A stretch of 64,000 nt of DNA from Bacteroidota bacterium. GTDB taxonomy: Bacteria > Bacteroidota > Ignavibacteria > OLB7. The notes under the pieces were generated by a model. That model ran no database searches and was not told where the DNA came from. It saw only the letters and a list, made by a program, of their open reading frames with translations. Positions 1 to 64,000 of the stretch are shown piece by piece (the first letter of the stretch is position 1; each line of letters starts with the position of its first letter). The translations under genes and the position numbers were made by a program. The stretch covers positions 26,971 through 90,970 of the forward strand of contig JAFDZV010000036.1 in the NCBI GenBank assembly GCA_018266795.1. Reading direction: 5' to 3'.

Positions 1-3000
1 CGATCTCGATGGATGACGACACCACCCCGCTGCAATCGATGGCGGTGCTTCCCGGAGGCCCGTCGATCGACGCGCTCCGGCTCCCCAACCGCCTAACCTC
101 CGCCGTTCCAATCGTGCTGGAGGATGTATCGCTCACCTACAACGTTGGTGCACGCAGGGTTACGGAGTTCAACCTCGCGCTGCGCAGCGAGCAGCATTGG
201 GTGATCCTTCCGGCCTTTGCCGGCTGGCCGGCGGTGGAGTGGCTTGGGGTGAACGTGGTTGGATTCAATCTTGCCATCACCAACCCGTTCAGTTCGACCC
301 GCCGGGTGACAGCGAAGCTGTACGGTACACTGCGTCTGCTCGATCTCGCCGATATCGACTTCGAGATATTACGGACGCCCTCGCAGTGGCATCTCGCCGC
401 CAGCATGAATACCGAGTTCACTGTCCAGGACCTGATCGACAAGATCACCGATCCGGCCGGCCCGCGTGATTCCTGGGTGAGTGCGTTCGGCGCCATCAAG
501 ATCATTTCGCTGGAGGCGACATACGATACGCCCGGTGGCAACGGCCTGGATGGCGGGTTCACGTTCTCCGGCGAGGTTGACGTTGATTGGACCGTTGCGC
601 TCCCGAACGCGCCGGATGTCAGTGTTACCGTGAAGACCATCCGCGTCTCGGTGCAATCGCTCACGCTCCCCGGCGGCAACCGTTCGCGCAGCTTTGCTGT
701 TGTCGGCACGGTGAGGCTGTTCAATTCGCTCAATGTGCAGCTCTCGTTCGAGTACAACAACGGCCCGTATCGCATCGGCATCTCCACGCATCATCTCAGC
801 GGCCAGTACGACAGCGCCACCACGGCATTCTCGATCTCGCTCACGAACATCAAGCTCGGCGATCTGATCCGGAAGGTTGCGGATCTGATCGGCGTACGGG
901 ACGTGGGATTGGATGGCGGCTGGGCGTTCATCCAGGACATCAATCTCCCAACGACGACGCTCAAGATCTATCTGAAGGATCTCAACCTGAAATACGAGGC
1001 GCGGTTCGACTTCACCCCCAACCTCGATCTTGGATTCATCACCATTGTCTCCGTGGCTGTGCAGTACACCACGACAAATCAGTTCAGAGTGCTCGTGGAT
1101 GTGAAGCCGTTCGGATCGCAGAACACGACGTCGTTCACACTGCGCCCCGGAGAGCAGGGGAATTCCGGGGTGCCGGGAACGGCGGCGAAGGTCTTCGAGC
1201 TGCAGACGCTTGCGCTTGGCCAGCGGCTTACGTTCGCGGACCAGACTGCCGTGCGGAACGTCTCCGATGCGCTTGCCAGGATCACGTCGGCGTTCGACGT
1301 TCCCGCCGGTGATCTCCATCCACTCTGCGCGAACGACAAGCTGAAGTACGACGCGTCCGCCGGGATCATCTTCGGAACCGATCTCAGCCTGCTGGGCGCG
1401 CTTCACCTTCTCCTGGTGTTCAGCGATCGAAGCGTGGCCGGTGTTCGCCTGGAGGTGAACAGCACGCGTCTTCGCTTCCTCAACGGACTCGGATTCGAGA
1501 TCCTGTACAAGAAGGTGACCGAGAGCATCGGCGTCTACCAGATCGAGCTGCGATTGCCGGATGCCATCCGCCAGATCGACGTTGGGCAGGTATCGATCAC
1601 CATCCCGATCATCGCTCTCGATCTGTATACCAACGGCAACTTCCGTGTTGATCTGGGCTTCCCGAAGAACAACGACTTCTCCCGTTCGTTCACGCTGCAG
1701 GTGCTGCCGTTCCTCGGCTCCGGCGGTTTCTACTTCGCGATGCTGGAGGGAGCAACCGCATCGCGCCTGCCGGATGACTTCGATCGCAGCACCGGGGTGT
1801 TCAAGCCCGTGCTGGAGTTCGGCATCGGCCTCAGCCTGGGCGTTGGCAAGATCATTAACAAGGGAATATTCAACGCCGGCCTGAGCCTGACGTTCGAGGG
1901 AATTCTGGAGGGCGTCCTGGCGTTCTTCAATTCCAATACGAGCGCGCAGGAAAACGAAATGTACTACTGGATGCGCGGCACGTTCGCCGTGGTTGGCCGC
2001 ATCCAGGGAAGCGTGAGCTTCGCGGTTATCAACGCCAACGTTTCCATCGTGGCGTACGCGCGCATCGGCGTTACGCTGGAATCACGGAAGCCGATCGAAC
2101 TCTTCTTCGAGGCCGGTGTGGAGGTGAACCTCACCGTGCAGATCGGTATAGGCTGGTTGAGCACGGACATCAACTGCTCCTTCTCGATGACGATTCGCGA
2201 ATCGTTCCTCATCGACGCCAAGCCGCTGGGCAACGGTCCGTGGTCCACAGGGCGCGCGCACCTGCTGCCGGAGGCTCATGGCGGTGAGGCGCCTGCGGCG
2301 AGGGTTGCCGTTGCGCACGACATACCGCGGCCGGACTGGGCGCCCATTAAGTGGACGAATCCCGGAGAACTGGTGCTGGAATTCCGCCCGGACTTTACCG
2401 TTGCCGGTCCGGCGGCTGGGCCGGTTGCCACGCACTACGTGGGGATGCTGTTCCTGCGGAGCGTGAGCGATGCCGAGCGTACGGCCGACATGCTGGCCGG
2501 TACGGACTCGATGTCGGACTTCGAGCTCTTTGCCGACGCAATGCTGCTGTGGGGGCTGAACTCCGTGCGCGGCAACGGCGAGCTGTCCGGTGATGAAACG
2601 ATCAACGAGACGCTGCTCGGCCCCGCGGTGGGGCTGGAGGAGCTGGAGGATCTGTACGACGAGCTTACCGACGCCGCCGGCGGTGCCGCGCCGTTCACGT
2701 CGGACGAAGTGATCGAATTTCTCACGGGGTATTTCTCGGTTGTGATTCAGCCGCTTGCGATCAACAAGGCGCCGGGTCACCCTGACGAGAACAAGTCGCC
2801 CTATTACCGCCCTACCATGGCGGTGTTCCCGATGATTCCGGAACTGAGCATATCGGCGGACTGGGTTCTCGACACCTACGATGCCGTGTTCAAGGAAGTA
2901 TGCCGCGTGCCGCGCGATTACCGGAACGAGATCCGCGAACACTTTGCTCAGATGGCGGTGCAGTTCCAGAACACGCTCGAGACGGAGGCCAATCCGGACA

Positions 3001-6000
3001 TGGAGTTCCCGGCGGACGTCACGGAGACCTCGATTGCCGAGATGGTGTTCGAGGACTACTTCCTGATGATCATGCGTGTTGTGGTGAATGCGGCGATCGA
3101 TCTGCTGCGGGGGTACACCCAGCCCGGCGACAAGGTGACATCGATCGCCGCTCTGAAGACGAAGTACGGCGTTTCCACCACCGAGACGGTGAAGGCAAAC
3201 CGCCGGACGCCGCTGAAGGTGGGGGCCGTTCTGAATGTGAGCGGCCTGTATGCCACCGCACTGGATCTGGATACGATCGGCAGTCTGCTGGTGCGGGCCG
3301 GCGCCGATGTCACGTTCGAGATGGTGGATGAGCTGGCGAGTATCCACGCGGACCGGCCGGGATTCCTGAAGGGGGGCGCAACGTTCATCTACGACGGGGA
3401 GCCGATCACCATCGGCGCATCGGAAACGCTGACGCAGCTGGGAGCGCGGCTGGAGCCGTGGGCATCGCCGGGTGAGTTTGCATGGATCATATCGGATCTC
3501 GGTGTGCTGGCCGCAAGCACCTCACTCTACGTGCCGCTTGCGGCGCAGCACGCCATCACGGTTGCGGCAGACGATACACTGGCAAAGGTTGCGGCGCGCA
3601 TGCTCACGTTCGGCAGCACGGGCAACGCGGACTTCGTTGGCGAGATGGCAACGCTGAACGCCGATGTACCCGGTGTGCTGCGCGAGGGAACGATCGTGTT
3701 CGGATCGCAGGAGCCGTATCAGGTTGCCCCCGGAGATACGTTGCGCATCGTCGCGGCCGGCGCATTCTACGAGAGCGTGGCCGCGCTTGCCGCCGCCATC
3801 AAGGATGAAGCCGCCACCGTTGCGCCGGGCATACGTCTGGTTGTGCCGCCGCTTACGGCAGCCGCCGCCATGAACGGGCAGGACGCGCCCACACTTGTTT
3901 CGATGGCGATGGCGCGCGGGCTGGATCCGACGGAGCTCGGCCAGCTCAACGTTGCCGTGACGCCGCTGTTCGACTCCACGAGCACGGTGCAGGCCCCGAA
4001 CGTTGCAACGATCGCACTGAGCGAGCTTCGCACGGAGATGTACAAGCGCAAAGTGCTGGTGCAGGTGTCCGGCATTACGTCGTGCTTCGCGCAGCCCGGA
4101 CTCCGCCTTCCGATGCCCTCCGGATGGGCGCCCGGGCAGAACGATTTCTGGATGCTCCCAACCGATACGGAGCCGCTCTACTGGCTCACCGGCCAGCAGT
4201 TCGAGCTTCCGGTCTTCAACGATCCGGTAACGCCCGCGCCGTCGTTCGTTGTCTGGCTGGATGTGCCGCAGAACGCCGTGGGCTGGTACACGCTCCGTCC
4301 GCATCCCTTCGAGCTCACTCCGGATCCGAACAAGCCGGTAAGCGTGCCGTTCGATGCCGCGGCGATGACGTATCTGGACTCGCTTGCAACGGCTCCGTTT
4401 ACAACGGAGATCGACTGGATCAGGTCGCTGCCGAAATTCCGTCTGGAGGATTCGCGGCTGCCGCTGACCAAGCCTGTCGAGATACAGATGCCGGAACAGC
4501 TTTCGTTCGGCAATGGCGGCGGAACGGTGCCGAGCAATGTTGTTCCAACCCTCTGGTCGTTCAGCGAAGTGTTGCGCCGCAGCATCGGCACAACGTCGGG
4601 GTTGGCGTTTGCGCTCAACATCACGCGCGTGACCGCCGGCGCCGAGGAGATGGTTGACACCGTTGCCCGCTACACGTGGGCCACGGCGATCAAGGTGCGC
4701 GTTCGCATCGCCAGAAAGCCGGACGCCGGCATCGTTCCGATGACGTACGATATCGATGGTGCCGATCCGGAGGGGATGCTGAGCCTGGAACGCATTCTTG
4801 CCGACAACGGCGCGGATATTCGCAACGTGCACATTCTCTATCGCGGCGGCGGTGATTCCGGCACGGCCGCCTACAGAAGCGCCGGCACGGGCGGTGTGAG
4901 CGCGTTGATTCTGCGATCGAATCTCTCCACGCTCTCGAATCCCCAGGCGTCGAAGGGACTGGATCCGAAGAGCGTTCCATCGCCGGTCACGAACTACTTC
5001 AACAGCCCGGATTACCGGCGGGCAACGCTGCGCCTTCTCTGGCAGGGGAGCATTGTCCGCTCCGGCGGGTATCATCTCTACTATCGTGAGAACACGCCGG
5101 GCAGGGGATTGCCGGACGACGTGTTCGATGCCGATGGCTCGACCGAGATAACGGTGCTGGTTTCCTACAACGGCACAACGGTTCCCAGGTATGCCAATCG
5201 CGTGATTATCGGTGATGCGATCGATCCAACATGGGGCATTGTCGCAACGGTTCAGCCGAACAACGCTGCATATGCAGCCTCGCAGGTGAAGGTGCTGATG
5301 ATCCCGCCTGGACATGCCGGCTTCCAGCTGTATCGTCACCTGCGAACGATCGCATTCAACGGTCCTACCGCTACGGACACCGTCCACTCGCTCTACAGTC
5401 TGTTGAGTTATCGAGTGCTTGGCGTTCCGGGGCAGCAGGGATTTGCTGAGAGTATCGAGGCGCTGCCGAAGGGGCCGGGGCGACAGCTCATCCCGGATCC
5501 CACGTTTGCACCACCTCCGAACTCCGCACCGTACGAGGTGATGATTCCCGTGGCACCGCTGGCGCTCGACCCGATACCGGCGGGGATGCGCGCCACCACC
5601 AATGCACCCTATGTGGAGAGTCCGTATCGGAATATCGGTGCCACCATGATTGTCCGAACCGATTGGCGGGACGTGTTCGGGAACTCCACGATGAGTGGGT
5701 GGGCGCCCGTATCCGCACAGACCGGGTTTCCGCCGCCGCAGCCGCTCAAGGACGTGCCGGTGTTCATTGGATATACCGACCGGCTTGTAGGCCTTGGCCG
5801 ATGGCCGTCAACGCGAAGTGGATACAAGCTGGGCGGCATCGGGCCGGACGGGAAGCAACGGGCGATCATCCGCCTGGAACTGGACAACCGGCGCTACACC
5901 GCCGGGCCGGACGGGCCGATCAGCGCCACAACGAAGCGCAGCTATCTTCTTGCCGATCTCGACGTGTACCGGACGGCGTACTATCAGCTTATCTGTTCCG

Positions 6001-8741
6001 ACGTCTCCGTGAAGGCAACCGCGTCCTGGACCGCTCCGGATGCCGACATCTCCAAGGCTTCGCTGGTGGGCTACGTCGCGGATGTGATAGACTACCTTGC
6101 CGCGGGGGCCGTGGCCGTGCCCGCGCCATCGGTGGAACTGGACTTCTCGGCAGCATTGACCGTGACCGATCCCATCTTCCAGGTGTGGGTGAGCATGAAG
6201 ATCAGCCGTACCGCTCCGCTCGATCCGGACGTTGCCGATGTGACTGCGATCCGCGAGATCGTGGACGGCGTGGAGCCGTTGCTGGATCCGGCGCCGATCG
6301 GCCAGGCGGACTCGGAGGAAAAGATGCTGCGCCGTTTCGCCGCGGCGTTCGAAGGAGTGTTCACCACGCTCAAGCTCGCCACCGGGCTTTCGCGCATCGA
6401 TGACGGCCAGGGCTCATCGCGCACGCGGCTCTGGGCCGTCTCCATCGGCCAGCAGGGGACGATCTCCTGCACGATCGATGCCGCGCAGAACTTCTTCTTC
6501 GCTCCTGCGCCGCTGGCGCAGGCTCCGGCGAGCGGCACGGTTCAGGTGGACGCCTACGTAACAGGCAACGGGTTGGCCGGCAACCCGGAGTGGAAGCAGT
6601 ACGATGCGGTGGATGTCGACGACTGGGCGCGGCGCCTGATCGGCGCAATCGACACAGTGTTGCTGCCGCAGTATGCCATGCCCGGCTACCTGCTCGATCT
6701 GGGGCGCGCCGCAGCAGGCCCTGCGCCGGCCGACGGAATTGTTGATGGCTATATCAAGCGCATCATCGCGGCGAAGGAGAGTCTTGCAAACACGATTGCC
6801 GGCACGGTGACCTCGATTCATAACGAAGCGGGAGGTGACCGCGATGCCGCGGCCGATCTGCTGCTGCAGCGAATGCTGGTGCGCCTCTCTGCAGCATACG
6901 AGTTCGATGCGGTTGTGCAGCTTGGTGCCACGATTACATCATCGTACGCCGCGAACGGCGCGCCGAAGTTGTACGGCGAGCCGAGCGGTCGCGTGATGCG
7001 AGGCGATGTCGGCATCGATGACATCGATACCACCGCCGGTGCACAACCGGAGTTCACAACCTCAACAGCACGTATTCCCATGGCGAACGGGAATACATAT
7101 CTGACATATCTGTTCAGCTCGCAACAGGGTGAACCGGAGCGACTGATGGATACCAGAATGAAGTTCACGGCAACCGCCATCGAGCATCAGATCGACTCCA
7201 TTGTGGGGGTTGCGGGATATCAGGCATCGTCGTGGCTTACATTCATCAGGCCGATCGTGTTCCCGTCCGTTGGGCAGAACGCACAGCCGGAGTTCGCCGT
7301 CAAGGTGCCGATCCTCAACCGTGCGCTCCCGGCGGTTCCGACGCTTCTGGAGCAGGACATGGCAACGAACGTGGCTTCGAATCCGGGCGTTGACCTTACG
7401 CTTGCGCAGACGCGCGGCTGGACGTACGACTATGTCTACGATCGCGTGTCGCTCGGCACGTACGATGTGATCTTCACGGCACCGCGGTTCAACGTGCATC
7501 CGAACGAGATGCCGAAGCCGGGCGGGATCGACGAGCCCGATTTGTTCGCGACGCTGGCGGAGTTCGACTACATCTGGGATCTGCTGCAGAAGGATCTCTT
7601 CGAGGCGCTGCCGAATGTTCGGCAGTCCGGTCCCGCCACCGATGATACCCGTGCCGAGGTTGCGCTGCGGGTGTTCACCGAGCTCGTGGAGCGGGCGGCG
7701 CTTGCCTGGATGGCATGGGGCTGCTACTACGGTGTGTATGTACCGACGTACGAAACCAACGAGCGCTATCGCTATGTGATCAGCGAAGACGAGGAGGAGG
7801 TGACGATCGAAGGCGTAACGGGAATCTGTCACGTGATCACCATCCGCCTGTGCGACGGCACGCCCGACGTGGAGCTGCCGTGGGTGCTCATCGACGGATT
7901 CACGCCGGTCGTCCTCTCCAGCACGCCGACCGCCTGCAGGTTCTGCTACGGCTACATCGATCCGGTAACGCAGCAGCCGACGCTTCTGCAGACTGCCGAC
8001 GCGCTCACGATCCGCAACCGGCGTGTGATGTTCGAGAACCTCAACATCCTTGCACAGCAGAACGCGTGGGGCGGCGTCTATGCAGCTCGCAATATGAATC
8101 TGTTCCAGGGTGATGCCGCCTGCAACGCCGGCGCGCCGCGGCACACGAATCCGGCGTTCGTCTATCGCACGCCGATGGTTCGCTTCGGAAGCCTGCTGAC
8201 GCCGCTGATCGAGTACGACCGGCCGATACTGATCCGCGATCTGGGGCCCAACCCCGGGGTGCGCACGATCGGTGAGCACGTATCGGCCATGTTCACGGCC
8301 TTCTTCGAGGGGCTCTGGCAACAGAACGATCCCGCGATCTGCCGGAGGATCATGGCAACCTGCCGGTACGACTATCAACTGGACAGCGCCTCCGTTGCCG
8401 CCGATCCGGTGGTGGTGACGCTGCCGATTCACATGGCACCGCCGTTCGAGTTCGTGATACCGTACGATGAGGGAGAACTGCCCGATGACACGTTCACCTA
8501 TGCGGCCACGGACTCCATCACCACCTGGTTCAACAAGCGGTATCCGGAGCGGGGGCACGGAGTGCTGGTGTTCGATATCTCGGTGTACTCCAGTCTGAGC
8601 GCGAGCGACAAGCTGCCGGTCTATCGGATCAGCAATCTCCAGCTTTCGCTGAACGACGTGAGCGACCTGCAGGAGCCGCCTGTGGATCCGCCGGACGGAA
8701 TCACGATCTGCCCGGCATGGGTCGGCAACCCGGGCGCATGA
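1..8741 (+). CDS. Giant protein, paralog A (5'-partial; at least 2,910 aa in window) with tandem LysM-like modules and a conserved Gly/hydrophobic core.
   Basis: The ORF runs from the window edge with no in-frame stop upstream of the ATG at 9. Alignment with paralog B (15654-25769) implies about 400 aa are missing beyond the window. Core segment GFEILYKKVTESIGVYQIELRLPD...FPFLGSGGFYFAMLEGAT...GIGLSLGVGK is about 75-80% identical to paralog B. LysM-like modules are seen at nt ~3120-3860 (e.g. YQVAPGDTLRIVAAGAFY, KVTSIAALKTKYGVS). The C-terminal block NAWGGVYAARN...RTPMVRFGSLLTPLIEYD is shared with paralog B. G/C-rich third codon positions. Confidence 0.8.
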   Translation, partial: ISMDDDTTPLQSMAVLPGGPSIDALRLPNRLTSAVPIVLEDVSLTYNVGARRVTEFNLALRSEQHWVILPAFAGWPAVEWLGVNVVGFNLAITNPFSSTRRVTAKLYGTLRLLDLADIDFEILRTPSQWHLAASMNTEFTVQDLIDKITDPAGPRDSWVSAFGAIKIISLEATYDTPGGNGLDGGFTFSGEVDVDWTVALPNAPDVSVTVKTIRVSVQSLTLPGGNRSRSFAVVGTVRLFNSLNVQLSFEYNNGPYRIGISTHHLSGQYDSATTAFSISLTNIKLGDLIRKVADLIGVRDVGLDGGWAFIQDINLPTTTLKIYLKDLNLKYEARFDFTPNLDLGFITIVSVAVQYTTTNQFRVLVDVKPFGSQNTTSFTLRPGEQGNSGVPGTAAKVFELQTLALGQRLTFADQTAVRNVSDALARITSAFDVPAGDLHPLCANDKLKYDASAGIIFGTDLSLLGALHLLLVFSDRSVAGVRLEVNSTRLRFLNGLGFEILYKKVTESIGVYQIELRLPDAIRQIDVGQVSITIPIIALDLYTNGNFRVDLGFPKNNDFSRSFTLQVLPFLGSGGFYFAMLEGATASRLPDDFDRSTGVFKPVLEFGIGLSLGVGKIINKGIFNAGLSLTFEGILEGVLAFFNSNTSAQENEMYYWMRGTFAVVGRIQGSVSFAVINANVSIVAYARIGVTLESRKPIELFFEAGVEVNLTVQIGIGWLSTDINCSFSMTIRESFLIDAKPLGNGPWSTGRAHLLPEAHGGEAPAARVAVAHDIPRPDWAPIKWTNPGELVLEFRPDFTVAGPAAGPVATHYVGMLFLRSVSDAERTADMLAGTDSMSDFELFADAMLLWGLNSVRGNGELSGDETINETLLGPAVGLEELEDLYDELTDAAGGAAPFTSDEVIEFLTGYFSVVIQPLAINKAPGHPDENKSPYYRPTMAVFPMIPELSISADWVLDTYDAVFKEVCRVPRDYRNEIREHFAQMAVQFQNTLETEANPDMEFPADVTETSIAEMVFEDYFLMIMRVVVNAAIDLLRGYTQPGDKVTSIAALKTKYGVSTTETVKANRRTPLKVGAVLNVSGLYATALDLDTIGSLLVRAGADVTFEMVDELASIHADRPGFLKGGATFIYDGEPITIGASETLTQLGARLEPWASPGEFAWIISDLGVLAASTSLYVPLAAQHAITVAADDTLAKVAARMLTFGSTGNADFVGEMATLNADVPGVLREGTIVFGSQEPYQVAPGDTLRIVAAGAFYESVAALAAAIKDEAATVAPGIRLVVPPLTAAAAMNGQDAPTLVSMAMARGLDPTELGQLNVAVTPLFDSTSTVQAPNVATIALSELRTEMYKRKVLVQVSGITSCFAQPGLRLPMPSGWAPGQNDFWMLPTDTEPLYWLTGQQFELPVFNDPVTPAPSFVVWLDVPQNAVGWYTLRPHPFELTPDPNKPVSVPFDAAAMTYLDSLATAPFTTEIDWIRSLPKFRLEDSRLPLTKPVEIQMPEQLSFGNGGGTVPSNVVPTLWSFSEVLRRSIGTTSGLAFALNITRVTAGAEEMVDTVARYTWATAIKVRVRIARKPDAGIVPMTYDIDGADPEGMLSLERILADNGADIRNVHILYRGGGDSGTAAYRSAGTGGVSALILRSNLSTLSNPQASKGLDPKSVPSPVTNYFNSPDYRRATLRLLWQGSIVRSGGYHLYYRENTPGRGLPDDVFDADGSTEITVLVSYNGTTVPRYANRVIIGDAIDPTWGIVATVQPNNAAYAASQVKVLMIPPGHAGFQLYRHLRTIAFNGPTATDTVHSLYSLLSYRVLGVPGQQGFAESIEALPKGPGRQLIPDPTFAPPPNSAPYEVMIPVAPLALDPIPAGMRATTNAPYVESPYRNIGATMIVRTDWRDVFGNSTMSGWAPVSAQTGFPPPQPLKDVPVFIGYTDRLVGLGRWPSTRSGYKLGGIGPDGKQRAIIRLELDNRRYTAGPDGPISATTKRSYLLADLDVYRTAYYQLICSDVSVKATASWTAPDADISKASLVGYVADVIDYLAAGAVAVPAPSVELDFSAALTVTDPIFQVWVSMKISRTAPLDPDVADVTAIREIVDGVEPLLDPAPIGQADSEEKMLRRFAAAFEGVFTTLKLATGLSRIDDGQGSSRTRLWAVSIGQQGTISCTIDAAQNFFFAPAPLAQAPASGTVQVDAYVTGNGLAGNPEWKQYDAVDVDDWARRLIGAIDTVLLPQYAMPGYLLDLGRAAAGPAPADGIVDGYIKRIIAAKESLANTIAGTVTSIHNEAGGDRDAAADLLLQRMLVRLSAAYEFDAVVQLGATITSSYAANGAPKLYGEPSGRVMRGDVGIDDIDTTAGAQPEFTTSTARIPMANGNTYLTYLFSSQQGEPERLMDTRMKFTATAIEHQIDSIVGVAGYQASSWLTFIRPIVFPSVGQNAQPEFAVKVPILNRALPAVPTLLEQDMATNVASNPGVDLTLAQTRGWTYDYVYDRVSLGTYDVIFTAPRFNVHPNEMPKPGGIDEPDLFATLAEFDYIWDLLQKDLFEALPNVRQSGPATDDTRAEVALRVFTELVERAALAWMAWGCYYGVYVPTYETNERYRYVISEDEEEVTIEGVTGICHVITIRLCDGTPDVELPWVLIDGFTPVVLSSTPTACRFCYGYIDPVTQQPTLLQTADALTIRNRRVMFENLNILAQQNAWGGVYAARNMNLFQGDAACNAGAPRHTNPAFVYRTPMVRFGSLLTPLIEYDRPILIRDLGPNPGVRTIGEHVSAMFTAFFEGLWQQNDPAICRRIMATCRYDYQLDSASVAADPVVVTLPIHMAPPFEFVIPYDEGELPDDTFTYAATDSITTWFNKRYPERGHGVLVFDISVYSSLSASDKLPVYRISNLQLSLNDVSDLQEPPVDPPDGITICPAWVGNPGA

Positions 8742-8757
8742 TCGGGGAATGCATGCC

Positions 8758-8797
8758 TGCGACGACCGGTGGGGACCTTGTCTCCGTCCGGTCGTTG
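8758..8797 (+). terminator. Candidate stem-loop terminator downstream of giant gene A.
   Basis: Left arm gcgacgaccgg, 18-nt loop, right arm ccggtcgttgc (10/11 complementary). It lies 17 nt after the stop codon. No U-tract follows. Confidence 0.25.
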
Positions 8798-9118
8798 CCT
8801 CGCCGAACCGATGATGGGCGCGGCGTTGCGATCGCGGCATTGCCGTGCGCCGCTGCGGCAACACCGCCGCCGTTCGGCGTGCGTTGCTCGCAGTACCTGC
8901 AGGTACTTGCGAGAAGCTCAACCTCGACTGCGTCAGGGCATTCCTCCGCGATGGCTGCCCGCGGTCTCGGCAGGCGAGCGGAGCGAAGCCGCGGCCACAT
9001 TCCCCGCGCGCGCATCGTTCCGCCGGGTGAACGATGATGCAGGCCGTGCGGGTTGCCCGCGGGCATCCGCTCCGCTGCAGCTGATAACGAACACCTCCAC
9101 GATAACAGGCCAAGGCTC

Positions 9119-10429
<1,311 letters not shown>

Positions 10430-10485
10430 GGGAGGGCGGGCGCCGCCGCCCGGGGCTGCTGCAGGGGAGAATGCAGACGATTGCA

Positions 10486-10519
10486 TCGCGCGCCGCGACC
10501 ACCGTGCCGCGGCGCGCGA
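10486..10519 (+). terminator. Candidate GC-rich hairpin downstream of the collagen-like gene.
   Basis: A perfect 12-bp stem (tcgcgcgccgcg / cgcggcgcgcga) with a 10-nt loop, 57 nt after the stop. No U-tract. Confidence 0.3.
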
Positions 10520-10684
10520 CCAGAGGCGGGGCCGGCGCTGCAACCGTTGTGGTTGCCGCCGGCAGCGCATCGCTACCGTGAAGAACGCACCATCACCAAC
10601 AGCTTCCATCAACGACCGGCCATCTCCGGCTTCCCCGCGAGATCGCTGCGCTCGGCGGTGAAGGCTTCAAGCGCCGAGACCAGC

Positions 10685-13600
10685 ATGGCTTATTTCAATC
10701 GACATCCGGACTCCGCTCTCTACACCTCGTCGCAGGGATACGGCGGCGGTTACGTAGCGTTCTATCTCTACGGCGACGAGTTCCCGGAGACGCTGACGAT
10801 ACCGGACACGTGGGAGACCCGTGTGGGCTACTATCTCTTCCTGAAGGAGCCGCCTCCGGAGAACGGAATGACGACGTTCGTCGCCGCCGTCAACGGAGCG
10901 CTTTCCGGTTCCGAACCCTGCCATACCAGCTTTGTCTGGTACACCTACAATGGGGCGGATGGATCGCTTGTCGAGATCAAGACGGTGAGTACGAATGCCG
11001 TTCCCGTGGATGACGAGGAAGGGGAGGATCCGGACGAGGACGAGGGGGAGGAGGATTACGAGGACGAGTACACGGTGCTGGTAACGGAGACGGCGCTCTT
11101 CAACTTCGGTGGCTACAAGCTCCCCATCGGCGTGAACATGCGTGTGGTGTACGAGCGCGACGGGGGCAACGACGTCACCGGATTCATCTTCGAATATCCG
11201 GAGGATCCGCAGCCGCGGTATCCGGCGGAGGCAGTTGTCGGGCCGCCCGATCCGCAGCGCAATCTTCACCTGACGTTCAATGGGGATGGCCGAGGATGTT
11301 TCGAGGGGATAGGCTTCATCAGCGATTATTCCGACGATGAGGAAACCGGCTGGTATGTCGGACTGCGATATGTGCTGGCAGTTGGCTGCGGGCTTGTTCC
11401 CCAGTATTACCCGGTGTTCGATTTCGGCGATGAATTGCGTCCGCTGCTCGAGATGCGTTGGGATCCGACAAATCATCTCGATCGCAACCGAACATATCTG
11501 GCATTTACCGGAGAATCGATTGCGCTTGTGGAGGACCCTCCGGATTCCGGCGTGTTCCGGCTGGAGGTTCCGGACAGCCCGGAAATCCTTCCCACATTCT
11601 TTCGTACGGTTACCGGTGAGCGCATAGCCTTTATTCCGGTTACCGAGGGAGAAGGCCGGTCCAAGCTTCTGTTCGAGACACGCGATACGGCTCCGATTGA
11701 ATGCGGCGGCTTCTGCTACTATCTGGTGCCTGCCGGCGAGTTCGAACTGCTGCTGCTGGACGAGTGCGGCGACCCGCTGACGCTTGCTTCCCAGAAGGCG
11801 GAAATGCCCGCCCGCTTCATGTGCGGCCTCTCCGGCATCGAGTCGGTGGGTTTCATGCCGCGCAACGAGTGCTTCGATGGCGATCGCATTCTCTTTGTTC
11901 CGCATTGCGATGCCTTCGTGCCGGCGTTTCCGATCAACGGAAACGGGGGCGGCCTTCCGGATCTCGACGCATTGCGTCTGATTGTGGAAGGGGAGTGCAC
12001 TGCGTGGGTTGGATTCATCGGGCCGAACGGCGAGGCGCGCGAGTTCGTGTACTATGCCCAGCCGGAGGATGCTCCACTCTACACGCGGCCCGGTGTTATC
12101 GCGGGAAGTGCACCGCTTCCGCTTATGGAGCCCGTGGCAGCGCTGTTCGAATCGGTATGCAGCCAGACCTGCTTTCCGGTGGCGCCGCCGGCGGGGGCTT
12201 ATCCTTCCGTTGATGCACCGAACCGTCCAACGTTTCTGAGCGCTCTGGAGCATCAGATCATAGGCCCCTGGCGCCGTGATGTGATCCGCAGAACGGCTGC
12301 GACGGCGCCGGATATCATGGAGCCGGCGACGTCCAAGCCAAGCGGCACTGGTGCCACCCCGCAGGGGTTGATCGCCGATGTTGCAGTGGATTCCTGGACG
12401 TCGCTTCTCCTGGCACAGAACCAGCGGACAAGCACTGTTCTGCGATTCTGGTATCCGGATGAGACACTGAAGGCAGCGTTCCAGACAAACCAGTTGTTCC
12501 TGGTTGCATCGCTCGCGAGCCATTTCACGATACCGAATCCGCAGCAGCCAACGGACAGGCGCTTCGAATCGCGGGTGAACATGGCGGATTGGAAGTTCGA
12601 CCTCAAGCTGTCGGGGAACCAGTTTCAGCGTCTCGACAATCCTGCGGCAGATGATTTCCATGATCTCAACAACACGCTGATCTTCAAGTTCTCGCCCGGC
12701 TCCATCTCAAGCCGGCTGCGCGATCCACGTTCGTGGACCAATCCCGGTGACTTCAATCGTACCAACGATGGGCTGCTCGATCTTCTCGCGCAGCGTCTCT
12801 CGGCATATGTCGCATATGCCAGAACACTTGCCTCCAGCAACGATCCCAAGGTCAGGGCCAGATATGCGCCGTTCATCGAGGTGATCGATGACGATGAATG
12901 GACCGGGATAATCGGTGTGAATATCTCGATCGACATGCAGCTGCTTCCATCGCAGTTGAGTGCATTGAGCGCAGGGGTTGATCAGAATTTCTTCGTGGCG
13001 CATCACATCGTGGTGGAGACAAGCTATGTGAAATTCTCCGAGCAGGGACAGGGACTCATGCCCGCCGAATGCTCGCTGTTTGGTCTGGTGGATTACAAGA
13101 GGCGGCAACCGGCTGTGCCACAGGGAGACGGCGGTAACACTGCTCCTGCGGCGGACTTCGATTTCTCCGTGAGCGACTTCCTCGCCGTGTTCCGTAACGG
13201 GTTGCTCAAGGAGTTCTCGTGCGCCGCAGATCTGAAGATCAACAGATTGTTCGGGGACAACATTACCGGGCTGACCGGAAATGATGGCGCAACGAACAAC
13301 GGTATTCGTCTGATCGGCCAGTACGATGCGCTCAGCAACACGCCGTCGTACGTGTTCACTCTGGAGGGTGGCGGGCAGTTCCAGCTTCAGAGCGCCATTC
13401 TCGAGTGGGTGGAGATTCGCAAGGCGCAGTTCTCGGTTCGGGAGGAGGCCGTGCCCAACAGGGGAAAGGACATGTATTGTGCCTTCGTCTTCTGGGGGGT
13501 CATGAAATTCCGCAGCATGGGGCTGACGGGGGACGCCGGGAACCTGGATATTTTCTCCTACGATGCGCTTGCATTCGAAGGAATGGCGCTGCGTATGAAG

Positions 13601-14260
13601 TTCAACATGGATTCGCCATCCGACAGGACATTTACCTTCGACAGCAGAACGATCGCTCTGGATACGGCCCCCGCGGTAACTATTCCGCGCGGCCAGAGCC
13701 TCGCAAAGAAATTCCCGATGCGGCTGCAGACGTTCATGTCATCGGACGCGGGGAAATTGCCCAAGGACCTGGGATACGTGGCTGTGGGTACGCAGTTGGC
13801 AGCGCAGCCGGTTGCGGCGCCATGGTATGGTCTCGACTATACGCTGAACCTCGGCACACTTGGTGAGTTTGCCGCCAATGCCGGGATTACCGTGCAGCTT
13901 GCCGTTACGTGGAGCCCTGGAGGGCCTTCGCAGCCACGCGCCCAGGTGTGGTTGAAGTTCCCGGGTGTCGGCGGCATCGGGAATGATCTGTTCAGCCTGG
14001 AGGGGGTCGTGAAATTTTCTGCGAGCTCGTACAGCCTGAAGGCCTTCACTGACGACGACGATATCGGATACCTGCTGACGCTGAACAGTATGGCGCTCCG
14101 CATTCTCGGCGTTGGAATTCCGTTCGGAGGCGGGCCGAATATCTACGTCTTCGGTCCGCCCAAGAGCCCGGCCCTGCTGAGCCCTACGGCAACGCCGAGC
14201 GACGATGCCCTGGGCTGGTTTGCCGTGTATCCGAAGCCTGCACCTCCGGGCGGCGGCTGA
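10685..14260 (+). CDS. Large hypothetical protein (1,191 aa) with an acidic N-terminal stretch and several Cys clusters.
   Basis: The long ORF has non-shadow composition. The likely start is MAYFNRHPDS, because the upstream in-frame part is an Arg/Pro-rich shadow. It contains the acidic run DDEEGEDPDEDEGEEDYEDEY and Cys-rich segments (ECGGFCYYL, CGDPL, FMCGLSG, NECFDGD, PHCDAF). No recognised catalytic motif. Confidence 0.65.
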   Translation: MAYFNRHPDSALYTSSQGYGGGYVAFYLYGDEFPETLTIPDTWETRVGYYLFLKEPPPENGMTTFVAAVNGALSGSEPCHTSFVWYTYNGADGSLVEIKTVSTNAVPVDDEEGEDPDEDEGEEDYEDEYTVLVTETALFNFGGYKLPIGVNMRVVYERDGGNDVTGFIFEYPEDPQPRYPAEAVVGPPDPQRNLHLTFNGDGRGCFEGIGFISDYSDDEETGWYVGLRYVLAVGCGLVPQYYPVFDFGDELRPLLEMRWDPTNHLDRNRTYLAFTGESIALVEDPPDSGVFRLEVPDSPEILPTFFRTVTGERIAFIPVTEGEGRSKLLFETRDTAPIECGGFCYYLVPAGEFELLLLDECGDPLTLASQKAEMPARFMCGLSGIESVGFMPRNECFDGDRILFVPHCDAFVPAFPINGNGGGLPDLDALRLIVEGECTAWVGFIGPNGEAREFVYYAQPEDAPLYTRPGVIAGSAPLPLMEPVAALFESVCSQTCFPVAPPAGAYPSVDAPNRPTFLSALEHQIIGPWRRDVIRRTAATAPDIMEPATSKPSGTGATPQGLIADVAVDSWTSLLLAQNQRTSTVLRFWYPDETLKAAFQTNQLFLVASLASHFTIPNPQQPTDRRFESRVNMADWKFDLKLSGNQFQRLDNPAADDFHDLNNTLIFKFSPGSISSRLRDPRSWTNPGDFNRTNDGLLDLLAQRLSAYVAYARTLASSNDPKVRARYAPFIEVIDDDEWTGIIGVNISIDMQLLPSQLSALSAGVDQNFFVAHHIVVETSYVKFSEQGQGLMPAECSLFGLVDYKRRQPAVPQGDGGNTAPAADFDFSVSDFLAVFRNGLLKEFSCAADLKINRLFGDNITGLTGNDGATNNGIRLIGQYDALSNTPSYVFTLEGGGQFQLQSAILEWVEIRKAQFSVREEAVPNRGKDMYCAFVFWGVMKFRSMGLTGDAGNLDIFSYDALAFEGMALRMKFNMDSPSDRTFTFDSRTIALDTAPAVTIPRGQSLAKKFPMRLQTFMSSDAGKLPKDLGYVAVGTQLAAQPVAAPWYGLDYTLNLGTLGEFAANAGITVQLAVTWSPGGPSQPRAQVWLKFPGVGGIGNDLFSLEGVVKFSASSYSLKAFTDDDDIGYLLTLNSMALRILGVGIPFGGGPNIYVFGPPKSPALLSPTATPSDDALGWFAVYPKPAPPGGG

Positions 14261-14371
14261 GGTATGCGTGCGATCGTACACCTGGCCAGGCCCGAAATGC
14301 CGGGGACACGGATCCCGCCTGAAGAGAGAACGAACCATCACAACAAACAGTCACGACTCAGGAGAGAAGCC

Positions 14372-15637
14372 ATGCGCAGAATCAATGCGGCGGTATATCT
14401 GCTGCTGTTAACCATAGCGGTCGCAGCGCACGCTGCTCCAATGCAGACCTTGAAGATATACCACATCGGTGTGGGGCAGGGAGATTGCACATTCATCATC
14501 GCGAAAAAGGAACAGTCCAGGAAAGCACCAATCGTTGTCAGTGCGTTGATCGATGTTGGTTCCGGGCCGATCGTGCGAGCGGGGCGCGATCCAGCGTTGC
14601 TTTGGGCTGCCCTCCTGCAGATTATGGGCGAGAATTCAGTGCCGACGATCAATTATCTGATTCTCTCGCACCTGGATGAAGATCACATGGGGGCAGCGGA
14701 GGGATTGCTGTACGTTCTCGAGCGTCCCAATTTCAAGAAATATGCCAAGGGAATGATTGTGGTGGACAGAGGATGGCTGGACCCATCGACGAAGCCGACG
14801 GGGACAATCTATACCGGATTCGAGGGGCGTTTCGGAACCGGAAAGCCGTGGAGGCGGAAGAAGATTGATGTGAAGGAGAATTTGTTCGATGGCTACTTCG
14901 ACAACATGAAAATGTGGTGCGTTGCCGCCAACGGAGTGTCGCTGCAACCGAGAAATGGTGATCCGACAAAATGGAACAGGAGAGTGCTTGTACCGTCTGG
15001 TTCCCTGAATGAGAACGATCGCTGTTACGGTTTTCTGATCGAGTTCGATGGCTTCCGGTACTTCACGGCCGGCGATATGACCGGGTACGACGTCGACAGC
15101 CAGCACAATATCGAGCTTGGGTTCTCCGATTTTCTTACCCAGTGCATGCAGCGTGCGCAGCCCTCGGATGGGAACTGCCATGTCTGCTGCCTGAAGGTAA
15201 ATCACCACGGCAGTATCAACAGCACCAACCCGGATTTCGTGACCGCCACAAAGCCGAGGCTTGCGGTATTCTCGTCGGGTCTTCAGATGTTCAGCAACGG
15301 GCGACTACCACAGCAGGCCGTTGCAACACGGCTTCGGACAAATAACGCAGCGTGCAGTTTCTTCTACACCTACTGTCCCACGAATATTGCCGATCCGTAC
15401 GACGGTACGGTTCAGGACAACGATCCACTTTTCTTTACCGATCAACTGGATCGATGGCAGGATATCGTTGTCTCTGTTTCCCGCCCGAGTGCAAATCTCG
15501 TGGCAAATCGATTATACGGCGATGATATCACGATGAAGGTACAGGCCTGCTATCGTGATCGGTCCACGTTTGCCCGCACATCCAATCTGCGTGATCTGCC
15601 GGACGTTGTCTGCAGCAAGAAACACCCTGCACCGTAA
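14372..15637 (+). CDS. Secreted stand-alone ComEC/Rec2-type metallo-beta-lactamase-fold domain protein (putative nuclease or hydrolase), 421 aa.
   Basis: SD ggagag sits 6 nt upstream of the ATG. The signal peptide is MRRINAAVYLLLLTIAVAAHAAP. ComEC-type MBL motifs are present: KIYHIGVGQGDCTFII, ALIDVGSG, LILSHLDEDHMGAAEGL and KVNHHGSINSTNPDFVTATKPRLAVFSSG. Confidence 0.7.
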   Translation: MRRINAAVYLLLLTIAVAAHAAPMQTLKIYHIGVGQGDCTFIIAKKEQSRKAPIVVSALIDVGSGPIVRAGRDPALLWAALLQIMGENSVPTINYLILSHLDEDHMGAAEGLLYVLERPNFKKYAKGMIVVDRGWLDPSTKPTGTIYTGFEGRFGTGKPWRRKKIDVKENLFDGYFDNMKMWCVAANGVSLQPRNGDPTKWNRRVLVPSGSLNENDRCYGFLIEFDGFRYFTAGDMTGYDVDSQHNIELGFSDFLTQCMQRAQPSDGNCHVCCLKVNHHGSINSTNPDFVTATKPRLAVFSSGLQMFSNGRLPQQAVATRLRTNNAACSFFYTYCPTNIADPYDGTVQDNDPLFFTDQLDRWQDIVVSVSRPSANLVANRLYGDDITMKVQACYRDRSTFARTSNLRDLPDVVCSKKHPAP

Positions 15638-15653
15638 ACAGAGGAAGACTGCC

Positions 15654-18600
15654 ATGAGCCTTCAAACCTTCTACAATTCGCTTGGTGGAGACACCCCGCC
15701 GAATCCGATTGTCTTTGAGCTGGATGAGGATACTGTCGATCCGATCCTGATGCTGCTTACGCTCCTCGAGGTGGATCGGCTGGAGGTCGACATCGTTGGT
15801 GAGGGTGAGCATGATCCGCCATTCGGCATGGTATATACCGCGGACGACCAACCCATGACGATTCGTGGGAGCGCCGAGATGTACGGTGTTGCAACGACCG
15901 TGCTTCTTGTGTTCGTTCAGGACGCCGAGACCGATGCAATCCAGGGAACCCTTACAGCAGCGCTTGATATTACTTCGATTCAGGCGCTCTCGGATTCCGG
16001 TATCGCCGTCATCGCCAACATGGCGGACATCGCTGCGATGCCCGAAGCCGGAGTAGTGCTGGAGGTACTGGGCAATCTTTCGTTGACCACGTCGACGGCC
16101 GATCGCACGTTCGTTGTTCAGTCCGGGATCAAGGACGGAACCACCCGTGTGTTCCAGTCGCCCGCGGTTTCATTTACCGGATTGAACGTACGGGTTGATC
16201 GCGTCATTGGCGATCCGGCCTCGGAAGATGGGCCTGGTGCTCCTGTCACGACGTTGAGTGTAAAGGGGGCGTTCACGGTCTGCGGCCAGGCGCTGGACGT
16301 GACGGTGGATATTCCCGTTGGGGGAGTGGGCTCCACAATGTGGCGCTTCGCATTCACCAGTCCAACCGGATTCGGTCTCGATTCGCTTGTGGATCTGCTC
16401 AATGCATTCGGTGTCGGCGGGCAATTCGCTGCACTTCCCGATCGCATCAGATTGCTCTCCGCATTCCGGTTCATGGGCTTCGAGGTGATCGCCGATCCCT
16501 TCCCGTCGATCGCAAGCATCGAGGTCCTCTTTGCGATCACCGGCGACTGGAACGTCGTAGACACCGTTACGCTGCACAATATTACGTGCTCGCTGCTGGT
16601 CCAGAATCCGTTCAACGGACCATCTGCGCTTCTGAGGGCGAGCGGTGTGTTTACCGTTGGCGGCATTGATCTGGGGACGACACTGCTTATCCCGATAGGT
16701 GGTGGTAACTGGCTCGTGCGGTGTACAACCGACAGCGACAGCATCAATCTGCTCACGATGTCGCAACTGCCGGGGCGCTTCGACCTGAGCTCGCTTCAGG
16801 CACCGATCGGCACACAACAGCAGCTCGATGTTGTTCTGAACGATCTTACGGTTGTCTTCAATCCCATTGCGCGCACAATTGGAGCGATCTCGATCGCAGT
16901 GCGATATGCGGCTACGTGGAATGCCCTTGTCTACAATGGCGAGACGGTACTGAGCGTAACCAATCCTCAGTTCGTGATCGCCATCGATTCACCTCTGTCG
17001 AATAATCGCCGCGTCACGGCAAGCATCTCAGGGTTCGTGGCCTTTTACGATCTGATCAATGCGAGTTTCGAGATGACCAGATCGGGAGGAAGGTGGGCGT
17101 TTGCCGCCGAGACCACCAAACCGATTCGTCTCCAGGCGATCTTCGACAAGTTTTTTCCAACGTATCCGGAGTGGCTGGACGCGATCAAGGGATTTTCAAT
17201 CACCCAGATCGTGTTCAATTATACGACGTCGGGCGGGAGCCAGCCCGGTGTCTTCAATCTGAGTGCCCGCATCGAGGCCAATTGGGATTATGCACTCGGC
17301 GGCCAGACCGGTTCCATTCAACTGACCTCCATCAGCGCATCGGTTGGATCGCAGCCCGATCCTGCTCAGCCTGCGCAGCGGATCTGGACGTTCGCCGTTG
17401 CCGGCACCGTGCGCCTGTACGACACGTTCAACCTGACAGGCTCGTTCCAGTATCGTACAGGCAATGGTCCCGGATCGGGTGCCGAGATCGCCGTCGAGTT
17501 CGATGGCGTGCGTGGTGTCTACAACTCCACCAACAAGCGCATCGACGTCTCACTCGGGAATCGCACCGTCGGCGATCTGGTAAATACGCTCAACCGATTG
17601 GTCAACGGTCCCGCCACGCCGGACTATCAGTTCGAGTCGCCATGGGATCTCGTTGCCGGCATCAGCCTGCAGGGGCTGGTATTCAGCTTCTACTTCGACG
17701 GCAACAGCCAGAAGCGCTGCGGTATCACCTATCGTTTCCCGACGCCCGTCGATCTCGGCTTCATGAAGATTGTCTCGGTCTCGGTGATTGTGACGACCAC
17801 CAAGAAGATTCGCTTCGAGGCCGACGTGATTCCGTTCACGGCAACAACGCCGTCGCCGTTCGGATGGAATCTCGATGATGCGAATGTCCCGAAGCCGCCG
17901 GGCCGCTCGGCACGCATCCTCGATCTCAAGTACCTCGGCATCGGCCAGCGGCTCGAGCTGATGTCGGCGAATGCCACCCGCTCCGTTGACGACGGGATCG
18001 CTGCGATGAAGACCGCGTTCGCGATCCCGTCGGCAACCAGCCATCCGCTTACAGGCATGCAGGCCGGCCTGCGCTACAACCCGCAGATGAACTGGCTTGT
18101 GGGGGCGGACTTCCAGTTGTTCGGGGCGTTGGCGATCGGCTTCATCTTCAACGACAGCAACATAGCCGGTGTGCGCGTTGGCGTGGATGGCGATCGCTTC
18201 CGCTATCTCGGCGGCCTGAAGTTCGAGATCCTCTACAAGAAGGTAACCGAGAGCATCGGCGTGTACCAGATGGAGATCCGCGTGCCGGATTCCATCCGCC
18301 AGATCGAGCTGGGGCAGGTTTCGATCACGCTTCCGATCATCGCCTTCGAACTCTACACGAACGGCAATTTCAAGGTGGACTTCGGATTTCCGAAGGACAA
18401 TGACTTCTCCCGTTCGTTCATGATTCAGGTGTTTCCATTCCTGGGAGCCGGTGGTTTCTACTTTGCGCTGCTGGAGGGGGCAACATCGCCGCGTCTGCCG
18501 GCCAACTACAATCCGAACACCGGTGTGTTCCGTCCCGTGTTGTCGTTCGGCATCGGGCTCAGTCTGGGAGTGGGCAAGAGCATCAACCGCGGCATCTTCT

Positions 18601-21600
18601 CGGCGCAGCTCAGCATCACATTCGAGGGAATTCTGGAAGGGGTGATCGGCTTCTTCAACCCGACGAGCGGGAGCGGAACCGAGATCTACTACTGGCTTCA
18701 GGGCACGCTCGGCGTGGTTGGCCGGATCCAGGGAAGCGTGAGCTTCGCCGTCATTTCCGCAAGCGTCTCGCTGGTTGTGTACGCGCGTATCGGGGCCACA
18801 TTCGAATCATACCAACCACTCGTGCTCTTCTTCGAGGCCGGTGTGGATGTGAACCTTACGGTGCGCATCGGCGTTGGCTGGCTGAGCACCGATGTCAGTT
18901 GCTCCTTCTCCACCAGCATCCGCGAGTCGTTCACGATCCCGGTGCGCGGCAATGGAACGGCGCCGTGGGTTGGCGGCGGCCAGCATGCGTTGGGCCACGG
19001 CGCCGGGCCGCACGGTATGATCGGATCGAGTGCGGTGGCGCCGAAGGAAATGGGGGTTCTCCGCTGGAGAACGATCGACATGGCCGGCACGGGCGACGAA
19101 GTTCTTCTGGAGTTCCGTCCGATGTATACCGTGGCGGAAGGGCCGAACGGCCAGAAGTCCAACTACGTGGCAATGCTGTTTCTGCGCAGTGCATCGCAAT
19201 CGGAACGCGAGAACGACCATCGGACTGTCAACGAGATTCAGGCAACGGACTTTGAGGCGCTTGCAACCGGCATGTTGGTGTGGGCGATCAATGCATCGGT
19301 GAATGCCAACAACCAGACTGCCGTCAATGCGGGCAACATCGAGACCGAACTCCTTAACAAGGACGTCCGGATTGATCACCTGCAGGAAGTGTTCGATTCT
19401 CTGGCACGCCGGGCAGGAGCGGCTGCGAGTTTCGAGACGCAGCAACTGCTGGATTTCCTCCACCTGTATTTCACGATGGTGATCGTCCCATTGCAGCAGA
19501 ACCGGCATTCACCGAATGGTGGCAGCTCCGATGACCGGCCCACGCTGGCAGTGTTCCCAATGCCGCCGGACCTGGAACTGAAGGCGTTCTACGATGACGC
19601 GACCGTGGCCGACATCGACTTCGCCTCCTACAACATGGTACCGGACAGCTATTCCGGCGAGATCGCCAACCACTTCAAGGAAATCGCCATGCAGTTCCAG
19701 ACAGGGCTGGAAGCGAGCGTTGACGCGAATGAAATGCAGGCTGCGCCGGAGTATACGGGCGACGAAGAGTCCATGGCATCCTATGTCTTCGACGACTATT
19801 TCATGCTCCTTGCGCGTGGGGTGGTACATGCGGCCATGGATCTGCTGAAGAATTATTCGATTAAATCTGCCGGGGAGACTCTTGCCGCCCTGGCGACCAC
19901 CTATGGGGTTTCCCCGGGTGAGGTGGGCGTTGCAAATGCGGATCTGGCGATCACCGCACCGGCCACACTGCAGCTTGGCGGTGTGGCGGTAACCACGACG
20001 GCTACCGATACGCTCGCGGCATTGGCCTCGGACAGGGGGTTCCCGAACGACAATGGTTTCCTGGAGAGCCTCGGTCGCCTGAATGCGCTCACACCCGGAC
20101 TCGTGGCAACGGACACGGCGATCACGATCGGCGACGACTCAATCGATGTTGCAGAAAACGAGACGTTGTACTCCATGGCGACGAGGCTCCATGCTTCACC
20201 GGGTGCGGTTGCCGTCACGATTGCATCGCGGCAGGTGCTCAATGCCGATACGAGGCTGCTTCTTCCAACGGTTCCAACCACGTATCTCACCGTTGGGAGC
20301 GAGCCCAATCTGCGCTGGATCGCGTCCAACTACGTTGCAACGCCGGACTTCCAGTTCGAGACGGACTTCGCGCTCGCGAACGCGTTCGTTCCGGGGATCT
20401 TCGTTCCGGGAACCATCTTCACGATGGCGACCGGAGATGCGTACCAATCCATCGCGTCCGACTCGCTTGCAACAATTGCGGCGGCGGTGGGCTTCACCGT
20501 GGAATCGGTGGCGGGAGCCAGCAACGAGCTTTCCGGCATCATCGCTCCCGGAGTTCGCCTTACCATCCCTCCGGTGTCGGTTGCGCTGGAGGGTGCGCCA
20601 ACGTTGCGCCAGGTGCAGACAACCTATGGAGCCGGCATCGCGGCAGTGGCTGCGGCCAACGCCGCAACCCTTGTGCTGGGTGCGGCGGGCGGTTGCATTG
20701 AGCTGCCGAATGTGAAGAAGATCAAGATCGGAACGCTGAGGAAGGAAATGCTGCAGCGCGATCTGTTGATCGATCTTGGCGGCACGGTCTCGCGATTCAT
20801 GGTGCCGGGCCTGCGGCTGCCGCTCCCGACGCAGCAGCAGAATCCCGAGCCCGGCCTGTGGCCGAACTGCGAACCGGATGGATTGTATCGCCTTACCGGC
20901 CAGCAATTCGAGTTGGACAACCCGCTCGGCGGGCAGAACGGACCCGATCTGGATGTTATGCTGGTTGGCGGAGCCAACGCAGGCTGGTATTCGATGCGCG
21001 GGGACGCGGAGAACTACGAGAACCCCGAGAACGACGAGGTGTATGAAAATCCTGTGCGTGTCACGCTCGAGTGGGCTGACCTCGACAAGCTCGATCAGCT
21101 TGCCGCAGAGCAATTGCTGGTTGACGCGTCGCCCTACCGGAAGATCCCGATGTCGCAGACGCAGTTGAAGCGCTTCCCGCTTGGGCGTCCCGTGCAGATT
21201 CAGATGTCCGGTGCGTTTGCCTATGCCGTTGGAACGGCTCCCAACGGCGTGTTGCCGACCATCCTCAACTTCTCCGAGGGAATGCGCCGCGTGCTGGCGG
21301 TGGCCAGGAATCCGGAGCAGCGTTTCGATCTCGCGCTGGAGCGGCCGGACGGATCCGCTGCGGCGCTGAACGTCTACTCCTGGGCTACGGCAATCACCGT
21401 GAAGGTGCGTCGCGTTCGCCTGCCCGATGGTTCCATTGCTGCAATGACCTACGAGCTGGACGGTGCCGACGCCGAGGGGACGCTGACGCTGGAGAAGATC
21501 GTTGCCAGGGGAGGAACGTCCGGCTTCGGGTTCATTCAGGATATACATCTTCTCTTTGCCGGCCAGGGAGTTGGAGCGTTGCAGACCGACGGGCCGAATG

Positions 21601-24600
21601 CAATCAGTGCCTTCATCCTGCAAACCAATCTCTCCACGCTCACCAACCCGCAGGGGTCGAAGAGCATGGTGGCGGCGAAGGACGTACCGGCTGCGGTCGC
21701 AAATGATTTCAAGGACAACCGTGCCGAGATTCTGCGAGTACTGTGGGAGGGAAGTATCGTTCGCTCCGGCGGATACTATCTCTACTATCGGTGCGGTGGT
21801 GCATCGCGAGGGCTGCCGGACAGCGCGTTCAAGGATGACGGTACGGCGGACATCACGCTGTTGATCACCTATGGCTACGGGGCCGGCAATTATGCCTCCA
21901 GCGGGCTGCCGTCGTTCGTGAACCGGGTGGTAGTGGGGGCGGATGTTACCGTGGCTTCCGTGTTCGCAGTCTCGCACGAGCAGTCGATATCGGTAGCGGT
22001 GAACGGCACCACGACGCTCAGCCAGCTGATGGCCTCGTATCACACAAACCTTGCGGATCTGGCCGTGGACCTTGGCGGACAGGGGCTGAGCGTGGAGTCG
22101 ATTCCCGTTCCCGGTGCAGTGTACCAGGTGGCGCACGGCGGCGAGACGCTGGGCGCGGTTGCCAACCGATTCCATCTTGGCATCGATGCCATCAAAAGCG
22201 CGAACACGGATCTCGATGCGGGCCTCACCGCCGACAGCGAGTTGACCGAGTACCTGACCCTCGTGATCCCGCCGTTCACGCATCCGGTAGCTGCCGGGCA
22301 GAACCTTGCAGGCATTGCCGGCACATACAATGTGCCATTGACCGATCTCGTTGCTCCGCTTGCCGGCTCTGCAATCTTCGCTGCCGGACCGAATGTGAAC
22401 ATCCGCAGTCGCCTGGTAACGAAGTCGCCCACGGTGCCGCCGGGACACACCGGATTCCAGCTGTTCCGCGTGCCTCAGGAGACTCCGACAGTGCATGATG
22501 AGCCCACAGCCGCACAACAGTTGGAATCGCTCTACAGCCTGCTTGCATACTGGCTGGTGCAGAACCAGTGGTGCGATGGAAGCATGGAGGGACTGCCGCG
22601 CGGACCGGGGGAGGAACTGGCGGAGTTCACGGATCTTCCGGACGTGGAGGATCGGTGGAAGTACGAACAGGTACTGCCTGCGTACCGGTTTGTTCACAGC
22701 GCACTCCCGGCCGCCAACCCATATCGAGGGGTGGGTACGCTCGTGGAGATCGGCGTGGATTGGCGCGACGTGTTCGGCAATCTCCTGAACTACGTCTTCG
22801 AGGTTGATGGATGTTGGGGATCGAACGTTCTGCCGATCCGCCTGGGCTACACCGACGAAGTAATCGGAATCGGGCGTTGGCCGTCTGTGCGGTCATCCTA
22901 CAGCATGGGCTTCGATGCGAACTCGAATCCGACGAACGACATCGTACTGGAGTTCGATGTTGCGCGCTACCTGGTTACCCCGGAGGGTGAGCAGGCAAGT
23001 CTGGGGGATGTGTACAATATTGCCGGCGCCGACTACGAAGCATACACGCGCATCGCAAATCAGCTTGCCTGTGCCGATGTCACAGCCTGGGGAAGCACCA
23101 CGCTGGGCGGCCCGTCGCAGCCGCTCAGTATTGCCGCAATCCGTGCCTGGGTGGGAAGCATCGTAAGCTTCCTGGATCAGCTGTTCGCGGTGCTTATCGA
23201 CCCGGATGCGCCGCAGCCGCAGATCCCGGACGATCTCACGCTTCCGATCCCTGCCTCGCTTACAAACAACGAGGCGATCTTCCCGTTGATCGTTCGTTTC
23301 GGCATCGAGCGTACCGGGCGTATCGACGATGCATTCCTCGACATGCCCGCCGTGCGCGAGGCTACCGAGGACATCGAACCCGCCGGGCCGATCAAGGACT
23401 TCGCCGCGAACTTCGAGTGCGTCTATGGGGGGGCGAAGCTGGCCGCGGGCCTCTCGCGTCTGGAGGATACGGAGACCGATTCACGCAATCGGCTCTGGGT
23501 GGTGAAGCTGGGGCAGCTCAACGGCAATAATCGCGACCAGGGCCCATCGAATCCGAACAAACGGTTCCAGTATGCCGTCGACGATCAGCAGCAGGTGTTC
23601 TTCGCACCGATTCCGCTTGCTACGTCACCCATCGGATCGGAAGATCTGAACGTCTACAACTACGTTTCCGGACAGGGGCTGGCCGATGCAGTCACCAGGA
23701 AAACCTACAAGGGGGTTGATCTCGATGCCTGGGCCCGGACGTTCCTGAATGCGGTGGACACGATTCTGCTTCCTCAGTATGCAACTCCGGCACATCTGCT
23801 CGATCTTGGAAGCGCTGCTCCGGCGGGCTCGCGCGCGCTCGAGAAGATTATCGCTGCGAAGCGAATGATTGCCGGCGCCATCACGGGAATGGTGCAGGAG
23901 ATTGGAGACACAGGACGGGGAAACCTGGGCGAGGCCAGCGAGTTCTTCAGTCAGCGACTGCTGGTTCGATTGTCGGCAGCGTATGAAACCGATGCGATCG
24001 TTCAGCTGGGAGTAAACGTGGACTCGCCGTATGCCGATGCGGATACCACGTACGTACCGAAGCTGTATGGGCAGACAGTGGGACGGCGGCCGGGAACGGA
24101 GGAGTCGAAGCCGGAGTTCACGCTCTCCACGGCACGTGTTCCACTGGCACGCGAGAGTCAGTACCTGACATTCCTTTTCAGTGCGGAGACGGCGCTGCCC
24201 GAACAGATGTTCGAGGTGGATGTAGAATTCAACGTCAGCGCATTGGAATACCAGATTGCCGACGTGCCGGGCATTACCGATTATCGCGCGTCATCGTGGC
24301 TCACATTCATCATTCCACCCGACTCGCCAACCGTGCGGGCTGCTGTTCCGGTACCGATCCGGAAGTTCCCGCCCACGCCGACGTTGATCGAGCAGGAATT
24401 GATCACCACGGTTGACGCCACCGATGATGAGGAGGAATACAATGCGCTTACGCTTGCCGAGACGCGTGAATGGCAGTATGCATATACATACGAGCGGGTG
24501 CAGGGGACGCACGATGTAATCTTCACCTCCCCTCGATTCAATGTGGCCAACAGCGAACTGCCTCACGGCATCGGTGCGGAGGATCCCGATCTGTTCCAGG

Positions 24601-25769
24601 CGCTGGCGATGTTCGATCACGCCTGGGATGCCATCCAGCAGGATCTGTTCGATCCGTTGGTCAAGATCAGGCAGGGCGTTGCCGGTGCCGACGACGGCAA
24701 GGCCGATGCCGCTCTCACAGCGTTTGCCGCAATTGCATCCAAGGTTGCATGCGCATGGGGACGCTGGTTGTGCGATCGCGATTTCTACCGGCCGTCGTAC
24801 GGGACGGAAGATCCATACCTGTACGTGGTAAGCGAGGATGATCGCGACATCCTAGTCGAGGCGCAGGTGGTGCGGCGGTTCACGATAGCCGTCAGAGTCT
24901 GCCGCGGCCAGGCGGACGTTCCTCTACCGCGTATAGATGTCGATGGTTGGGAAACCCACCCGGTGGACAACGTATTGCCGGGATGGCGGATATTCTGGTA
25001 TTCAGCAGTAGGAGAGAACGGAACGGAGATCCTGGACAAGGATACTGCTGCGGAGGACCGCCAGCGAACGGTGGTATTCGAAACACTGGATATCCTGAAC
25101 AAGCAGAATGCATGGGGAGGGGTGTACACAACCCGGAACGAGAACATCTTCAACGATGCCGCCTGTAATCCGACTGCTTCCATTCATACGAATCGGGAGT
25201 TCATCTATCGTACTCCGATGGTTCGCTTCGGAAATCTGCTGACCCCACTCATCGAATATGACGGGACGATCGATGTCGGGAGTCTGAGTCCCGCGGAGCC
25301 GAGCCCGAAGGGAATCGGGAGCCACATCGGCACGTTGTTCACGAAGTTCTTCGAAGGGATTCAGAATCCGGCGCCGAACGAGACCCGAAGCATTCGCGTG
25401 GATTGCAGGTATGAGTATCGTCTGGGGAATCCCTATGGGATCGTGAGTCCGATGATCGTTACGCTGCCGATTGCTATGTCGCCGCCGTTCGATTTCCGGA
25501 TACATGCGGACGAGGACGCGACATGCCCGCAGCAGGCTGCCACTTTCACCTGTGCGCTTGCCGATGCGATCACCGCCTGGTACTACGCGCGGTTGCCCGA
25601 GCGGGATCAGGGGCGGTTCATTTTCGACATCGCAGTCTATTCAAGCCTGGGGAATACAGGCAAGCTGCCGATCTACCACGTGAAGTCCTTGCGGTTGAAT
25701 CTGAGCGACGTGAACGATCTGACCGAGGATGATTGCGACGACGACGGTGGCGACGGCACGGGAGGATGA
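15654..25769 (+). CDS. Giant protein, paralog B (3,371 aa), with at least 7 tandem LysM-like modules and the same conserved core as paralog A; no N-terminal signal peptide.
   Basis: The ATG is 16 nt after the stop of the MBL gene, with gaggaag just upstream. Core segment LKFEILYKKVTESIGVYQMEIRVPD...FPFLGAGGFYFALLEGAT is at nt ~18220-18960. LysM-like modules lie at ~19860-20720 and ~22000-22420 (e.g. VYQVAHGGETLGAVANRFHLGIDAIKSAN, HPVAAGQNLAGIAGTYNV, SAGETLAALATTYGVSPGEV). The C-terminal block NAWGGVYTTRNENIF...RTPMVRFGNLLTPLIEYD is shared. The tail is acidic/Gly (EDDCDDDGGDGTGG). Confidence 0.85.
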   Translation: MSLQTFYNSLGGDTPPNPIVFELDEDTVDPILMLLTLLEVDRLEVDIVGEGEHDPPFGMVYTADDQPMTIRGSAEMYGVATTVLLVFVQDAETDAIQGTLTAALDITSIQALSDSGIAVIANMADIAAMPEAGVVLEVLGNLSLTTSTADRTFVVQSGIKDGTTRVFQSPAVSFTGLNVRVDRVIGDPASEDGPGAPVTTLSVKGAFTVCGQALDVTVDIPVGGVGSTMWRFAFTSPTGFGLDSLVDLLNAFGVGGQFAALPDRIRLLSAFRFMGFEVIADPFPSIASIEVLFAITGDWNVVDTVTLHNITCSLLVQNPFNGPSALLRASGVFTVGGIDLGTTLLIPIGGGNWLVRCTTDSDSINLLTMSQLPGRFDLSSLQAPIGTQQQLDVVLNDLTVVFNPIARTIGAISIAVRYAATWNALVYNGETVLSVTNPQFVIAIDSPLSNNRRVTASISGFVAFYDLINASFEMTRSGGRWAFAAETTKPIRLQAIFDKFFPTYPEWLDAIKGFSITQIVFNYTTSGGSQPGVFNLSARIEANWDYALGGQTGSIQLTSISASVGSQPDPAQPAQRIWTFAVAGTVRLYDTFNLTGSFQYRTGNGPGSGAEIAVEFDGVRGVYNSTNKRIDVSLGNRTVGDLVNTLNRLVNGPATPDYQFESPWDLVAGISLQGLVFSFYFDGNSQKRCGITYRFPTPVDLGFMKIVSVSVIVTTTKKIRFEADVIPFTATTPSPFGWNLDDANVPKPPGRSARILDLKYLGIGQRLELMSANATRSVDDGIAAMKTAFAIPSATSHPLTGMQAGLRYNPQMNWLVGADFQLFGALAIGFIFNDSNIAGVRVGVDGDRFRYLGGLKFEILYKKVTESIGVYQMEIRVPDSIRQIELGQVSITLPIIAFELYTNGNFKVDFGFPKDNDFSRSFMIQVFPFLGAGGFYFALLEGATSPRLPANYNPNTGVFRPVLSFGIGLSLGVGKSINRGIFSAQLSITFEGILEGVIGFFNPTSGSGTEIYYWLQGTLGVVGRIQGSVSFAVISASVSLVVYARIGATFESYQPLVLFFEAGVDVNLTVRIGVGWLSTDVSCSFSTSIRESFTIPVRGNGTAPWVGGGQHALGHGAGPHGMIGSSAVAPKEMGVLRWRTIDMAGTGDEVLLEFRPMYTVAEGPNGQKSNYVAMLFLRSASQSERENDHRTVNEIQATDFEALATGMLVWAINASVNANNQTAVNAGNIETELLNKDVRIDHLQEVFDSLARRAGAAASFETQQLLDFLHLYFTMVIVPLQQNRHSPNGGSSDDRPTLAVFPMPPDLELKAFYDDATVADIDFASYNMVPDSYSGEIANHFKEIAMQFQTGLEASVDANEMQAAPEYTGDEESMASYVFDDYFMLLARGVVHAAMDLLKNYSIKSAGETLAALATTYGVSPGEVGVANADLAITAPATLQLGGVAVTTTATDTLAALASDRGFPNDNGFLESLGRLNALTPGLVATDTAITIGDDSIDVAENETLYSMATRLHASPGAVAVTIASRQVLNADTRLLLPTVPTTYLTVGSEPNLRWIASNYVATPDFQFETDFALANAFVPGIFVPGTIFTMATGDAYQSIASDSLATIAAAVGFTVESVAGASNELSGIIAPGVRLTIPPVSVALEGAPTLRQVQTTYGAGIAAVAAANAATLVLGAAGGCIELPNVKKIKIGTLRKEMLQRDLLIDLGGTVSRFMVPGLRLPLPTQQQNPEPGLWPNCEPDGLYRLTGQQFELDNPLGGQNGPDLDVMLVGGANAGWYSMRGDAENYENPENDEVYENPVRVTLEWADLDKLDQLAAEQLLVDASPYRKIPMSQTQLKRFPLGRPVQIQMSGAFAYAVGTAPNGVLPTILNFSEGMRRVLAVARNPEQRFDLALERPDGSAAALNVYSWATAITVKVRRVRLPDGSIAAMTYELDGADAEGTLTLEKIVARGGTSGFGFIQDIHLLFAGQGVGALQTDGPNAISAFILQTNLSTLTNPQGSKSMVAAKDVPAAVANDFKDNRAEILRVLWEGSIVRSGGYYLYYRCGGASRGLPDSAFKDDGTADITLLITYGYGAGNYASSGLPSFVNRVVVGADVTVASVFAVSHEQSISVAVNGTTTLSQLMASYHTNLADLAVDLGGQGLSVESIPVPGAVYQVAHGGETLGAVANRFHLGIDAIKSANTDLDAGLTADSELTEYLTLVIPPFTHPVAAGQNLAGIAGTYNVPLTDLVAPLAGSAIFAAGPNVNIRSRLVTKSPTVPPGHTGFQLFRVPQETPTVHDEPTAAQQLESLYSLLAYWLVQNQWCDGSMEGLPRGPGEELAEFTDLPDVEDRWKYEQVLPAYRFVHSALPAANPYRGVGTLVEIGVDWRDVFGNLLNYVFEVDGCWGSNVLPIRLGYTDEVIGIGRWPSVRSSYSMGFDANSNPTNDIVLEFDVARYLVTPEGEQASLGDVYNIAGADYEAYTRIANQLACADVTAWGSTTLGGPSQPLSIAAIRAWVGSIVSFLDQLFAVLIDPDAPQPQIPDDLTLPIPASLTNNEAIFPLIVRFGIERTGRIDDAFLDMPAVREATEDIEPAGPIKDFAANFECVYGGAKLAAGLSRLEDTETDSRNRLWVVKLGQLNGNNRDQGPSNPNKRFQYAVDDQQQVFFAPIPLATSPIGSEDLNVYNYVSGQGLADAVTRKTYKGVDLDAWARTFLNAVDTILLPQYATPAHLLDLGSAAPAGSRALEKIIAAKRMIAGAITGMVQEIGDTGRGNLGEASEFFSQRLLVRLSAAYETDAIVQLGVNVDSPYADADTTYVPKLYGQTVGRRPGTEESKPEFTLSTARVPLARESQYLTFLFSAETALPEQMFEVDVEFNVSALEYQIADVPGITDYRASSWLTFIIPPDSPTVRAAVPVPIRKFPPTPTLIEQELITTVDATDDEEEYNALTLAETREWQYAYTYERVQGTHDVIFTSPRFNVANSELPHGIGAEDPDLFQALAMFDHAWDAIQQDLFDPLVKIRQGVAGADDGKADAALTAFAAIASKVACAWGRWLCDRDFYRPSYGTEDPYLYVVSEDDRDILVEAQVVRRFTIAVRVCRGQADVPLPRIDVDGWETHPVDNVLPGWRIFWYSAVGENGTEILDKDTAAEDRQRTVVFETLDILNKQNAWGGVYTTRNENIFNDAACNPTASIHTNREFIYRTPMVRFGNLLTPLIEYDGTIDVGSLSPAEPSPKGIGSHIGTLFTKFFEGIQNPAPNETRSIRVDCRYEYRLGNPYGIVSPMIVTLPIAMSPPFDFRIHADEDATCPQQAATFTCALADAITAWYYARLPERDQGRFIFDIAVYSSLGNTGKLPIYHVKSLRLNLSDVNDLTEDDCDDDGGDGTGG

Positions 25770-25823
25770 TACCGGCCTGGCACGTGGGGCCGATACGGCT
25801 TCATGGCGACAGATGCAATGAAC

Positions 25824-25866
25824 GACGGCGTCTCGTTACTTCGGGTGACGAGACGCTTCGTTTTTA
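25824..25866 (+). terminator. Rho-independent terminator for giant gene B.
   Basis: An 8-9 bp perfect stem (cgtctcgt / acgagacg) with an 11-nt loop is followed by cttcgttttt, 55 nt after the stop and between convergent genes. Confidence 0.6.
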
Positions 25867-25885
25867 GTGCGCACGCTCGTTGCTC

Positions 25886-26938
25886 TCACCGCTCCCGAAA
25901 CTCCTGCGGTGCATTCGGCACCAGTGCGGGATCGGCGAGGTCCAACTCCAGCAACGTCTTTCCGTTGTTCGCCTCCACGCCGACGGTGAATGCGCCGAGT
26001 GATTGGAACGTGTACGCGAGCGTGCGATCCGGGCCAAGCTCCGCCGTCACCACATCCGGTTTGAACGTCGGATGCAGATGAATGGCAACCTGGTTCGACA
26101 TCACCTGCGCTTCGTCCGATGCGGTGACCTCCAGCGTGACGCGGAAGAAGGTCCTGCTGGAATCCACCGGCGTTACCGTTGCGCCGATCCTCCAGCCGTC
26201 GCGATCGGCGAGGCCGCCGAATCTCCCCTTTGCGGGATCGGACGCCATCTCCTCGTTATCCGCGTGGCCGGCGACTCCGCGAATGCCCGGAGCCGGCCCC
26301 TTGAACGTCTGCGCTGCTGCGGGCCGTGCTGCCGCGGCTGCCGTTCGCCAGATGACGCTCGCAAACTTCACCTGATTCTCCTTCGCCTGTTCGATGTCCG
26401 CCTGCACAGTCTCGCCAACCTTCTGTGCCTCCACGGATGCAGCGGTAGCCGACTGCGATATCTCCATCGCCGCCTCCGATCGCAGCTGAGCCGCGGCGGA
26501 TTTCCGCATCGCCCGCTCCGAATTTCGTTTGGCGTCGGCCGCCAGTGCGATCACCTGCCTGGAGACCGAGCCGATGAAGGCGCGCGAGGAGATGGCCGCC
26601 GCAAGACAGAAGCCGCCGTAGATGAAGAACTGCCATCCGGAGAGCTGCGCCGGGTTCGATGTGTCCACCAGTTTGCTGTCCGCGATCTTCAGGAAGAGCG
26701 GCACCAGAAACGCGGCGCCGACACCACGTACCACCGGCTGCCACACCGATGTGTCGGTAGGCACCGGTTGAGCCGGGACCGGCGTGGAGGCCGGATCGGC
26801 GGCCGATGCTCCGGTTGTGTCCGGTTCCGGCCGGCGCAGCGCGGAACGTCCATCCGGAAAGCCGAAGTAGCTGACCAGCCCTCCGAATATCCCGGCGAGA
26901 ACCGTGAGCGTGATGAGAATCGGGATCTGGGTTTCCAT
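25886..26938 (-). CDS. Membrane-anchored hypothetical protein (350 aa) with 2 predicted TM helices, an Ala/Gln-rich coiled-coil-like linker and a C-terminal globular domain.
   Basis: The N-terminus METQIPILITLTVLAGIFGGLVSYFGF and the segment WQFFIYGGFCLAAAISSRAF are hydrophobic. The AAAQLRSEAAMEISQSATAASVEAQKVGETVQADIEQAKENQVKF region is coiled-coil-like. The C-terminal domain GRFGGLADRDGWRIGATVTPVDSSRTFFRVTLEVTASDEAQVMSNQVAIHLHPTF has no match I can name. Confidence 0.6.
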   Translation of the reverse strand: METQIPILITLTVLAGIFGGLVSYFGFPDGRSALRRPEPDTTGASAADPASTPVPAQPVPTDTSVWQPVVRGVGAAFLVPLFLKIADSKLVDTSNPAQLSGWQFFIYGGFCLAAAISSRAFIGSVSRQVIALAADAKRNSERAMRKSAAAQLRSEAAMEISQSATAASVEAQKVGETVQADIEQAKENQVKFASVIWRTAAAAARPAAAQTFKGPAPGIRGVAGHADNEEMASDPAKGRFGGLADRDGWRIGATVTPVDSSRTFFRVTLEVTASDEAQVMSNQVAIHLHPTFKPDVVTAELGPDRTLAYTFQSLGAFTVGVEANNGKTLLELDLADPALVPNAPQEFRER

Positions 26939-26975
26939 GGCAGCGCATCAATAGTGTGAATCGAGGAGGGAGTTG

Positions 26976-27169
26976 GTCAGTAGTCAGTGGTCAGTAGTCA
27001 GTAGGACAATGACTCCCTGAACAACTGACGACTACTGAGAAACGCATTGATATCTAAAGCCGCGAACCTCAGATGCTCAGGATTGAGTCCTGTTCCAGCG
27101 CCGACACGAGCGTTAGATGTTCAGGAGCTTCTCAATAACAACTGACGACTAACAACTGACGACTGACGA
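26976..27169. repeat. Intergenic palindromic repeat element built from GTCAGTNG / CNACTGAC octamers (locus A).
   Basis: ggtcagtagtcagtggtcagtagtcagtagg (26976-27005) faces caactgacgactactgag (27021-27038). A second right-arm copy caactgacgactaacaactgacgactgacgag lies at 27138-27169. The same family occurs at 63315-63478. Confidence 0.7.
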
Positions 27170-27201
27170 GCAGCGATAGCCGTGCTCTTCGCGGCCGGCC
27201 G

Positions 27202-28098
27202 TCACGGCGCCATCTGGTACGTCCGGGCGCGAAGCTCGGCCGTGATCGCCTGATCCGAGCCGAGCGCCAGAAGCCGGTCTGCGCTCACCGGCTCTCCGAT
27301 GGAGATGTTGATGGTGCGCCCCCGCTTGTTCAGGATCTCGCGTGCAAGCAGAAGCGTCGAGAGTTTCGGCAGGGCGTAGCCGATCGTCCTGAACAGAAGG
27401 CTGTTGCTGCCGTGAACGAACGTTGGCACCACCGTCGGCCGGCATCGACGTACCAGCCCGGCGAGAAGGGGATACCAGACCGGATCGACAACCATCCCCT
27501 CGCGAAACGAGTGCTGCGATATGGCGCCCGCGGGGAAGAGCACAAGCGTGCCGCCGGCCTCCAGCCAGCGAACCGTATCCGCCATCGGGCGAAGGTTGGC
27601 GCGCTTTGCATCGGGTTTGTTGACTGCATCGACGAAGATGAACTCGCTCTGCAGCTCCGGCACCACGCGAAGCTGATAGGCTGCCATGGTGCGTGTGTCC
27701 GGGCGTTCGGCGCGCACCAGCTCGTGGAGTATCATTCCCTCTGCGGCGCCGAACGGATGGTTTGCAATGACGATGGTTCCGCCCGTTCGCGGGATGGACG
27801 CAGGAGTACCGCGCGCTATGGTCCACGCAATGCCGAAGCGTTTCAGCAGGCGCGCCATGAATCGATCGCCGGCAGTGCCGTTGCTGCGCTCGAGCTCCAC
27901 CGTTTCCAGCACGCGCGCAACACCGGTGGCGCGCAACACCGCCGCGCGGAGAGCACGCTTCCAGGAGCCTGCCGATGCGTCCGGGAAGAGAAGGTCCAGC
28001 GTTGTATTCGATACATGTTCTTCGGACACGCTGCGCGGCTGGTTCGGTTTCGCATCCGCGACGCGCGGCGCGGGAGACGTCTGTGCCGGGGAGGTCAT
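27202..28098 (-). CDS. Putative acyltransferase (PlsC / lysophospholipid-acyltransferase-like), 299 aa.
   Basis: The ORF is trimmed to MTSPAQTSP because the upstream in-frame part is a His/Arg/Gln-rich shadow. The segment GGTIVIANHPFGAAEGMILHEL resembles acyltransferase motif I, and LVLFPAGAIS resembles an FPEG-like motif. Family assignment is tentative. Confidence 0.45.
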   Translation of the reverse strand: MTSPAQTSPAPRVADAKPNQPRSVSEEHVSNTTLDLLFPDASAGSWKRALRAAVLRATGVARVLETVELERSNGTAGDRFMARLLKRFGIAWTIARGTPASIPRTGGTIVIANHPFGAAEGMILHELVRAERPDTRTMAAYQLRVVPELQSEFIFVDAVNKPDAKRANLRPMADTVRWLEAGGTLVLFPAGAISQHSFREGMVVDPVWYPLLAGLVRRCRPTVVPTFVHGSNSLLFRTIGYALPKLSTLLLAREILNKRGRTINISIGEPVSADRLLALGSDQAITAELRARTYQMAP

Positions 28099-28490
28099 AT
28101 GATCCCTCGTCGATTGAAGTACCGCCCGCCGTTCCTCGTGAAGCGGCTTCCGATGCCGGTCGTGGAGACGGATGGGCTGAGTCCGGGTGATATGCCGGGC
28201 GCTGCGGCATGGACGAACACATTCGGCTTGACGATGCAGCCGGGGCCCACCGTGATGTTCGGACCGGATGATGCTGCCGCAGGCGCAGTGCCGGCCGGCG
28301 TGCTGTTGAAATCGAGGTTGGCCTGCACGAAGGGGTTGACGAGGCCGGAGAAGAGGCAGCGCGCGTACGGTCCGATCCGGAGACTGATGCTGCTGATGCC
28401 GTTGCCCGACGTGTTGGAGTAGCCGATGGCCATGGTACTGCGTTGCATGCAAGTCATGGTTGCTTCGAGGGCGTGAATGCGCCTGTGCAT
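28095..28490 (-). CDS. Small hypothetical protein (start uncertain, up to 131 aa) translationally coupled to the acyltransferase.
   Basis: Its stop overlaps the acyltransferase start as ATGA. Composition is Gly/Ser/Thr/Pro/Asn/Ile-rich (NITVGPGCIVKPNVFVHAAAPGISPGLSPSVSTTGIGS), not shadow-like. Alternative starts at 28457, 28448 and 28433. Confidence 0.35.
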   Translation of the reverse strand: MHRRIHALEATMTCMQRSTMAIGYSNTSGNGISSISLRIGPYARCLFSGLVNPFVQANLDFNSTPAGTAPAAASSGPNITVGPGCIVKPNVFVHAAAPGISPGLSPSVSTTGIGSRFTRNGGRYFNRRGII

Positions 28491-28807
28491 GCGTCCGCTG
28501 CCGGGCGCAATTGGGACTGTGGAAGGTCGAGGGGAGATGAACGAAACGCGATGCTCAAGATGTGATCTTTCGGGGACTGATCCAATTCAGAGGAAGGCGC
28601 CATGCACCGTGCTTCGCATCCTCCTGCGTCCGTGCCGCTCTACATTGGCGTGCGCAAATGCAACTCCTGTGAGGTTCACCCGCGAGCGGGACGCGTTCCG
28701 GCACCCGGAGCCGCCGCGCGGGCATGGCGCTGATGAAGGAGCGAACGGTGGCGGCATCGCGCCGATCGGGCAGGGCGCCTGCGTGCACGCCCTGCCTCGT
28801 TCCCGGC

Positions 28808-31800
28808 CTACAGAACAATGCCCGGCGTCCGGAAGATGGCCTCCCACTCGCGTGCACGGTTGTACCAGGTCTGTTCAACGGCCCATGCGCGCGCCCGAGC
28901 GCGCATCGCCTCTTTCGCCTCGGGATCGCGCAGCAGCACCAGCAGGCGGCGTACCGCCTCGGCGACAAACTCCGCCGACCGCGCGTCGCCCCCCAGCAGT
29001 ATTCCGCGATCGGCGATGGTGCTCGATAGCCCGGCCAGATCCGTGCAGACGCAGAGCGTGCCAGCCATCTGCGCCTCCAGCGCCGTGATGCAGTAGGTTT
29101 CGGTGAAGCTGGTGGGGTAGAACCACACGTCGCTCCGGAGGTACTCCTCGGCCAGTTGCTCCTGTCCGACGCGTCCATGATAGAACACGCCGGGCTGGCT
29201 CATGCGCCTGTGGATCAGGTCGCGCAGTGCGCGCGCGCCTGCATCCTGCGACATCTCGATCGCCTTGTCCCAGTTGTCGAAGCCGTAGAACACGTGGAGC
29301 TCGGCATCGGGCAGCAGCTCGCGGATCAGCGGGAAGATGCCCAGCAGCGTATCGAGTCCGCGATCGGGACTGGAGGAATAGATGAAGCGATTGGTGCGAC
29401 GTTCCACATGCCGTTCGAAACGCTCCGGATCGATGCCGTTGCCGGTGAGAATCAACTTGTCCGCCGGCACGCCGTGGATCGAGCAGAAGTTCCGGATGTG
29501 CCATGGGCTGAGGCAGAAGATGCCATCCAGCCGCTCGTAGAAGAACGGGACCAGATCGCGCTCCCCCAGCTCGGTTCCCATGGCATAGATATCGTGCACC
29601 CAGAGGTAGAGCTTCTTCACGCGCAGCGGGTTCTGCAGCACGAACATGTATCGTGATACGATCATTACGTCGATCACGTGCGCATCGATGAAGCGTTCGA
29701 ATCGGGCGTAGTCCAGATATTCCACGCTGTTGTACCGGCCCTCCATTCCATCGCAGCTGCTGAACACCACCACGCGATAGCCCAGCCGGGCGAGTTCCTC
29801 AGCCATGCGCGCTGCTGCCGTCTCCGATCCGCCGATGCCCGCGGAGCCGATCGTTGCCGACGTCCAGGGTTCATACGACGATCCGGTATGGATAACCAGC
29901 AACGGGCGATCGTGCTTCAGCGCCGCCCGCTCCATATTGGAGCGATCCTCCGCACGGAAGGCTTCCGGCATCTCCAGCTCGCGCGCCGCGCGGCTGGTGC
30001 CGCCGAAGTGGAACACGAAGCTGCGTTCGGTGACCGCACACTCGAAGCCCATCTTCCGTGCGCGAAGGCAGTAGTCCAGATCCTCCGATCCGTTCACGAA
30101 CTCCTCATCCAGCAGGCCGGTCATGCGGACCACGTCGCGCCGCACCAGCGTGCAGTAGAACGCCACCCAGTCCCGGCGGTACACGCGGTCGCGCTCCATG
30201 TGGGCCGTGTAGATCCGTTCGGGAGCGATGCCGGGTTCATCCACCCAGCGCAGCTGAAGCGTCCCCTCGAACAGCCTGTTCATGCCGGGGAGCAGTTCCA
30301 TGCCGTCAACCTCCATATGGTAATCGTGCAGCCATCCCTTGTCGCAGTTCGAGAGCGGGTTCACGATCCCCACATTCCCCTCGGCCTCCGCTATCATCGC
30401 CTCCAGCCAGCCGTGCGACACGATCACGTCGTCGTTGAGAATCACGATGAAGGGTGAGGAGCCTGCCCGGATTCCGACGTTCACCGCCTCCGAGAAGTTG
30501 AGCCGCCGTTCGGATTCGATCACCAGCACGGACTCCGGCAGACCCGCCGTCTGCCGCGGGCCGCCGCTGTTCACCACGATGATGCGATGCGGATGCTCCG
30601 TGCAGGCGATGATGCTCCGCACGCACGCCTGCAGATACTCCGGGTTGGCGCAGGTTGGGATCACGATATCGGCGGAGGTGTCCGGCACCGGCTTGTGTGC
30701 CTGCACTTCCACCGACGGGGTTGAGTAGCCGTCGTAATTGCCGCTTGCATCCACGACGAACCCGATCTGCTCCATCTCGCGCACCAGCTCTTCGCGCGTG
30801 AAGCCGGTGTGATGAATCTGCCCCTCCATCGGCTCGTCTCCGAGCGAACGCTGGATTCCATAGATCGTGTATCGATACCAGTCCCGCTCCTCCTGCGTTG
30901 CGGCTGCGAGAAAGGCACGGCAGCAATCGCCCAGATCCGGGAGCTTCAAGAGAACGGTCCCGCCGGGCTTCAACACGCGATACCATTCGCGCAGCGCCGT
31001 GCGCGCGCTTTCGTGGTAGAGATGCTCCAGCGCGTGCTCGCTGTGGATGGCGTCCACCGTTTCGTCGTCGTACGGAATATCATCCAGCGAGAACGTCTCG
31101 TCCACCTCGCGGCCCGGATACTTGTCGCAGTTGCGGTAGTCCAGGTAGCGCTTGTTACCGCTTCCGAGATTCAGCTTCACGATTCCGGTGGGCTGGGTCC
31201 GCTGCCCGGTGCGCTGCCGTTCGAGCACGGCAGCGAAGTAGTCGCGGTTGGCGAGCAGGTTCCTGTCGTTCGGCATCATGGCCAGCGCGTGCTCGTTGTA
31301 CTCGTTTGCCGTTATGTGATCGCCCAGCCGGTCGTGGCTGATGCAGATCTGTACCAGCGGCCCCACGCCGTAGGTGTACGAATCGAGCGGGCTCAGAACG
31401 TCGGGCGCCGGACGAAGGCAGAGCTCGTACCAGAAGATCGCCTCCTCGTAATCCTCCTCGTCGAATGCGATCGATCCCAGAATGAAGTGCGGCTCCGCCC
31501 AGCGGCTGTCCATGGCCCGCGCCAGCTTCGCCTCGGCACGAGCCTGCGAGCGGTACTCCGTTGCCCGCAGCGGATCCTTTCGCGAGAGATTGTAGTATCC
31601 CTTGGCGATTCGCTGCTGCGCGCCGATCCTGTCCTCGATCCATCCGTCCGGCATCGCCAGGAATCGCCTGAACTCCGCGATCGCCGGCTCCTCTCGTCCG
31701 GCGTCCAGATACTCCTTGCCGAGATAGTAGCAGATGCGCGCGTCGTTGCGATAGCGGTCACCGGCAACGGCCTTCTCGAGGATGCGGAGGTTCCGATTCT

Positions 31801-32323
31801 CGTCCGCGGCGGCGCCTGCATGCGTGCGCCTGTGCGTGATGGTGATATCCACGCGCTCCGATGTATTGGCCGTGCTCGTGATCATGCATTCGTGTATCGG
31901 ATACTGCCACCGGATGTCGGCTTCGCGCCGCACGATCCGCTCCCGATAGAGTGTGCAGAGCGTATTGCCGGAGGCATCCTGCGAGTAGTCGTACAGGAGC
32001 ATGTAGACATCCTTGTGGAGCCTCTCCTTCAATTCGAGCAGCCGCTCCAGATCCGATGGGAGAATCACGTCGTCTGCGTCCAGCCAGATGATGTAGGGGG
32101 AGGTTGCCTTGCTGAACGAATAGTTGCGTGCGGCTCCGAAGTCATCGATCCAGTCGAAATGTTCGATCACCGCGCCGAACCCGCGCGCGATTGCAATGGT
32201 GTTGTCCGTGGAACCCGTATCGACGATGATGATCTCGTCAACCAGAGGCCTGACCGAGGAGAGGCAGCGCGCAAGCACCTCCTCCTCGTTCTTCACGATC
32301 ATGCACAAGCTGATGGCTGGCAT
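28808..32323 (-). CDS. Multidomain glycosyltransferase, 1,171 aa: GT2 - TPR - class I SAM methyltransferase - GT2 - GT4.
   Basis: Start trimmed to MPAISLCMIVKNEE. The first GT2 domain reads ISLCMIVKNEEEVLARCLSSVRPLVDEIIIVDTGSTDNT...WLDADD. TPR-like helices follow (ICYYLGKEYLDAGREEP...). The methyltransferase has LNLGSGNKRYLD...LKPGGTVLL. The second GT2 has IVIPTCANPEYLQACVRSI...ILNDD. The C-terminal GT4 fold has GIGGSETAAARMAEELARLGYRVVVF and continues to the end. Confidence 0.8.
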   Translation of the reverse strand: MPAISLCMIVKNEEEVLARCLSSVRPLVDEIIIVDTGSTDNTIAIARGFGAVIEHFDWIDDFGAARNYSFSKATSPYIIWLDADDVILPSDLERLLELKERLHKDVYMLLYDYSQDASGNTLCTLYRERIVRREADIRWQYPIHECMITSTANTSERVDITITHRRTHAGAAADENRNLRILEKAVAGDRYRNDARICYYLGKEYLDAGREEPAIAEFRRFLAMPDGWIEDRIGAQQRIAKGYYNLSRKDPLRATEYRSQARAEAKLARAMDSRWAEPHFILGSIAFDEEDYEEAIFWYELCLRPAPDVLSPLDSYTYGVGPLVQICISHDRLGDHITANEYNEHALAMMPNDRNLLANRDYFAAVLERQRTGQRTQPTGIVKLNLGSGNKRYLDYRNCDKYPGREVDETFSLDDIPYDDETVDAIHSEHALEHLYHESARTALREWYRVLKPGGTVLLKLPDLGDCCRAFLAAATQEERDWYRYTIYGIQRSLGDEPMEGQIHHTGFTREELVREMEQIGFVVDASGNYDGYSTPSVEVQAHKPVPDTSADIVIPTCANPEYLQACVRSIIACTEHPHRIIVVNSGGPRQTAGLPESVLVIESERRLNFSEAVNVGIRAGSSPFIVILNDDVIVSHGWLEAMIAEAEGNVGIVNPLSNCDKGWLHDYHMEVDGMELLPGMNRLFEGTLQLRWVDEPGIAPERIYTAHMERDRVYRRDWVAFYCTLVRRDVVRMTGLLDEEFVNGSEDLDYCLRARKMGFECAVTERSFVFHFGGTSRAARELEMPEAFRAEDRSNMERAALKHDRPLLVIHTGSSYEPWTSATIGSAGIGGSETAAARMAEELARLGYRVVVFSSCDGMEGRYNSVEYLDYARFERFIDAHVIDVMIVSRYMFVLQNPLRVKKLYLWVHDIYAMGTELGERDLVPFFYERLDGIFCLSPWHIRNFCSIHGVPADKLILTGNGIDPERFERHVERRTNRFIYSSSPDRGLDTLLGIFPLIRELLPDAELHVFYGFDNWDKAIEMSQDAGARALRDLIHRRMSQPGVFYHGRVGQEQLAEEYLRSDVWFYPTSFTETYCITALEAQMAGTLCVCTDLAGLSSTIADRGILLGGDARSAEFVAEAVRRLLVLLRDPEAKEAMRARARAWAVEQTWYNRAREWEAIFRTPGIVL

Positions 32324-33025
32324 CGTTCTGTTGTGGTCTTGTGGTGGTTGGATATCGTATCCGCGCGATGCTTCCCGTGGGCCTGGGGGGCAGGCGTGCA
32401 TATGGTGATGCCGCGAAGGCTCGAACATCGGATGGCGGCACGGCCTTGCGGCTGCGCAGACACTCCGTTGTTGCCAGAAGCCGGTAATCGGAGCAGCCGA
32501 TGCCGAGTTCGTGCTTGTCGTAACGGAAAAAGCGAGCGTCGGTGGTTTCAGGCTTCGCGCCGCATCAGTGCGGCGCTTGAAGCAACGGCAAACATACGAT
32601 GCAGGCGCGAGTTATGCCAGAGGAGTGTCGGTGGTTGGTCGTCAGCTGATCGGTGTTCCCGGTGGCGGGATCGCTTGGGCCCCGTCTTGCCGGGGGATTG
32701 ATCTGGAAGGGACGTGAGCCCGGGGCGACAGGCACCTCCAACGTTCAGTGATCGATCAGATCCCGACAACGCCGCGCAGTTCCATTCACGTGTGGTGCAG
32801 CCGACACCGTACCATGGCTACGTAACCTCGCGCTGCCAACGGCTCGCCCCAAGCACAAAGCCCCAAGTCCCAAGCTCCAAGTCCCAGTTTGCACGAGATG
32901 GTTAACTTGAAACGTCATTGGCAGGTGCGCGGCGTCAGCACGTAGCCCGCATCCATGCCTTCGGCAACAGCGCGGACAATCCGCCTGCAATCCCTCCGGC
33001 AGCAACTCTTCCAGCTTCCATCCGC

Positions 33026-34465
33026 ATGACAATCGAACGCTTCTATCTCGCCTGCCTGTCGCACGCATCCTACATCGTCTCCTCCGGCTCCGAGGCCGCC
33101 GTGATCGATCCTCAGCGCGATGTGACCATCTATCTGGATTACCTGCAGGTGCATGGTCTGACCCTGAAGTATGTGGTGGAGACGCATCTGCATGCGGACT
33201 TTGTTTCGGGACATCTGGAGCTGGCGCACCTGACGGGCGCGGAGGTGGTGATGGGCTCGCGCGCGGGGGCCACCTTCACACATCTCGCCGTTCACGATGG
33301 CGACATCCTGCCGCTCGGCACCGCCAGCCTGAGCATGCTCGAGACGCCCGGACATACTCCGGAGGGAATCACCATCGCTGCAACGGACGCTGCCACGCCG
33401 GATGAGCCGATCGCGCTCTTCACCGGCGACACGCTGTTTGCCGGCGACGTTGGACGGCCGGATCTCCTGGGCGGCTTCGGTGTCACGAAGGAGGAGCTTG
33501 GCGGAATGCTCTATGATTCGCTGCACGAGAAGATCCTCACGATGCCGGATGAGACGCGCGTCTATCCTGCGCATGGCGCAGGCTCCAGCTGCGGCAAGGC
33601 GTTGCGCGACGTGGAGTTCACCACGCTCGGCGCCGAGAGGCTTACCAATTACGCGCTGCAGCCGATGAGCCGTGATGAGTTCATCCGCGCCGTCACCGAG
33701 GGGCAGCCGGAGGCGCCGGCATACTTCGCCAGCGATGCGATGATCAACCGCGCCGGCGCGCCGGCGCTGGGGAACGTGATGGACCGCGTGCGGCCGCTCG
33801 ATCCGGCGGAGTTCCGTTCGGAGATGGGGTGGGGGGCCGTGCTGCTGGATACGCGCGGCACCGATGATTTCGCCGCGGGGCATATTCCGGGCGCATACAA
33901 CATCGGGTTGGACGGGCAGTTCGCCACGTGGGTCGGGACTCTTCTTCCGATCCATGAGCCGCTGGTCATCGTTGCCGATCATGGCCGCGAGGCGGAGTCC
34001 GTGATGCGCTGCGCCCGCGTGGGCTACGACAACATCGTCGGCTTTCTGGCCGGCGGAATGGAAGCCTGGAGCGCGTCCGGTGGTGAGGTGCAGACGTTCG
34101 ACCGGATACGTCCGGCTGACCTCGCCGCTGAGATGGCATCGAACCATCCGCCGATCGTGATAGATGTTCGCCGCGAGGCCGAACGCGAGGCCAAGCACAT
34201 TCCCGGAACCACATTCGTCACGCTGAGCCAGCTCGAGAACTTCGTTACTTCGATCGTTGCGGATGGCCGTCCGGTAGTTGTGCATTGCGCGGCCGGATAT
34301 CGTTCGGCGATGGCTGTCTCCATACTCCAGCACGGCGGCGTGGCCAGCGTTCGCGATCTCGCCGGCGGCCTTGCCGCATGGGAGAGTGCGGGGCAGCCTG
34401 TTGATTACCACCAACCACAGTCTCTTCTCGATTCCTCCGAAGTAGCCCTGGAACCTGCGGGCTGA
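33026..34465 (+). CDS. Metallo-beta-lactamase-fold persulfide-dioxygenase-like domain fused to two rhodanese domains (CstB/Blh-like), 479 aa.
   Basis: Start MTIERFYLACLSHASYIV. The MBL motifs are HLHADFVSGH and ETPGHTPEG, and the iron ligands YPAHGAGSSCG are present. The first rhodanese domain contains GHIPGAYNI. The second carries an active-site Cys loop VVHCAAGYRS. Confidence 0.75.
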   Translation: MTIERFYLACLSHASYIVSSGSEAAVIDPQRDVTIYLDYLQVHGLTLKYVVETHLHADFVSGHLELAHLTGAEVVMGSRAGATFTHLAVHDGDILPLGTASLSMLETPGHTPEGITIAATDAATPDEPIALFTGDTLFAGDVGRPDLLGGFGVTKEELGGMLYDSLHEKILTMPDETRVYPAHGAGSSCGKALRDVEFTTLGAERLTNYALQPMSRDEFIRAVTEGQPEAPAYFASDAMINRAGAPALGNVMDRVRPLDPAEFRSEMGWGAVLLDTRGTDDFAAGHIPGAYNIGLDGQFATWVGTLLPIHEPLVIVADHGREAESVMRCARVGYDNIVGFLAGGMEAWSASGGEVQTFDRIRPADLAAEMASNHPPIVIDVRREAEREAKHIPGTTFVTLSQLENFVTSIVADGRPVVVHCAAGYRSAMAVSILQHGGVASVRDLAGGLAAWESAGQPVDYHQPQSLLDSSEVALEPAG

Positions 34466-34481
34466 GTTTCTCGAAAATCGG

Positions 34482-34550
34482 TTTCCCGTATTGAAATCCG
34501 GGAAATGTTATCGTTATTTTACTTCCATGAAGTTCAGTGATCATGGAAGT
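34482..34550. promoter_or_regulatory. Two adjacent inverted repeats between the rhodanese-fusion stop and the SusC promoter region.
   Basis: tttcccg-tattgaaat-cgggaaa is at 34482-34505. acttccatga-agttcagtga-tcatggaagt, with 10-bp perfect arms, is at 34521-34550. Both sit in an AT-richer stretch. Confidence 0.35.
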
Positions 34551-34891
34551 ACATGCACTGCACACGCTTCTCTTCTCGGCGGTTGCGATCTGCCATCGCA
34601 AGCGTCCGGGATTGTTATCACCCCTCCCTCACGATACCCACAGTCTGTCGCCAAGAGAACAGGACCCTCCGGGACAACCACTTGACCATACGGTACGGCA
34701 TGCCGGTGATGGGCGAAATCTCCGTGTGCCGCAACTCGTGTTGCGATACTTCGTGCGTTGGGCGACCCCGCGAAGAGTGGTTGTCGGGCCTTTGGATAAG
34801 CGGAACTCATCAGAGTGTTCCCGGCAGCGCCGGCTCGATGCCGGCGCCGGATCGGGAGCCGGGTTCCGCACACTACTTATAGGAGATCAGT

Positions 34892-37800
34892 ATGGGCATC
34901 TCAACAACCACATGCGGTTCGGCATGGATGGGAAGCACCCTCCATGCCCGCACTCGAGCAAGGATGGGCGCCAGGGGGTGGCTCCCGATTCTGCTCCTCT
35001 TCTGTTTCTGTGCGACCGGGCTCGTTGCCCAGGAGGAGCAGAAGATCGTTGGCACAGTAACCGATGCAACGTCCCACAATCCGATCGCCGGCGCCACCGT
35101 GATTCTCACGGGAACCAACTTCGGAGGCGTGGCCGATCGCAGCGGTAAATTCACCATCAACCGTGTCCCTGTCGGTTCCTATACCGTGGAAGCCCGGGCC
35201 GTTGGATTCACCCGCGTCTCCAAGAAGACGAGTGTGGCGGCCGGACAGACCGCCACCGTCAACTTCGAGCTCACGTCGGCACCGCTGCAGCAGAACGAGA
35301 TCGTGGTAATGGGCCTCAGCGGCGAGACCGATCGCAAGAAGCTCGGCAACGTGATCGGATCGGTTGAAGGAACCGAAGTGGCACACGCGGTGACGCCGAA
35401 CGCGATCGACGCGATCTCCGGCCGCGTGACGGGCGTACAGGTGACGCGAACGAACGGTGTTCCCGGCGCAGGCACCTATATCACCATTCGGGGACGCAAG
35501 ACCATCTCCGGCGGCTCCGAGCCTCTGTACGTCGTGGACGGCACAATCATCGACAACTCGTCCGTAAAGGGATCGGACTTCCAGGGGGGAAATGTTCAGA
35601 TGGCGAATCGTGCCGTGGACATCAATCCCTCGGACATCGAGTCCATCGAAATTCTCAAGGGCGCGTCAGCAGCGGCGATCTACGGGTCGCGCGCCGCAAA
35701 CGGCGTGGTGATCATTACCACCAAGCGCGGCCGCGCTCGCGGCGACAAGCTCGCAACCGTTACGCTCAGCAGTTCCGTGCAGACCGACGACAAGGTCGGC
35801 TCCATTCCATTGCAGACCATCTACGGCCAGACGACGCCGTACAAGCCGGGATCGAACGGCGACAATGGAACGCCGGGCAGCTCCAGCTCGTGGGGTGCGA
35901 AGCTGGACCCCTCGGTGCCCACCTATCAGCACGACCAGGACGTGTTCCGCACCGGCGTCTCCGCGGAGAACACCCTGACGGTATCCGGCGCCGCCGGGCC
36001 GATCAACTACCTGGCCACCGGCACATGGACGGACATGCAGGGCTTCGTAGTCGGTTCCTCGCTCGATCGCCGCAGCGTGCGCTTCAACCTCGGTGCGGAG
36101 ATCATGCCGAAGGTCTATATCCAGAGCAACAGCAACTACATCTCGATTGCGAACGATCTGCCGCAGAACGGAAGCAACACCTCCGGCATTCTGCTCGGCT
36201 CGCTCAGAACCCCGCCGGAGTTCGACAACAAGAACTATCTGGAGCCCGATGGCGTAACACAGCGCCGCTTCGGCTTCTACGACAATCCGATCTGGACCGA
36301 AAACAACAACACCTTCACTACGGACATCAACCGCTTCATTCACAGCTCCTCCGTGGACTGGAGTCCGCTGGAGTGGCTGAGCGTGAACGGCCGCGTGGGC
36401 CTGGATCGCTACGATCACTTCAACGTGAAGCGCCTTGCGGTGCAGAGCGCCGGCTCGGCGAACCGCGACGGAGAGGTGGATCAGTTCCGTGCAACCTTGA
36501 GCACGGTGAATGCGGATCTGAGCATCAATGCCAACAAGCAGCTGACGGACAACTTCGGGTTGAATGTGACGCTGGGGAGCCAGACCATCTGGGAGAACTC
36601 CACGGAGACGGACGGCAGCTCGAGCTCGACCCTGCCGTTCTTCGACGAGATTCAGGCGGGCTCCGCCCGCGATGCATCGTCGTCCGAATCGCACGCGAAG
36701 ACGATCGGCCTGTTCGCGCAGGTAACCGGAACGCTCAACAACCGGCTGAGCCTTACGCTCGCGATGCGTCGTGACGGCAGCTCCACCTTCGGCGTCTCGG
36801 AGAAGTATCACTACTATCCGAAGGTGAGCGCGGCCTACACGATTTCCGACGAGCCGTTCATGGAGAGCTCCAAGGATCTGCTCAGCAACCTTCGCCTGCG
36901 CGGCTCCTACGGCGAGGCCGGTTCGCCCACGCTTCCGGGCCCGTACGCCACCAACTTTCTCTACGGCACGTACGGGTTCCCCGATCCGTGGGACCGTCCC
37001 ACGTCTGCCGGCCGCGACGGGTTCATCGGCATCCGCCAGAGTTCCAGCACGCCGCAGGAATACGTGGTTGCGGGCAACGACAATATCTCGCCGGAGCTGA
37101 GCAAGGAGGTGGAGGCAGGGCTCGATCTGGGACTGTTCGATAACCGGATCGGTCTGGAGTTCACCTACTACAAGCAGAACATTCAGGATCTGATCCTCTA
37201 CGTCCCGGTGCCCGGTTCCTCCGGCTACGACCAGCAGCTGCGCAATGCCGGCAAGATGGAGAACTCCGGCATAGAGCTCGGCCTCACCTTCGAGCCGTTG
37301 AACACGGCGGACGTTACGTGGCACTCCACCGTCAACTACAGCACGTACAAGAACACCGTAACGGAACTGGCCATCAAGCCGGCAGGAGCGCCTGTTACCG
37401 GCACCGAGTTCATTCAGCTCGAAGGTGGCTTCACGGGCGTTACCAACGTTGCGATGGTCGGCCAGCCGCTGGGCGTGATGCGCGGTGTGGGCTGGCTTCG
37501 CGACATCAACGGCAACCGCGTCTATTCCGGCGACACCTACACCGACAAGAGCGGCAAGCAGCAGGTTGCGGAGGATTATTTCGGCAACGCCTTCAAGGGG
37601 GCGCCGGTGATCGATCCCGAGCTTCAGATCATCGGCGATCCGAATCCGAGCTACACGTTCTCCTGGAACAACGAGTTCACCCTCTTCAAGGACTTCAGCA
37701 TCGGCTTCCTGATCGATGCCTCGATCGGGCAGAAGGTGTGGAACGGAACGCGCGGTGCGCTCTACAACTTCGGCACGCACGGCGACACGAAGGATCGCGA

Positions 37801-38188
37801 CGATCCATGGTTCAACGACCGGGGCGAGCCGGTGATGGACTACAGCGACACTGCCGGCGGCAAGGCGCCTGTGCAGGCGACGCGCGAATCGTACTACCGG
37901 CTGTACGCCAACACCTTCGTTGGTGGTGCCGACGAGGCGCACATGGAGGATGCCTCCTACGTAAAGCTCCGCGAGGTGCATGTCGAGTATCGATGGGGCG
38001 GCCTGCAGGATTGGGGAATCGAGACGGTGACGTTCGGCGTCTCCGCCCGCAACCTTCACACCTGGACCAACTACTCCGGCTACGATCCGGAAGTGAACAA
38101 CTTCCAGCAGGCGGAGGGACGCGGCTTCGACTATTTCACGCTGCCGCAGACCCGTTCAATCCGATTCTCACTCTCGATCACCTATTAA
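34892..38188 (+). CDS. SusC/RagA-family TonB-dependent outer-membrane receptor (1,098 aa).
   Basis: SD aggaga is 5 nt upstream. Hydrophobic leader WLPILLLFCFCATGLVAQ. Carboxypeptidase-regulatory-like N-domain VGTVTDATSHNPIAGATVILTG...DRSGKFTI. Plug motif IESIEILKGASAAAIYGSRAANGVVIITTKRG. Long beta-barrel ending ...SLSITY. Confidence 0.9.
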   Translation: MGISTTTCGSAWMGSTLHARTRARMGARGWLPILLLFCFCATGLVAQEEQKIVGTVTDATSHNPIAGATVILTGTNFGGVADRSGKFTINRVPVGSYTVEARAVGFTRVSKKTSVAAGQTATVNFELTSAPLQQNEIVVMGLSGETDRKKLGNVIGSVEGTEVAHAVTPNAIDAISGRVTGVQVTRTNGVPGAGTYITIRGRKTISGGSEPLYVVDGTIIDNSSVKGSDFQGGNVQMANRAVDINPSDIESIEILKGASAAAIYGSRAANGVVIITTKRGRARGDKLATVTLSSSVQTDDKVGSIPLQTIYGQTTPYKPGSNGDNGTPGSSSSWGAKLDPSVPTYQHDQDVFRTGVSAENTLTVSGAAGPINYLATGTWTDMQGFVVGSSLDRRSVRFNLGAEIMPKVYIQSNSNYISIANDLPQNGSNTSGILLGSLRTPPEFDNKNYLEPDGVTQRRFGFYDNPIWTENNNTFTTDINRFIHSSSVDWSPLEWLSVNGRVGLDRYDHFNVKRLAVQSAGSANRDGEVDQFRATLSTVNADLSINANKQLTDNFGLNVTLGSQTIWENSTETDGSSSSTLPFFDEIQAGSARDASSSESHAKTIGLFAQVTGTLNNRLSLTLAMRRDGSSTFGVSEKYHYYPKVSAAYTISDEPFMESSKDLLSNLRLRGSYGEAGSPTLPGPYATNFLYGTYGFPDPWDRPTSAGRDGFIGIRQSSSTPQEYVVAGNDNISPELSKEVEAGLDLGLFDNRIGLEFTYYKQNIQDLILYVPVPGSSGYDQQLRNAGKMENSGIELGLTFEPLNTADVTWHSTVNYSTYKNTVTELAIKPAGAPVTGTEFIQLEGGFTGVTNVAMVGQPLGVMRGVGWLRDINGNRVYSGDTYTDKSGKQQVAEDYFGNAFKGAPVIDPELQIIGDPNPSYTFSWNNEFTLFKDFSIGFLIDASIGQKVWNGTRGALYNFGTHGDTKDRDDPWFNDRGEPVMDYSDTAGGKAPVQATRESYYRLYANTFVGGADEAHMEDASYVKLREVHVEYRWGGLQDWGIETVTFGVSARNLHTWTNYSGYDPEVNNFQQAEGRGFDYFTLPQTRSIRFSLSITY

Positions 38189-38205
38189 TCCGGGGGCGTA
38201 CGATA

Positions 38206-39576
38206 ATGAACATGAAGAAGATCAATCGTGGCCTCTGGTCACTCGCGCTCGGACTGGTGATCGCTGGTGCTTTCGGGATCTCCGGGTGCAGCATCGACGA
38301 TTCGGTGAACCAGTCGCCGAACGGTATCAGCAGCGACAAGATCAAGTCGCGCGACGGTATGCTTGGCGTGCTGGTGGCGCTCCAGTCTGTGAGCGGCGAC
38401 TTCTACAGCGGCGACCGCTCGCGTGTCAACAGCATCTGGTCGTGGCAGATGGCCGGTACCGGTCAGGGCCGGCAGCAGCCGGTTGGATGGAATTCCTACG
38501 TGATGGATGTGGACGGGCCCACCAACGATAACTGGCTCAACGGTTATCGCGGCGTGAAGCTCGCGAACGATATCCTCACGATTGCTCCCACGGTGAACTT
38601 CGGCGGCGACAACGACAAGGCGCGCGCCACCATCATGGGGATCGCGGAGGTGTACAAGGCAGTCATCTTCGGTGAGCTTGCCGCTACGTACGGATCGATC
38701 CCAATCGAGATCGACGGGTTCACTCCCGCGCTGTTCGTGTCGCAGTCGCAGGCGTACGACGAGGTGCAGCGCCTCCTCACGAGCGCCCTCTCCCGCTTCG
38801 ACAACGCAACCACGATACAGCAGGATCTGAACTTCCAGGGCGATGGCGCGAAGTGGAAGGCGGTGATCCATTCGCTGAAGGCCCGCTATTTCCTCCATGT
38901 GAAGAAGTACGCCGAGGCGTTGAACGAGGTGGGGAACGGCATTGCCGATCCAACAGGCAACCTGATGGCGATCTACACGGACAATCCGAACGAGGTCTCG
39001 CCGTGGGGACACTGGACCGGCAACGAAGGTGAGCCGATCAAGGTGGAGAAGACCTACATGGACCTGTTGAAGAGCGAGGTTGGAGACAAGCGCCTGGACG
39101 AGTACTTCAACAAGAATGCCGACGGCAACTATCTCGGCTTCGCCGCACACGGCGAGGCGGGCGCAACGGCCGACGAGATGAACCCGGACAAGGTGTCCGG
39201 CCTGAAGAAGTACAGCCAGTTTGCGGACGACTTCCCGTTCATTACCTATGAGGAGAACGTGTTGATCCGTGCTGAGTGCGAGGCGCGCGTCGGGGCGCTT
39301 CCGAACGCCGTTACGGCCGTCAACGTGATTCGTACGGAGGCGGGGCTTCCGGACTTCGCATCCACGGACAAGGACGCCGCCATCACGGAGATCCTGAAGC
39401 AGAAGGATCTGCAGCTCTTCCTCGAAGGGCAGGCCTACACCGATCAGCGGCGCACCGGCACCACGGCGGAGCAGAACGTTCCGAAGCGGTGGATCTACCC
39501 GTCGAGCGAGAAGAACGCCAACCCGAACACGCCGGCGGACAACGACGCGCTGGTCAATGTGCTCGTTGGCCCATAG
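38206..39576 (+). CDS. SusD/RagB-family outer-membrane lipoprotein (456 aa).
   Basis: The gene lies 18 nt after SusC. Signal peptide and lipobox MNMKKINRGLWSLALGLVIAGAFGISGCS. The size and Trp/Tyr-rich helical composition are typical of SusD partners. Confidence 0.75.
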   Translation: MNMKKINRGLWSLALGLVIAGAFGISGCSIDDSVNQSPNGISSDKIKSRDGMLGVLVALQSVSGDFYSGDRSRVNSIWSWQMAGTGQGRQQPVGWNSYVMDVDGPTNDNWLNGYRGVKLANDILTIAPTVNFGGDNDKARATIMGIAEVYKAVIFGELAATYGSIPIEIDGFTPALFVSQSQAYDEVQRLLTSALSRFDNATTIQQDLNFQGDGAKWKAVIHSLKARYFLHVKKYAEALNEVGNGIADPTGNLMAIYTDNPNEVSPWGHWTGNEGEPIKVEKTYMDLLKSEVGDKRLDEYFNKNADGNYLGFAAHGEAGATADEMNPDKVSGLKKYSQFADDFPFITYEENVLIRAECEARVGALPNAVTAVNVIRTEAGLPDFASTDKDAAITEILKQKDLQLFLEGQAYTDQRRTGTTAEQNVPKRWIYPSSEKNANPNTPADNDALVNVLVGP

Positions 39577-39774
39577 GCTTCCCGCTTCATTGAAGCGTGC
39601 CCGGCATTTGTAGGAGATGATGGGCGCGATCATCGACGGCCCGGACTGCCAGCGTGCAGCCCGGGCCGTTCGGTTGAACGGGTTCGCTTCGTACCTTTGC
39701 AGGATTCATTCATCGGCGCGGCGCCATGCCGCCTGCGCCAGCGATTCAGAAACAGAGCAACAACGGCAACAGCG

Positions 39775-40906
39775 ATGTACGAGAACATTGAGGATAGACT
39801 GAACGACCAGCGCGTGAAGATCACCGACCTGCGGAGGTATCTTTGACATCGAACGCAAGGAACGTGATATAGCGGAGATGGAGGCGCGTTCGCAGGAGCC
39901 GGGCTTCTGGGACGACAACGTAGCCGCGCAGAAGGTGATGCGCGAGATTGCGACGCGCAAGGAGTGGGTGGAGCAGTGGAAGGCCGCCAGCCAGGCCGCC
40001 GACGATATCGGTGCGTTGATCGAGCTTGGGCGGGAGGCGGAGGATGACTCCATGGCCGGCGAGATGGAGACGGAGCTCTCCAGGCTCGGCGGGATGGTGG
40101 AGGGCCTGGAGTTCCGCAACATGCTCTCCGATCCGGATGACGTACGCGACGCCATCCTGAAGGTGCAGGCGGGAGCCGGAGGAACGGAGGCGCAGGACTG
40201 GGCGCAGATGCTGCTCCGGATGTACATGCGCTGGGCGGAGCGGAAGGGCTACAACATTGCGCTGCTCGATGAGCAGGAGGGAGATCAGGCCGGTCTGAAG
40301 TCCGCCTCCATCGAGATCAGCGGCCCGTATGCGTTCGGCAATCTCAAGTCGGAGAACGGCGTTCACCGTCTGGTGCGCATATCGCCCTACGATGCCGCCG
40401 CGCGCCGGCATACATCGTTCGCCTCGATCTTCGTGTATCCGGTTGTGGACGATGACGTTGCCGTGGAGATCAATCCTGCCGACGTCACGCTGGAGACGTT
40501 TCGCTCCGGCGGCAAGGGCGGGCAGAACGTGAACAAGGTGGAAACGGCCGTGCGCCTTCGGTACGACTACACCAGCCCGCGCGGCGATAAGCATCAGATC
40601 ATCGTGAGCTGCCAGGAGGAGCGCTCGCAGCTCCAGAACCGCGAACGCGCGATGAAGATGCTGAAGTCCGAAGTGTACGAGATCCTGCGGCGCGAGGAGG
40701 AGGAGCGGAAGGCCGCGATCGAGGGTGCGAAGAAGAAGATCGAATGGGGAAGCCAGGTGCGCAACTACGTGTTCCAGCCGTACACGCTCGTGAAGGATAC
40801 GCGCACCGGTGAGGAGACCGGTGACGTACAGGCGGTGATGAACGGCGAGATCGATCCGTTCATCAAGGCGTATCTGATGGAGTATGCAACGCCGCCCGGG
40901 GATTGA
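39775..40906 (+). CDS. prfB: Peptide chain release factor 2, translated with a programmed +1 frameshift at 39841-39847.
   Basis: Frame 0 encodes MYENIEDRLNDQRVKITDLRRYL and then hits CTT TGA C. The +1 frame continues DIERKERDIAEMEARSQ... through the GGQ motif (FRSGGKGGQNVNKVETAVRL) to the stop at 40906. The whole length aligns with E. coli RF2; the SPF motif reads SPY here. Confidence 0.92.
39831..39847 (+). promoter_or_regulatory. prfB: prfB autoregulatory +1 frameshift cassette: internal SD (GGAGG), UAU spacer, CUU UGA C.
   Basis: gcGGAGGtatCTTTGAC has the identical spacing and slippery codon as the canonical RF2 frameshift site. Confidence 0.9.
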
Positions 40907-41085
40907 TTGCCTGCGTACTGCGCCTCGTGTGAGTCACGAAGCGCTTCGGAGGAACTCTGCGTGCCGTCGCGAGCTGCGCGACGGCGTTCGGGGAGTCGAA
41001 TGACGACGTTCCCCCGTGTCTGTAGAATTCGGCCTGCCCCGGTACGTTCGCGTGACGGGGCAGATGCCGGCCATCGTCGAGTGGA

Positions 41086-41595
41086 ATGATGAAGCTGCCG
41101 TTCGCTGTGTTTCTGCTTTCGCTGCTGCTGATGATGCCGCGGGTTCCGGTGCTTGCCCAGGCGCAGCACACTCGTCCGATCCCGCCATCGCCCCCAACGC
41201 ACTATCTCTCCTTCGAGGCGATCGCCATCTCCTCGGTGAATTTCTCCTACGAGTATCGGATGAACGACTATTTCCGTGGACGCACGGGGATTACGTCCAT
41301 CCCGACATTCAATCCGGCCAACGCACGAGTCGGGGTGCCGTTGATGGCCTCCTTCGTGGCGGGTGGCGAAGTCGTCAAGGTGGAGGTTGGCGGCGGCGCG
41401 ATATTTCCACTCGGGAATGGTTCCGTTGTCGCAACCGGTGTGCTGGCGATTCGCTTCGAGCCGAGAGACTACGGCCTGTTCGGTTCGCTTGGCTGGCGGC
41501 CGGTCTTCATGCCGACGTCGGAGGATGCGTTCGCCGATTTCGTCCGCATCTTCCCGCTGCTCGGCGTTGGAGCGCGCATCGGATACTGCTTCTAG
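41086..41595 (+). CDS. Small predicted beta-barrel outer-membrane protein (169 aa).
   Basis: Signal peptide MMKLPFAVFLLSLLLMMPRVPVLAQA. Alternating hydrophobic beta-strand pattern. C-terminus ends ...RIGYCF, an aromatic terminal residue typical of outer-membrane proteins. Confidence 0.5.
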   Translation: MMKLPFAVFLLSLLLMMPRVPVLAQAQHTRPIPPSPPTHYLSFEAIAISSVNFSYEYRMNDYFRGRTGITSIPTFNPANARVGVPLMASFVAGGEVVKVEVGGGAIFPLGNGSVVATGVLAIRFEPRDYGLFGSLGWRPVFMPTSEDAFADFVRIFPLLGVGARIGYCF

Positions 41596-41684
41596 GCTTT
41601 ATCCGACAATCTTGTCCGGGCCGGACCGCGGGCCCTGGTGCCCATCGCGACGTTGCACTTCGTGCAGAGAAGTGCCGTACGGAA

Positions 41685-41927
41685 TTACTCATCCGCGGTA
41701 TGATCGGACGTATCGCCTGCGTCGGAGGAATGCCGGCCGGTGCGCTGGCGCATGTAGGAGCGGGCCACGAACGCGGACGCGACCAGGAAGATCACCATCA
41801 ACCCCACCTCGATCCAATCCGAGAGTATCCACGATCTGAACGCCACCCTGCCGCCGTTCGATGCGATCCAGAGATCGGCCATGATGACGCTCGTGAAGAA
41901 GAGAAGGGCAGCAAGGATCGGTTTCAT
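41685..41927 (-). CDS. Small hypothetical membrane protein (~80 aa, two hydrophobic segments).
   Basis: MKPILAALLFFTSVIMADLWIA...IEVGLMVIFLVASAFVARSY. The start was chosen after the shadow-like upstream portion of the ORF. Confidence 0.3.
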   Translation of the reverse strand: MKPILAALLFFTSVIMADLWIASNGGRVAFRSWILSDWIEVGLMVIFLVASAFVARSYMRQRTGRHSSDAGDTSDHTADE

Positions 41928-42078
41928 GCGTGCATGTGTGAATACTGAATCGATACCGGCCGCCATCGCGGTTGCGTGAACGAAGATACGACCTCCGCGG
42001 CCTTTGCGTCCCTCGGTGCCCATTCTCCGGCGATGGAAGGAGTCTGGCAATACACGACTTCCGTATCTTGGCCGGCCT

Positions 42079-42735
42079 ATGAGCACAGCGGACTACTATC
42101 TCGAGAAGGATGCATCCTACTATGCACTGGTGCGCTACGATGTGATCGGAATGATTCCGCGCGGCGTTCGCCGGATGCTGGACATCGGTTGCAGCAACGG
42201 CGCAACCTCCGCGGTGGCCAAGGAGCAGTTGGGGATCGAGGAGACGGTGGGAGTGGAGCCGTTCGCTTCCAGTGCGGCGCTGGCGGCCGGGCACATGGAT
42301 CGTGTGATCAACGCGGACATCGAGGTGCTGGAGGATCTGGGCTTTCCGGAGGGATACTTCGACTGCATCATCTGCGCCGATGTGCTGGAGCATCTGCGCG
42401 ATCCCTGGGCCGTACTCCGATTCCTTCGCAGGTATCTGAGCGACGACGGATGTCTCATCGCCAGCATCCCGAACATCCAGCACATCGTTCCGCTGCTGAA
42501 GATGGCGCGCAACCGGTTCGAGTACGAGGAGCACGGCATCCTGGATAGGACTCATCTCCGGTTCTTCACGCTTCACACGATGATCCGCATGTTCAACGAT
42601 AGCGGGTTTGCGGTGGAGATGGTGGAATCGAATCGCAGCAACAGCCTGCCCTACAGGCTCGCCACCATCGCATCCCTCGGCCTCTTCCGCCCGTTCACCG
42701 TCTTTCAGTACCGCCTCCGCTGCCGCAAGGCGTAG
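42079..42735 (+). CDS. Class I SAM-dependent methyltransferase (218 aa).
   Basis: Motif I MLDIGCSNGATS, then ADVLEHLRDPW and DDGCLIASIPN. Start trimmed to MSTADYYLEKD. Confidence 0.7.
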   Translation: MSTADYYLEKDASYYALVRYDVIGMIPRGVRRMLDIGCSNGATSAVAKEQLGIEETVGVEPFASSAALAAGHMDRVINADIEVLEDLGFPEGYFDCIICADVLEHLRDPWAVLRFLRRYLSDDGCLIASIPNIQHIVPLLKMARNRFEYEEHGILDRTHLRFFTLHTMIRMFNDSGFAVEMVESNRSNSLPYRLATIASLGLFRPFTVFQYRLRCRKA

Positions 42736-42804
42736 CGCCTGCAGAGGGGGGGGGCGTCCGAAGGTGCTCGAGCGTTGTGATGCGAGCACAACGGGGACTG
42801 CGCG

Positions 42805-43479
42805 TCAACGTTCGCGCCACTCGATCCCTTCGCGCATTGTCGCGCCGGGCTGGCCTCCGATTACGGCATTCGGCGTGGAGAGCGCCCGTGAAATCAACGA
42901 ACCAGCCGCCACTACGCAGCCGTCCGGAATTACCGCCCCTTTCAGTATCAGACTCCTGCAGCCGACCCAGACATGTTCTCCGATCACGACGGGAGTGTCG
43001 GGGTTCAGAAGGGCGCCGTTCGCGTCGTGAATCGGATGGAAGTCCGTATCCATTATCTGAATGTCCCACGACAGGAGCGAGCCGGCTCCGATCGTAATCG
43101 CGCAGTGACTGATGATCGCGGTCTCGGCGGTAACGTTCACGTCGCTGCCCACGGTGAGCACCGCGCCGGTGTGAACGGAGAGCTTCGTGCCGTGCCCCAT
43201 CCCGCAGCGTCCCTTGAACACCACGCTTCCGCCCACATCCCAGATGGAGCGCGAGCGATGTTGGTCGAAGATGCTTACCTGCCCGAAGCCCAGATGAATC
43301 ATGCGCGGCCGCACCGGCCCTTCGATCGCAACGGACCCCTTCATCCGAAACAGCCAGACGCGATGCGATACGATGATCGGGAACCTCAGCGCGTCGCGAA
43401 GCGGCAGATACCGGAGATTGAAGATGATGGTCTTCGGGAGAGCGAGGAGGAAGAGGATAACGGAGCGAAGCGTCTGCAT
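42805..43479 (-). CDS. Hexapeptide-repeat (left-handed beta-helix) acetyltransferase, WcaF/WbbJ-like (224 aa).
   Basis: Repeated [LIV]-G-x-x-x-x hexads (ISHCAITIGAGSLLSWDIQIMD, VVIGEHVWVGCRSLILKGAVIPDGCVVAAGSLI) arranged as in sugar O-acetyltransferases. Confidence 0.7.
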   Translation of the reverse strand: MQTLRSVILFLLALPKTIIFNLRYLPLRDALRFPIIVSHRVWLFRMKGSVAIEGPVRPRMIHLGFGQVSIFDQHRSRSIWDVGGSVVFKGRCGMGHGTKLSVHTGAVLTVGSDVNVTAETAIISHCAITIGAGSLLSWDIQIMDTDFHPIHDANGALLNPDTPVVIGEHVWVGCRSLILKGAVIPDGCVVAAGSLISRALSTPNAVIGGQPGATMREGIEWRER

Positions 43480-43520
43480 GGGTTCCTATCAAACGGCTGA
43501 TCAGGTTATCAGCGGTCGTT

Positions 43521-43553
43521 CACGACTGAGGGCCTGGTTCTTCGTACGCTCGC
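43521..43553. repeat. 32-nt intergenic repeat (copy 1), followed by a 9-bp GC hairpin.
   Basis: cctggttcttcgtacgctcgcctgcggctcgc matches 49035-49067 at 31/32 positions. Downstream, GCGGCTCGC...GCGAGCCGC forms a stem. Confidence 0.6.
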
Positions 43554-43615
43554 CTGCGGCTCGCCGAGAGTTCCTGGCAGCCGCACGGAAAAGCCGAGCG
43601 GAAGCGAGCCGCATG

Positions 43616-45130
43616 CTACGACCTCTGCCCCCTGCGCGTGCCGAAGATACGACCGATCGAGCGACGGAGCACGCTCAGCAGAAGCGCGAGGAGCGATTGT
43701 CCCGATTGCGAGGACCGCATGCCCAGCATCATGTGCAGGTCGTGGATGTCGGTTCGCGACAACCGGCTGGTAGCGGAGTCGATGGCGGTGGAGGCGGAGA
43801 GCACGTCCTTCAGAAGCTCGTTCAGGCGGTTTGCCATCTCCTGCAACTGGCGCATCTGCGACTCGGACCCGCCGGACTTCAACAGCATCTGTACATGCTC
43901 GTACAGCAGGGCCGCCTCGCGCAGGGCATCCGCGTCTATCCCCTCCTGAAAATCCTCCTCGACCTCTGCCAGCAGTTCGCGGATCTCCTCGATCTCGCTC
44001 TCGCGAAGCGTGAAGATCGCATCGGAGGAGATGTCGTTCACGTTGACGAAGACGGAGGAGAGCTCCTCGATCTCGCGCCCGTAGCTCCGCTTCAGTTTGT
44101 CCGTGATGGCGGATCGCACCTGCTCCACGCGGCGAGCCAGCGAGACGGCCTTGTCCGAGGATGTCTTGCTGACCTGCGCGCGCGTGATGCGCAACTCCTC
44201 CTCCAGCTGTACAAGGTTGCGCTGCTCCGCGCTGGAGCCGCGGCGCGCGAGGTCGTGCAGCAGCTTGTCGTCAGGGATGATCGTGGCGTTGCCGATCTTG
44301 ATCGTGTTGATTCGGATCGTGTCACCGAGCGCGGAGCGGATCTTCTCCACATCCAGATGGCAGGCGCCGTCGGTCACCATCAGGATCTCCGCGCCGGAGA
44401 GCGTGGACTGCGCCCGGATGTCGTCAGCGGCCTGAAGAATCGCGCGCTCCATCACCGTGCCGTTTCCCAGTCTGCTCAGGCGCATGACGTAGCGAATAAG
44501 GCTCCACAGCCCGCTGCTGTCGGTTGCGGTCTGCAGCGGCCCCAGATCGGTATCGAACGTCCGGAGATAGATGTGCCCCAGCTCGCGCAGGTTGCGCTTC
44601 AGAAAGACGTAGGTCACTGCCTTGGCCATCTGAAAGCGATGGTGCGATGTCATCGAGGTGGAGGTATCCAGCAGGAGATAGACCTTCTGCTTGAAGTTGT
44701 TCGGGGAGTAGTCCGAACCGGAGGAACCGAAGGGGATGATAACCGGCGTGCGCGGCACGTTGATCCAGAGCGAGCGCGTGGCCAGGCGATGCATGAACAC
44801 TTCGTCCGGCAGCAGATACTGATGCGGAAAGATCCGCTTGATGTCGCTGATGTTCTGCATCAGTGCGGCCTCGTACTCCTCGCCGTGCGTCACGTTCCGA
44901 TTGGGCACCCATTCGCGCGATGCAGGCTCGCGCTTCGGCTCCACGATCGCGGAGACCGTCATTACCGATTCGATGGATCGGAAGAGCGGCGAGTCCGGAT
45001 CCTCCAGGACACGGGCAATCTCGAAGACCGCCGTGAAGTCCTCGGGAAGAAGTTCATCGAGCCCGCGGAGGTAGCCGAATTCCTCCATGTGCTCGAAGAA
45101 GGAGCTATGCGTGAGAACCGCATGGCGCAT
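43616..45130 (-). CDS. VWA-domain protein (504 aa), partner of the upstream AAA+ ATPase.
   Basis: MIDAS motif VYLLLDTSTSMT within a VWA-like fold, and a C-terminal coiled-coil-rich region. Its start overlaps the stop of the AAA+ gene at 45130. Confidence 0.65.
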   Translation of the reverse strand: MRHAVLTHSSFFEHMEEFGYLRGLDELLPEDFTAVFEIARVLEDPDSPLFRSIESVMTVSAIVEPKREPASREWVPNRNVTHGEEYEAALMQNISDIKRIFPHQYLLPDEVFMHRLATRSLWINVPRTPVIIPFGSSGSDYSPNNFKQKVYLLLDTSTSMTSHHRFQMAKAVTYVFLKRNLRELGHIYLRTFDTDLGPLQTATDSSGLWSLIRYVMRLSRLGNGTVMERAILQAADDIRAQSTLSGAEILMVTDGACHLDVEKIRSALGDTIRINTIKIGNATIIPDDKLLHDLARRGSSAEQRNLVQLEEELRITRAQVSKTSSDKAVSLARRVEQVRSAITDKLKRSYGREIEELSSVFVNVNDISSDAIFTLRESEIEEIRELLAEVEEDFQEGIDADALREAALLYEHVQMLLKSGGSESQMRQLQEMANRLNELLKDVLSASTAIDSATSRLSRTDIHDLHMMLGMRSSQSGQSLLALLLSVLRRSIGRIFGTRRGQRS

Positions 45131-46455
45131 CAGTGAAGCGGCGTCTCGATGCTGTTGCGAACGTTGAAGATCACGTGTGCGTCGTACTGGAGCTTGGATC
45201 GAAGCTCCCGCACCTCGTCCGTTGCCGGCTGGAATCGTTCAAGGTACTCGGTAACCAGGCGTCGGTTGTTCTCCACGGCCACATCCGCCATGCCGAACGC
45301 CTCGCGGGCCCACTCGCGCAGCGTCCGTTTGATCGGCATGTTCTCGATGTTCGTGATCGGCTGGCTGAGCAGGTCGGGCTGTGCCTTCAACTGATCCAGC
45401 AGCGCCTTGAAATCGAGCAGCGTCTTCAACTGCTCCATCGCCTGGCTTGCGAGGAACTGATGCTGAAGGGTCTGCGTGGCCTTGGTCCAGGCGGCGCGTT
45501 CGTCGTCCAGCCCGACCGTGGTGAAGAGTACGTAGAGCTTGTCCACGTCGCTCTGCGTTACCGTTGTTCGCCCATGCATGAAGGCGATTGCGCGGAGCAG
45601 ATCGAACGCCTTCACCTGCTTGCGCGGGGAGATGTAGTAGTCGCGCTGATGAGCGGCCGGAGAGCCCTGCGCCAGGCTTCGGTTGCGCAGTTCCTCGTAG
45701 TATCGTATTACGATATTGGTATAGTACGCGATCTCGTTCGGCACGGTGATCTGCATGATCGGGCTCGTGCCCTGGCAGATCCGGGTTACCTCCAGGAGAG
45801 TGGCGAACGAAATCCGTTTCGGAGGGACCACGGGCTGGCCGCCGTGCATCAGATACTGCTGCGAGATGCGGTACTGATGATAGGGGTCCTTGTCCGGGAA
45901 CACAACGGACTGGTAGGTGAAGCGGTCCAGCAGCGCCTCGGTGATCTCGCTGATGCGCAGATAGTTGGTTGCGGCGATCACGGTATGGATGGCCGCGCGC
46001 TGCCGCTGAATGCCGAGGATCAACTCGCGTTCGTTCAGGAGCGAGAGGAGGGCGCGGAGCGTGAAGTCGTTGGCATCGAAGATCTCGTCGATGAATCCGA
46101 ACTCGCTTTCAACGAGCGACCCCTCCGTATTGTGAACGATCTTCCCCACCTTCAGCTCCTCCACGTTGAGGCCGCCGAAGTAGGTGTCCGGCTGCTGCTC
46201 CTTCGAGGCCTGCACCTTGAAGTAGCGCGCGTCGGTGAACATGAGGAACACCTGTTCGGTCAGCAGCGACTTGCCGACGCCCGTACGGCTCTGAATCAGC
46301 GCGTGCTCGCCCGTCAGCAGGGCGCAGAAGAGCTGTTCGATCACGTCGGTGCGATTGATGACGCGGCGGTTGACGAAGTCGATGGCGTCCTGGAGGTCGA
46401 GGATAACCTGCTGGGAGTTGAATGCAGTGCTGGCAGCTTCTGTCACGGAGCGCAC
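45130..46455 (-). CDS. MoxR/RavA-like AAA+ ATPase (441 aa).
   Basis: Walker A GEHALIQSRTGVGKSLL. Walker B and sensor region FGFIDEIFDAN...VIAATNYL. Arrangement resembles RavA-ViaA or NorQ-NorD pairs. Confidence 0.65.
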   Translation of the reverse strand: MRSVTEAASTAFNSQQVILDLQDAIDFVNRRVINRTDVIEQLFCALLTGEHALIQSRTGVGKSLLTEQVFLMFTDARYFKVQASKEQQPDTYFGGLNVEELKVGKIVHNTEGSLVESEFGFIDEIFDANDFTLRALLSLLNERELILGIQRQRAAIHTVIAATNYLRISEITEALLDRFTYQSVVFPDKDPYHQYRISQQYLMHGGQPVVPPKRISFATLLEVTRICQGTSPIMQITVPNEIAYYTNIVIRYYEELRNRSLAQGSPAAHQRDYYISPRKQVKAFDLLRAIAFMHGRTTVTQSDVDKLYVLFTTVGLDDERAAWTKATQTLQHQFLASQAMEQLKTLLDFKALLDQLKAQPDLLSQPITNIENMPIKRTLREWAREAFGMADVAVENNRRLVTEYLERFQPATDEVRELRSKLQYDAHVIFNVRNSIETPLH

Positions 46456-46612
46456 TCTCCTTGGTTGGCGGAACCGGTATGAAGGATCTGCCGATCCGGC
46501 GGCCGGGGGTGCGAAGGCCCTGCCGGGTCAACGGGCGAATATACGTTTCAAACCACGCAACACATCATCGTTTCCATCACCGGATCTATATTCGCCGGCG
46601 CTCGGATCTCTC

Positions 46613-47497
46613 ATGAATATCTACTTCGCCTACGGGCTTACCCTCGCCTCGGAACTCGAGCTTCCCTCCCTCGCACGCGGGGAGGGGCGCGCGGACATTG
46701 CCGTGCGCCTCGGCGTACCTGCGGAACGCCCGCCGTCGGAGATCGGCATCCATGGCTACTACGCGCTGGGGCCGGCAGTGGCCCACTACGTGTGGCGGGG
46801 TGTCGGCTGCTTTGCGGTCAGGGATGGCAGTGAGATCGTCGCGGAGCTGGAGCCGGGCGCGGACGATGCCTCGGTGGCCAACCTGATTACCGGCTCGCTT
46901 CTCGCCATCGCAATGCATCAGCGCGGTCTTCTCGTGCTGCACGGATGCGGTGTCGAAATCGGCGGCCATGTGGTCGGCTTCGTTGCCGATACGGGAGGGG
47001 GGAAGTCCACCACGGCCGCAGCGTTCGTACGCGCCGGGTATCCGATGGTGACGGACGATCTGCTCGTGATCGAGCCGGGGCCTAACGGCACCCTTCCGGT
47101 TGTTCGTTCCGGGCCTGCCCGGATGAAGCTATGGCCGGATACGCTTCGCACGTTCGGGCATGAGCCGGGAAGTCTGCCGAAGGTGGTAGGCCCGCGCGAC
47201 AAACGGTTGATCGATGCAGATCTGCATACGGGCGCCGCGTGGTTGCCGCTGGCTGCGATTCACGAGCTCGCGTGGGGGGAGGAAACCCGGATCGAACCGC
47301 TTGCGCCGCAGGAGGCGCTCCTTGCGCTGGTTCGCAACTCCTACTGCGTAAAGCTTCTGGACCGTATGGGGAACCAGGGAGCGTTCCTGCAGTTGTGTGC
47401 TCTTCTGGCATCGCAGGTGCCGGTGCGGCGGCTGGTGCGGGTTCGCGATCTGGATCGGCTGGAGGAGTTGGTGGAAAATATGAGATATGAAATATGA
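46613..47497 (+). CDS. HPr-kinase C-terminal-domain-like P-loop protein (HprK-related kinase), 294 aa.
   Basis: VLHGCGVEIGGHVVGFVADTGGGKSTTAAAFVRAGYPMVTDDLLVIE parallels the HprK P-loop region (GxxGxGKS...LVADD). Confidence 0.5.
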   Translation: MNIYFAYGLTLASELELPSLARGEGRADIAVRLGVPAERPPSEIGIHGYYALGPAVAHYVWRGVGCFAVRDGSEIVAELEPGADDASVANLITGSLLAIAMHQRGLLVLHGCGVEIGGHVVGFVADTGGGKSTTAAAFVRAGYPMVTDDLLVIEPGPNGTLPVVRSGPARMKLWPDTLRTFGHEPGSLPKVVGPRDKRLIDADLHTGAAWLPLAAIHELAWGEETRIEPLAPQEALLALVRNSYCVKLLDRMGNQGAFLQLCALLASQVPVRRLVRVRDLDRLEELVENMRYEI

Positions 47498-47539
47498 AGG
47501 TGTCCGCTCAGTGACCCGACGGGTTCGGGGAATCAGATA

Positions 47540-47700
47540 TTGTCACTCTGACGAGTGAAACGAGGAGGAAGACCGTCGCACGCCGCGCACGCGACTCGGG
47601 GTGACAAGACGTGGTTGAGAGTCGACATGGTCATGATGAGTGTGCCACTGCTGGTATGGTCATCCTGACGACGAGCGAAGCGAGGAGGAAGGATCCTGGC
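47540..47700. repeat. Intergenic region with two tandem degenerate copies of a GTCA(T/C)(C/T)CTGA...GCGAAGCGAGGAGGAAG motif.
   Basis: The copies are attgtcactctgacgagtgaaacgaggaggaag and ggtcatcctgacgacgagcgaagcgaggaggaaggatcc. There are also repeated gggtgacaa..gtt..gatgag blocks at 47593 and 47823. A related gtcatcctgagc...gcgaaggatctc lies at 53758. Confidence 0.5.
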
Positions 47701-47869
47701 GTAGACAGGTGGTGATTGACAACGCAGCCTGCACCGCCACGGTTAAATCAGTATGGAATCTGTCTGATCTTGCCCCGAAAGCGTGGACACCCTTCGCCGC
47801 GTGCTACGCACGCGGCGAAGGGTGACAAAGAGGGTTATGATGAGATATGATCATCCTCTCTTCCATGTC

Positions 47870-48979
47870 TCATAGTTTCCCCTCGTGCCACTCCGTGATC
47901 ACGCCGCCGCCGATGACATCATCTCCTTCATAGAGCACCACGCTCTGGCCGCGTGTGATTGCGCGCCGGGGCTCGTCGAACAACAGATCCAGGGTTCCGT
48001 CCGGGAGCGTACGGGCGGTGGCGGGCGCACCTTCGTCCTTGTAGCGGATCTTGGCCGTTACGCGGAGCGGTTCATCGATGGAGGCATACTTGATCAGATT
48101 CACATTCGAGGCGCGAAGGCCGCGATGCATCAACTGATCGTTGCCTCCAACCTCCACCGTGTTGGTTGATGCATCGATGTTGATCACGTAGAGCGGATCG
48201 GCCGAGGAGATACCGAGGCCGCGGCGCTGGCCAACAGTGTAGAACGGGAAGCCGGCGTGCCGGCCGATCACCTTCCCGTCCTGAACGATGTCGCCTCCCT
48301 TGACGCGATCGTCGAGACCCGGAACGTTGTCGCGCAGGAAGCGCGTGTAGTCGTTGTCCGGAATGAAGCAGATCTCGTACGACTCCTGCTTCCCGGCAAC
48401 CGGCAGATCCAGGCGGGCTGCGATTGCGCGCGACTCCGGCTTCGTGAGATCGGCGAGGGGGAAGATCGTGCGGGCCAGCGACTCCTGTGCAACCGCCCAG
48501 AGCGCGTACGACTGGTCCTTCGATGCATCCAGCCCGCGGCTGAGGATATACCGTCCGCTCTCCACGTTGCGGCGGATACGGGCATAGTGGCCGGTGGCAA
48601 CAAACGCCGCACCGAGCGAATCGGCGCGCCGGAGCATCTCCGCCCACTTGATCTTCCGGTTGCACATCACGCACGGGTTCGGCGTGTCGCCCGCCAGGTA
48701 TGCGCCAACGAAGTAGTCGATGATCTCCTCGCCGAAGCGCTCGGTGAAGTCGTACACATAGTGCGGAATGCCGAGCCGGATCGCCACACGCCGCGCATCG
48801 TTGATCCCGTCCAGCGAGCAGCAGCTGGTGTCGCTGCCGACATTGCCCCCTACATCCTCGTACCGGTAGGTCTTGATCGTAATGCCCACCACGTCGTAGC
48901 CCTGCTCCACGAGCAGCGCCGCGGCCACCGACGAATCGAGACCGCCGGACATTCCGACGATGACGCGAGGCTTGGACAT
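47870..48979 (-). CDS. mnmA: tRNA-specific 2-thiouridylase MnmA.
   Basis: PP-loop MSKPRVIVGMSGGLDSSVAAALL. Catalytic Cys region CCSLDG...YVYDF. Alignable along the full 369 aa. Confidence 0.9.
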   Translation of the reverse strand: MSKPRVIVGMSGGLDSSVAAALLVEQGYDVVGITIKTYRYEDVGGNVGSDTSCCSLDGINDARRVAIRLGIPHYVYDFTERFGEEIIDYFVGAYLAGDTPNPCVMCNRKIKWAEMLRRADSLGAAFVATGHYARIRRNVESGRYILSRGLDASKDQSYALWAVAQESLARTIFPLADLTKPESRAIAARLDLPVAGKQESYEICFIPDNDYTRFLRDNVPGLDDRVKGGDIVQDGKVIGRHAGFPFYTVGQRRGLGISSADPLYVINIDASTNTVEVGGNDQLMHRGLRASNVNLIKYASIDEPLRVTAKIRYKDEGAPATARTLPDGTLDLLFDEPRRAITRGQSVVLYEGDDVIGGGVITEWHEGKL

Positions 48980-49034
48980 GGAAGTAGGGTTCCTAACAGA
49001 ACGGTCCGAATGTCAACAACGGCTGCTGGCTACC

Positions 49035-49067
49035 ATGAGCCTGGTTCTTTGTACGCTCGCCTGCGGC
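49035..49067. repeat. 32-nt intergenic repeat (copy 2).
   Basis: cctggttctttgtacgctcgcctgcggctcgc. Like copy 1, it sits between two minus-strand genes. Confidence 0.6.
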
Positions 49068-49174
49068 TCGCTTTGGTTCTTGGTCAGTTGCAAGAATCCG
49101 GAGTTGCCGCTGCCCATTGAGAGCCGGTTCTGAAACTTCGCAGGCCCAGGAACCAAGAACGAAGACCTACGCTC

Positions 49175-51769
49175 TCACTCCGCCGGAACAAGGTGCGTCA
49201 CCGAGGTAACGGCTCTGCCAACGGGTGAGGAAGACGCGAGAGCAAGATAACCATTGCAGCTCCAGAGCACGGTCTGGTTCTTGTAAAACTGATTCAGCGG
49301 CTGGCCGCTCTCGCCGGACGTGATCACGCTTCGCATGAATGCGGTGGTATCGCCAAAGTCCACGATCTGCCGCATCGACGGGCCCAGGCGCACCTTGAAC
49401 GGCTGGTTCATGTCCCACTCCGCACAGTTCAATGTTGTGCTCGCACCGCCGATCTCGAACGGTCCGATATCCACGATGCCGCGCAGCTTCTCGTTCGTAT
49501 CGAACTGATGCTTGAACAGGAGGGTGTGCATCGCGCCGAACTTCCACTGGTTGATGTCCCAGGTGTCGAACCGTGCATGGAGCGAGTCGAGCGCGCGCCC
49601 CAGCGCCTTGCGCAGGATGTCGTCGCGGGTCTCCACGCGTCCATGTGTGGTGACGTCGTCGAACCAGCGGCTGTCGATCATCGCGTGATAGCGGATGGCG
49701 CGAATCGGCTGCTGCGCAATCGAGACGTAGTTGCGGAACACGTCCGGGCCCATCTCGTCGCGGTAGGTCATCTCGATGGTGGTCTGCAGCCACTGTGCGG
49801 CGATCGCCGCCTCAGGCGCATCGGCAACCATGGCGCCGTTCCACATGCGGAGCTTCCTCAATGCAAGCTGCACCGCGGAGCCCTGCCGTGCGCTGTCCGG
49901 GAAGGCGCGCAGAAGGAAGCCGACCATGTAGAGCATGTGCGGCGAAACCAGGTCCGCCTGCATCTGCACGAAGTCCGTCGTGTTGAAATTGTTCCCCTCC
50001 TTCAGCAGCTCATCGATGCGAACCGCGCGCGAGGGATCCTCCCACAGATCGCCCACGGTGTAGTTGAGGCCGTTGGCAAGCTTGTTGTTGGCGCTTGCCA
50101 CGTAGCCGCGGGCAGGATTGACGAGCGAGGGGAGTTGCTCCATCGGAACGGTTCCCTTCCAGTCGTACCGGCTGTCCCAGCCCGGGTTGGGGTACGTTGC
50201 GTGTGTTGCCTCACGGATGGGTATGCGCGCAACCGGAATGCTTGCGATCGTGCCGGCGCGGTCGGCATAGATGTAGTTGAGCGAGGGGATGCCTCCAAGC
50301 CTGATGGCCGCCGTGAACTCCTGAAGGTTGCGCGCCGTTCCAATTCCCTGCAGCGCGGCGATCTCCTGCGACACGTCTGCGCCCCGCCAGCGCATCGCCA
50401 CCGCCGCGGTTGCCGTGATAGAGGAGGAGTCCGCAACACGCCGGCCGTTCACCATGTGGTGCGCGTAGGGATGCAGATCGGAGATCAGCGGACCGTGGCG
50501 GCTTGTGCGAATGCTCATCGGCACACCTGCCGAATCCTTCACGCGGATGGTATCACGGATCAGTCCAAGCTTCTCCCACCCGTTGTCCACCTGCACCGTG
50601 GTGTGCTTCAGGCTGTCGATCTTCTCGATGTAGAAATCTGTCTCATCGGCCATGAGGCTGGTGAGACCCCATGCGATATCGTTGTTGCGGCCGATCACGA
50701 CGAACGGCAGACCGGGGAGCGTAACGCCGGCAACGCGGTTCCCCCCGTAGTTGATCACCGCCTGGTACCAGCGGCAGGGAGCCGTGAAGGTGAGGTGGGG
50801 ATCGTTCGCCAGCATCGGCTTCCCTCCGGCGGCGCGGTTGCCGGCAATGGCCCAGGCATTGGAGCCGACATGCGCACCGTCGATCCCCAGGAACTTCCGC
50901 ATGCTCAGCTCCACGCCGATGACATCCGTCAGGTCGGTTGCAGGGAACGCCTCGGCTCCTGCGCGCGAGGTGCGCCCCGGTGCGGGCCTGCGCGAGGCGG
51001 TGTCGCGCCGTGCAGAGGAATCACGCGCGGCGGCGCTGTCGCGGCGGGTGGTATCCACGTGCGCTGCCAGATGCTGCTCCAGCAGCGGCTCCGGGTGCTG
51101 GCCGCCGGGGATGATGGTTGGCGCGTCCGTTGGATAGTAGGGAAGAATCTGGGCAAAACGGAGCGAGTCCACGCGCCGTCCGATATCTCCCATCACGATA
51201 TCGGTCCAGAAGCCGGTGTTGAGTTCCCAGGCAAGGAGCCGGACGATGAGCACGGAGTGCTCGGGCGTCCACGGTTCCGGTTCGTAGCCCAGCGCATCGA
51301 ACTCCATTGCATAGCGCCCCTTGTGATCGCGAATGAACGCGTTCACGCCGCTGGCGTAGGCCTCCAGCGCTTCGCGGGTTCGCTTCGGCATGTTGCGAAC
51401 AATCTCTCGCGCGGTGCGCTTGAAGCCGATCGTGCGGAGAAGCTTGTCGAACTCGATCGTGGGCTGGCCGAAGATCTCCGAGAGCCGGCCTTCGCCGGCG
51501 CGGCGCATCAGGTCCATCTGCCACAGCCGGTCCTGAGCGTGCGCATAGCCGAGCGCCGCCATCGCGTCGTTCTCGGTTGCGGCGTCGATGTAGGATACTC
51601 CGTTCTGATCGCGCGTGATGCTGGCGCTCGCGCTCAGGCCGGGGATCGATCCGTCGTTCTCGCCATCTGCCACGAACGAACGGCCCACCAGACGAAGTCC
51701 GAGCCATGTGAACCCCAGAGCGAGGGCAATGATAACGAGCAGCGTACCGACGATCGAGAAGCGGCGCAT
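49175..51769 (-). CDS. Penicillin-amidase / acyl-homoserine-lactone-acylase family Ntn hydrolase, N-terminally membrane-anchored (864 aa).
   Basis: Start trimmed to MRRFSIVGTLLVIIALALGFTWL (TM anchor). Beta-subunit nucleophile motif GSNAWAIAGNRAAGGKPMLANDPHL. Size and order match PvdQ/QuiP/penicillin G acylase. Confidence 0.75.
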   Translation of the reverse strand: MRRFSIVGTLLVIIALALGFTWLGLRLVGRSFVADGENDGSIPGLSASASITRDQNGVSYIDAATENDAMAALGYAHAQDRLWQMDLMRRAGEGRLSEIFGQPTIEFDKLLRTIGFKRTAREIVRNMPKRTREALEAYASGVNAFIRDHKGRYAMEFDALGYEPEPWTPEHSVLIVRLLAWELNTGFWTDIVMGDIGRRVDSLRFAQILPYYPTDAPTIIPGGQHPEPLLEQHLAAHVDTTRRDSAAARDSSARRDTASRRPAPGRTSRAGAEAFPATDLTDVIGVELSMRKFLGIDGAHVGSNAWAIAGNRAAGGKPMLANDPHLTFTAPCRWYQAVINYGGNRVAGVTLPGLPFVVIGRNNDIAWGLTSLMADETDFYIEKIDSLKHTTVQVDNGWEKLGLIRDTIRVKDSAGVPMSIRTSRHGPLISDLHPYAHHMVNGRRVADSSSITATAAVAMRWRGADVSQEIAALQGIGTARNLQEFTAAIRLGGIPSLNYIYADRAGTIASIPVARIPIREATHATYPNPGWDSRYDWKGTVPMEQLPSLVNPARGYVASANNKLANGLNYTVGDLWEDPSRAVRIDELLKEGNNFNTTDFVQMQADLVSPHMLYMVGFLLRAFPDSARQGSAVQLALRKLRMWNGAMVADAPEAAIAAQWLQTTIEMTYRDEMGPDVFRNYVSIAQQPIRAIRYHAMIDSRWFDDVTTHGRVETRDDILRKALGRALDSLHARFDTWDINQWKFGAMHTLLFKHQFDTNEKLRGIVDIGPFEIGGASTTLNCAEWDMNQPFKVRLGPSMRQIVDFGDTTAFMRSVITSGESGQPLNQFYKNQTVLWSCNGYLALASSSPVGRAVTSVTHLVPAE

Positions 51770-51935
51770 CGAAGAGAGATAGGAGAGGAGAGGCCGAGAT
51801 GGAGGCGGCGAGGCGGGCGATCGAGGCCCCGCAGCTCCCACGTCGTTCCTCCCGTGTGATTCAAACGGATTCCGGCGCGACGCCTGCGAGGCGTCGCGCC
51901 GGAATGCAATCTACAACCGATAGCTCACGTTCCGA

Positions 51936-53330
51936 TCAGATGCCGGCAACGATCTCGCCGATCGCCTCGCGGATCATCGCCATCCCTTCGTCGATCTGGG
52001 CCGCCGTGATGTTGAGTGCCGGCCGGAAGCGGATCGAGCGGTCGCCGCATCCCAGGATCAGCAGCCCCTTGTCGTAGCACTTCTGCCGGAGCAGGTCCCG
52101 CTCCTGGGCCGTCGCGATATCCACAGCGCAGAACAGTCCGCGGCCGCGGGCGTTGGAGACAAGTCCCGGATACTCCGCTGTCAGCTCCGCAAGGCGCGTC
52201 ATGAGATGCCCGCCAACCGTGCGGGCGTTCCGGACAAGGTTCTCCTCCTCGATGATCTCCAGGAACTTCGTGAAGCGGACCATGTCCACCAGGTTGCCCC
52301 CCCATGTGGAGTTGATGCGGCTGGACTTGTGAAACGCATGGTTTGGAATGTCGTCGATCCGGTCCGTTGCCAGAATGCCGCACACCTGCGACTTCTTGCC
52401 GAAGCTCATGATATCCGGGCGAACGCCGAGTGCCTCGTGCGCCCACATCGTGCCGGTCATCCCCACACCCGTCTGCACCTCGTCGAAGATGAGCAGCGCC
52501 TCCTCCTGGTCGCAGATGGCGCGAAGCTGTGCAAGGTATTCGGGCCGGAAGTGGTTGTCTCCCCCCTCGCCCTGAATCGGCTCCAGGATGATGCAGGCAA
52601 TCGCGTCCGGATTCTCCGCGAACGCCTTCCGGATTTCCGCGAGCGACTGCTCCTCGCGGGCGATCGTCTCCTCCAGGTTCTTCCCCTCCAGCGGGAAGCT
52701 CGCGGCCGGAGCACAGACGCGCGGCCAGTCCGTGAACTTCGGGAAGTAATTCGTCTTCGTGGGATCGGTGTTCGTCAGGCTGAGCGCATATCCGGAGCGG
52801 CCGTGAAAGGCATGGCGCAGATGGAGCACGAGGTGGCCGTGTTCGTGCTGATAGCCGTTGTGGAAGTTCTTCTGCACCTTCCAATCGAACGCCACCTTCA
52901 ATGCATTCTCCACGGCGAGCGTACCTCCCTCGATGAAGAAGCTGTACTTGAAATACTCCGGCACGGCAACCCGGAAGAACGTGGAGACGAACTCCGCCAT
53001 CTCGACGGTATACACGTCGGAGCAGGATGGCTTGTGCAGAGCCACGGTGCCGATCTTCCGGATGAACTCCGGCGTTCTCATCTCCGGATGGTTCATCCCG
53101 ACCGGATTGGAGGCGAAGAAGGTGAAGAAGTCCAGATAGCGTTTTCCCGTAGCGGCGTCGTACAGATACGGGCCCTGGCTGCGCTCCAGATCGAGCACGA
53201 GGTCGAACCCGTCGGCGAGCATGTAATGGGCGAGCGTGCTGTGCACCTGGTCCGGCTGAACGCCGTGGCCCGCATGGTGATGGGAGTTGTGCGCAGCCGC
53301 GGCATTGGTCTCGTGAAGTTCGCGCGTCAT
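51936..53330 (-). CDS. Class III aminotransferase, L-lysine 6-transaminase-like (464 aa).
   Basis: PLP-lysine region SFGKKSQVCG and LIFDEVQTGVGMTGTMWAHE. Start trimmed to MTRELHETNAA. Confidence 0.65.
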   Translation of the reverse strand: MTRELHETNAAAAHNSHHHAGHGVQPDQVHSTLAHYMLADGFDLVLDLERSQGPYLYDAATGKRYLDFFTFFASNPVGMNHPEMRTPEFIRKIGTVALHKPSCSDVYTVEMAEFVSTFFRVAVPEYFKYSFFIEGGTLAVENALKVAFDWKVQKNFHNGYQHEHGHLVLHLRHAFHGRSGYALSLTNTDPTKTNYFPKFTDWPRVCAPAASFPLEGKNLEETIAREEQSLAEIRKAFAENPDAIACIILEPIQGEGGDNHFRPEYLAQLRAICDQEEALLIFDEVQTGVGMTGTMWAHEALGVRPDIMSFGKKSQVCGILATDRIDDIPNHAFHKSSRINSTWGGNLVDMVRFTKFLEIIEEENLVRNARTVGGHLMTRLAELTAEYPGLVSNARGRGLFCAVDIATAQERDLLRQKCYDKGLLILGCGDRSIRFRPALNITAAQIDEGMAMIREAIGEIVAGI

Positions 53331-53757
53331 GGTATCGATACTCCTGAATTCAGTCTGCTGATGGATGGTTCCGCGAATGCGTGGGCAACGCTTGCATGCT
53401 GGGGGGCCGGTTGCCATCACTCGTCCCGATGCCGGGGCATCGTACGCCCTGGATGCCGCCGAACTCCGCGTCCGTCACGGGCATCATGACGAACCGGTTC
53501 AGCAGCGGGTGTTCCCGGGACGAGCGGGTAGGGGAGTTGGTACGAACCTAGGATGGAAGGGCGTTGGTGGTCAGGCTCCATCGGCGGAAGCGCGCGGCAA
53601 CGAGCGACGCGGAGAGGAAGGAGCCTCCCCGGATCGTTCCGCCCGAAGCGATGACGCTGCTGGTATGGAGTGTGCGAACGCGCATGATGCCGGAAAGATA
53701 CGGTTCCGGCACCGGCCCGCAAAAAACGGTAGTGTCTCGGTTTGAGCATCGGCACCG

Positions 53758-53790
53758 TTGTGTCATCCTGAGCTGCAGGCGAAGGATCTC
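53758..53790. repeat. Third copy of the GTCATCCTGAGC...GCGAAGGATCTC hairpin motif.
   Basis: tgtgtcatcctgagctgcaggcgaaggatctcgca, with ATCCT/AGGAT as the stem. Confidence 0.5.
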
Positions 53791-54079
53791 GCACCACCGG
53801 TTGGCCCTGCGGGATGTGTATCGCAGCCCTTCGGGCCTTCAGCCGTGCGGAGTGCGTACCCGGTCGTAGATCCCGGCCCGGCCCGGGAGCTTGCCGAAGG
53901 GCTCGGCGCCGAAATGGCCCCTGGCCGATGATGGCCGTGCAGCTATCAAACCGGGACAGGACCAAAAAACATGAACAAGTTGTAAACCGGCCCTGCGGGC
54001 GCGTGTGATGGGTGCAGGCCGCATGATCAATTGTGTATTTTATGCGGTTCCGTTCTTCGGCCCGGCCGTATAGTAGCGG

Positions 54080-57000
54080 TTGATCCCTGGAGGCGGGCCA
54101 GCGAAGCACAGGCAAGGACACAGCCACGTGAAGGATAGATCAGAACGCAGCAAGAAGGGCGACGCGAAGAAGCCTCGCGCCACGGCAGCCACGCCCGCAG
54201 AGAAGGGGACGAAGAAGGTGGTGACGAAGGCATCTGCATCGGCGCCGAAGACAGCCACGAAGCGGAAGGCTTCGCCGAAGGGTGCCGTGATGCAGGACAT
54301 CCATGCGGTGAGCGCGGATGTGGTTGATGCTTCGCGCGGCGTCAACGGTGCCGCAACCCTGCCGGCTCCGGAGAACGGCGCAGCTGCGCCCGGCATCTTC
54401 CGGATGCCGGAGGCGAGCCCGAAGAATACCCTGACAATTCGGGGAGCGAACGTCCACAATCTGAAGAACGTTTCCATTGCTCTTCCGCGGAACCGGATGA
54501 TCGTGGTGAGCGGCGTATCCGGCTCCGGAAAGTCGTCGCTCGCGTTCGACACCATCTATGCCGAGGGGCAGCGCCGATATGTGGAGTCGCTATCGGCATA
54601 TGCCCGCCAATTCCTCTCGCGCATGGCGAAGCCCGATGTGGAGAGCATCACCGGGCTTGCTCCGGCGATCGCCATCGAGCAGAAGACCATCACGAAGAAT
54701 CCCCGTTCAACCGTTGGCACAACGGCAGAGGTGTACGACTATTTGCGCCTGCTGTTCGCACGCATCGGCCAGACGATATGCAAGGCCTGCGGCGAGCCGG
54801 TGCGCAAGGATACTCCGCGCACCGTGCAGGAGGCGATGAAGGAGTTGGAGGAGGGAACCCGTTTCTACGTTCTGTTCCCGATGCATGCGCACGAGAAGCG
54901 TTCGTTGAAGGAGGAGCTTGCCAATCTCCGTGAACAGGGCTTCTTCCGTGTGGTGATCGGTGAGGGAAGCGATGTGGTGGATCTTAACGAGCAGGAGCCG
55001 GAGGGCGTGGCCAAGAGCGACGTGTTCGTTCTGGTGGATCGCGTGGTGTTCCGCAACGATCCCGACGTGCTGACCCGCATCGCGGACTCCGCGGAGACTG
55101 CATTCCGCGAGGGAGAGGGGCGCGCGGTGATACACCTGCTGGAGACCGGTCAGCGCCGGCATTTCAGTACCCGCTTCGAGTGCGCGAACGACGGCATCAA
55201 GTACGAGGAGCCGCAGCCGAAGCTGTTCAGCTTCAATAATCCGTTCGGTGCGTGCCCGGAGTGCCAGGGATTCGGAAAGGCGATCGGCATCGACATGGAT
55301 CTCGTGATTCCGGATCGGACGAAGACGCTGCGGGGCGGTGCGATCATCGCGTACTCCACGCCGAAGCACTCGGAACATTATCGCCGGATTACCGCGATCG
55401 CGAAGGAAGCGAATCTGGATCTGGACAAGCCGATGTCGCAGCTGTCGCAGTACGAGTGGAACGTGGTGATTCACGGCTACGGCAAGTATCCCGGCGTTGT
55501 CGGATTCTTCAAGGAGATCGAGGAGCACGCCTACAAGATGCACAACCGCGTTTTCCTTTCGCGGTTCCGCGGCTACACCACATGCCCACGCTGCAAGGGC
55601 TCGCGCCTGCGCACCTCTGCGATGCGTGTGTTCATTCACGGGAAGTCCATTCCGGACATCGTTGCGATGACCATCGAGGAGGCGTACGCATGGATCGGGG
55701 CGCTTGCCCTTACCCCGTACGAGGAGCAGGTGGCAAGCCGGATCATGGAGGAGATCACCAAGCGCCTCCGCTATCTCAACGAGGTCGGGCTTGGCTATCT
55801 CCGGCTGGACCGGCTGAGCCACACACTCTCCGGCGGAGAGTCGCAGCGCATCAACCTTGCCACCTCCATCGGCTCCGCGCTGGTGGGAGCGATGTACGTT
55901 CTCGACGAGCCTTCCATCGGGCTGCATCCGCGCGACACCGACAGGCTGGTGCGCATCCTGAAGTCGCTGCGCGATCTCGGTAACACGGTGATCGTTGTGG
56001 AGCACGATCCGGATATCATCCGCAACGCCGATGTGATCGTGGACATGGGGCCGCACGCCGGGGAACATGGCGGGCAGGTGGTGTTCAATGGGAGTGTGGA
56101 GGATGTGATCAACGATCCCCACTCGCTCACCGGTGCATACCTCTCCGGGCGGAAGTCCATACCGGTGCGAACGGCGCGGCGCAAGCCCGGTTCCCGGCGC
56201 ATCAGCGTGCGCGGCGCATCGGAACACAATCTGAAGGAGATCGACGTGGACTTCCCGCTCGATATGCTGACGGTTGTGACCGGCGTCTCGGGCTCGGGGA
56301 AATCCACGCTCGTGCACGACGTGCTGTATCCGGCGGTGGCACGTTCCAAGGGAGCCACCGTTGCGCTGACCAGGAATGTGGGTTCGGTTGACGGCGTGGA
56401 CCTTGTCGGAGCCGTCGAGATGGTGGACCAGTCGCCGATCGGCAGGTCGCCGCGCTCCAATCCGGTCACGTACGTGAAGGCGTTCGATGCCATTCGCGAG
56501 CTGTTCGCGTTGACGCCGGTTGCGAAGGTGAACGGCTGGAAGCCTGGCTATTTCTCCTTCAACGTTCCCGGCGGTCGCTGCGAGGCCTGCCAGGGAGAAG
56601 GCGTTGTAAAGGTGGAGATGCAGTTCCTTGCGGACATCGCGCTCACATGCGAGGTGTGCAAGGGGAAGCGCTTCAAGCCGGAGACGCTGCAGGCGGTGTA
56701 CCGAGGAAAGAACGTGGTGGACGTGCTGGAGATGACGGTGGAGGAGGCGATAGAATTCTTCGCGAAGGAGAAGAAGGTTGTCAGCAAGCTCGCCGGCCTG
56801 CGCGATGTCGGCCTGGGATATATTCGTCTCGGGCAGCCTGCCACCACGCTCTCCGGCGGCGAGGCGCAGCGCGTGAAGCTTGCGGCGCAGCTGGTGACGC
56901 CGGCCGACGAGCGGACGCTCTTCATTCTGGACGAGCCGACCACCGGCCTTCACTTCGACGACATCGCGACGCTGCTGAAAGCGTTCAACGCTCTGATCGA

Positions 57001-57190
57001 TGCCGGCCATTCGCTGGTGGTGATCGAGCACAATCTGGATGTTATCCGGAGCGCGGACTGGATCATCGATCTCGGCCCGGAGGGGGGGGATGCCGGCGGC
57101 AACCTGGTCTGTGCAGGAACGCCGGAACACGTTGCGGGCTGCTCCGGTTCCTATACCGGGCGCTTCCTCAAGGAGCTTGCCCGCCGCTGA
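54080..57190 (+). CDS. uvrA: Excinuclease ABC subunit A with a Lys/Ala/Pro-rich N-terminal extension (start uncertain: ATG 54080 or GTG 54128).
   Basis: Tandem ABC modules with two Walker A sites, [23 protein letters not shown] and [13 protein letters not shown]. Zn-finger Cys pairs [26 protein letters not shown] and CEVCKGKRF. The N-terminal ~70 aa read [43 protein letters not shown] with coding-like codon bias. Confidence 0.9.
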
Positions 57191-57398
57191 ACCGCGGAAC
57201 CACGCGGGCGGCATCGAGTCATAAACGATACAGCGACGCCGTGACGAATTGCCTCCGGAAATTTTCAATCGGTAACGCATTCCGGCGGGAAATGCACAGG
57301 CTGCTTCGTTCCATGCCCCTTTCGTATGTTTGTGGCCATGGTATTTCGGAGCCCGGCATTCTTCGCCTCAATCCTTCACATCTCGTTGCGTCCCCTCA

Positions 57399-58718
57399 AT
57401 GAACCTTCTCGATAGGATCAACGCGCGCCAGTTCTCGGTTGCGGTTGTCGGTCTCGGTTACGTTGGTCTTCCACTTGCAGTCGAGTTTGCCCGCGCCGGC
57501 ATTCGAACCATCGGCATCGATGTCGACGCATCGAAGATCGATGCGCTGCGTGCGGGCAACAACTACATCCGCGACATCGCGGATGACGATGTGCGCGCCG
57601 TGGTGGAGAACGGAACGTTCGCGGCAACCACGGAGTTCGTACCCGTTCACGACGTGGACGTTGTCTACATCTGCGTGCCGACGCCTTTCACGGCGAACAA
57701 GGAGCCGGACATCTCCTACATCGTGCAGGCCTCCGAGGGGATCGCGGCGAACATGAGGAACGATCAGTGCATCATCCTGAAGAGCACCACGTTTCCGAAC
57801 ACCACGCAGGGGCATGTGCAGCCCATCCTGGAGCGCGGCGGCATGAAGGTGGGCAGGGATTTCTACCTTGCCTTTTCGCCCGAACGTATCGATCCTGGGA
57901 ACAAGGTATGGCACACGGCGAACACGCCGATCGTTGTCGGAGGAGTGACGCCGGAGTGCACGAAGATCGCCGCAGCAGTCAATCGCGTGATCATCGCGAA
58001 GGTTGTGGAGGTAAGCTCTCCGAAGGTTGCCGAGATGGAGAAGCTGTTGGAAAACATCTTCCGCTCGGTGAACATCGCGCTGGTGAACGAGCTGGCGCAG
58101 CTGTGCGATCGGATGGGGGGGATCAACATGTGGGAGGTGGTGGAGGCCGCTGCAACCAAGCCGTTCGGCTTCATGCCGTTCTATCCCGGCCCCGGAATCG
58201 GCGGCCACTGCATCCTGATCGATCCGTACTACCTGAGCTGGCTGGCGCGTGAACACGATTTCGTTACCAACTTCATCACCCTCGCCGCAGAGGTGAACGA
58301 GTCCATGCCGTTCTATGTGAAGCAGATGGTGCTGCGCCAGGTTGCTCACATGCCGGTGACGTTGAAGGCCGCGCGCATCGTGCTTCTGGGGGTTGCGTTC
58401 AAACGCGATGTGGACGATCTGCGCCACTCCCCCGCGCTCCGCGTGATGGAACTCCTTACACAGGACGGCGCGGAGAACATTTGCTACGTGGATCCCTACG
58501 TTCCCTCGCTGGATCTCTTTGGCAGGACCGTGCACGCGGTGCCGTACAGCGATTCCGTGATCGCGGACGCCGATATCGTGGTGATCACCACCGATCATAC
58601 GGCGTTCGATTACGAACGGATCGTTGCCAGTGCGAGAGTGGTTGTCGATACCCGCAACGCGACGAAGAACGTTCGCACCGGGCGCGAGAAGATTCATCTG
58701 CTCGGGAGCGGCGAGTGA
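57399..58718 (+). CDS. UDP-sugar (UDP-ManNAc/UDP-GlcNAc) 6-dehydrogenase family nucleotide-sugar dehydrogenase (439 aa).
   Basis: N-terminal Rossmann motif FSVAVVGLGYVGLPLAVEFARAG. Catalytic Cys region FYPGPGIGGHCI. It is paired with wecB immediately downstream. Confidence 0.75.
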   Translation: MNLLDRINARQFSVAVVGLGYVGLPLAVEFARAGIRTIGIDVDASKIDALRAGNNYIRDIADDDVRAVVENGTFAATTEFVPVHDVDVVYICVPTPFTANKEPDISYIVQASEGIAANMRNDQCIILKSTTFPNTTQGHVQPILERGGMKVGRDFYLAFSPERIDPGNKVWHTANTPIVVGGVTPECTKIAAAVNRVIIAKVVEVSSPKVAEMEKLLENIFRSVNIALVNELAQLCDRMGGINMWEVVEAAATKPFGFMPFYPGPGIGGHCILIDPYYLSWLAREHDFVTNFITLAAEVNESMPFYVKQMVLRQVAHMPVTLKAARIVLLGVAFKRDVDDLRHSPALRVMELLTQDGAENICYVDPYVPSLDLFGRTVHAVPYSDSVIADADIVVITTDHTAFDYERIVASARVVVDTRNATKNVRTGREKIHLLGSGE

Positions 58719-59821
58719 GCACGGTTATCTCCGTTGTCGGCGCCAGGCCGAACTTCATGAAGGCCGCGCCGGTGAAGCATGCGTTCGAGCGTATCCCGTC
58801 CGTCCGGCATCTGCTGGTGCACACCGGGCAGCATTACGATCCGAACATGTCTGATGTCTTCTTCGAGGACCTCGGCATGGGGAGGCCGGATCTCTACCTG
58901 AACGTGGGCTCCGGCTCGCACGCAGTTCAGACGGCGAAGGTGATGGTGGAGTTCGAGCGCATCTGCCTGGAGGAACGCCCGGCGATGGTGATCGTGTACG
59001 GCGACGTGAACTCCACGCTCGCGGCGGGTGTGGTGGCGAAGAAGTTGAACGTCCCGCTGGCCCATGTGGAATCAGGGCTGCGGAGCTACGACAGAAGGAT
59101 GCCGGAGGAGATCAACCGCATCGCCACCGACGCGATCACCGATCTCTTCTTCGTGACCGAGGAGAGCGGGCGGCGAAATCTGATGCACGAGGGAATCCGG
59201 GCGCAGGATATCCACCTGGTTGGAAACACGATGATCGATTCGCTCGCGCGCTTCTGTGCGAGCCATGCCGCGCCCCGGCCGGACGGCGATTACTTCGTCC
59301 TCACGCTCCATCGGCCGAGCAATGTGGACGATCCCGCCGCGCTGCGGCGTCTGCTGGATGCGATCGATGAAGGAGCAGGGGGGATGGGAATCCGTTTCCC
59401 GGTGCATCCCCGGACCGAGGCGGCGATGCGCGCTTCCGGCGACTACGACCGCATCGCCTCGAATTCCCGCTGGCGCCTGCTTCCGCCGGCCGGGTACAGC
59501 GAATTCATTCAAATGGTGCGCGCCGCTCGCGGCGTGATCACCGACTCCGGCGGCGTGCAGGAGGAGACGACATGGCTCGGCATCCCATGCCTCACGCTCC
59601 GCGAATCCACCGAGCGCCCGTCGACGGTGGAAGTGGGAACAAATCATCTCATCGGTGTTGAACCGTTGATGGTGCGTGACGCTGTCGCGCGCATCGCCGC
59701 GTCGGCACCGGCCGGGACGGAACAGGAGCGCCATTCGGTCCCGCCGCTCTGGGACGGAGACGCAGCGAGCCGCATAGCTCGCGCCGTTGTCCGCTACCTG
59801 GAGCAGCATACACATTCGTGA
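58715..59821 (+). CDS. wecB: UDP-N-acetylglucosamine 2-epimerase (non-hydrolysing).
   Basis: The GTG start overlaps the upstream stop (GTGA). ISVVGARPNFMKAAPV, LLVHTGQHYD, NVPLAHVESGLRS and ITDSGGVQEE are all conserved. Confidence 0.8.
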   Translation: MSTVISVVGARPNFMKAAPVKHAFERIPSVRHLLVHTGQHYDPNMSDVFFEDLGMGRPDLYLNVGSGSHAVQTAKVMVEFERICLEERPAMVIVYGDVNSTLAAGVVAKKLNVPLAHVESGLRSYDRRMPEEINRIATDAITDLFFVTEESGRRNLMHEGIRAQDIHLVGNTMIDSLARFCASHAAPRPDGDYFVLTLHRPSNVDDPAALRRLLDAIDEGAGGMGIRFPVHPRTEAAMRASGDYDRIASNSRWRLLPPAGYSEFIQMVRAARGVITDSGGVQEETTWLGIPCLTLRESTERPSTVEVGTNHLIGVEPLMVRDAVARIAASAPAGTEQERHSVPPLWDGDAASRIARAVVRYLEQHTHS

Positions 59822-59831
59822 TATCGTTCTG

Positions 59832-61601
59832 ATGCACGTACGTTCATATCGATCGACGCACTGGCTGCGGCTGGTGCTCCTGCTTACAAGTCTGTTTCCG
59901 GCAATGCTCGCGGCGCAGCCGTCATCGCCGGTGTCGAAGGGTCCGGGTGACGACCTGGTCATCAAGAAATCCGACGGTCAGGGCAAGAGTGCGACCTTCG
60001 GGCAGGACCTGCCTCCGTTGGAACGGGCGGTGGATCCGGCGCTGTATCGCGTCGGGCCCAACGATCAACTCCTTCTCTCGATCCCGTTGATCGAGGGGGG
60101 GGACTTCCAACTGGTGGTCTCCGTAGACAACACCATCCTGTTGCCTCGTGGATTCCCGCTGATCAATGTCAAGGGCATGACCCTTTCGCGCCTTCGCGAG
60201 GTGGTGGATTCGCTCTACCGAGCGCGATCGGCATCCTACCGCAACGTCAACATCTCGCTGGTCAAGCCGCGGTCCATCTATGTATCGGTGACGGGGGATG
60301 TGCTCTTCCCGGATCGGTACGTCATGACTGCGGCCGACAGGCCGACAACCGCGATCGATATCGCCAACAGGATCTCGCAGGAGGGGCTCACCAAGCAGCG
60401 CGAGGAGGAGATTGCCGAGCAGCGCCGCCGCACGCGCGACGATCGCCTTGGCGCCGGCAATTTCGGCGGCGCGCAGCCGATGCAGCGCTGGGTGACGCTG
60501 CGCCATAACGACGGCTCCATCCAGCGGCTGGACCTGATGCGCTATCGCGCGCTCGGCGACGAGTCGCAGAATCCGACGCTGCGCGAGGGGGATGAGCTGA
60601 TCGTTCATTCGTCCACCATCGGCAGCTCCACGATCTCCGCCGTCGGTGCCGTAAACTCTCCTGCCACCATGCCGTTCGCCGACGGCGACAATGCGCTGAT
60701 GCTCTACCGTCTCTCCGGTGGCGTCCGCGAGGGGGGAGTGGTGAAGGAGGCGTTCATCGCGCGGCGCACGGCCGCCGGTCTGGAGAAGGTTCCGCTGGAT
60801 CTGGATGACAGCGTATCGCTTGCATCGACGAAGCTTGCCGCAGGCGATCAGTTCGTGGTGGTTGCGGACGATGCGGCCGTAACGGGAGGCTCCCGTGTTG
60901 GGGCGGTATCCGTGGTCGGCGAGGTGGAGCGTCCCGCCGTCTATCCGATCGTTCCCGGCGTGACGACGCTCTCCGAGCTGATCACGATGGCCGGCGGCGT
61001 GAAGCCGGATGCCGCTCTCAACGGCGCCTACATCACACGTGCGGTGGACAGTCGTTTTCAGAAGCCGGCGTCGGTGCTGGCGAGCGATCCGGGCGCCTAC
61101 ATATCCGCCAGTTCGCTCGCGCTCGACGATACCACCCGGATGAAGTTCGACCTGGAGAATCAGAGGAACCGCGTCTCCGCGGACTTCGTCGAGATCGTCG
61201 GGCGCGGCAACAAGGCGCACGATGTTCCGCTGGAGCATGGTGATGAAGTGGTGATTCCGCCGAACCCGAAGAACGTGTTCGTGCGCGGCCGCGTGCAGCA
61301 TCCCGGCTGGGTTGCCTACGCACCCGGAGCGCAGTACGATTACTACATCACGATGGCCGGCGGTTATATCGATGCCGCAGTGCCCGGGCGTTCGCAGGTG
61401 TTGAAGTTCGGCTCCGGGATCTGGGATGATCCCGGCCATACAACGATCATGCCGGGTGACGAGATCTACGTTCCGGGTGAGCGCGATCTGCCCGGGCGAA
61501 CGTCGCTCGAGATCGCGGGAACGATCGTAGGAATCACCGGCGGCATAGCAAGCCTGGCGTTCACAATCTTCACCTTCGTGCAGCAGCTCACGAAGAAATG
61601 A
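59832..61601 (+). CDS. Polysaccharide export protein (Wza/KpsD-like Poly_export plus SLBB domains) with a C-terminal TM helix (589 aa).
   Basis: Signal peptide LRLVLLLTSLFPAMLAAQ. Poly_export motif YRVGPNDQLLLSIP. Two SLBB-like repeats (IYVSVTGDV..., VSVVGEVERPAVYPI). C-terminal TM IAGTIVGITGGIASLAFTIFTFV. Confidence 0.7.
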   Translation: MHVRSYRSTHWLRLVLLLTSLFPAMLAAQPSSPVSKGPGDDLVIKKSDGQGKSATFGQDLPPLERAVDPALYRVGPNDQLLLSIPLIEGGDFQLVVSVDNTILLPRGFPLINVKGMTLSRLREVVDSLYRARSASYRNVNISLVKPRSIYVSVTGDVLFPDRYVMTAADRPTTAIDIANRISQEGLTKQREEEIAEQRRRTRDDRLGAGNFGGAQPMQRWVTLRHNDGSIQRLDLMRYRALGDESQNPTLREGDELIVHSSTIGSSTISAVGAVNSPATMPFADGDNALMLYRLSGGVREGGVVKEAFIARRTAAGLEKVPLDLDDSVSLASTKLAAGDQFVVVADDAAVTGGSRVGAVSVVGEVERPAVYPIVPGVTTLSELITMAGGVKPDAALNGAYITRAVDSRFQKPASVLASDPGAYISASSLALDDTTRMKFDLENQRNRVSADFVEIVGRGNKAHDVPLEHGDEVVIPPNPKNVFVRGRVQHPGWVAYAPGAQYDYYITMAGGYIDAAVPGRSQVLKFGSGIWDDPGHTTIMPGDEIYVPGERDLPGRTSLEIAGTIVGITGGIASLAFTIFTFVQQLTKK

Positions 61602-63310
61602 TCAGCCTCATGAACAGAGCCGTTCGCACTCATGCGGCCGCGATACTTCTGGTGTGCGGTCTGCTTGCGGGCCGTACCGCCGCCCGCGCGCAGAGCGAGC
61701 TGCTTCCGGTGGATCATCCGGCCACCGCGACGCTGGTGCGCCTGTACGAGTTCGGAGGCATTCCGGAGTTCCCGCGCGAGCACCTTCCGATATCGCGGGC
61801 ATATGCTCTGCGGCTGCTTGTGCAGGCCGGCAGGGATACCACTCTGCCGGATCTGTTGCGCAGACAGGCCGCATACTATAGCGACGAACTGGTGGCGGAG
61901 ACCGGGTTCGCTCCAACCGCAGCCTTCATCCCAACCGCCGACACATCCACGCTGATCTACGATCACATCGGCGGTGACCAGCCGGTGGTGGTTCTGGAGT
62001 ATCGAGACCCGGAGTTGCACACGCACGTGGCGCTGGAGCCGGTGCTGGATGGAGACCTGCGGGTGGATCCCGATGCTCACGCAACCGCGCTGATTGCCCG
62101 GGGCGGCCTGGAGCTGCGCGGAACACTTCTCGGCCATATCGGCTTTTCCGGACGCGTCACCAACGGCTCGGTGGCCGGCGATTCCGCGATCGCAGCGCGC
62201 GACCCGCACATCAATCGCGACGGCTCCTTCGGCATCACCGGCTTCGGCCGCGACGTCAGCTCCGGTGACGGGCACATCCGTGCGGACTTCGACAACGTTG
62301 CCATCGAGCTCGGGCACGAACGGGTGCAGCTTGGCGGGGGGCTGAGCGAGAGCCTGCTGCTGGGCTCCGATCTTCCGGTCAACTTCGATTACCTTCGCTT
62401 CTCGGCTCGCTTCGGACGTGTAGCGTTCACACATATCCATGCCTCGCTGCTCGGTGAGGCCACGGGCGATTCGCGCGGGCCGTACGCGGAGATACCGGCG
62501 AAGTACGTGGCCGCGCATCTCCTCAGCTTCGGTCCGTTTGCGGGCCTTCGATTCTCGATCGGCGAGTCCGTGATCTACCATGGGCGGCCGTTCGATCTGG
62601 GCTATATCAACCCGCTCGTCTTCATGAAGACGCAGGAGCAGTATCTGCTGGATCGCGACAACGCGAACCTCTATCTGGCGATGACCTGGGCTCCGATCAG
62701 AAGAGCGTTGCTGGAAGGGGAGATCCTGGTGGATGACCTGCGCTTCTCGCAGATCGGGAAGGGCTTCTGGAACAACAAGACGGCGTGGCGCGTGGCGCTC
62801 CGGACCACGGCCGTCGGTGTCGACTGGCTGGACGCCGCTGTCTCCTACACGCGGCTCGAGCCGTATGTGTTCACGCACTTCAACCCGCTCAACGACTACA
62901 CACATGCCGGCGCAATTCTCGGCGGCGGAGGGCTGCAGCCGAATTCCTGCCTCACCGAACTGACGTTGGGCGCCACCCCTGCGCCGTGGCTGCACGTGCA
63001 GGCTGCTGCCGGCTTCGGCGAGCACGGCGCCAACACGTACGGCATCGATCCGGTGACCGGGCGCGATACTGTTCTGGTGAACGTTGGCGGAGATGTGCAC
63101 CAGACGCATCGCGCGATTCTGGACAACGATCACGTGACGTTTCTGGACGGCATTCTGGAGAAGACCGTGCACCTGCGGCTGGAGGCGGAGTACGAACTGC
63201 GGCGCAACGTCTATCTGCGCATCGCGGCCCTTCGCGATCAGACAACGGTGAACGGCAGCACCTCTCCGGTGACGGAGATCCGGTGCGGCCTGCACGTCGG
63301 GGCGCACTAG
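61598..63310 (+). CDS. Predicted outer-membrane beta-barrel protein, possibly a Wzi-like capsule-assembly protein (570 aa).
   Basis: Its ATG overlaps the Wza-like stop (ATGA). Signal peptide AAAILLVCGLLAGRTAARAQ. Beta-strand-rich, with aromatic girdle residues. The locus context is a polysaccharide export cluster. Confidence 0.4.
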   Translation: MISLMNRAVRTHAAAILLVCGLLAGRTAARAQSELLPVDHPATATLVRLYEFGGIPEFPREHLPISRAYALRLLVQAGRDTTLPDLLRRQAAYYSDELVAETGFAPTAAFIPTADTSTLIYDHIGGDQPVVVLEYRDPELHTHVALEPVLDGDLRVDPDAHATALIARGGLELRGTLLGHIGFSGRVTNGSVAGDSAIAARDPHINRDGSFGITGFGRDVSSGDGHIRADFDNVAIELGHERVQLGGGLSESLLLGSDLPVNFDYLRFSARFGRVAFTHIHASLLGEATGDSRGPYAEIPAKYVAAHLLSFGPFAGLRFSIGESVIYHGRPFDLGYINPLVFMKTQEQYLLDRDNANLYLAMTWAPIRRALLEGEILVDDLRFSQIGKGFWNNKTAWRVALRTTAVGVDWLDAAVSYTRLEPYVFTHFNPLNDYTHAGAILGGGGLQPNSCLTELTLGATPAPWLHVQAAAGFGEHGANTYGIDPVTGRDTVLVNVGGDVHQTHRAILDNDHVTFLDGILEKTVHLRLEAEYELRRNVYLRIAALRDQTTVNGSTSPVTEIRCGLHVGAH

Positions 63311-63314
63311 TCGA

Positions 63315-63478
63315 GTGGTCAGTAGTCAGTGGTCGGTAGTCAGTAGCTCGTTGTTGTCTTCGACTGGCAACTGACCACTAACGACTAACGACTGACATTC
63401 CGAAGTCAGTGGTTGGTAGTCAGTAGCTCGTTGTTGTCTTCGACTGACAACTGACCACTAACGACTGACGACTGACAA
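63315..63478. repeat. Two tandem ~75-bp palindromic GTCAGT/ACTGAC repeat units (locus B).
   Basis: The unit agtcagtggt(c/t)ggtagtcagtagctcgttgttgtcttcgactg(g/a)caactgaccactaacgact(a/g)acgactgac is repeated twice at >95% identity. It is the same family as 26976-27169. Confidence 0.75.
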
Positions 63479-63589
63479 CCTGCACTCCGAATTGCACTGA
63501 GAGGAAGTCCATGCAGATGTGTCGAGGAGGTATGCGTAGGGCGGGCGCCTTCGGCGCAGGCAAATCATATGCGAACCATGAGTTCAACA

Positions 63590-64000
63590 ATGCGAGATAG
63601 AATTGTTCCGGCTGGCGACCAGTCCGGGTTGCCGGAGGGTCAGGTGATTCTCTTCGAGCAGTTCCGGATGTTCAAGCGAACGTGGAAGCTGGTGCTGGCG
63701 ATCGCCATCGTGGCGACTGCCGGCGTTGCGGTGTATGTCTTCGGCTATATGCCGGTGGAGTACATGGCCGTTGTGCGTGCGCTTCCCCCGAACAAGTCCG
63801 GCACGCCGCTCGACAACATCATCGGTGGAATATCGACGTCGCTCAAGGACTTCGGGCTCTCCAAGCTCGTGGGGAAGGCGGGATCGGACAACGGTTATTC
63901 CCGTTCGGTGCTGATCACCAGCCAGCCGCTGTTCGATTCGCTCATCTCGCACTACGATCTGTTCACCGTGTACGGCATCCCGAAGGGACGCTACGACAAG
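63590..64000 (+). CDS. Polysaccharide chain-length determinant (Wzz/Wzc/GumC family) protein, 3'-partial.
   Basis: N-terminal cytoplasmic segment, then a TM helix LVLAIAIVATAGVAVYVFGY, followed by a periplasmic domain. An alternative in-frame ATG is at 63578. The ORF continues past the window end. Confidence 0.55.
   Translation, partial: MRDRIVPAGDQSGLPEGQVILFEQFRMFKRTWKLVLAIAIVATAGVAVYVFGYMPVEYMAVVRALPPNKSGTPLDNIIGGISTSLKDFGLSKLVGKAGSDNGYSRSVLITSQPLFDSLISHYDLFTVYGIPKGRYDK

Follow-up and report, generated by a model that had tools for sequence, protein, structure and literature searches.

A predicted exported ComEC-type MBL-fold enzyme encoded between p1191 and a LysM giant protein in Bacteroidota

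In the window (the whole stretch of 64,000 nucleotides analysed here), a gene for a free-standing MBL-fold protein lies just upstream of a gene for a giant protein with LysM-like repeats, which raises the question whether this protein is an active enzyme and what its role is next to the giant. The nuclease domain of ComEC has been known chiefly from a DNA-uptake channel, and a whole clade of free ComEC-type domains that are exported and belong with a giant-protein module would represent a novel biological role for this fold. In addition, no other component of the two-gene module, which spans many phyla and is also carried by large plasmids, has an activity that can be recognised and tested, and the module has cultivable carriers (Chitinophaga niastensis, C. 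hostae, Hymenobacter terricola, Pectobacterium, Pseudovibrio and Mycetohabitans); the MBL protein therefore provides a practical experimental handle on it.

The MBL gene, its fold and its ligand positions

The features of the MBL gene are:
14372 to 15637, + strand: MBL gene (NCBI JST22_16120), 421 aa, predicted exported MBL-fold phosphodiesterase of the ComEC/Pce clade
14372 to 14434, + strand: predicted Sec signal peptide, aa 1–21 (sequence rules, AF2 helix 2–18, homologue N-termini)
14471 to 14485, + strand: motif I VGQGD, aa 34–38; G37 and D38 invariant
14669 to 14686, + strand: motif II HLDEDH, aa 100–105, of the ComEC-type HxDxDH form; H100, D104 and H105 invariant
15014 to 15016, + strand: N215, putative equivalent of the motif III Asn, placed by position, 20 residues before motif IV; invariant
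15074 to 15076, + strand: motif IV D235 (AGD), presumed metal-bridging Asp; invariant
15203 to 15214, + strand: motif V HHGS, aa 278–281, aligning to the ComEC HHGS; invariant
15359 to 15634, + strand: clade-specific C-terminal β domain (aa ~330–421) with conserved Cys414, from alignment and AF2; not a T9SS sorting domain

The reading frame extends from the ATG at 14372 to the TAA at 15635–15637, with a Shine-Dalgarno-like AGGAGA just 5' of the ATG. The N-terminus of the protein consists of MRR, INAAVYLLLLTIAVAA and AHA followed by AP, which corresponds to a charged n-region, a hydrophobic h-region and an Ala-X-Ala site. Signal peptides of the MBL proteins were called by eye from sequence rules, and signal-peptide-like N-termini are found in 18 of the 19 giant-associated homologues. 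This is in agreement with the first-pass annotation, which had described a gene for a protein with a signal peptide and the motifs VGQGD, HLDEDH and HHGS. In the AF2 model, residues 2–18 form a helix, and the MBL fold begins with its first β-strand at residue ~24, so close behind the signal peptide that there is no room for an OB fold. The giant-associated MBLs share three conserved cysteines, and the mature proteins have 6–11 cysteines each.

Homologue alignments place the start of giant B at the ATG at 15654, and not at the upstream GTG at 15555. The 16 nt that had been taken as the distance between the Shine-Dalgarno sequence and the ATG are in fact the intergenic gap between the MBL stop codon and the giant B start codon; the Shine-Dalgarno-like GAGGAAG (15641–15647) is located 6 nt 5' of this ATG. 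Such a gap cannot support the co-translation of the two genes that had been suggested from it; it is likely that both genes belong to one operon.

The nearest solved relative of the MBL protein is the extracytoplasmic nuclease domain of ComEC, as shown by searches with the MBL profile against the PDB (ComEC, 3e-19; Pce, weaker, 4e-9) and by Foldseek with the MBL model (Pce, 1.6e-12; ComEC, 2.5e-12). The αβ/βα MBL fold is closest to the ComEC CTD, the identity to the ComEC nuclease domain being only 18%, and the closest known proteins are the C-terminal nuclease domains of ComEC/Rec2 (Moorella glycerini, 9IC4; M. thermoacetica CTD). The TIGR00361 match (1.2e-11, 43.5 bits, as compared with a cut-off of 190) covers only model positions 424–513, which is the MBL region. 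Unlike ComEC, the window MBL is free-standing and soluble, has its own signal peptide, lacks the polytopic competence channel and the N-terminal OB-fold DNA-binding domain, carries an extra insertion of ~80 aa and a C-terminal β domain of ~90 aa, and is encoded inside a giant-protein operon, not in a competence locus. The absence of the ComEC membrane channel, as noted previously, is borne out by the length of 421 aa and by the single N-terminal hydrophobic segment, as well as by the limited extent of the TIGR00361 match. The protein is also not a class B (B1/B2/B3) metallo-β-lactamase: the blaAHM match is partial (19.5 bits, with a cut-off of 590), and the structural matches to class B enzymes are weak (E>=2e-3).

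In ComEC, motif II is H598-x-D600-x-D602-H603, and the residues H725...S728, which match HHGS, contact the substrate and the 5'-phosphate (PMC12455585). ComEC has a motif III Asn and functions as a Mn-dependent nuclease/phosphodiesterase outside the cytoplasm, and Mn-dependent ComEC nucleases of experimentally established activity natively carry HxDxDH (PMC12455585, PMC8579336). Judged by its sequence, the window MBL retains the full ComEC-type ligand set, being D38, H100, D102, D104, H105, D235 and H278/H279, with N215 as the putative motif III Asn, together with S281. The residues D38, D61, H100, D104, H105, N215, D235, H270, H278, H279 and S281 are invariant in 19/19 associated MBLs, every tandem paralogue included, despite an overall identity of 25–45%. 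Position 102 is an aspartate in the window and in its closest relative (L001) and a histidine in the remaining clade members.

The first-pass annotation had considered the activity to be doubtful because of the HLDEDH sequence, and had worried that loss of the metal ligands would make the protein a pseudo-enzyme. HLDEDH is not a defect, since HxDxDH is the motif of active ComEC nucleases and since the ligand positions are kept; no ligand loss is seen in any of the 19 associated MBLs. A protein in which the MBL fold is preserved only as a structural or adaptor subunit could be expected to differ from the textbook HxHxDH in motif II and to score below the Pfam Lactamase_B threshold, as is the case here, but the fixed ligand positions, at this level of divergence and with a raised dN/dS, and the use of HxDxDH by active nucleases make this very improbable. 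The MBL protein is apparently a catalytically competent enzyme.

The similarity to Pce/CbpE of Streptococcus pneumoniae (1WRA, 2BIB), a teichoic-acid phosphorylcholine esterase, counts against a nuclease, Pce being the second-closest structure and a wall-polymer esterase, and most clade members having the Pce-like HxHxDH. It is possible, although we consider it unlikely, that the MBL protein is a Pce-like envelope phosphodiesterase that removes or modifies substituents in phosphodiester linkage, for instance phosphocholine or another phospho-head group, on glycopolymers of the wall or outer membrane, after which the LysM giant binds, crosses or assembles in the wall; the protein would then be a maturation or assembly helper and not a nuclease. 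The window MBL differs from Pce/CbpE in having no choline-binding repeats, a putative motif III Asn (N215) instead of a His, HHGS instead of NHHHD, and an Asp (D102) at the second position of motif II.

The slot between p1191 and the giant gene

The neighbouring genes of the window are:
9 to 8741, + strand: giant gene A, truncated at the window start, 39–40% identical to giant B; second tandem copy of the system
9119 to 10429, + strand: collagen-like (Gly-X-Y) protein with a conserved C-terminal domain, first of four genes in the Kapabacteria-like clade arrangement
10685 to 14260, + strand: p1191, a 1,191-aa all-β protein, universal upstream partner of the giant
15654 to 25769, + strand: giant gene B, 3,371 aa, with a fast-evolving N-terminal region, a hydrophobic core, LysM-like repeats and a long C-terminal part
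15654 to 16253, + strand: giant B residues ~1–200, present only in MBL-associated giants, 16–30% identical to the closest relative

The true conserved core of the system, which was missed in the first-pass annotation, is p1191 plus the giant. A p1191 of ~1,190 aa followed by a LysM giant of ~3,300 aa is found in ~28 loci of many phyla, also on large plasmids, and among the 30 loci recovered, every one of sufficient length has the giant behind p1191. The hydrophobic core of giant B (aa ~600–1110) is highly conserved. The gene JST22_16100 lies between a p1191 paralogue (JST22_16095) and giant A.

Searches of Pfam, PHROGs, PADLOC, PDB sequences and Foldseek with p1191, giant B, the profile of the giant N-domain and domain X (described below) gave no informative match, the sole matches being to LysM and low-complexity collagen matches to tail fibres. 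The AF2 model of p1191 (from eight sequences, of mediocre quality with pLDDT 66.5 and pTM 0.45) has no significant PDB neighbour, and a homologue search with giant B residues 1–1150 returned one irrelevant match. A phage origin of the giant was considered and rejected, since none of 50,697 phage records contains a match to the core. Nothing relevant on the module, its accessions or the combination of giant, LysM and MBL was found in the literature searched, and none of the annotations and publications searched assigns a function to the p1191–giant module.

It was also overlooked previously that the slot between p1191 and the giant is variable and that the MBL gene occupies it in certain lineages only. 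One or more MBL genes occupy this slot in the window and in L001/L009, L039, L040, L002/L025, L013-15, L012, L017, L032 and L045, so that the pairing with the giant gene, the conservation of which in other genomes had been proposed as a check, is indeed found elsewhere. At L041, which was chosen blind from the MBL clade, the MBL gene is again behind p1191, on a short contig that does not extend to where a giant would be expected. The arrangement with MBL genes in the slot was found in Bacteroidota/Kapabacteria lineages only, where all loci except Aquimarina have 1–4 tandem MBL genes between p1191 and the giant, and the position is kept across Kapabacteria, Chitinophagaceae, Hymenobacter and Flavobacteriales. 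In this one bacterial phylum the MBL is a fixed, fast-evolving accessory of the giant module.

In the other lineages the slot is empty or holds an unrelated domain of ~550 aa, domain X. Some loci have domain X as a separate protein, and in others it is fused to the giant as its N-terminal part: free domain X corresponds to the ~570 N-terminal residues of those giants whose gene comes directly after p1191 (HMM E 1e-33 to 1e-57). This is also reflected in the length preceding the giant core, which is ~1,110–1,260 aa without a slot gene and ~545–645 aa with a slot gene. An assignment of domain X as a GT-B glycosyltransferase, from its motif pattern, was supported by no tool and was discarded.

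Stand-alone, signal-peptide-bearing ComEC-type MBLs form a large (COG2333-like) family, with 60,825 cluster representatives in the profile search (E<=1e-3) when the ComEC proteins themselves are counted in. As in the window MBL, the signal peptide is directly followed in this family by L-x-I-H-H-I-x-V-G-Q-G-D, and HHGS is present. Both the HxHxDH and the HxDxDH forms occur among the 146 best profile matches. The architecture of the MBL is therefore not new; what is new is its context with p1191 and the giant. The giant-associated clade is distinguished from the wider family by its own Cys-containing C-terminal domain and by the obligatory p1191/giant neighbourhood. In an NJ tree whose labels give the genomic context, 16/16 relatives of known non-giant context fall outside the group that descends from the last common ancestor of the 21 associated MBLs, which form one monophyletic subfamily; the window gene falls within this clade and lies on the same strand as, and between, the p1191 and giant-B homologues. 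An earlier NJ tree, in which the representatives carried no labels, was dropped because its clade took in too many sequences (86/162).

Most members of the wider family are free-standing enzymes that are secreted, without giant neighbours in 41/42 metagenome loci and likewise in the P0005 and P0009 contexts, and many of its Bacteroidota members carry T9SS sorting domains, the secretion tails of the non-associated relatives being Por_Secre_tail or dockerin domains. This would suit an independent scavenging nuclease or phosphodiesterase that shares the operon, syntenic with the other genes yet functionally uncoupled from them. Such independence is quite improbable given the conserved slot, the blind-picked MBL beside p1191 and the clade structure, and the associated clade has lost the tails of its relatives (no Por_Secre_tail/CHU_C sorting domain is found in the window MBL, and neither Por_Secre_tail nor dockerin in the clade) and has gained a C-terminal domain of its own.

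Joint exchange of the MBL gene and the giant N-terminus

The comparison of the window with its closest relative delimits one further feature:
14513 to 17166, + strand: cassette divergent from the Kapabacteria orthologous locus, comprising most of the MBL gene and the first ~500 codons of giant B

Within this cassette the nucleotide alignment is lost, and it resumes on both sides at ~85% identity. The collagen-like protein (85%), p1191 (93%) and the giant from residue 600 onwards (73–98%) are highly identical to those of the relative, whereas the MBL (43%) and giant residues 1–500 (16–48%) are divergent, which indicates that in the nearest relative the MBL gene and the giant N-terminus have been replaced together as one cassette. 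The identity of third codon positions at conserved residues is 67–77% in the flanks, 52% in the MBL gene and 44% in the giant N-terminus. The joint exchange points to the seat of specificity of the module.

The MBL is also the fastest-evolving component of the module, as shown by the dN/dS values in Chitinophaga, which are 0.18–0.33 for the MBLs and 0.04–0.20 for the other components. The giant N-terminus is not unusually divergent in Chitinophaga (86–92%), so that joint hypervariability of the MBL and the N-terminus is documented in one genome pair only. Profile comparisons show that the first ~120–220 aa of the giant are present only where an MBL occurs, whereas the region from residue ~200 on is universal, yet fast-evolving. 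Co-occurrence of the whole ~550-aa giant N-terminus with the MBL is therefore too strong a claim, and residues ~1–200 are the candidate for an MBL-specific partner region.

Known polymorphic toxins vary at the C-terminus and have the immunity gene downstream. In the present system, the variable part is the N-terminus of the giant and the upstream gene, which encodes a conserved enzyme. A periplasmic MBL could shield the producer from this variable N-terminus by binding it or by reversing its product, the tandem copies being an immunity array, and the adjacency to the exchanged N-terminus, the arrays of 2–4 diverged paralogues, the fast evolution and an export signal like that of periplasmic immunity proteins are all consistent with an antidote. 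It is nevertheless improbable: besides the layout, which is opposite to that of known polymorphic toxins, the giant N-terminal region is not enzyme- or toxin-like (its only invariant residues are G, P and W, and it has an internal repeat pattern), immunity proteins of the binding type would not keep a whole catalytic site invariant throughout the clade, and the p1191–giant module exists without any MBL in many phyla.

Proposed role of the MBL protein and comparison with other systems

The best explanation, which we favour with moderate confidence, is that the MBL is an exchangeable periplasmic nuclease or phosphodiesterase subunit of a conflict-type giant-protein module. The protein would be exported by Sec and would probably stay in the periplasm or cell envelope, because the T9SS and dockerin tails of the non-associated relatives are missing. 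It may bind two metal ions, Mn2+ being likely for the HxDxDH form, and is predicted to hydrolyse phosphodiester bonds, most probably of DNA or another nucleic acid. It would serve the module as an exchangeable enzymatic subunit and could dock, by the C-terminal domain that is peculiar to its clade, onto residues ~1–200 of the giant. Against such a meeting counts the absence of a signal peptide from both the giant and p1191. The behaviour of the module fits with an inter-organismal conflict system by indirect hallmarks, being its patchy multi-phylum spread, plasmid carriage, tandem paralogues and cassette exchange and the raised dN/dS of the MBL. Two options are about equally probable: the MBL may be the A-component of a giant binary toxin and attack the DNA of a target cell, or it may defend its own cell by destroying foreign DNA that arrives at the envelope.

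Large clostridial-type AB toxins are very large proteins without a signal peptide, having an N-terminal enzymatic head, a hydrophobic middle and C-terminal binding repeats. By analogy, the giant could be compared with these toxins, with domain X as the head in other phyla and a conserved hydrophobic centre. There is no detectable similarity in sequence or fold, the enzyme is here separate and predicted to be Sec-exported, and p1191 has no counterpart in these toxins. Tentatively, p1191 and the LysM giant may be an undescribed horizontally mobile, modular conflict machine with an exchangeable head, being domain X in Proteobacteria, Acidobacteriota, Firmicutes and Spirochaetes, and, as its replacement, 1–4 Sec-exported ComEC-type nucleases docked on the giant N-terminus in Bacteroidota, and acting as a binary DNase toxin or an envelope barrier.

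Prevotella NucD is not an MBL but an Endonuclease_NS protein. The anti-phage MBL nucleases (Avs1a, Lamassu LmuA-MBL, the RT-associated MBL of DRT, and 6A-MBL) have weak profile similarity to the MBL sub-branch of the window MBL. The matches are partial and far below the family cut-offs (PADLOC LmuA, 6e-10, and RTasMBL, 1e-4; NCBIfam Avs1a, 3e-4, and 6A-MBL, 3e-3), and apart from such weak MBL-only matches no PADLOC system matches the locus. The anti-phage MBLs are cytoplasmic and lack signal peptides, and their partners (STAND NTPase, LmuB/SMC, RT) have no PADLOC or Pfam match among the neighbouring genes. These nucleases illustrate that this fold has been recruited repeatedly as the effector of conflict systems.

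The MBL gene and its surroundings

The collagen-like gene and the genes of the 1,191-aa protein (p1191), the exported ComEC-type metallo-β-lactamase-fold protein (MBL) and the 3,371-aa LysM giant (giant B) are all on one strand of the window, where the following features are found.

9–8741, + strand: giant A, cut by the window start; a 39–40% identical paralogue of giant B
9119–10429, + strand: collagen-like gene with Gly-X-Y repeats
10685–14260, + strand: p1191 gene, 1,191 aa, no family match
14372–15637, + strand: MBL gene, an intact 421-codon ORF; AGGAGA precedes the start
15654–25769, + strand: giant B, sole match LysM
17454–18983, + strand: core of giant B (aa ~600–1110), where conservation of the giant is highest
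25886–26938, − strand: YLATT plus prokaryotic YEATS gene, 350 aa (Pfam 5.5e-22 and 2.1e-8)
28808–32428, − strand: multidomain protein, 1,206 aa (GT2, methyltransferase, TPR, GT2-like, GT4/GT1)

The MBL gene is not a chance ORF, because an identical protein is deposited as JST22_16120 ('Bacteroidetes bacterium' MAG), an orthologue is found at E 8e-93 and the AF2 model (8 sequences) has a pLDDT of 81.5, with a pTM of 0.88. The N-terminus, MRRINAAVYLLLLTIAVAAHA followed by AP, is organized like a Sec signal peptide, with a charged region, a hydrophobic region and Ala-X-Ala, and the first β-strand of the fold comes directly after this segment (helix 2–18, strand from residue 24). The signal peptide proposed in the first-pass annotation is therefore predicted here as well, by sequence rules and by equivalent N-termini in 18 of the 19 related proteins. 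The same annotation took the 16 nt ahead of giant B for an SD-to-ATG gap. Homologue alignments place the giant B start at ATG 15654 and not at the upstream GTG, and since the MBL stop codon ends at 15637, the 16 nt are the intergenic gap; the sequence GAGGAAG lies 6 nt before this ATG.

A p1191 paralogue (JST22_16095, P0158; 44% identical) is found further upstream on the same contig, which together with the paralogy of giant A means that the system is duplicated in tandem. The collagen-like protein has a conserved non-collagen C-terminal region of ~110 aa and no signal peptide, and its PHROG 'tail fibre' matches are due to the collagen repeats. Its gene is the first one, ahead of p1191, in the window, in the closest, Kapabacteria locus (L001) and in two further homologous loci, L039 and L040. 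Upstream of the four-gene cluster, L001 (1–1255) and L040 (1659–3278) have homologous ~530-aa signal-peptide proteins with PG_binding_1. The YLATT (three-TM)–pYEATS gene, of a conflict-system type, faces the end of giant B in convergent orientation.

Fold, active site and family of the MBL

In Pfam the MBL has only a sub-threshold Lactamase_B match, and its NCBIfam ComEC_Rec2 match (1.2e-11, far under the full-length cut-off) is confined to the MBL part of that model. Structure comparison is clearer, as Foldseek and the profile-versus-PDB search concur: by its modelled fold the protein belongs structurally to the ComEC-CTD/Pce branch and presumably works like the MBLs of that branch. It is not ComEC/Rec2, which has a channel and an OB fold, both lacking here. 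Pce, a true β-lactamase, a T9SS cargo protein and a known defence-system MBL were each rejected as identities.

The motifs noted earlier, VGQGD (aa 34–38), HLDEDH (aa 100–105) and HHGS (aa 278–281), are all found. The doubt about activity raised on account of HLDEDH does not hold, as the pattern H-x-D-x-D-H is also that of the crystallised Mn-dependent ComEC nuclease (H598-x-D600-x-D602-H603; PMC12455585). The ComEC ligands are three His, four Asp and one Asn (PMC8579336), and the difference between ComEC and Pce is precisely the motif II Asp and the motif III Asn (Silale et al.; PMC8579336). In the window MBL the ligand positions are D38, H100, D102, D104, H105, D235 and H278/H279, the invariant N215 is at the predicted place of motif III, and the HHGS serine, S281, is also present. 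Ligand loss, by which a pseudo-enzyme would be recognized, is not observed: all positions from D38 to H278/H279 are kept, and the catalytic positions are retained in every tandem MBL paralogue.

A family profile search of 1.84 billion representatives gave 60,825 matches at E<=1e-3 (ComEC proteins included) and 1,129 at E<=1e-30. Among the 146 best family representatives, motif II is HxHxDH in 111 and HxDxDH in 34, HHGS is present in 134, and nearly all are ~300–700 aa long, with L-x-I-H-H-I-x-V-G-Q-G-D coming immediately after an N-terminal signal peptide. This architecture and the match totals identify stand-alone exported ComEC-type MBLs as a large family; both the domain and the architecture are already known kinds. 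In Bacteroidota, many of these proteins have a T9SS sorting domain or dockerin. The MBLs not associated with p1191 or a giant at L048, L049, L050, L052, L053, L057, L058 and L062 have a C-terminal Por_Secre_tail (T9SS), FlgD_ig/Big_7 or dockerin, and are thus surface or extracellular proteins, unlike the giant-associated clade, from which T9SS and dockerin tails are absent and whose members end in a distinct ~90-aa domain containing a conserved Cys. Residues 88–322 of the MBL also match PHROG 7043 'tail protein' (1.3e-9, profile positions 670–857 of 1077), suggesting that a ComEC-type MBL domain may occur on some phage tail proteins.

The p1191–giant module and its head slot

Scanning species-representative genomes for the p1191 family gave 30 loci, and in every sufficiently long one a giant B homologue comes after p1191 on the same strand. 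The proposed pairing of MBL and giant is kept in relatives, but the conserved core of the arrangement is p1191 plus giant. Among the carriers are Bacteroidota, Terracidiphilus, Pseudovibrio, Roseovarius, Pectobacterium, Aliikangiella, Trinickia, Clostridium magnum, a spirochaete and a Methanothrix MAG. In the last (L011, JAXGJB010000001), p1191, a slot gene and the giant are in an archaeon-labelled bin, by either horizontal transfer or bin contamination. Nine large plasmids carry the giant core too, with no annotation beyond 'LysM domain-containing' or hypothetical, and in those inspected (Burkholderia, Mycetohabitans) a gene of ~1,200 aa again precedes the giant. The core has no match in any phage record searched. 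The giant B core shares 96–98% identity with its Kapabacteria orthologue and ~35% with the plasmid-borne homologues of Nostoc, Tistrella, Burkholderia and Paenibacillus; its several conserved hydrophobic stretches may mark a membrane-active or core assembly region.

The gene between p1191 and the giant is variable. MBL genes are found there only in Bacteroidota/Kapabacteria lineages, namely in the window, the Kapaibacterium MAG, L039, L040, Hymenobacter, Filimonas, the metagenome locus L045, four Chitinophaga loci (2–3 copies) and a Flavobacteriales MAG (3–4 copies), so that copy number differs among species. The slot protein of Aquimarina, Aliikangiella and the spirochaete is unrelated to the MBL; it has ~500–580 aa and is here called domain X (L016:13010–14515, L019:12940–14697, L038:5066–6808). 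This free domain X is homologous (HMM E 1e-33 to 1e-57) to the ~570 N-terminal residues of giants whose genes come immediately after p1191, as in Pseudovibrio, Pectobacterium, Terracidiphilus, Clostridium and Roseovarius (fused at L018, L020, L022, L024, L027, L028, L031 and L034). The giant core is preceded by ~1,110–1,260 residues in the fused giants versus ~545–645 where a slot gene exists. By this Rosetta-stone relation the slot product is predicted to be an N-terminal head that can be detached from the giant, and in Bacteroidota the slot is occupied by an exported MBL instead of domain X. Domain X has no match in Pfam and PDB searches; its motif pattern G-F-G-H-Q ... E-G-Q-G-T looked GT-B-glycosyltransferase-like. 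In the N-terminal region profile of the giants, the first ~120–220 residues occur only in MBL-associated giants. The residues from ~200 onwards are universal but fast-evolving, which rules out the whole region as MBL-specific.

In the context-labelled tree, 24 leaves descend from the common ancestor of the 21 associated MBLs; the three extra ones are on contigs too short for judging context, and all 16 relatives whose context is known to be different lie outside this clade. P0015, a protein picked blindly from the clade, is directly downstream of a p1191 homologue. Neither p1191 nor giant is found in the available sequence, often a short contig, of 41 of the 42 metagenome loci of the wider family. 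The L007/L008 contig (JGI 3300044703) encodes, in order, a 540-aa MBL that has no signal peptide, a protein of 491 aa and a 3,163-aa Laminin_G_3 giant matched by the giant N-domain profile (E 4e-40); this may be a distant, cytoplasmic-MBL variant of the arrangement. An MBL clade tied to the giant module, and the swappable head of the module, were not found in the searched annotation or papers. The enzyme is ordinary in itself; its value is that it alone offers a testable way into a widespread but functionally uncharacterized module.

Cassette exchange and proposed role

Amino acid identity between the window and the Kapaibacterium locus
Collagen-like protein: 85%
p1191: 93%
MBL: 43%
Giant B, residues 1–500: 16–48%
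Giant B, from residue 600: 73–98%

The nucleotide alignment of these loci is lost at ~14513 and is back at ~17166. Third-codon-position identity at conserved residues falls from 67–77% in the flanks to 52% in the MBL and 44% in the giant N-terminus, so that the cassette is older than its surroundings. This pattern indicates that MBL and giant N-terminus were swapped together by recombination and did not diverge in place. Across three species of Chitinophaga, the MBL orthologues share 77–86% identity and have a dN/dS of 0.18–0.33, versus 90–97% and 0.04–0.20 for other module parts.

The MBL has a ComEC-type fold, the complete set of ligand positions, a predicted export signal and a dedicated, conserved placement in the head slot of the module; this placement speaks against the alternative that it is an unrelated scavenging enzyme. 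It would be exported via Sec and, because it has no T9SS tail, would remain in the periplasm or envelope, acting there as a binuclear-metal phosphodiesterase. A nuclease is most likely, since the invariant HHGS, the putative motif III Asn and the ComEC-over-Pce scores favour such a substrate over that of a Pce-like wall-remodelling helper. This putative nuclease would provide the giant module with an enzymatic subunit that can be exchanged, and its own C-terminal domain would probably dock onto the first ~200 residues of the giant. The topology is the weakest point of this proposal, because p1191 and the giant both lack a signal peptide that would bring them to a periplasmic MBL.

The module could serve attack, as a binary DNase toxin, or defence, by destroying incoming DNA, neither being preferred; much less probably, the MBL could be an immunity protein. 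The module has hallmarks of conflict systems, namely patchy phylum distribution, plasmids, tandem paralogues, cassette exchange, raised MBL dN/dS and the YLATT–pYEATS gene adjoining giant B.

Follow-up and report, generated by a model that had tools for sequence, protein, structure and literature searches.

A conserved, predicted all-beta core shared by two tandem paralogues marks a family of giant bacterial proteins that matches no described kind

Introduction

The described systems closest to the locus analysed here include the Tc (ABC) toxins, which combine a very large signal-less protein carrying surface-binding modules with partners of ~1000 residues and a hypervariable element, and which occur across phyla and on plasmids. 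They also include the LysM wall-binding proteins and the inverse autotransporters (intimin/invasin), in which LysM, a beta-barrel and Ig-like domains are found together, the outer-membrane beta-barrels (porins, TonB-dependent receptors and Omp85/TpsB), the beta-pore-forming toxins (MACPF/CDC, gasdermin, leukocidin and aerolysin) and the uncharacterised family DUF6603 (PF20248), of about 500 residues. We analysed a stretch of 64,000 nucleotides from a Bacteroidota bacterium (GCA_018266795.1 JAFDZV010000036.1:26971-90970, hereafter the window) encoding two giant paralogous proteins, A and B, that share a conserved core and belong to a large family of giants.

The giant family displays each of the Tc toxin traits listed above, by analogy only, but here the variation is located at the N-terminus and in separate MBL/EEP genes; no Pfam or NCBIfam match to TcA/TcB/TcC, VRP1, SpvB or RHS/YD could be detected in the operon proteins, nor any fold match. 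With intimin and invasin the giants share LysM and a beta-sheet module, but they arrange their modules in a different order and lack a signal peptide, and the core itself is not a LysM domain; A has no LysM at all and B a single one. Compared to porins, TonB-dependent receptors and Omp85/TpsB, the core exhibits 5-10% identity, with Foldseek E-values of at least 0.016 and TM-scores of at most 0.38; unlike these barrels, it sits inside a protein of 3000-4500 residues and has homologues in the monoderms Cellulomonas, Lysinibacillus and Paenibacillus. The likeness to outer-membrane beta-barrels is generic and does not reflect homology, and an outer-membrane barrel was rejected since a signal peptide was found in 0 of 12 giants and the family is present in monoderms. 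No significant fold similarity or Pfam match linked the core to the beta-pore-forming toxins. DUF6603 has a length similar to that of the 508-residue stand-alone unit described below, and sub-threshold collinear matches fell among the long strands of the core (residues 373-435 of P0001 corresponding to profile positions 347-406), 2 of 26 members reaching E ≤5e-4. The best homologue scored 14.4 bits (E 0.014) over 60 of 502 profile positions, below the gathering cut-off of 27, and neither the window's sequences nor 12 full-length giants gave a match to this family. A phage tail or eCIS component was rejected as well: A, B and the ~1100-residue partner encoded in the same operon had no PHROGs match, tblastn of the core returned nothing from 50,697 phage genomes and IMG/VR contained no relative.

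Within the libraries searched, the literature on giant LysM proteins and DUF6603 yielded nothing relevant and no trace of any component, and we found neither a homologue of known role nor a solved relative for any component. The family matches no described kind, and it is in this sense, not as a new mechanism, that we call it new.

Results

Two giant paralogues share a highly similar core

The two giant genes and their cores map as follows.

9 to 8741, plus strand: giant paralogue A, at least 2910 residues, frame open to nt 3, no Pfam match
1494 to 2213, plus strand: the core in A, aligned to 18222-18938 of B
15654 to 25769, plus strand: giant paralogue B, 3371 residues from the ATG at 15654, the longest ORF starting at 15555
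18222 to 18938, plus strand: the conserved, predicted all-beta core in B, 239 codons, FEILYKK...RESFTI

The genes for A and B share a strand and are separated by 7 kb. A is probably truncated by the edge of the window, with its 5' end farther upstream, since its reading frame stays open back to nt 3 and its alignment with B begins only at B residue ~360. A global protein alignment showed A and B to be 42% identical overall. Over the 239 aligned residues of the core, which contain one gap, identity rises to 74.1%, as compared to 39.2% over the 2548 aligned columns outside it, and the next-best non-overlapping window of 239 residues reaches 51% (B nt ~25038). An earlier note on this DNA had placed the core far above its flanks, and the contrast is real: identity is not uniform along the alignment. 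Its estimate of 75-80% for the core was slightly high, 72.1% being obtained over the 247 residues of the exact interval 18220-18960. The 25-35% that it gave for the flanks holds on the N-terminal side (31% over 445 residues) but not on the C-terminal side (38-44%), the C-terminal two thirds ranging from 38 to 55% with local peaks. The nearly identical stretch of DNA that it quoted does exist, albeit locally: the core starts with 120 nt at ~86% identity but is about 75% identical over its whole length (75.6% in the comparison with the orthologue of B presented below), with a longest exact run of 23 nt. The composition is indeed Gly-rich and hydrophobic, with G 12.4%, F 9.2%, I 8.4% and S 10% in the core against 8.9%, 4.9%, 5.7% and 6.3%, respectively, in the whole protein.

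The core is under strong constraint

Sliding-window Nei-Gojobori analysis of A and B yielded dN values of 0.11-0.24 and pS values of 0.42-0.60 in the core, as compared to dN 0.4-1.0 and pS 0.55-0.75 in the flanks, synonymous sites being near saturation. Between B and its orthologue in a Ca. Kapaibacterium sp. MAG (locus L007, the orthologue hereafter termed B'), the core is 95-99% identical, with omega 0.01-0.05 and dS 0.44-0.8. We also aligned ten homologous giants from Acidobacteriota, Myxococcota, Bacteroidota, Actinomycetota and metagenomes. Their pairwise identity was 55-68% in core windows and 20-45% elsewhere and peaked at the same place, making the core the highest family-wide conservation peak among these ten unrelated proteins. 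The ratio of the A-B distance to the distances of the other giants was 0.44-0.91 in the core, inside the range observed along the remaining protein.

Strong functional constraint, one of the two explanations put forward in the earlier note, is thus backed by three independent comparisons: the dN between the paralogues, the omega of the orthologues and the recurrence of the peak in ten giants from other phyla. These substitution patterns indicate that purifying selection removes amino-acid changes from the core in every lineage examined, which accounts for a core that is ~74% identical where the rest is ~39% identical. We conclude that the core is very probably the domain that defines this family and is under the strongest constraint in it, A and B being old paralogues within one lineage; a part in structural assembly is proposed below. 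The pattern that drew attention to the locus, one slow domain in two old paralogues, is in itself ordinary; the family behind it is less so.

A family of giants with a predicted long-hairpin beta domain

Two further features of B are relevant to the family.

17631 to 18971, plus strand: the unit in B, counterpart of a stand-alone 508-residue Bryobacteraceae protein, the core being its C-terminal half
22140 to 22217, plus strand: the single LysM motif in B (Pfam PF01476, 28.7 bits, the cut-off being 20.9), residues 2163-2188

The 508-residue protein (locus L001) matched B residues 660-1106 by BLASTP. A profile search with the unit retrieved at least 1366 clusters (50% identity), 1067 of them with E <1e-30, and the profile matched giants with E-values of about 1e-170 to 1e-205. 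The first word-index matches, of at most 537 residues, had suggested a family of small proteins, a reading that was rejected when exhaustive searching revealed that most members are giants: the majority measure 3500-4500 residues within a range of about 2000-4500, with the unit at about residues 500-1200. Members were found in Acidobacteriota, Bacteroidota, Myxococcota, Actinomycetota, Chloroflexota, Bacillota, Cyanobacteria (on a Nostoc plasmid) and Pseudomonadota, and also on large plasmids. A Lysinibacillus plasmid encodes a minimal giant of 2102 residues that starts ~67 residues before the core, which therefore occupies the very N-terminus.

LysM repeats were detected in 11 of the 12 aligned giants, and one member carries an Ig-like He_PIG domain. 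The LysM of B, its only Pfam match, lies inside a B-specific insertion of ~170 residues that appears as gaps in the alignment with A; it is far from the core, where PF01476 gave no match. B displayed no transmembrane helix or signal peptide. Scans of Pfam, NCBIfam, PHROGs and PADLOC returned nothing for the core and no catalytic or binding motif was recognisable; a common known domain, which the earlier note had considered as a trivial reason for the conservation, is not among its annotations. Sequence searches of the PDB with the core, the whole of B, the ~1100-residue partner and profiles A3 and A4 gave no match.

Structure prediction assigns the core domain an all-beta fold with high confidence. 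Its AlphaFold2 model, built from the isolated fragment, has a pLDDT of 84.6 and a pTM of 0.75. It comprises a compact N-terminal part with the invariant Gly/Pro/Phe motifs YTNGNFxVDxGFP, DFSRSF and PFxGxGGFYF, followed by three very long beta-hairpins, that is, six strands of 18-23 residues. Each long strand is amphipathic, with one strongly hydrophobic face (mean Kyte-Doolittle +1.8 to +3.8) and one small or polar face (-0.5 to -1.7). The model of the whole unit reached a pLDDT of 78 with a pTM of only 0.58. Foldseek searches of the core against PDB and BFVD produced no significant match (none at E 1e-3 or better in BFVD). The core nevertheless offers the best handle on the family: it is the most conserved part, its fold is modelled with confidence and it occurs alone or at the N-terminus in some genomes. 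These features make structural and genetic work feasible.

Operon context and candidate roles

Between A and the core of B the window contains the following features.

9053 to 10429, plus strand: collagen-like (Gly-X-Y) gene, Pfam Collagen 2e-31, PHROGs tail-fibre families up to 7e-55
10685 to 14260, plus strand: conserved partner of ~1100-1260 residues; the ORF can start at 10481, and the 100% identical database protein P0174 starts at 10685
14264 to 15637, plus strand: MBL-fold (ComEC-like) gene of the variable slot, NCBIfam ComEC_Rec2 9e-12, with weak Lactamase_B, Avs1a and LmuA matches
14257 to 17165, plus strand: hypervariable cassette comprising the MBL gene and ~504 codons from the start of B, for which the closest relative carries a replacement

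Homologues of the partner are located directly upstream of the giant in loci of at least seven phyla. The partner had no match in Pfam, NCBIfam, PHROGs, PADLOC or the PDB, and hhalign revealed no relationship between it and the unit. Among ten homologues of a second partner, of ~400 residues, Pfam identified only one fn3 domain. Besides LysM repeats, the operon components belong to no Pfam family, the MBL and collagen-like genes of the window giving matches of their own. PADLOC returned no match for A, B or the ~1100-residue partner and only weak LmuA and RTasMBL matches for the MBL gene. Collagen-like genes likewise flank the giant in Mucilaginibacter loci, and it is only this neighbour, through its Gly-X-Y repeats, that resembles tail fibres.

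The operon, a small one in which the family always resides, is conserved across phyla, with variable nuclease-like (MBL/EEP) genes adjoining the giant. The MBL protein of the window is merely 43% identical to its L007 counterpart; it has a hydrophobic N-terminus, MRRINAAVYLLLLTIAVAAHAA, and probably carries a signal peptide. The cassette had no blastn match in the syntenic L007 locus, where both flanks are 85-87% identical, and at the protein level B and B' are 23-43% identical at the N-terminus and 80-99% downstream.

We propose that the curved amphipathic sheet would act as a structural assembly element of a large complex, either by packing onto further regions or copies of the giant or by forming a barrel-like wall in an oligomer. 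This complex would consist of the giant, the conserved ~1100-residue partner and the ~400-residue partner. Specificity or payload, differing between lineages, could come from the variable N-terminus of the giant and from the MBL/EEP nuclease-like genes that vary beside it. Such a complex might, for example, serve in conflict or toxin delivery. The membrane-inserting or oligomerisation module suggested in the earlier note would fit the predicted amphipathic long-hairpin sheet.

Alternatively, the core might be a membrane-inserting pore module, the hairpins of several subunits assembling into a transmembrane beta-barrel and the giant translocating the neighbouring nuclease-like proteins. Six amphipathic strands in three hairpins would suit such a module, but strands of this kind would be just as expected where an ordinary sheet buries one of its faces. 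The pore forms of perforin-2, pleurotolysin, C9, gasdermin and leukocidin appeared among low-ranking Foldseek matches, none of which is significant (E ≥0.03, probability ≤0.38, TM ≤0.14). The giants lack a Sec signal, the operon with its variable MBL/EEP genes and hypervariable cassette is reminiscent of conflict systems, and the family occurs on plasmids and in many phyla. However, some of the slot proteins have signal peptides of their own and are ill-suited to cytoplasmic cargo loading, and no conserved immunity gene, lysis cassette or secretion system was found beside the operon. On balance we regard a pore module as unlikely. It seems quite unlikely that the core is the barrel-forming, membrane-inserting module of an undescribed wall-binding, Sec-less giant machine delivering swapping MBL/EEP proteins to other cells. 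If this were true, the giant and its ~1100- and ~400-residue partners would constitute a machine horizontally spread over at least seven phyla, Tc-toxin-like in function and unrelated to the Tc toxins.

Gene conversion and assembly as sources of the core identity

The other explanation offered for the conserved core was recent gene conversion between A and B. More generally, conversion or recombination between tandem paralogues could have homogenised the core, in which case its identity would reflect a younger coalescence of the DNA and not selection. Tandem proximity (7 kb, same strand) favours such exchange, and the ~86% DNA identity in the opening 120 nt of the core points the same way. At identical residues of the core, moreover, codons are shared at a frequency of 0.64 where permutation predicts 0.54 (r = 0.21, z 3.5-3.8), as compared to 0.45 and 0.43 in the rest of the gene (r = 0.04); the corresponding r values of 471 distant control pairs had a mean of 0.015, an SD of 0.06 and a maximum of 0.21. 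However, the core DNA is merely 75% identical, its exact runs do not exceed 23 nt and its pS of 0.42-0.60 is near saturation for this codon bias. A is 75.6% identical to B and 74.3% to B' in the core, and it shares 34 informative sites with B and 24 with B', a difference that is not significant; the shared-codon excess between A and B' is r 0.10, z 1.7. Recent conversion was thus rejected: the nearly identical DNA with depressed synonymous divergence that it would leave was not observed and A and B are not closer than A and B'. Because A is no nearer to B than to B', any exchange between A and B predates the split of B and B' (dS about 0.5-0.8). Furthermore, the same identity peak is found across unrelated genomes, between which conversion is impossible, and the protein-distance ratio in the core is no lower than elsewhere.

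Conversion as the source of the core identity is therefore very unlikely, although the weak shared-codon excess would be compatible with an ancient event between A and B. Since this small excess persists in the core, purifying selection may not have acted alone: homogenisation long ago, or slower synonymous change in this segment, could have contributed. That the similarity of A and B is an assembly artefact, produced by a chimeric or duplicated region of a metagenome contig, is scarcely credible even for a window that comes from a MAG, as P0174 is annotated, since the copies differ at 25% of the core nucleotides and ~60% of the residues elsewhere and hence do not represent collapsed or duplicated reads, neither giant ORF is interrupted along its 8.7 or 10.1 kb and both have a GC3 typical of coding DNA, and the B locus is also present in an independent assembly of a related organism.

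A single conserved block in the giant paralogues A and B

The window, a stretch of bacterial chromosome with ~62% GC, contains two giant neighbouring paralogous ORFs, A and B, in the following arrangement:

9-8741, + strand: giant A, at least 2910 aa, its frame open up to the window edge
9053-10429: collagen-like gene, between A and B
10481/10685-14260: gene without known domain, 1191-1259 aa, between A and B
14264-15637: MBL-fold (ComEC-like) gene with probable signal peptide, between A and B
15654-25769, + strand: giant B, 3371 aa counted from ATG

Located between the giants, the ~1260-aa ORF has a database counterpart of 100% identity (P0174) in a 'Bacteroidetes bacterium' MAG. Among the species genomes collected, the closest is that of a Ca. 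Kapaibacterium sp. MAG, whose syntenic locus (L007) carries an orthologue of B, termed B'.

By BLASTP, A and B could be aligned end to end at ~39-40% identity, A beginning at about residue 360 of B. Sliding windows along a global alignment displayed, instead of uniform identity, a single outstanding peak: a core of 239 residues (B nt 18222-18938, A nt 1494-2213) with 74.1% identity, as against 39.2% over the 2548 columns beyond it and 51% in the runner-up window of the same size, close to the C-terminus. This confirms the highly conserved block described in the earlier note, whose coordinates and quoted peptide and DNA strings were correct, as was the Gly-rich, hydrophobic composition claimed for it (Gly, Phe, Ile and Ser are enriched). 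The 75-80% identity estimated there was slightly high, and the estimate of 25-35% for the flanks held for the N-terminal one (31%) but was too low for the C-terminal part (38-44%).

The core is under very strong purifying selection

Strong functional constraint and recent gene conversion between the two copies had both been proposed to explain the block. Substitution rates between A and B, calculated by the Nei-Gojobori method in 60-codon windows, were dN 0.11-0.24 and pS 0.42-0.60 in the core versus dN 0.4-1.0 and pS 0.55-0.75 in the flanks, so that the core stands apart mainly in non-synonymous change. The same peak was found in a family alignment of A, B and 10 other giants when measured among those 10 only, which show 55-68% identity to each other in precisely the core windows, as against 20-45% outside them. 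Comparison of B with B' gave, for the core, 95-99% identity and an omega of 0.01-0.05. Three independent comparisons thus identify the core as the slowest-evolving part of the protein, and we conclude that purifying selection acts on it very strongly in each of the lineages examined, as the constraint explanation holds. The A-B distance amounts to 0.44-0.91 of the distance among the other 10 giants in the core and to ~0.33-1.8 of it along the rest of the protein. As a pattern, a core conserved between A and B is ordinary.

An old conversion, or a lowered synonymous rate in the core, is a possible contributor, although constraint explains the block without either. It is suggested by a faint excess of shared codons: at core columns with identical residues, A and B use the same codon in 64% of cases versus 54% expected from a permutation that preserves core-specific codon usage (z 3.8), the corresponding values for the remainder of the gene being 45% and 43%. 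The residual codon sharing in the core (r = 0.21) equals the maximum of a calibration on 471 distant-homologue pairs (mean r = 0.015, SD 0.06), indicating that a faint synonymous signal is still shared by the two copies. Codon sharing between A and B' reached an r of only 0.10 (z 1.7), and of the sites that distinguish B from B', A matches B at 34 and B' at 24. A is therefore nearly equidistant from both, and any exchange between A and B must be older than the B/B' speciation (dS ~0.5-0.8). Taken with the 75% identity of the core DNA, in which the longest exact run is 23 nt, this near-equidistance excludes recent gene conversion.

The core is a predicted amphipathic beta-sheet

Nor is the core a common known domain whose presence would explain its conservation trivially: it had no match in Pfam, NCBIfam, PHROGs or PADLOC and none in PDB sequence searches. 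The sole trace was a partial, sub-threshold match to DUF6603 (14 bits for a cut-off of 27) in 2 of 26 members, DUF6603 being itself uncharacterised. A confident AlphaFold2 model computed from 26 sequences with a 316-residue query was all-beta (pLDDT 84.6, pTM 0.75), its first ~125 residues forming short strands that bear the invariant motifs, followed by three hairpins made from six strands of 18-23 residues each. In each of these long strands a hydrophobic side (mean Kyte-Doolittle hydropathy +1.8 to +3.8) alternates with a small or polar one (-0.5 to -1.7). The prediction for the core is thus a beta-sheet of long amphipathic hairpins. Gly, Pro, Phe and Thr account for most of its invariant residues, joined by a few Asp, Arg, Ser and Glu, a composition that favours a structural function over an overtly catalytic one.

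Such a sheet most likely serves as an assembly element, which could be either an inter-domain or inter-subunit packing surface or the barrel-like wall of an oligomer; specificity or payload would come from the variable N-terminus, the neighbouring nuclease-like genes and the collagen-like fibre. A membrane-pore version of this idea, in line with the membrane-inserting module suggested in the earlier note, draws on the amphipathicity of the strands and appears rather unlikely to us. That the whole giant system constitutes a new delivery machine we regard as more doubtful still.

The core marks a widespread family and a conserved operon

A word-index search with the core recovered only fragments and some stand-alone proteins of ~510 aa (37-54% identity). 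A 508-aa Bryobacteraceae protein matches B at 17631-18971, a unit of which the core is the C-terminal half; in Bryobacteraceae the unit is a separate gene, flanked by a 146-aa gene on one side and on the other by a LysM gene of 1907 aa with a match to the C-terminal half of B. An exhaustive profile search with the unit yielded 1366 representative clusters (1067 with E<1e-30), mostly of 3500-4500 aa with the unit at residues ~500-1200. Where named, members are annotated as 'LysM domain-containing' or hypothetical proteins and come from Acidobacteriota, Sorangium, Bacteroidota and Cellulomonas. The family also occurs in species genomes of Flavobacterium, Mucilaginibacter, Chitinophaga, Chloroflexia, Symbiobacteriaceae, Acidimicrobiales, Bradyrhizobium, Aquimonas and Pseudophaeobacter, and on large plasmids of Tistrella, Nostoc, Burkholderia, Paenibacillus, Azospirillum, Embleya, Lysinibacillus and Mycetohabitans. 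The core is the signature domain of a large protein family and operon that are widespread and entirely uncharacterised.

Since the 2102-aa giant of the Lysinibacillus fusiformis plasmid pG5.M11b_1 starts ~67 residues ahead of the core and that of Mycetohabitans rhizoxinica pBRH02 ~150 residues ahead, the core and the ~2000 residues downstream represent the indispensable part. The Lysinibacillus system is a minimal one, with proteins of 284, 1100 and 2102 aa. Loci from different phyla share one gene order: first a protein of ~400-750 aa, then one of ~1100-1260 aa, 0-3 slot genes, the giant and sometimes a collagen-like gene; no known domain was found in the conserved partners except one fn3. 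The core opens the indispensable portion of a giant protein without Sec signal, in a conserved operon. Between the ~1100-aa partner and the giant, loci of other phyla have a slot occupied by 0-3 tandem MBL-fold (ComEC-like) or endonuclease/exonuclease/phosphatase genes or by small ORFs, for example, among other relatives' loci:

L010, 3628-7494
L016, 5565-7415
L029, 4375-7191
L014, 6384-7430
L018, 6004-7263

Some of these slot proteins have a signal peptide and others none, and small slot ORFs in some loci resemble detached N-terminal pieces of the giant. One Chloroflexia MAG (DATEOC01) carries two complete operon copies on different contigs (loci L016 and L021); several giant paralogues per genome are thus not special to the window.

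A variable cassette and other genes of the window

Relative to L007, positions 14257-17165, which span the MBL gene and the ~504 opening codons of B, have been replaced: the syntenic locus offers no DNA match for this segment, while both flanks show 85-87% DNA identity. At the protein level, identity to L007 amounts to 43% in the MBL gene and 23-43% in the B N-terminus versus 80-99% downstream. This hypervariable cassette has the look of a specificity or effector module swapped by recombination. Directly upstream of the collagen-like gene, L007 1-843, on a contig that extends another 6.2 kb upstream, contains no A-like coding sequence, and paralogue A may be absent or located elsewhere in that genome. 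Compared with A, B has a specific insertion of ~170 aa (22000-22400, B residues ~2085-2260) that holds its only LysM motif. A has none and typical family members have ten or more LysM repeats, making both copies LysM-poor.

Other genes of the window include:

25886-26938, - strand: prokaryotic YEATS domain fused to a YLATT three-TM module (Pfam PF20305, PF20303), directly downstream of B on the opposite strand
28808-32428, - strand: 1206-aa multidomain protein (GT2, TPR, methyltransferase, second GT2, GT4/GT1)
39878-40906, + strand: release factor 2 ORF (PCRF and RF-1 domains)
43616-46455, - strand: MoxR-type AAA+ ATPase (bpMoxR, PF20030) and adjoining vWA-domain protein gene
57330-58718: UDP-glucose dehydrogenase gene
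59787-61601: polysaccharide export (SLBB) gene

YEATS-YLATT architectures have been described from conflict or signalling systems. The bpMoxR and vWA pair is as in the 'MoxR-vWA-beta-propeller ternary systems' named by the Pfam bpMoxR entry. The release factor 2 ORF lacks its first ~25 codons in frame and is closely preceded by a CTTTGAC motif (39841-39847), the classical prfB +1 programmed frameshift site. Finally, the 1206-aa glycosyltransferase protein, the UDP-glucose dehydrogenase and the SLBB export gene suggest that polysaccharide biosynthesis genes fill much of the remaining window.

Follow-up and report, generated by a model that had tools for sequence, protein, structure and literature searches.

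Hairpin-forming convergent heptanucleotide repeats in two gene gaps of a Kapabacteria-like Bacteroidota genome

Genes around the repeats

The window analysed here is the whole stretch of 64,000 nucleotides taken from contig JAFDZV010000036.1 (assembly GCA_018266795.1, positions 26,971 to 90,970 of the forward strand), and all coordinates are given relative to its first base. The source is a metagenome-assembled genome (MAG) that resembles Kapabacteria within the Bacteroidota, and the MnmA protein encoded in the window is 97% identical to a 'Candidatus Kapabacteria' MAG protein.

Two gene gaps of the window, termed locus A and locus B, carry the repeats. On the minus strand, the gap that holds locus A extends from the stop codon of an acyltransferase gene (27202) to the ATG (26938) of a gene encoding a YLATT/pYEATS protein. 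Locus B has the stop codon of the gene for a conserved 570-aa protein on one side and, on the other, a Wzz/GNVR-type gene whose start is near 63590. Both loci are located 3' of the upstream gene's stop codon in co-directional gene pairs (B at the stop codon itself, A 33 nt beyond it), and the right arm of the repeats ends 38 nt (locus A) or ~110 nt (locus B) before the next start codon. The intergenic position that a first-pass annotation of this DNA had given for both loci, with A flanked by two minus-strand genes, was therefore confirmed. Its gene names at locus B fared less well: the 'Wzi-like' label of the upstream gene is unsupported, since the 570-aa protein has no Pfam domain, and the downstream gene named wzc is of the chain-length-determinant type (412-432 aa) and not a full Wzc, because the kinase domain is absent in relatives. 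Thirty ORFs of the window were scanned with Pfam, and neither a transposase nor a RAYT was found among them.

The YLATT/pYEATS gene (25886-26938, minus strand), which adjoins locus A downstream, encodes a protein 100% identical to NCBI entry MBS1913516.1 (JST22_16130). This protein is 71% identical to the copy of the closest relative, versus 93-97% for the products of neighbouring genes; YLATT and prokaryotic YEATS are domain families described from predicted biological-conflict systems. Elsewhere in the window, three very large plus-strand ORFs (9-8741, 10481-14260 and 15555-25769; 2910, 1259 and 3404 aa) have no Pfam domain except for a faint LysM match, and a collagen-triple-helix repeat protein (9053-10429) is flanked by them. 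The Gly-X-Y coding repeats of the latter account for the Tandem Repeats Finder (TRF) rows of period 9, 18 and 27.

Organisation of the repeats

Both loci are built on the 7-base word GTCAGTN, repeated head to tail and opposed by its own complement (Table 1). Because (GTCAGTN)n faces (NACTGAC)n, either DNA strand or its RNA can fold into a long imperfect hairpin, and the two gene gaps thus contain long hairpin-forming DNA. When GTCAGTNGTCAGT was searched with at most one mismatch, 16 matches were obtained in the window, all within loci A and B, where shuffled sequences lead one to expect 0.28. The palindromic repeats that the first-pass annotation had reported at these coordinates are therefore real and far above chance, and its more general claim, that palindromic, intergenic and hairpin-forming repeats occur at more than one site of the window, holds for both loci.

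The repeat unit had been read as an octamer. TRF returned period-7 arrays at 26976-27004, 27141-27169, 63308-63346 and 63443-63479, so that the true period is 7 in all four arms; the octamers had been obtained because neighbouring units were allowed to share one overlapping base. The layout proposed for locus A was recovered: a four-unit left arm is followed by two right arms, of which the inner one is weak, and in the minimum-energy fold the outer right arm is the partner of the left arm. At locus B, the tandem pair was also recovered, but with a unit of 80 bp instead of ~75 bp and an identity of 94-95% instead of >95% (TRF: period 80, 1.9 copies, 95% matches; gap-free comparison: 79 nt at 94%). 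At locus B, the upstream 570-aa gene ends in TAG (63308-63310), and the phase of the array begins with this stop codon. The opposed arms form terminal inverted repeats, with a match over 31 nt that is 77-84% complementary.

Table 1. Repeat features of the window (coordinates relative to the first base of the window)
Feature	Coordinates	Composition or description	Basis
Locus A, left arm	26976..27004	GTCAGTA GTCAGTG GTCAGTA GTCAGTA then G	TRF period 7, 4.1 copies
Locus A, inner partial right arm	27020..27041	AACAACTGACGACTACTGAG; forms a 76-nt hairpin with part of the left arm	Direct/inverted repeats
Locus A, internal non-repeat segment	27042..27135	~94 nt between inner and outer right arms	
Locus A, outer right arm	27136..27169	4 units ACTGACN / ACTAACN (ACTGACG ACTAACA ACTGACG ACTGACG)	TRF
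Locus B, whole	63308-63479	80-bp hairpin unit, two in tandem; each with left arm, 16-18 nt loop and right arm	
Locus B, unit 1 left arm	63308..63346		TRF period 7, 5.4 copies
Locus B, unit 1 loop	63347..63362	CTCGTTGTTGTCTTCG	
Locus B, unit 1 right arm	63363..63398	ACTGGC A ACTGAC C ACTAAC G ACTAAC G ACTGAC	
Locus B, unit 2	63399..63479	Tandem copy of unit 1: left arm, identical loop, right arm	
Third locus, array	32627..32646	GTCGGT G GTTGGT C GTCAGC; left edge of 261-nt segment	Pattern GTYRGTNGTYRGTNGTYRGY
Third locus, other heptamer array	32846..32886	(GCCCCAA)x6; right edge of 261-nt lineage-specific segment	TRF period 7, 5.9 copies

Loci A and B have their arms alone in common and share no core. 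Nothing similar to the ~94-nt interior of locus A was found in the first 120 fetched loci (L001-L120), and the 28-nt centre of the locus B unit had 0 exact matches in metagenome contigs, which gives no evidence for dispersal of the whole unit. The two units of locus B are a local tandem duplication, an outcome that the first-pass annotation had listed as one that would refute its reading, here in the case of this locus. An alignment of the A and B arms was considered as a sign of common descent but carries no weight, since the word itself makes any two GTCAGTN arrays identical at 86% or more of their positions.

The seventh (spacer) base of the word is a plus-strand purine in nearly all units, in both arms of both loci, despite the opposite strands of the flanking genes. 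Cumulative GC skew climbs across the entire window, and the purine bias of the spacer base may therefore follow the replication strand.

A third, transition-degenerate array, GTCGGTGGTTGGTCGTCAGC, was overlooked in the first pass and was recovered with the transition-tolerant pattern GTYRGTNGTYRGTNGTYRGY (0 matches expected by chance). It forms one edge of a 261-nt segment (32627-32887), which lies in the divergent spacer between a glycosyltransferase gene and a rhodanese/MBL gene and carries an array of a different heptamer at its other edge (Table 1). Alignment with the relative L125 showed that the segment is lacking there; at the matching site, L125 has a shorter segment with three copies of the 14-mer CGAAGGCCAACGCA.

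Predicted structures

Individual hairpins (76-91 nt) and whole loci (~190-226 nt) were folded and compared with shuffled sequences. The hairpins are significantly more stable than their shuffles (z ~ -3.2 to -3.7): -38.1 kcal/mol for unit 1 of locus B (z -3.65), -31.4 kcal/mol for unit 2 (z -3.6) and ~-28 kcal/mol for the inner 76-nt hairpin of locus A (z -3.2 on the minus strand, -3.55 on the plus strand). The entire loci reach -78.1 kcal/mol (locus A, 26960-27185, z -3.2) and -83 kcal/mol (locus B, z -5.0), while the ~94-nt interior of locus A has no structure beyond that of shuffles (z -0.93). Since the seventh base is mostly a plus-strand purine in both arms, the stems consist of 6-bp helices split by 1x1 mismatches.

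The first-pass annotation had suggested that the elements might act as terminators. No T-tract follows the hairpins and a terminator scan returned no terminator-like site at either locus, so a canonical terminator role is unlikely. Rfam searches at the gathering threshold gave no match in the window, nor for the hairpins of 18 other loci; at a permissive E-value, both loci had only chance miRNA and snoRNA matches below threshold.

Orthologous sites in related genomes

Synteny around both loci is kept in three relatives. Both loci are absent from the orthologous sites of the closest available relative, with flanks conserved up to the arm ends. At locus B, where the upstream gene of this closest relative, L121, has 93% amino acid identity, homology runs to the stop codon and resumes just after the last ACTGAC, and 166 nt of hairpins in the window correspond to 133 unrelated nt in L121. 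At locus A, the spacer measures 263 nt in the window versus 35 nt in the closest relative. No GTCAGT array was present in ~86 kb of syntenic DNA of the three relatives (L121, L122, L123, L125), and the orthologous spacers in these genomes show no more structure than shuffled sequence does (z -0.3, -1.8 and -0.2). Loci A and B were therefore gained or completely remodelled in this lineage after its split from the closest sequenced relative, and the tandem duplication of locus B came after that event. No direct repeat that could represent a target-site duplication was found at any boundary aligned with the relatives, at either locus, or in the flanks of the arrays surveyed in other genomes.

The relatives carry other heptamer arrays at similar sites, directly after stop codons. 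In the Kapabacteria relative L123, (NNCGATT)x5 arrays occur in three blocks (16203-16344) with G-rich spacers between them; the blocks begin 1 nt past the stop codon of a Polysacc_synt gene. These are G+T-rich heptamer arrays after a stop codon with neither a complementary partner array nor a hairpin. Separately, the stretch of ~100 nt before the Wzz/GNVR start (63491-63590) is almost identical to that of L121, exceeding the adjacent coding sequence in conservation, and this conservation is lost in the more distant L122 and L123.

Distribution in other bacteria and phages

The pattern GTCAGTNGTCAGTNGTYRGT was scanned against one genome per species, which returned at least 120 genome loci, and the same scan was applied to viral contigs; the figures below refer to the matches listed. 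According to a tally of record titles, the 120 genome matches listed fall into Acidobacteriota (41), Cyanobacteriota (20), Bacteroidota (15), Planctomycetota (14), Chloroflexota (11) and others (19). Nostoc, Dolichospermum, Microcoleus and Tolypothrix are among the genera with GTCAGT arrays. Period 7 is dominant in the window and the 120 listed array-bearing genome loci (418 of 1093 TRF rows), with many different words, and the arrays among the matches listed contain 3 to 38 units. The Acido-Lenti-1 RNA (RF01687) was matched above its gathering score in L070 (2852-2898, Pyrinomonadaceae) and L113 (6494-6538, Planctomycetota), a few kb from GTCAGT hairpins and with no overlap.

The order of adjacent arrays is invariant among the matches listed: a GTCAGT-type array is followed by an ACTGAC-type array in 49 cases and the reverse order was found in 0. 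This total includes six pairs between convergent genes (6:0) and three between divergent genes. Inverted pairs of other heptamers likewise tend to have the G+T-rich arm first (22:7). Many arrays have no strict complementary array (at most 1 mismatch per hexamer) within 400 nt; about half of these strictly unpaired arrays pair strongly with a degenerate partner on the expected side, and of 114 ACTGAC arrays lacking a strict partner, 50 have a strong partner on the upstream side and 6 on the downstream side. In the survey overall, the two arms are complementary at the seventh position in 69 of 121 cases. Mispairs of the sense-strand stems are divided equally between G.U and A.C (16:16, from 32 informative mispairs), so that nothing points to selection at the level of the RNA fold.

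Hairpins between co-directional genes start close to the upstream stop codon (median distance 13 nt in bacterial and 8 nt in viral sequences). The same holds for unpaired arrays: 78% of bacterial and 60% of viral GTCAGT-type arrays on the sense strand lie within 12 nt after a stop codon, compared with 11-18% of ACTGAC arrays, and G+T-rich arrays of other words are similarly found near stop codons. Distances from ACTGAC arrays to ORF starts are biased as upper bounds, because the ORF definition extends starts back to stop codons that lie inside the array.

Viral contigs with GTCAGT-type arrays contain up to 20 of them in 10 kb and are genuine tailed-phage fragments, as judged from terminase, portal, connector and tape-measure genes. 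The array-rich phage contigs have only terminase, portal, connector and tail genes in common, and no gene for a dedicated enzyme is shared among them. The IMG/VR contigs L136, L162 and L221 (tailed phages of ~60% G+C) have GTCAGT/ACTGAC hairpins in many intergenic gaps, where they span the whole distance from stop codon to start codon; in L221, the hairpin starts at the stop codon and ends immediately before the next ATG (CCACTGACC-ATG). In L162 the arms share a complex order of variant heptamers and the loops differ. A BLAST search of locus B against 50,697 deposited phage genomes returned one trivial match of 39 nt. Three further IMG/VR contigs (L151, L167 and L197, ~68% G+C) carry convergent GGGATTG...AATCCCT and GGGGATT...AATCCCC pairs, whose word is of the Xanthomonas/Nostoc type described by Rehm et al.

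Origin and function

The GTCAGTN hairpins are a new example of the heptameric repeats already described from cyanobacteria, Xanthomonas and Beggiatoaceae. The reading that accounts best for loci A and B, to which we give a probability of roughly 55%, is that they are convergent pairs of dispersed heptanucleotide repeats of the STRR kind and belong neither to the REP/RAYT system nor to classical MITEs. According to this reading, arrays would be seeded by some copying mechanism and would then grow, shrink and decay in 7-nt steps, through slippage and point mutation. They would be tolerated in one orientation only: the G+T-rich arm, with its GTG/TTG, would adjoin a stop codon, and the A+C-rich arm, with a TGA in each reading frame, would be on the side of the next gene. 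If transcribed, the arrays would give stem-loops that lack a U-tract, and these might at most modestly impede 3' exonucleases, terminating ribosomes or read-through. Loci A and B would then be essentially neutral or selfish DNA that has no conserved function, and any function at these two loci is probably minor or absent.

The polarity of the arms can be related to the codons that they contain. G+T-rich arms carry GTG or TTG and ACTGAC arms carry TGA, in all frames, so that spurious translation is halted ahead of the next gene only if the arms stand in the order observed. We infer that avoidance of spurious translation explains the polarity in part; the order is equally strict between convergent genes (6:0), where avoidance of spurious starts does not apply. 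Other observations also sit uneasily with the repeat-slippage account. One word occupies three loci within 64 kb and turns up again in phages and in several phyla; slippage alone is insufficient for this, and a copying or sequence-specific process must exist. The edges between presence and absence at the arm ends are sharp and look like the insertion of a discrete element; the phage hairpins that fill stop-to-start gaps (L221, L136, L162) hint at a function in gene expression; and the comparison of G.U with A.C draws on just 32 informative mispairs.

The strongest competitor, which we regard as improbable though deserving attention, is a true non-autonomous mobile element of the MITE or REPIN kind, in which the heptamer arrays would be the terminal inverted repeats, the loop would be free to vary and mobilisation in trans would come from a transposase or HUH enzyme whose gene lies on a phage or at another place in the genome. 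Such an element would fit the comparison with the closest relative, whose sites are empty or replaced and are delimited at the arm ends, and invariant polarity is what terminal inverted repeats would be expected to show. The tandem copies resemble REPIN clusters (PMC3116915), the L162 hairpins combine a shared order of variant heptamers with different loops, and the presence of arrays in phages offers a possible route between phyla. A target-site duplication is nevertheless lacking at both loci and in the survey flanks, A and B have different cores, arm length varies from 3 to 38 units with many arrays having no strict partner within 400 nt, and the 30 window ORFs scanned include no transposase. 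Moreover, many unrelated heptamers adopt a like architecture, which would need either many transposases or one that is indifferent to sequence.

Somewhat less probable still is a selected RNA element, i.e. an intercistronic stem-loop placed right after the stop codon, which would protect the upstream mRNA from 3' exonucleases, reduce read-through or cause terminating ribosomes to stall; in phages, translation might be coupled across the bridged stop and start codons with no Shine-Dalgarno sequence involved. Liang, Rudd and Deutscher are said to have reported in 2015 that E. coli REPs located within 15 nt of stop codons stall terminating ribosomes. The stability of the hairpins, their position next to stop codons in co-directional gene pairs, and the structural-gene operons of phages, where hairpins extend from the stop codon to 0-10 nt before the next ATG, are in keeping with an RNA element, as is the role in translation proposed for TAACTGA repeats before start codons (PMC4679880). 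It is opposed by the absence of both loci from the closest relative and the unstructured spacers of the relatives, by the lack of any G.U over A.C excess on the sense strand (16:16) and by the missing T-tract. Bridging of stop and start codons is inapplicable in the window, given the ~110 nt (B) and 38 nt (A) that separate the right arms from the next start.

A broader proposition, which we consider doubtful, is that the GTCAGTN hairpins constitute a single class across phyla and phages, and that a dedicated mechanism, not slippage, lies behind their polarity and stop-codon position. Two candidates may be named: the stem may join the stop codon to the next start and so couple translation in the manner just described for phages, or an enzyme may add or mobilise G/T-rich 7-nt repeats at 3' ends, in which case head-to-head arrays would be like fused telomeres.

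It is quite unlikely that the arrays serve as cooperative DNA sites for a protein that reads 7-bp steps and has a role in nucleoid structure, partition or regulation. A precedent is the ribbon-helix-helix omega repressor of pSM19035, whose heptads are bound when direct or converging and are left unbound when diverging. The strict 7-bp register, the non-palindromic word and the preference for convergent arrays would suit a protein of this sort. A binding partner of Nostoc heptamers has been postulated (bioRxiv 10.1101/2022.06.06.494920). The sites, however, follow stop codons within operons and are not at promoters, one architecture is shared by many unrelated heptamers, the arrays are absent from close relatives and a candidate protein was not found. 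Finally, an assembly artefact or chance palindrome is hardly credible: although the source is a MAG and tandem or inverted repeats misassemble easily, the 16 GTCAGTNGTCAGT matches far exceed the 0.28 expected, and isolates and complete long-read chromosomes (Nostoc, Dolichospermum, Hufsiella ginkgonis, OY969111.1, OZ252023.1) have a like architecture.

Returning to dispersed heptanucleotide repeats as the preferred reading, the use of the loci as strain-typing markers, which had been put forward in the first-pass annotation, is plausible because STRR heptamers serve for fingerprinting in cyanobacteria (PMC5088731). For the source genome, the repeats represent fast-evolving and probably dispensable hairpins that are useful as strain markers. 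They are also a warning for assembly and annotation, because they lie directly against stop codons and contain both start and stop codons in every frame. The survey adds that the single word GTCAGTN is shared by tailed-phage contigs and no fewer than five phyla and that, among the matches listed, the arm order is invariant and the G+T-rich arm stands against stop codons. Arm order, stop-codon position and spread across phyla are concrete and testable constraints on any explanation of heptamer repeats.

Relation to known repeat families

Reports of dispersed heptamer repeats go back to 1990, and to our knowledge no account of their origin or function has found acceptance. As summarised in two studies, heptanucleotide repeats are reported to be the most abundant class of longer simple-sequence repeats in prokaryotes, and polymerase slippage in 7-nt steps is their proposed cause (PMC4679880, PMC4692102). 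The loci described here show what is characteristic of heptameric, STRR-like repeats: an exact period of 7, one word at three intergenic loci in 64 kb, variation of presence and copy number between relatives, and convergent pairs that lie nearer the upstream ORF.

Rho-independent terminators resemble the loci in having a stable stem-loop downstream of a stop codon. The loci differ from them in the missing T-tract and in stems that are far longer (arms of 27-34 nt) and broken every 7 bp.

The loci behave like REP, REPIN or MITE elements in being extragenic, palindromic and present or absent between relatives, but these results do not establish membership in either group. REPINs have conserved ends, a variable spacer and tandem clusters, and are defined by RAYTs (PMC3116915, PMC3733652). 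Hairpin formation, strain variability, occurrence as single copies or tandem clusters, proximity to stop codons (often seen in REP, BIME and REPIN elements) and the combination of conserved ends with a variable spacer are also shared. Those families, however, have a fixed palindrome of 20-40 nt with a GTAG/CGTC tag, whereas variable-length arrays of 7 nt are found here, with no high-copy conserved 16-mer. The REP/BIME membership suggested at first is thus not upheld: there is no single REP palindrome of 20-40 nt, the scanned ORFs of the window include no RAYT, and the GT[AG]G motif is present only because A or G is used as the spacer base here (other genomes use T or C). The alternative suggestion, a MITE-like element, stands as regards terminal inverted repeats and presence/absence polymorphism; it fails as regards a target-site duplication and a conserved core and length, given that A and B share arms only and that arm copy number elsewhere ranges from 3 to 38.

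Among the heptamers proper, Mazel et al. reportedly described the cyanobacterial STRR words CCCCAGT, TTGGTCA and CAACAGT in 1990. GTCAGTN is none of these three canonical STRR1-3 words; it is one base away from a rotation of TTGGTCA. STRRs and the present repeats are both dispersed, intergenic, strain-variable tandem heptamers, but the host of the window is not a cyanobacterium. STRRs can extend RNA helices, and Vioque (1997) reportedly places them inside the RNase P RNA gene of heterocyst-forming cyanobacteria.

The TAACTGA direct repeats of marine Beggiatoaceae, Cyanobacteria and Bacteroidetes (MacGregor 2015, PMC4679880) differ from the word found here by one base (AACTGAT versus AACTGAC). 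They too are intergenic, have a patchy phylogeny and reach tens of copies, and single ACTGAC-type arrays in our survey likewise lie just 5' of ORF starts, at distances biased as upper bounds. They are, however, nearly all direct repeats that abut start codons, with one inverted case, whereas inverted pairs behind stop codons are found here and a gap separates the window loci from the next start.

The closest described kind is represented by the GGGAATC repeats of Xanthomonas and the GGGGAYT repeats of Nostoc (PMC4692102), which have the same architecture as loci A and B. Regulatory roles have been proposed for the Nostoc heptamers (preprint, bioRxiv 10.1101/2022.06.06.494920). In Xanthomonas, 89-93% of the GGGAATC heptamers are intergenic, chiefly between co-directional ORFs; 70-75 'convergent' plus/minus pairs are present per genome, the repeats are separated on average by 28 nt from the ORF upstream and by 160 nt from the one downstream, and conservation is lacking between two related species (Rehm et al. 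2015, PMC4692102). Compared with these repeats, the present ones use another word that has no G-quadruplex potential, occur in a Kapabacteria-like Bacteroidota host and, in the window, have arms that are mismatched at the seventh base. The two kinds agree in the period of 7, the intergenic position between co-directional genes, the convergent arrays on opposite strands that give stem-loops, the placement nearer the upstream ORF, and a length and presence that vary between close relatives.
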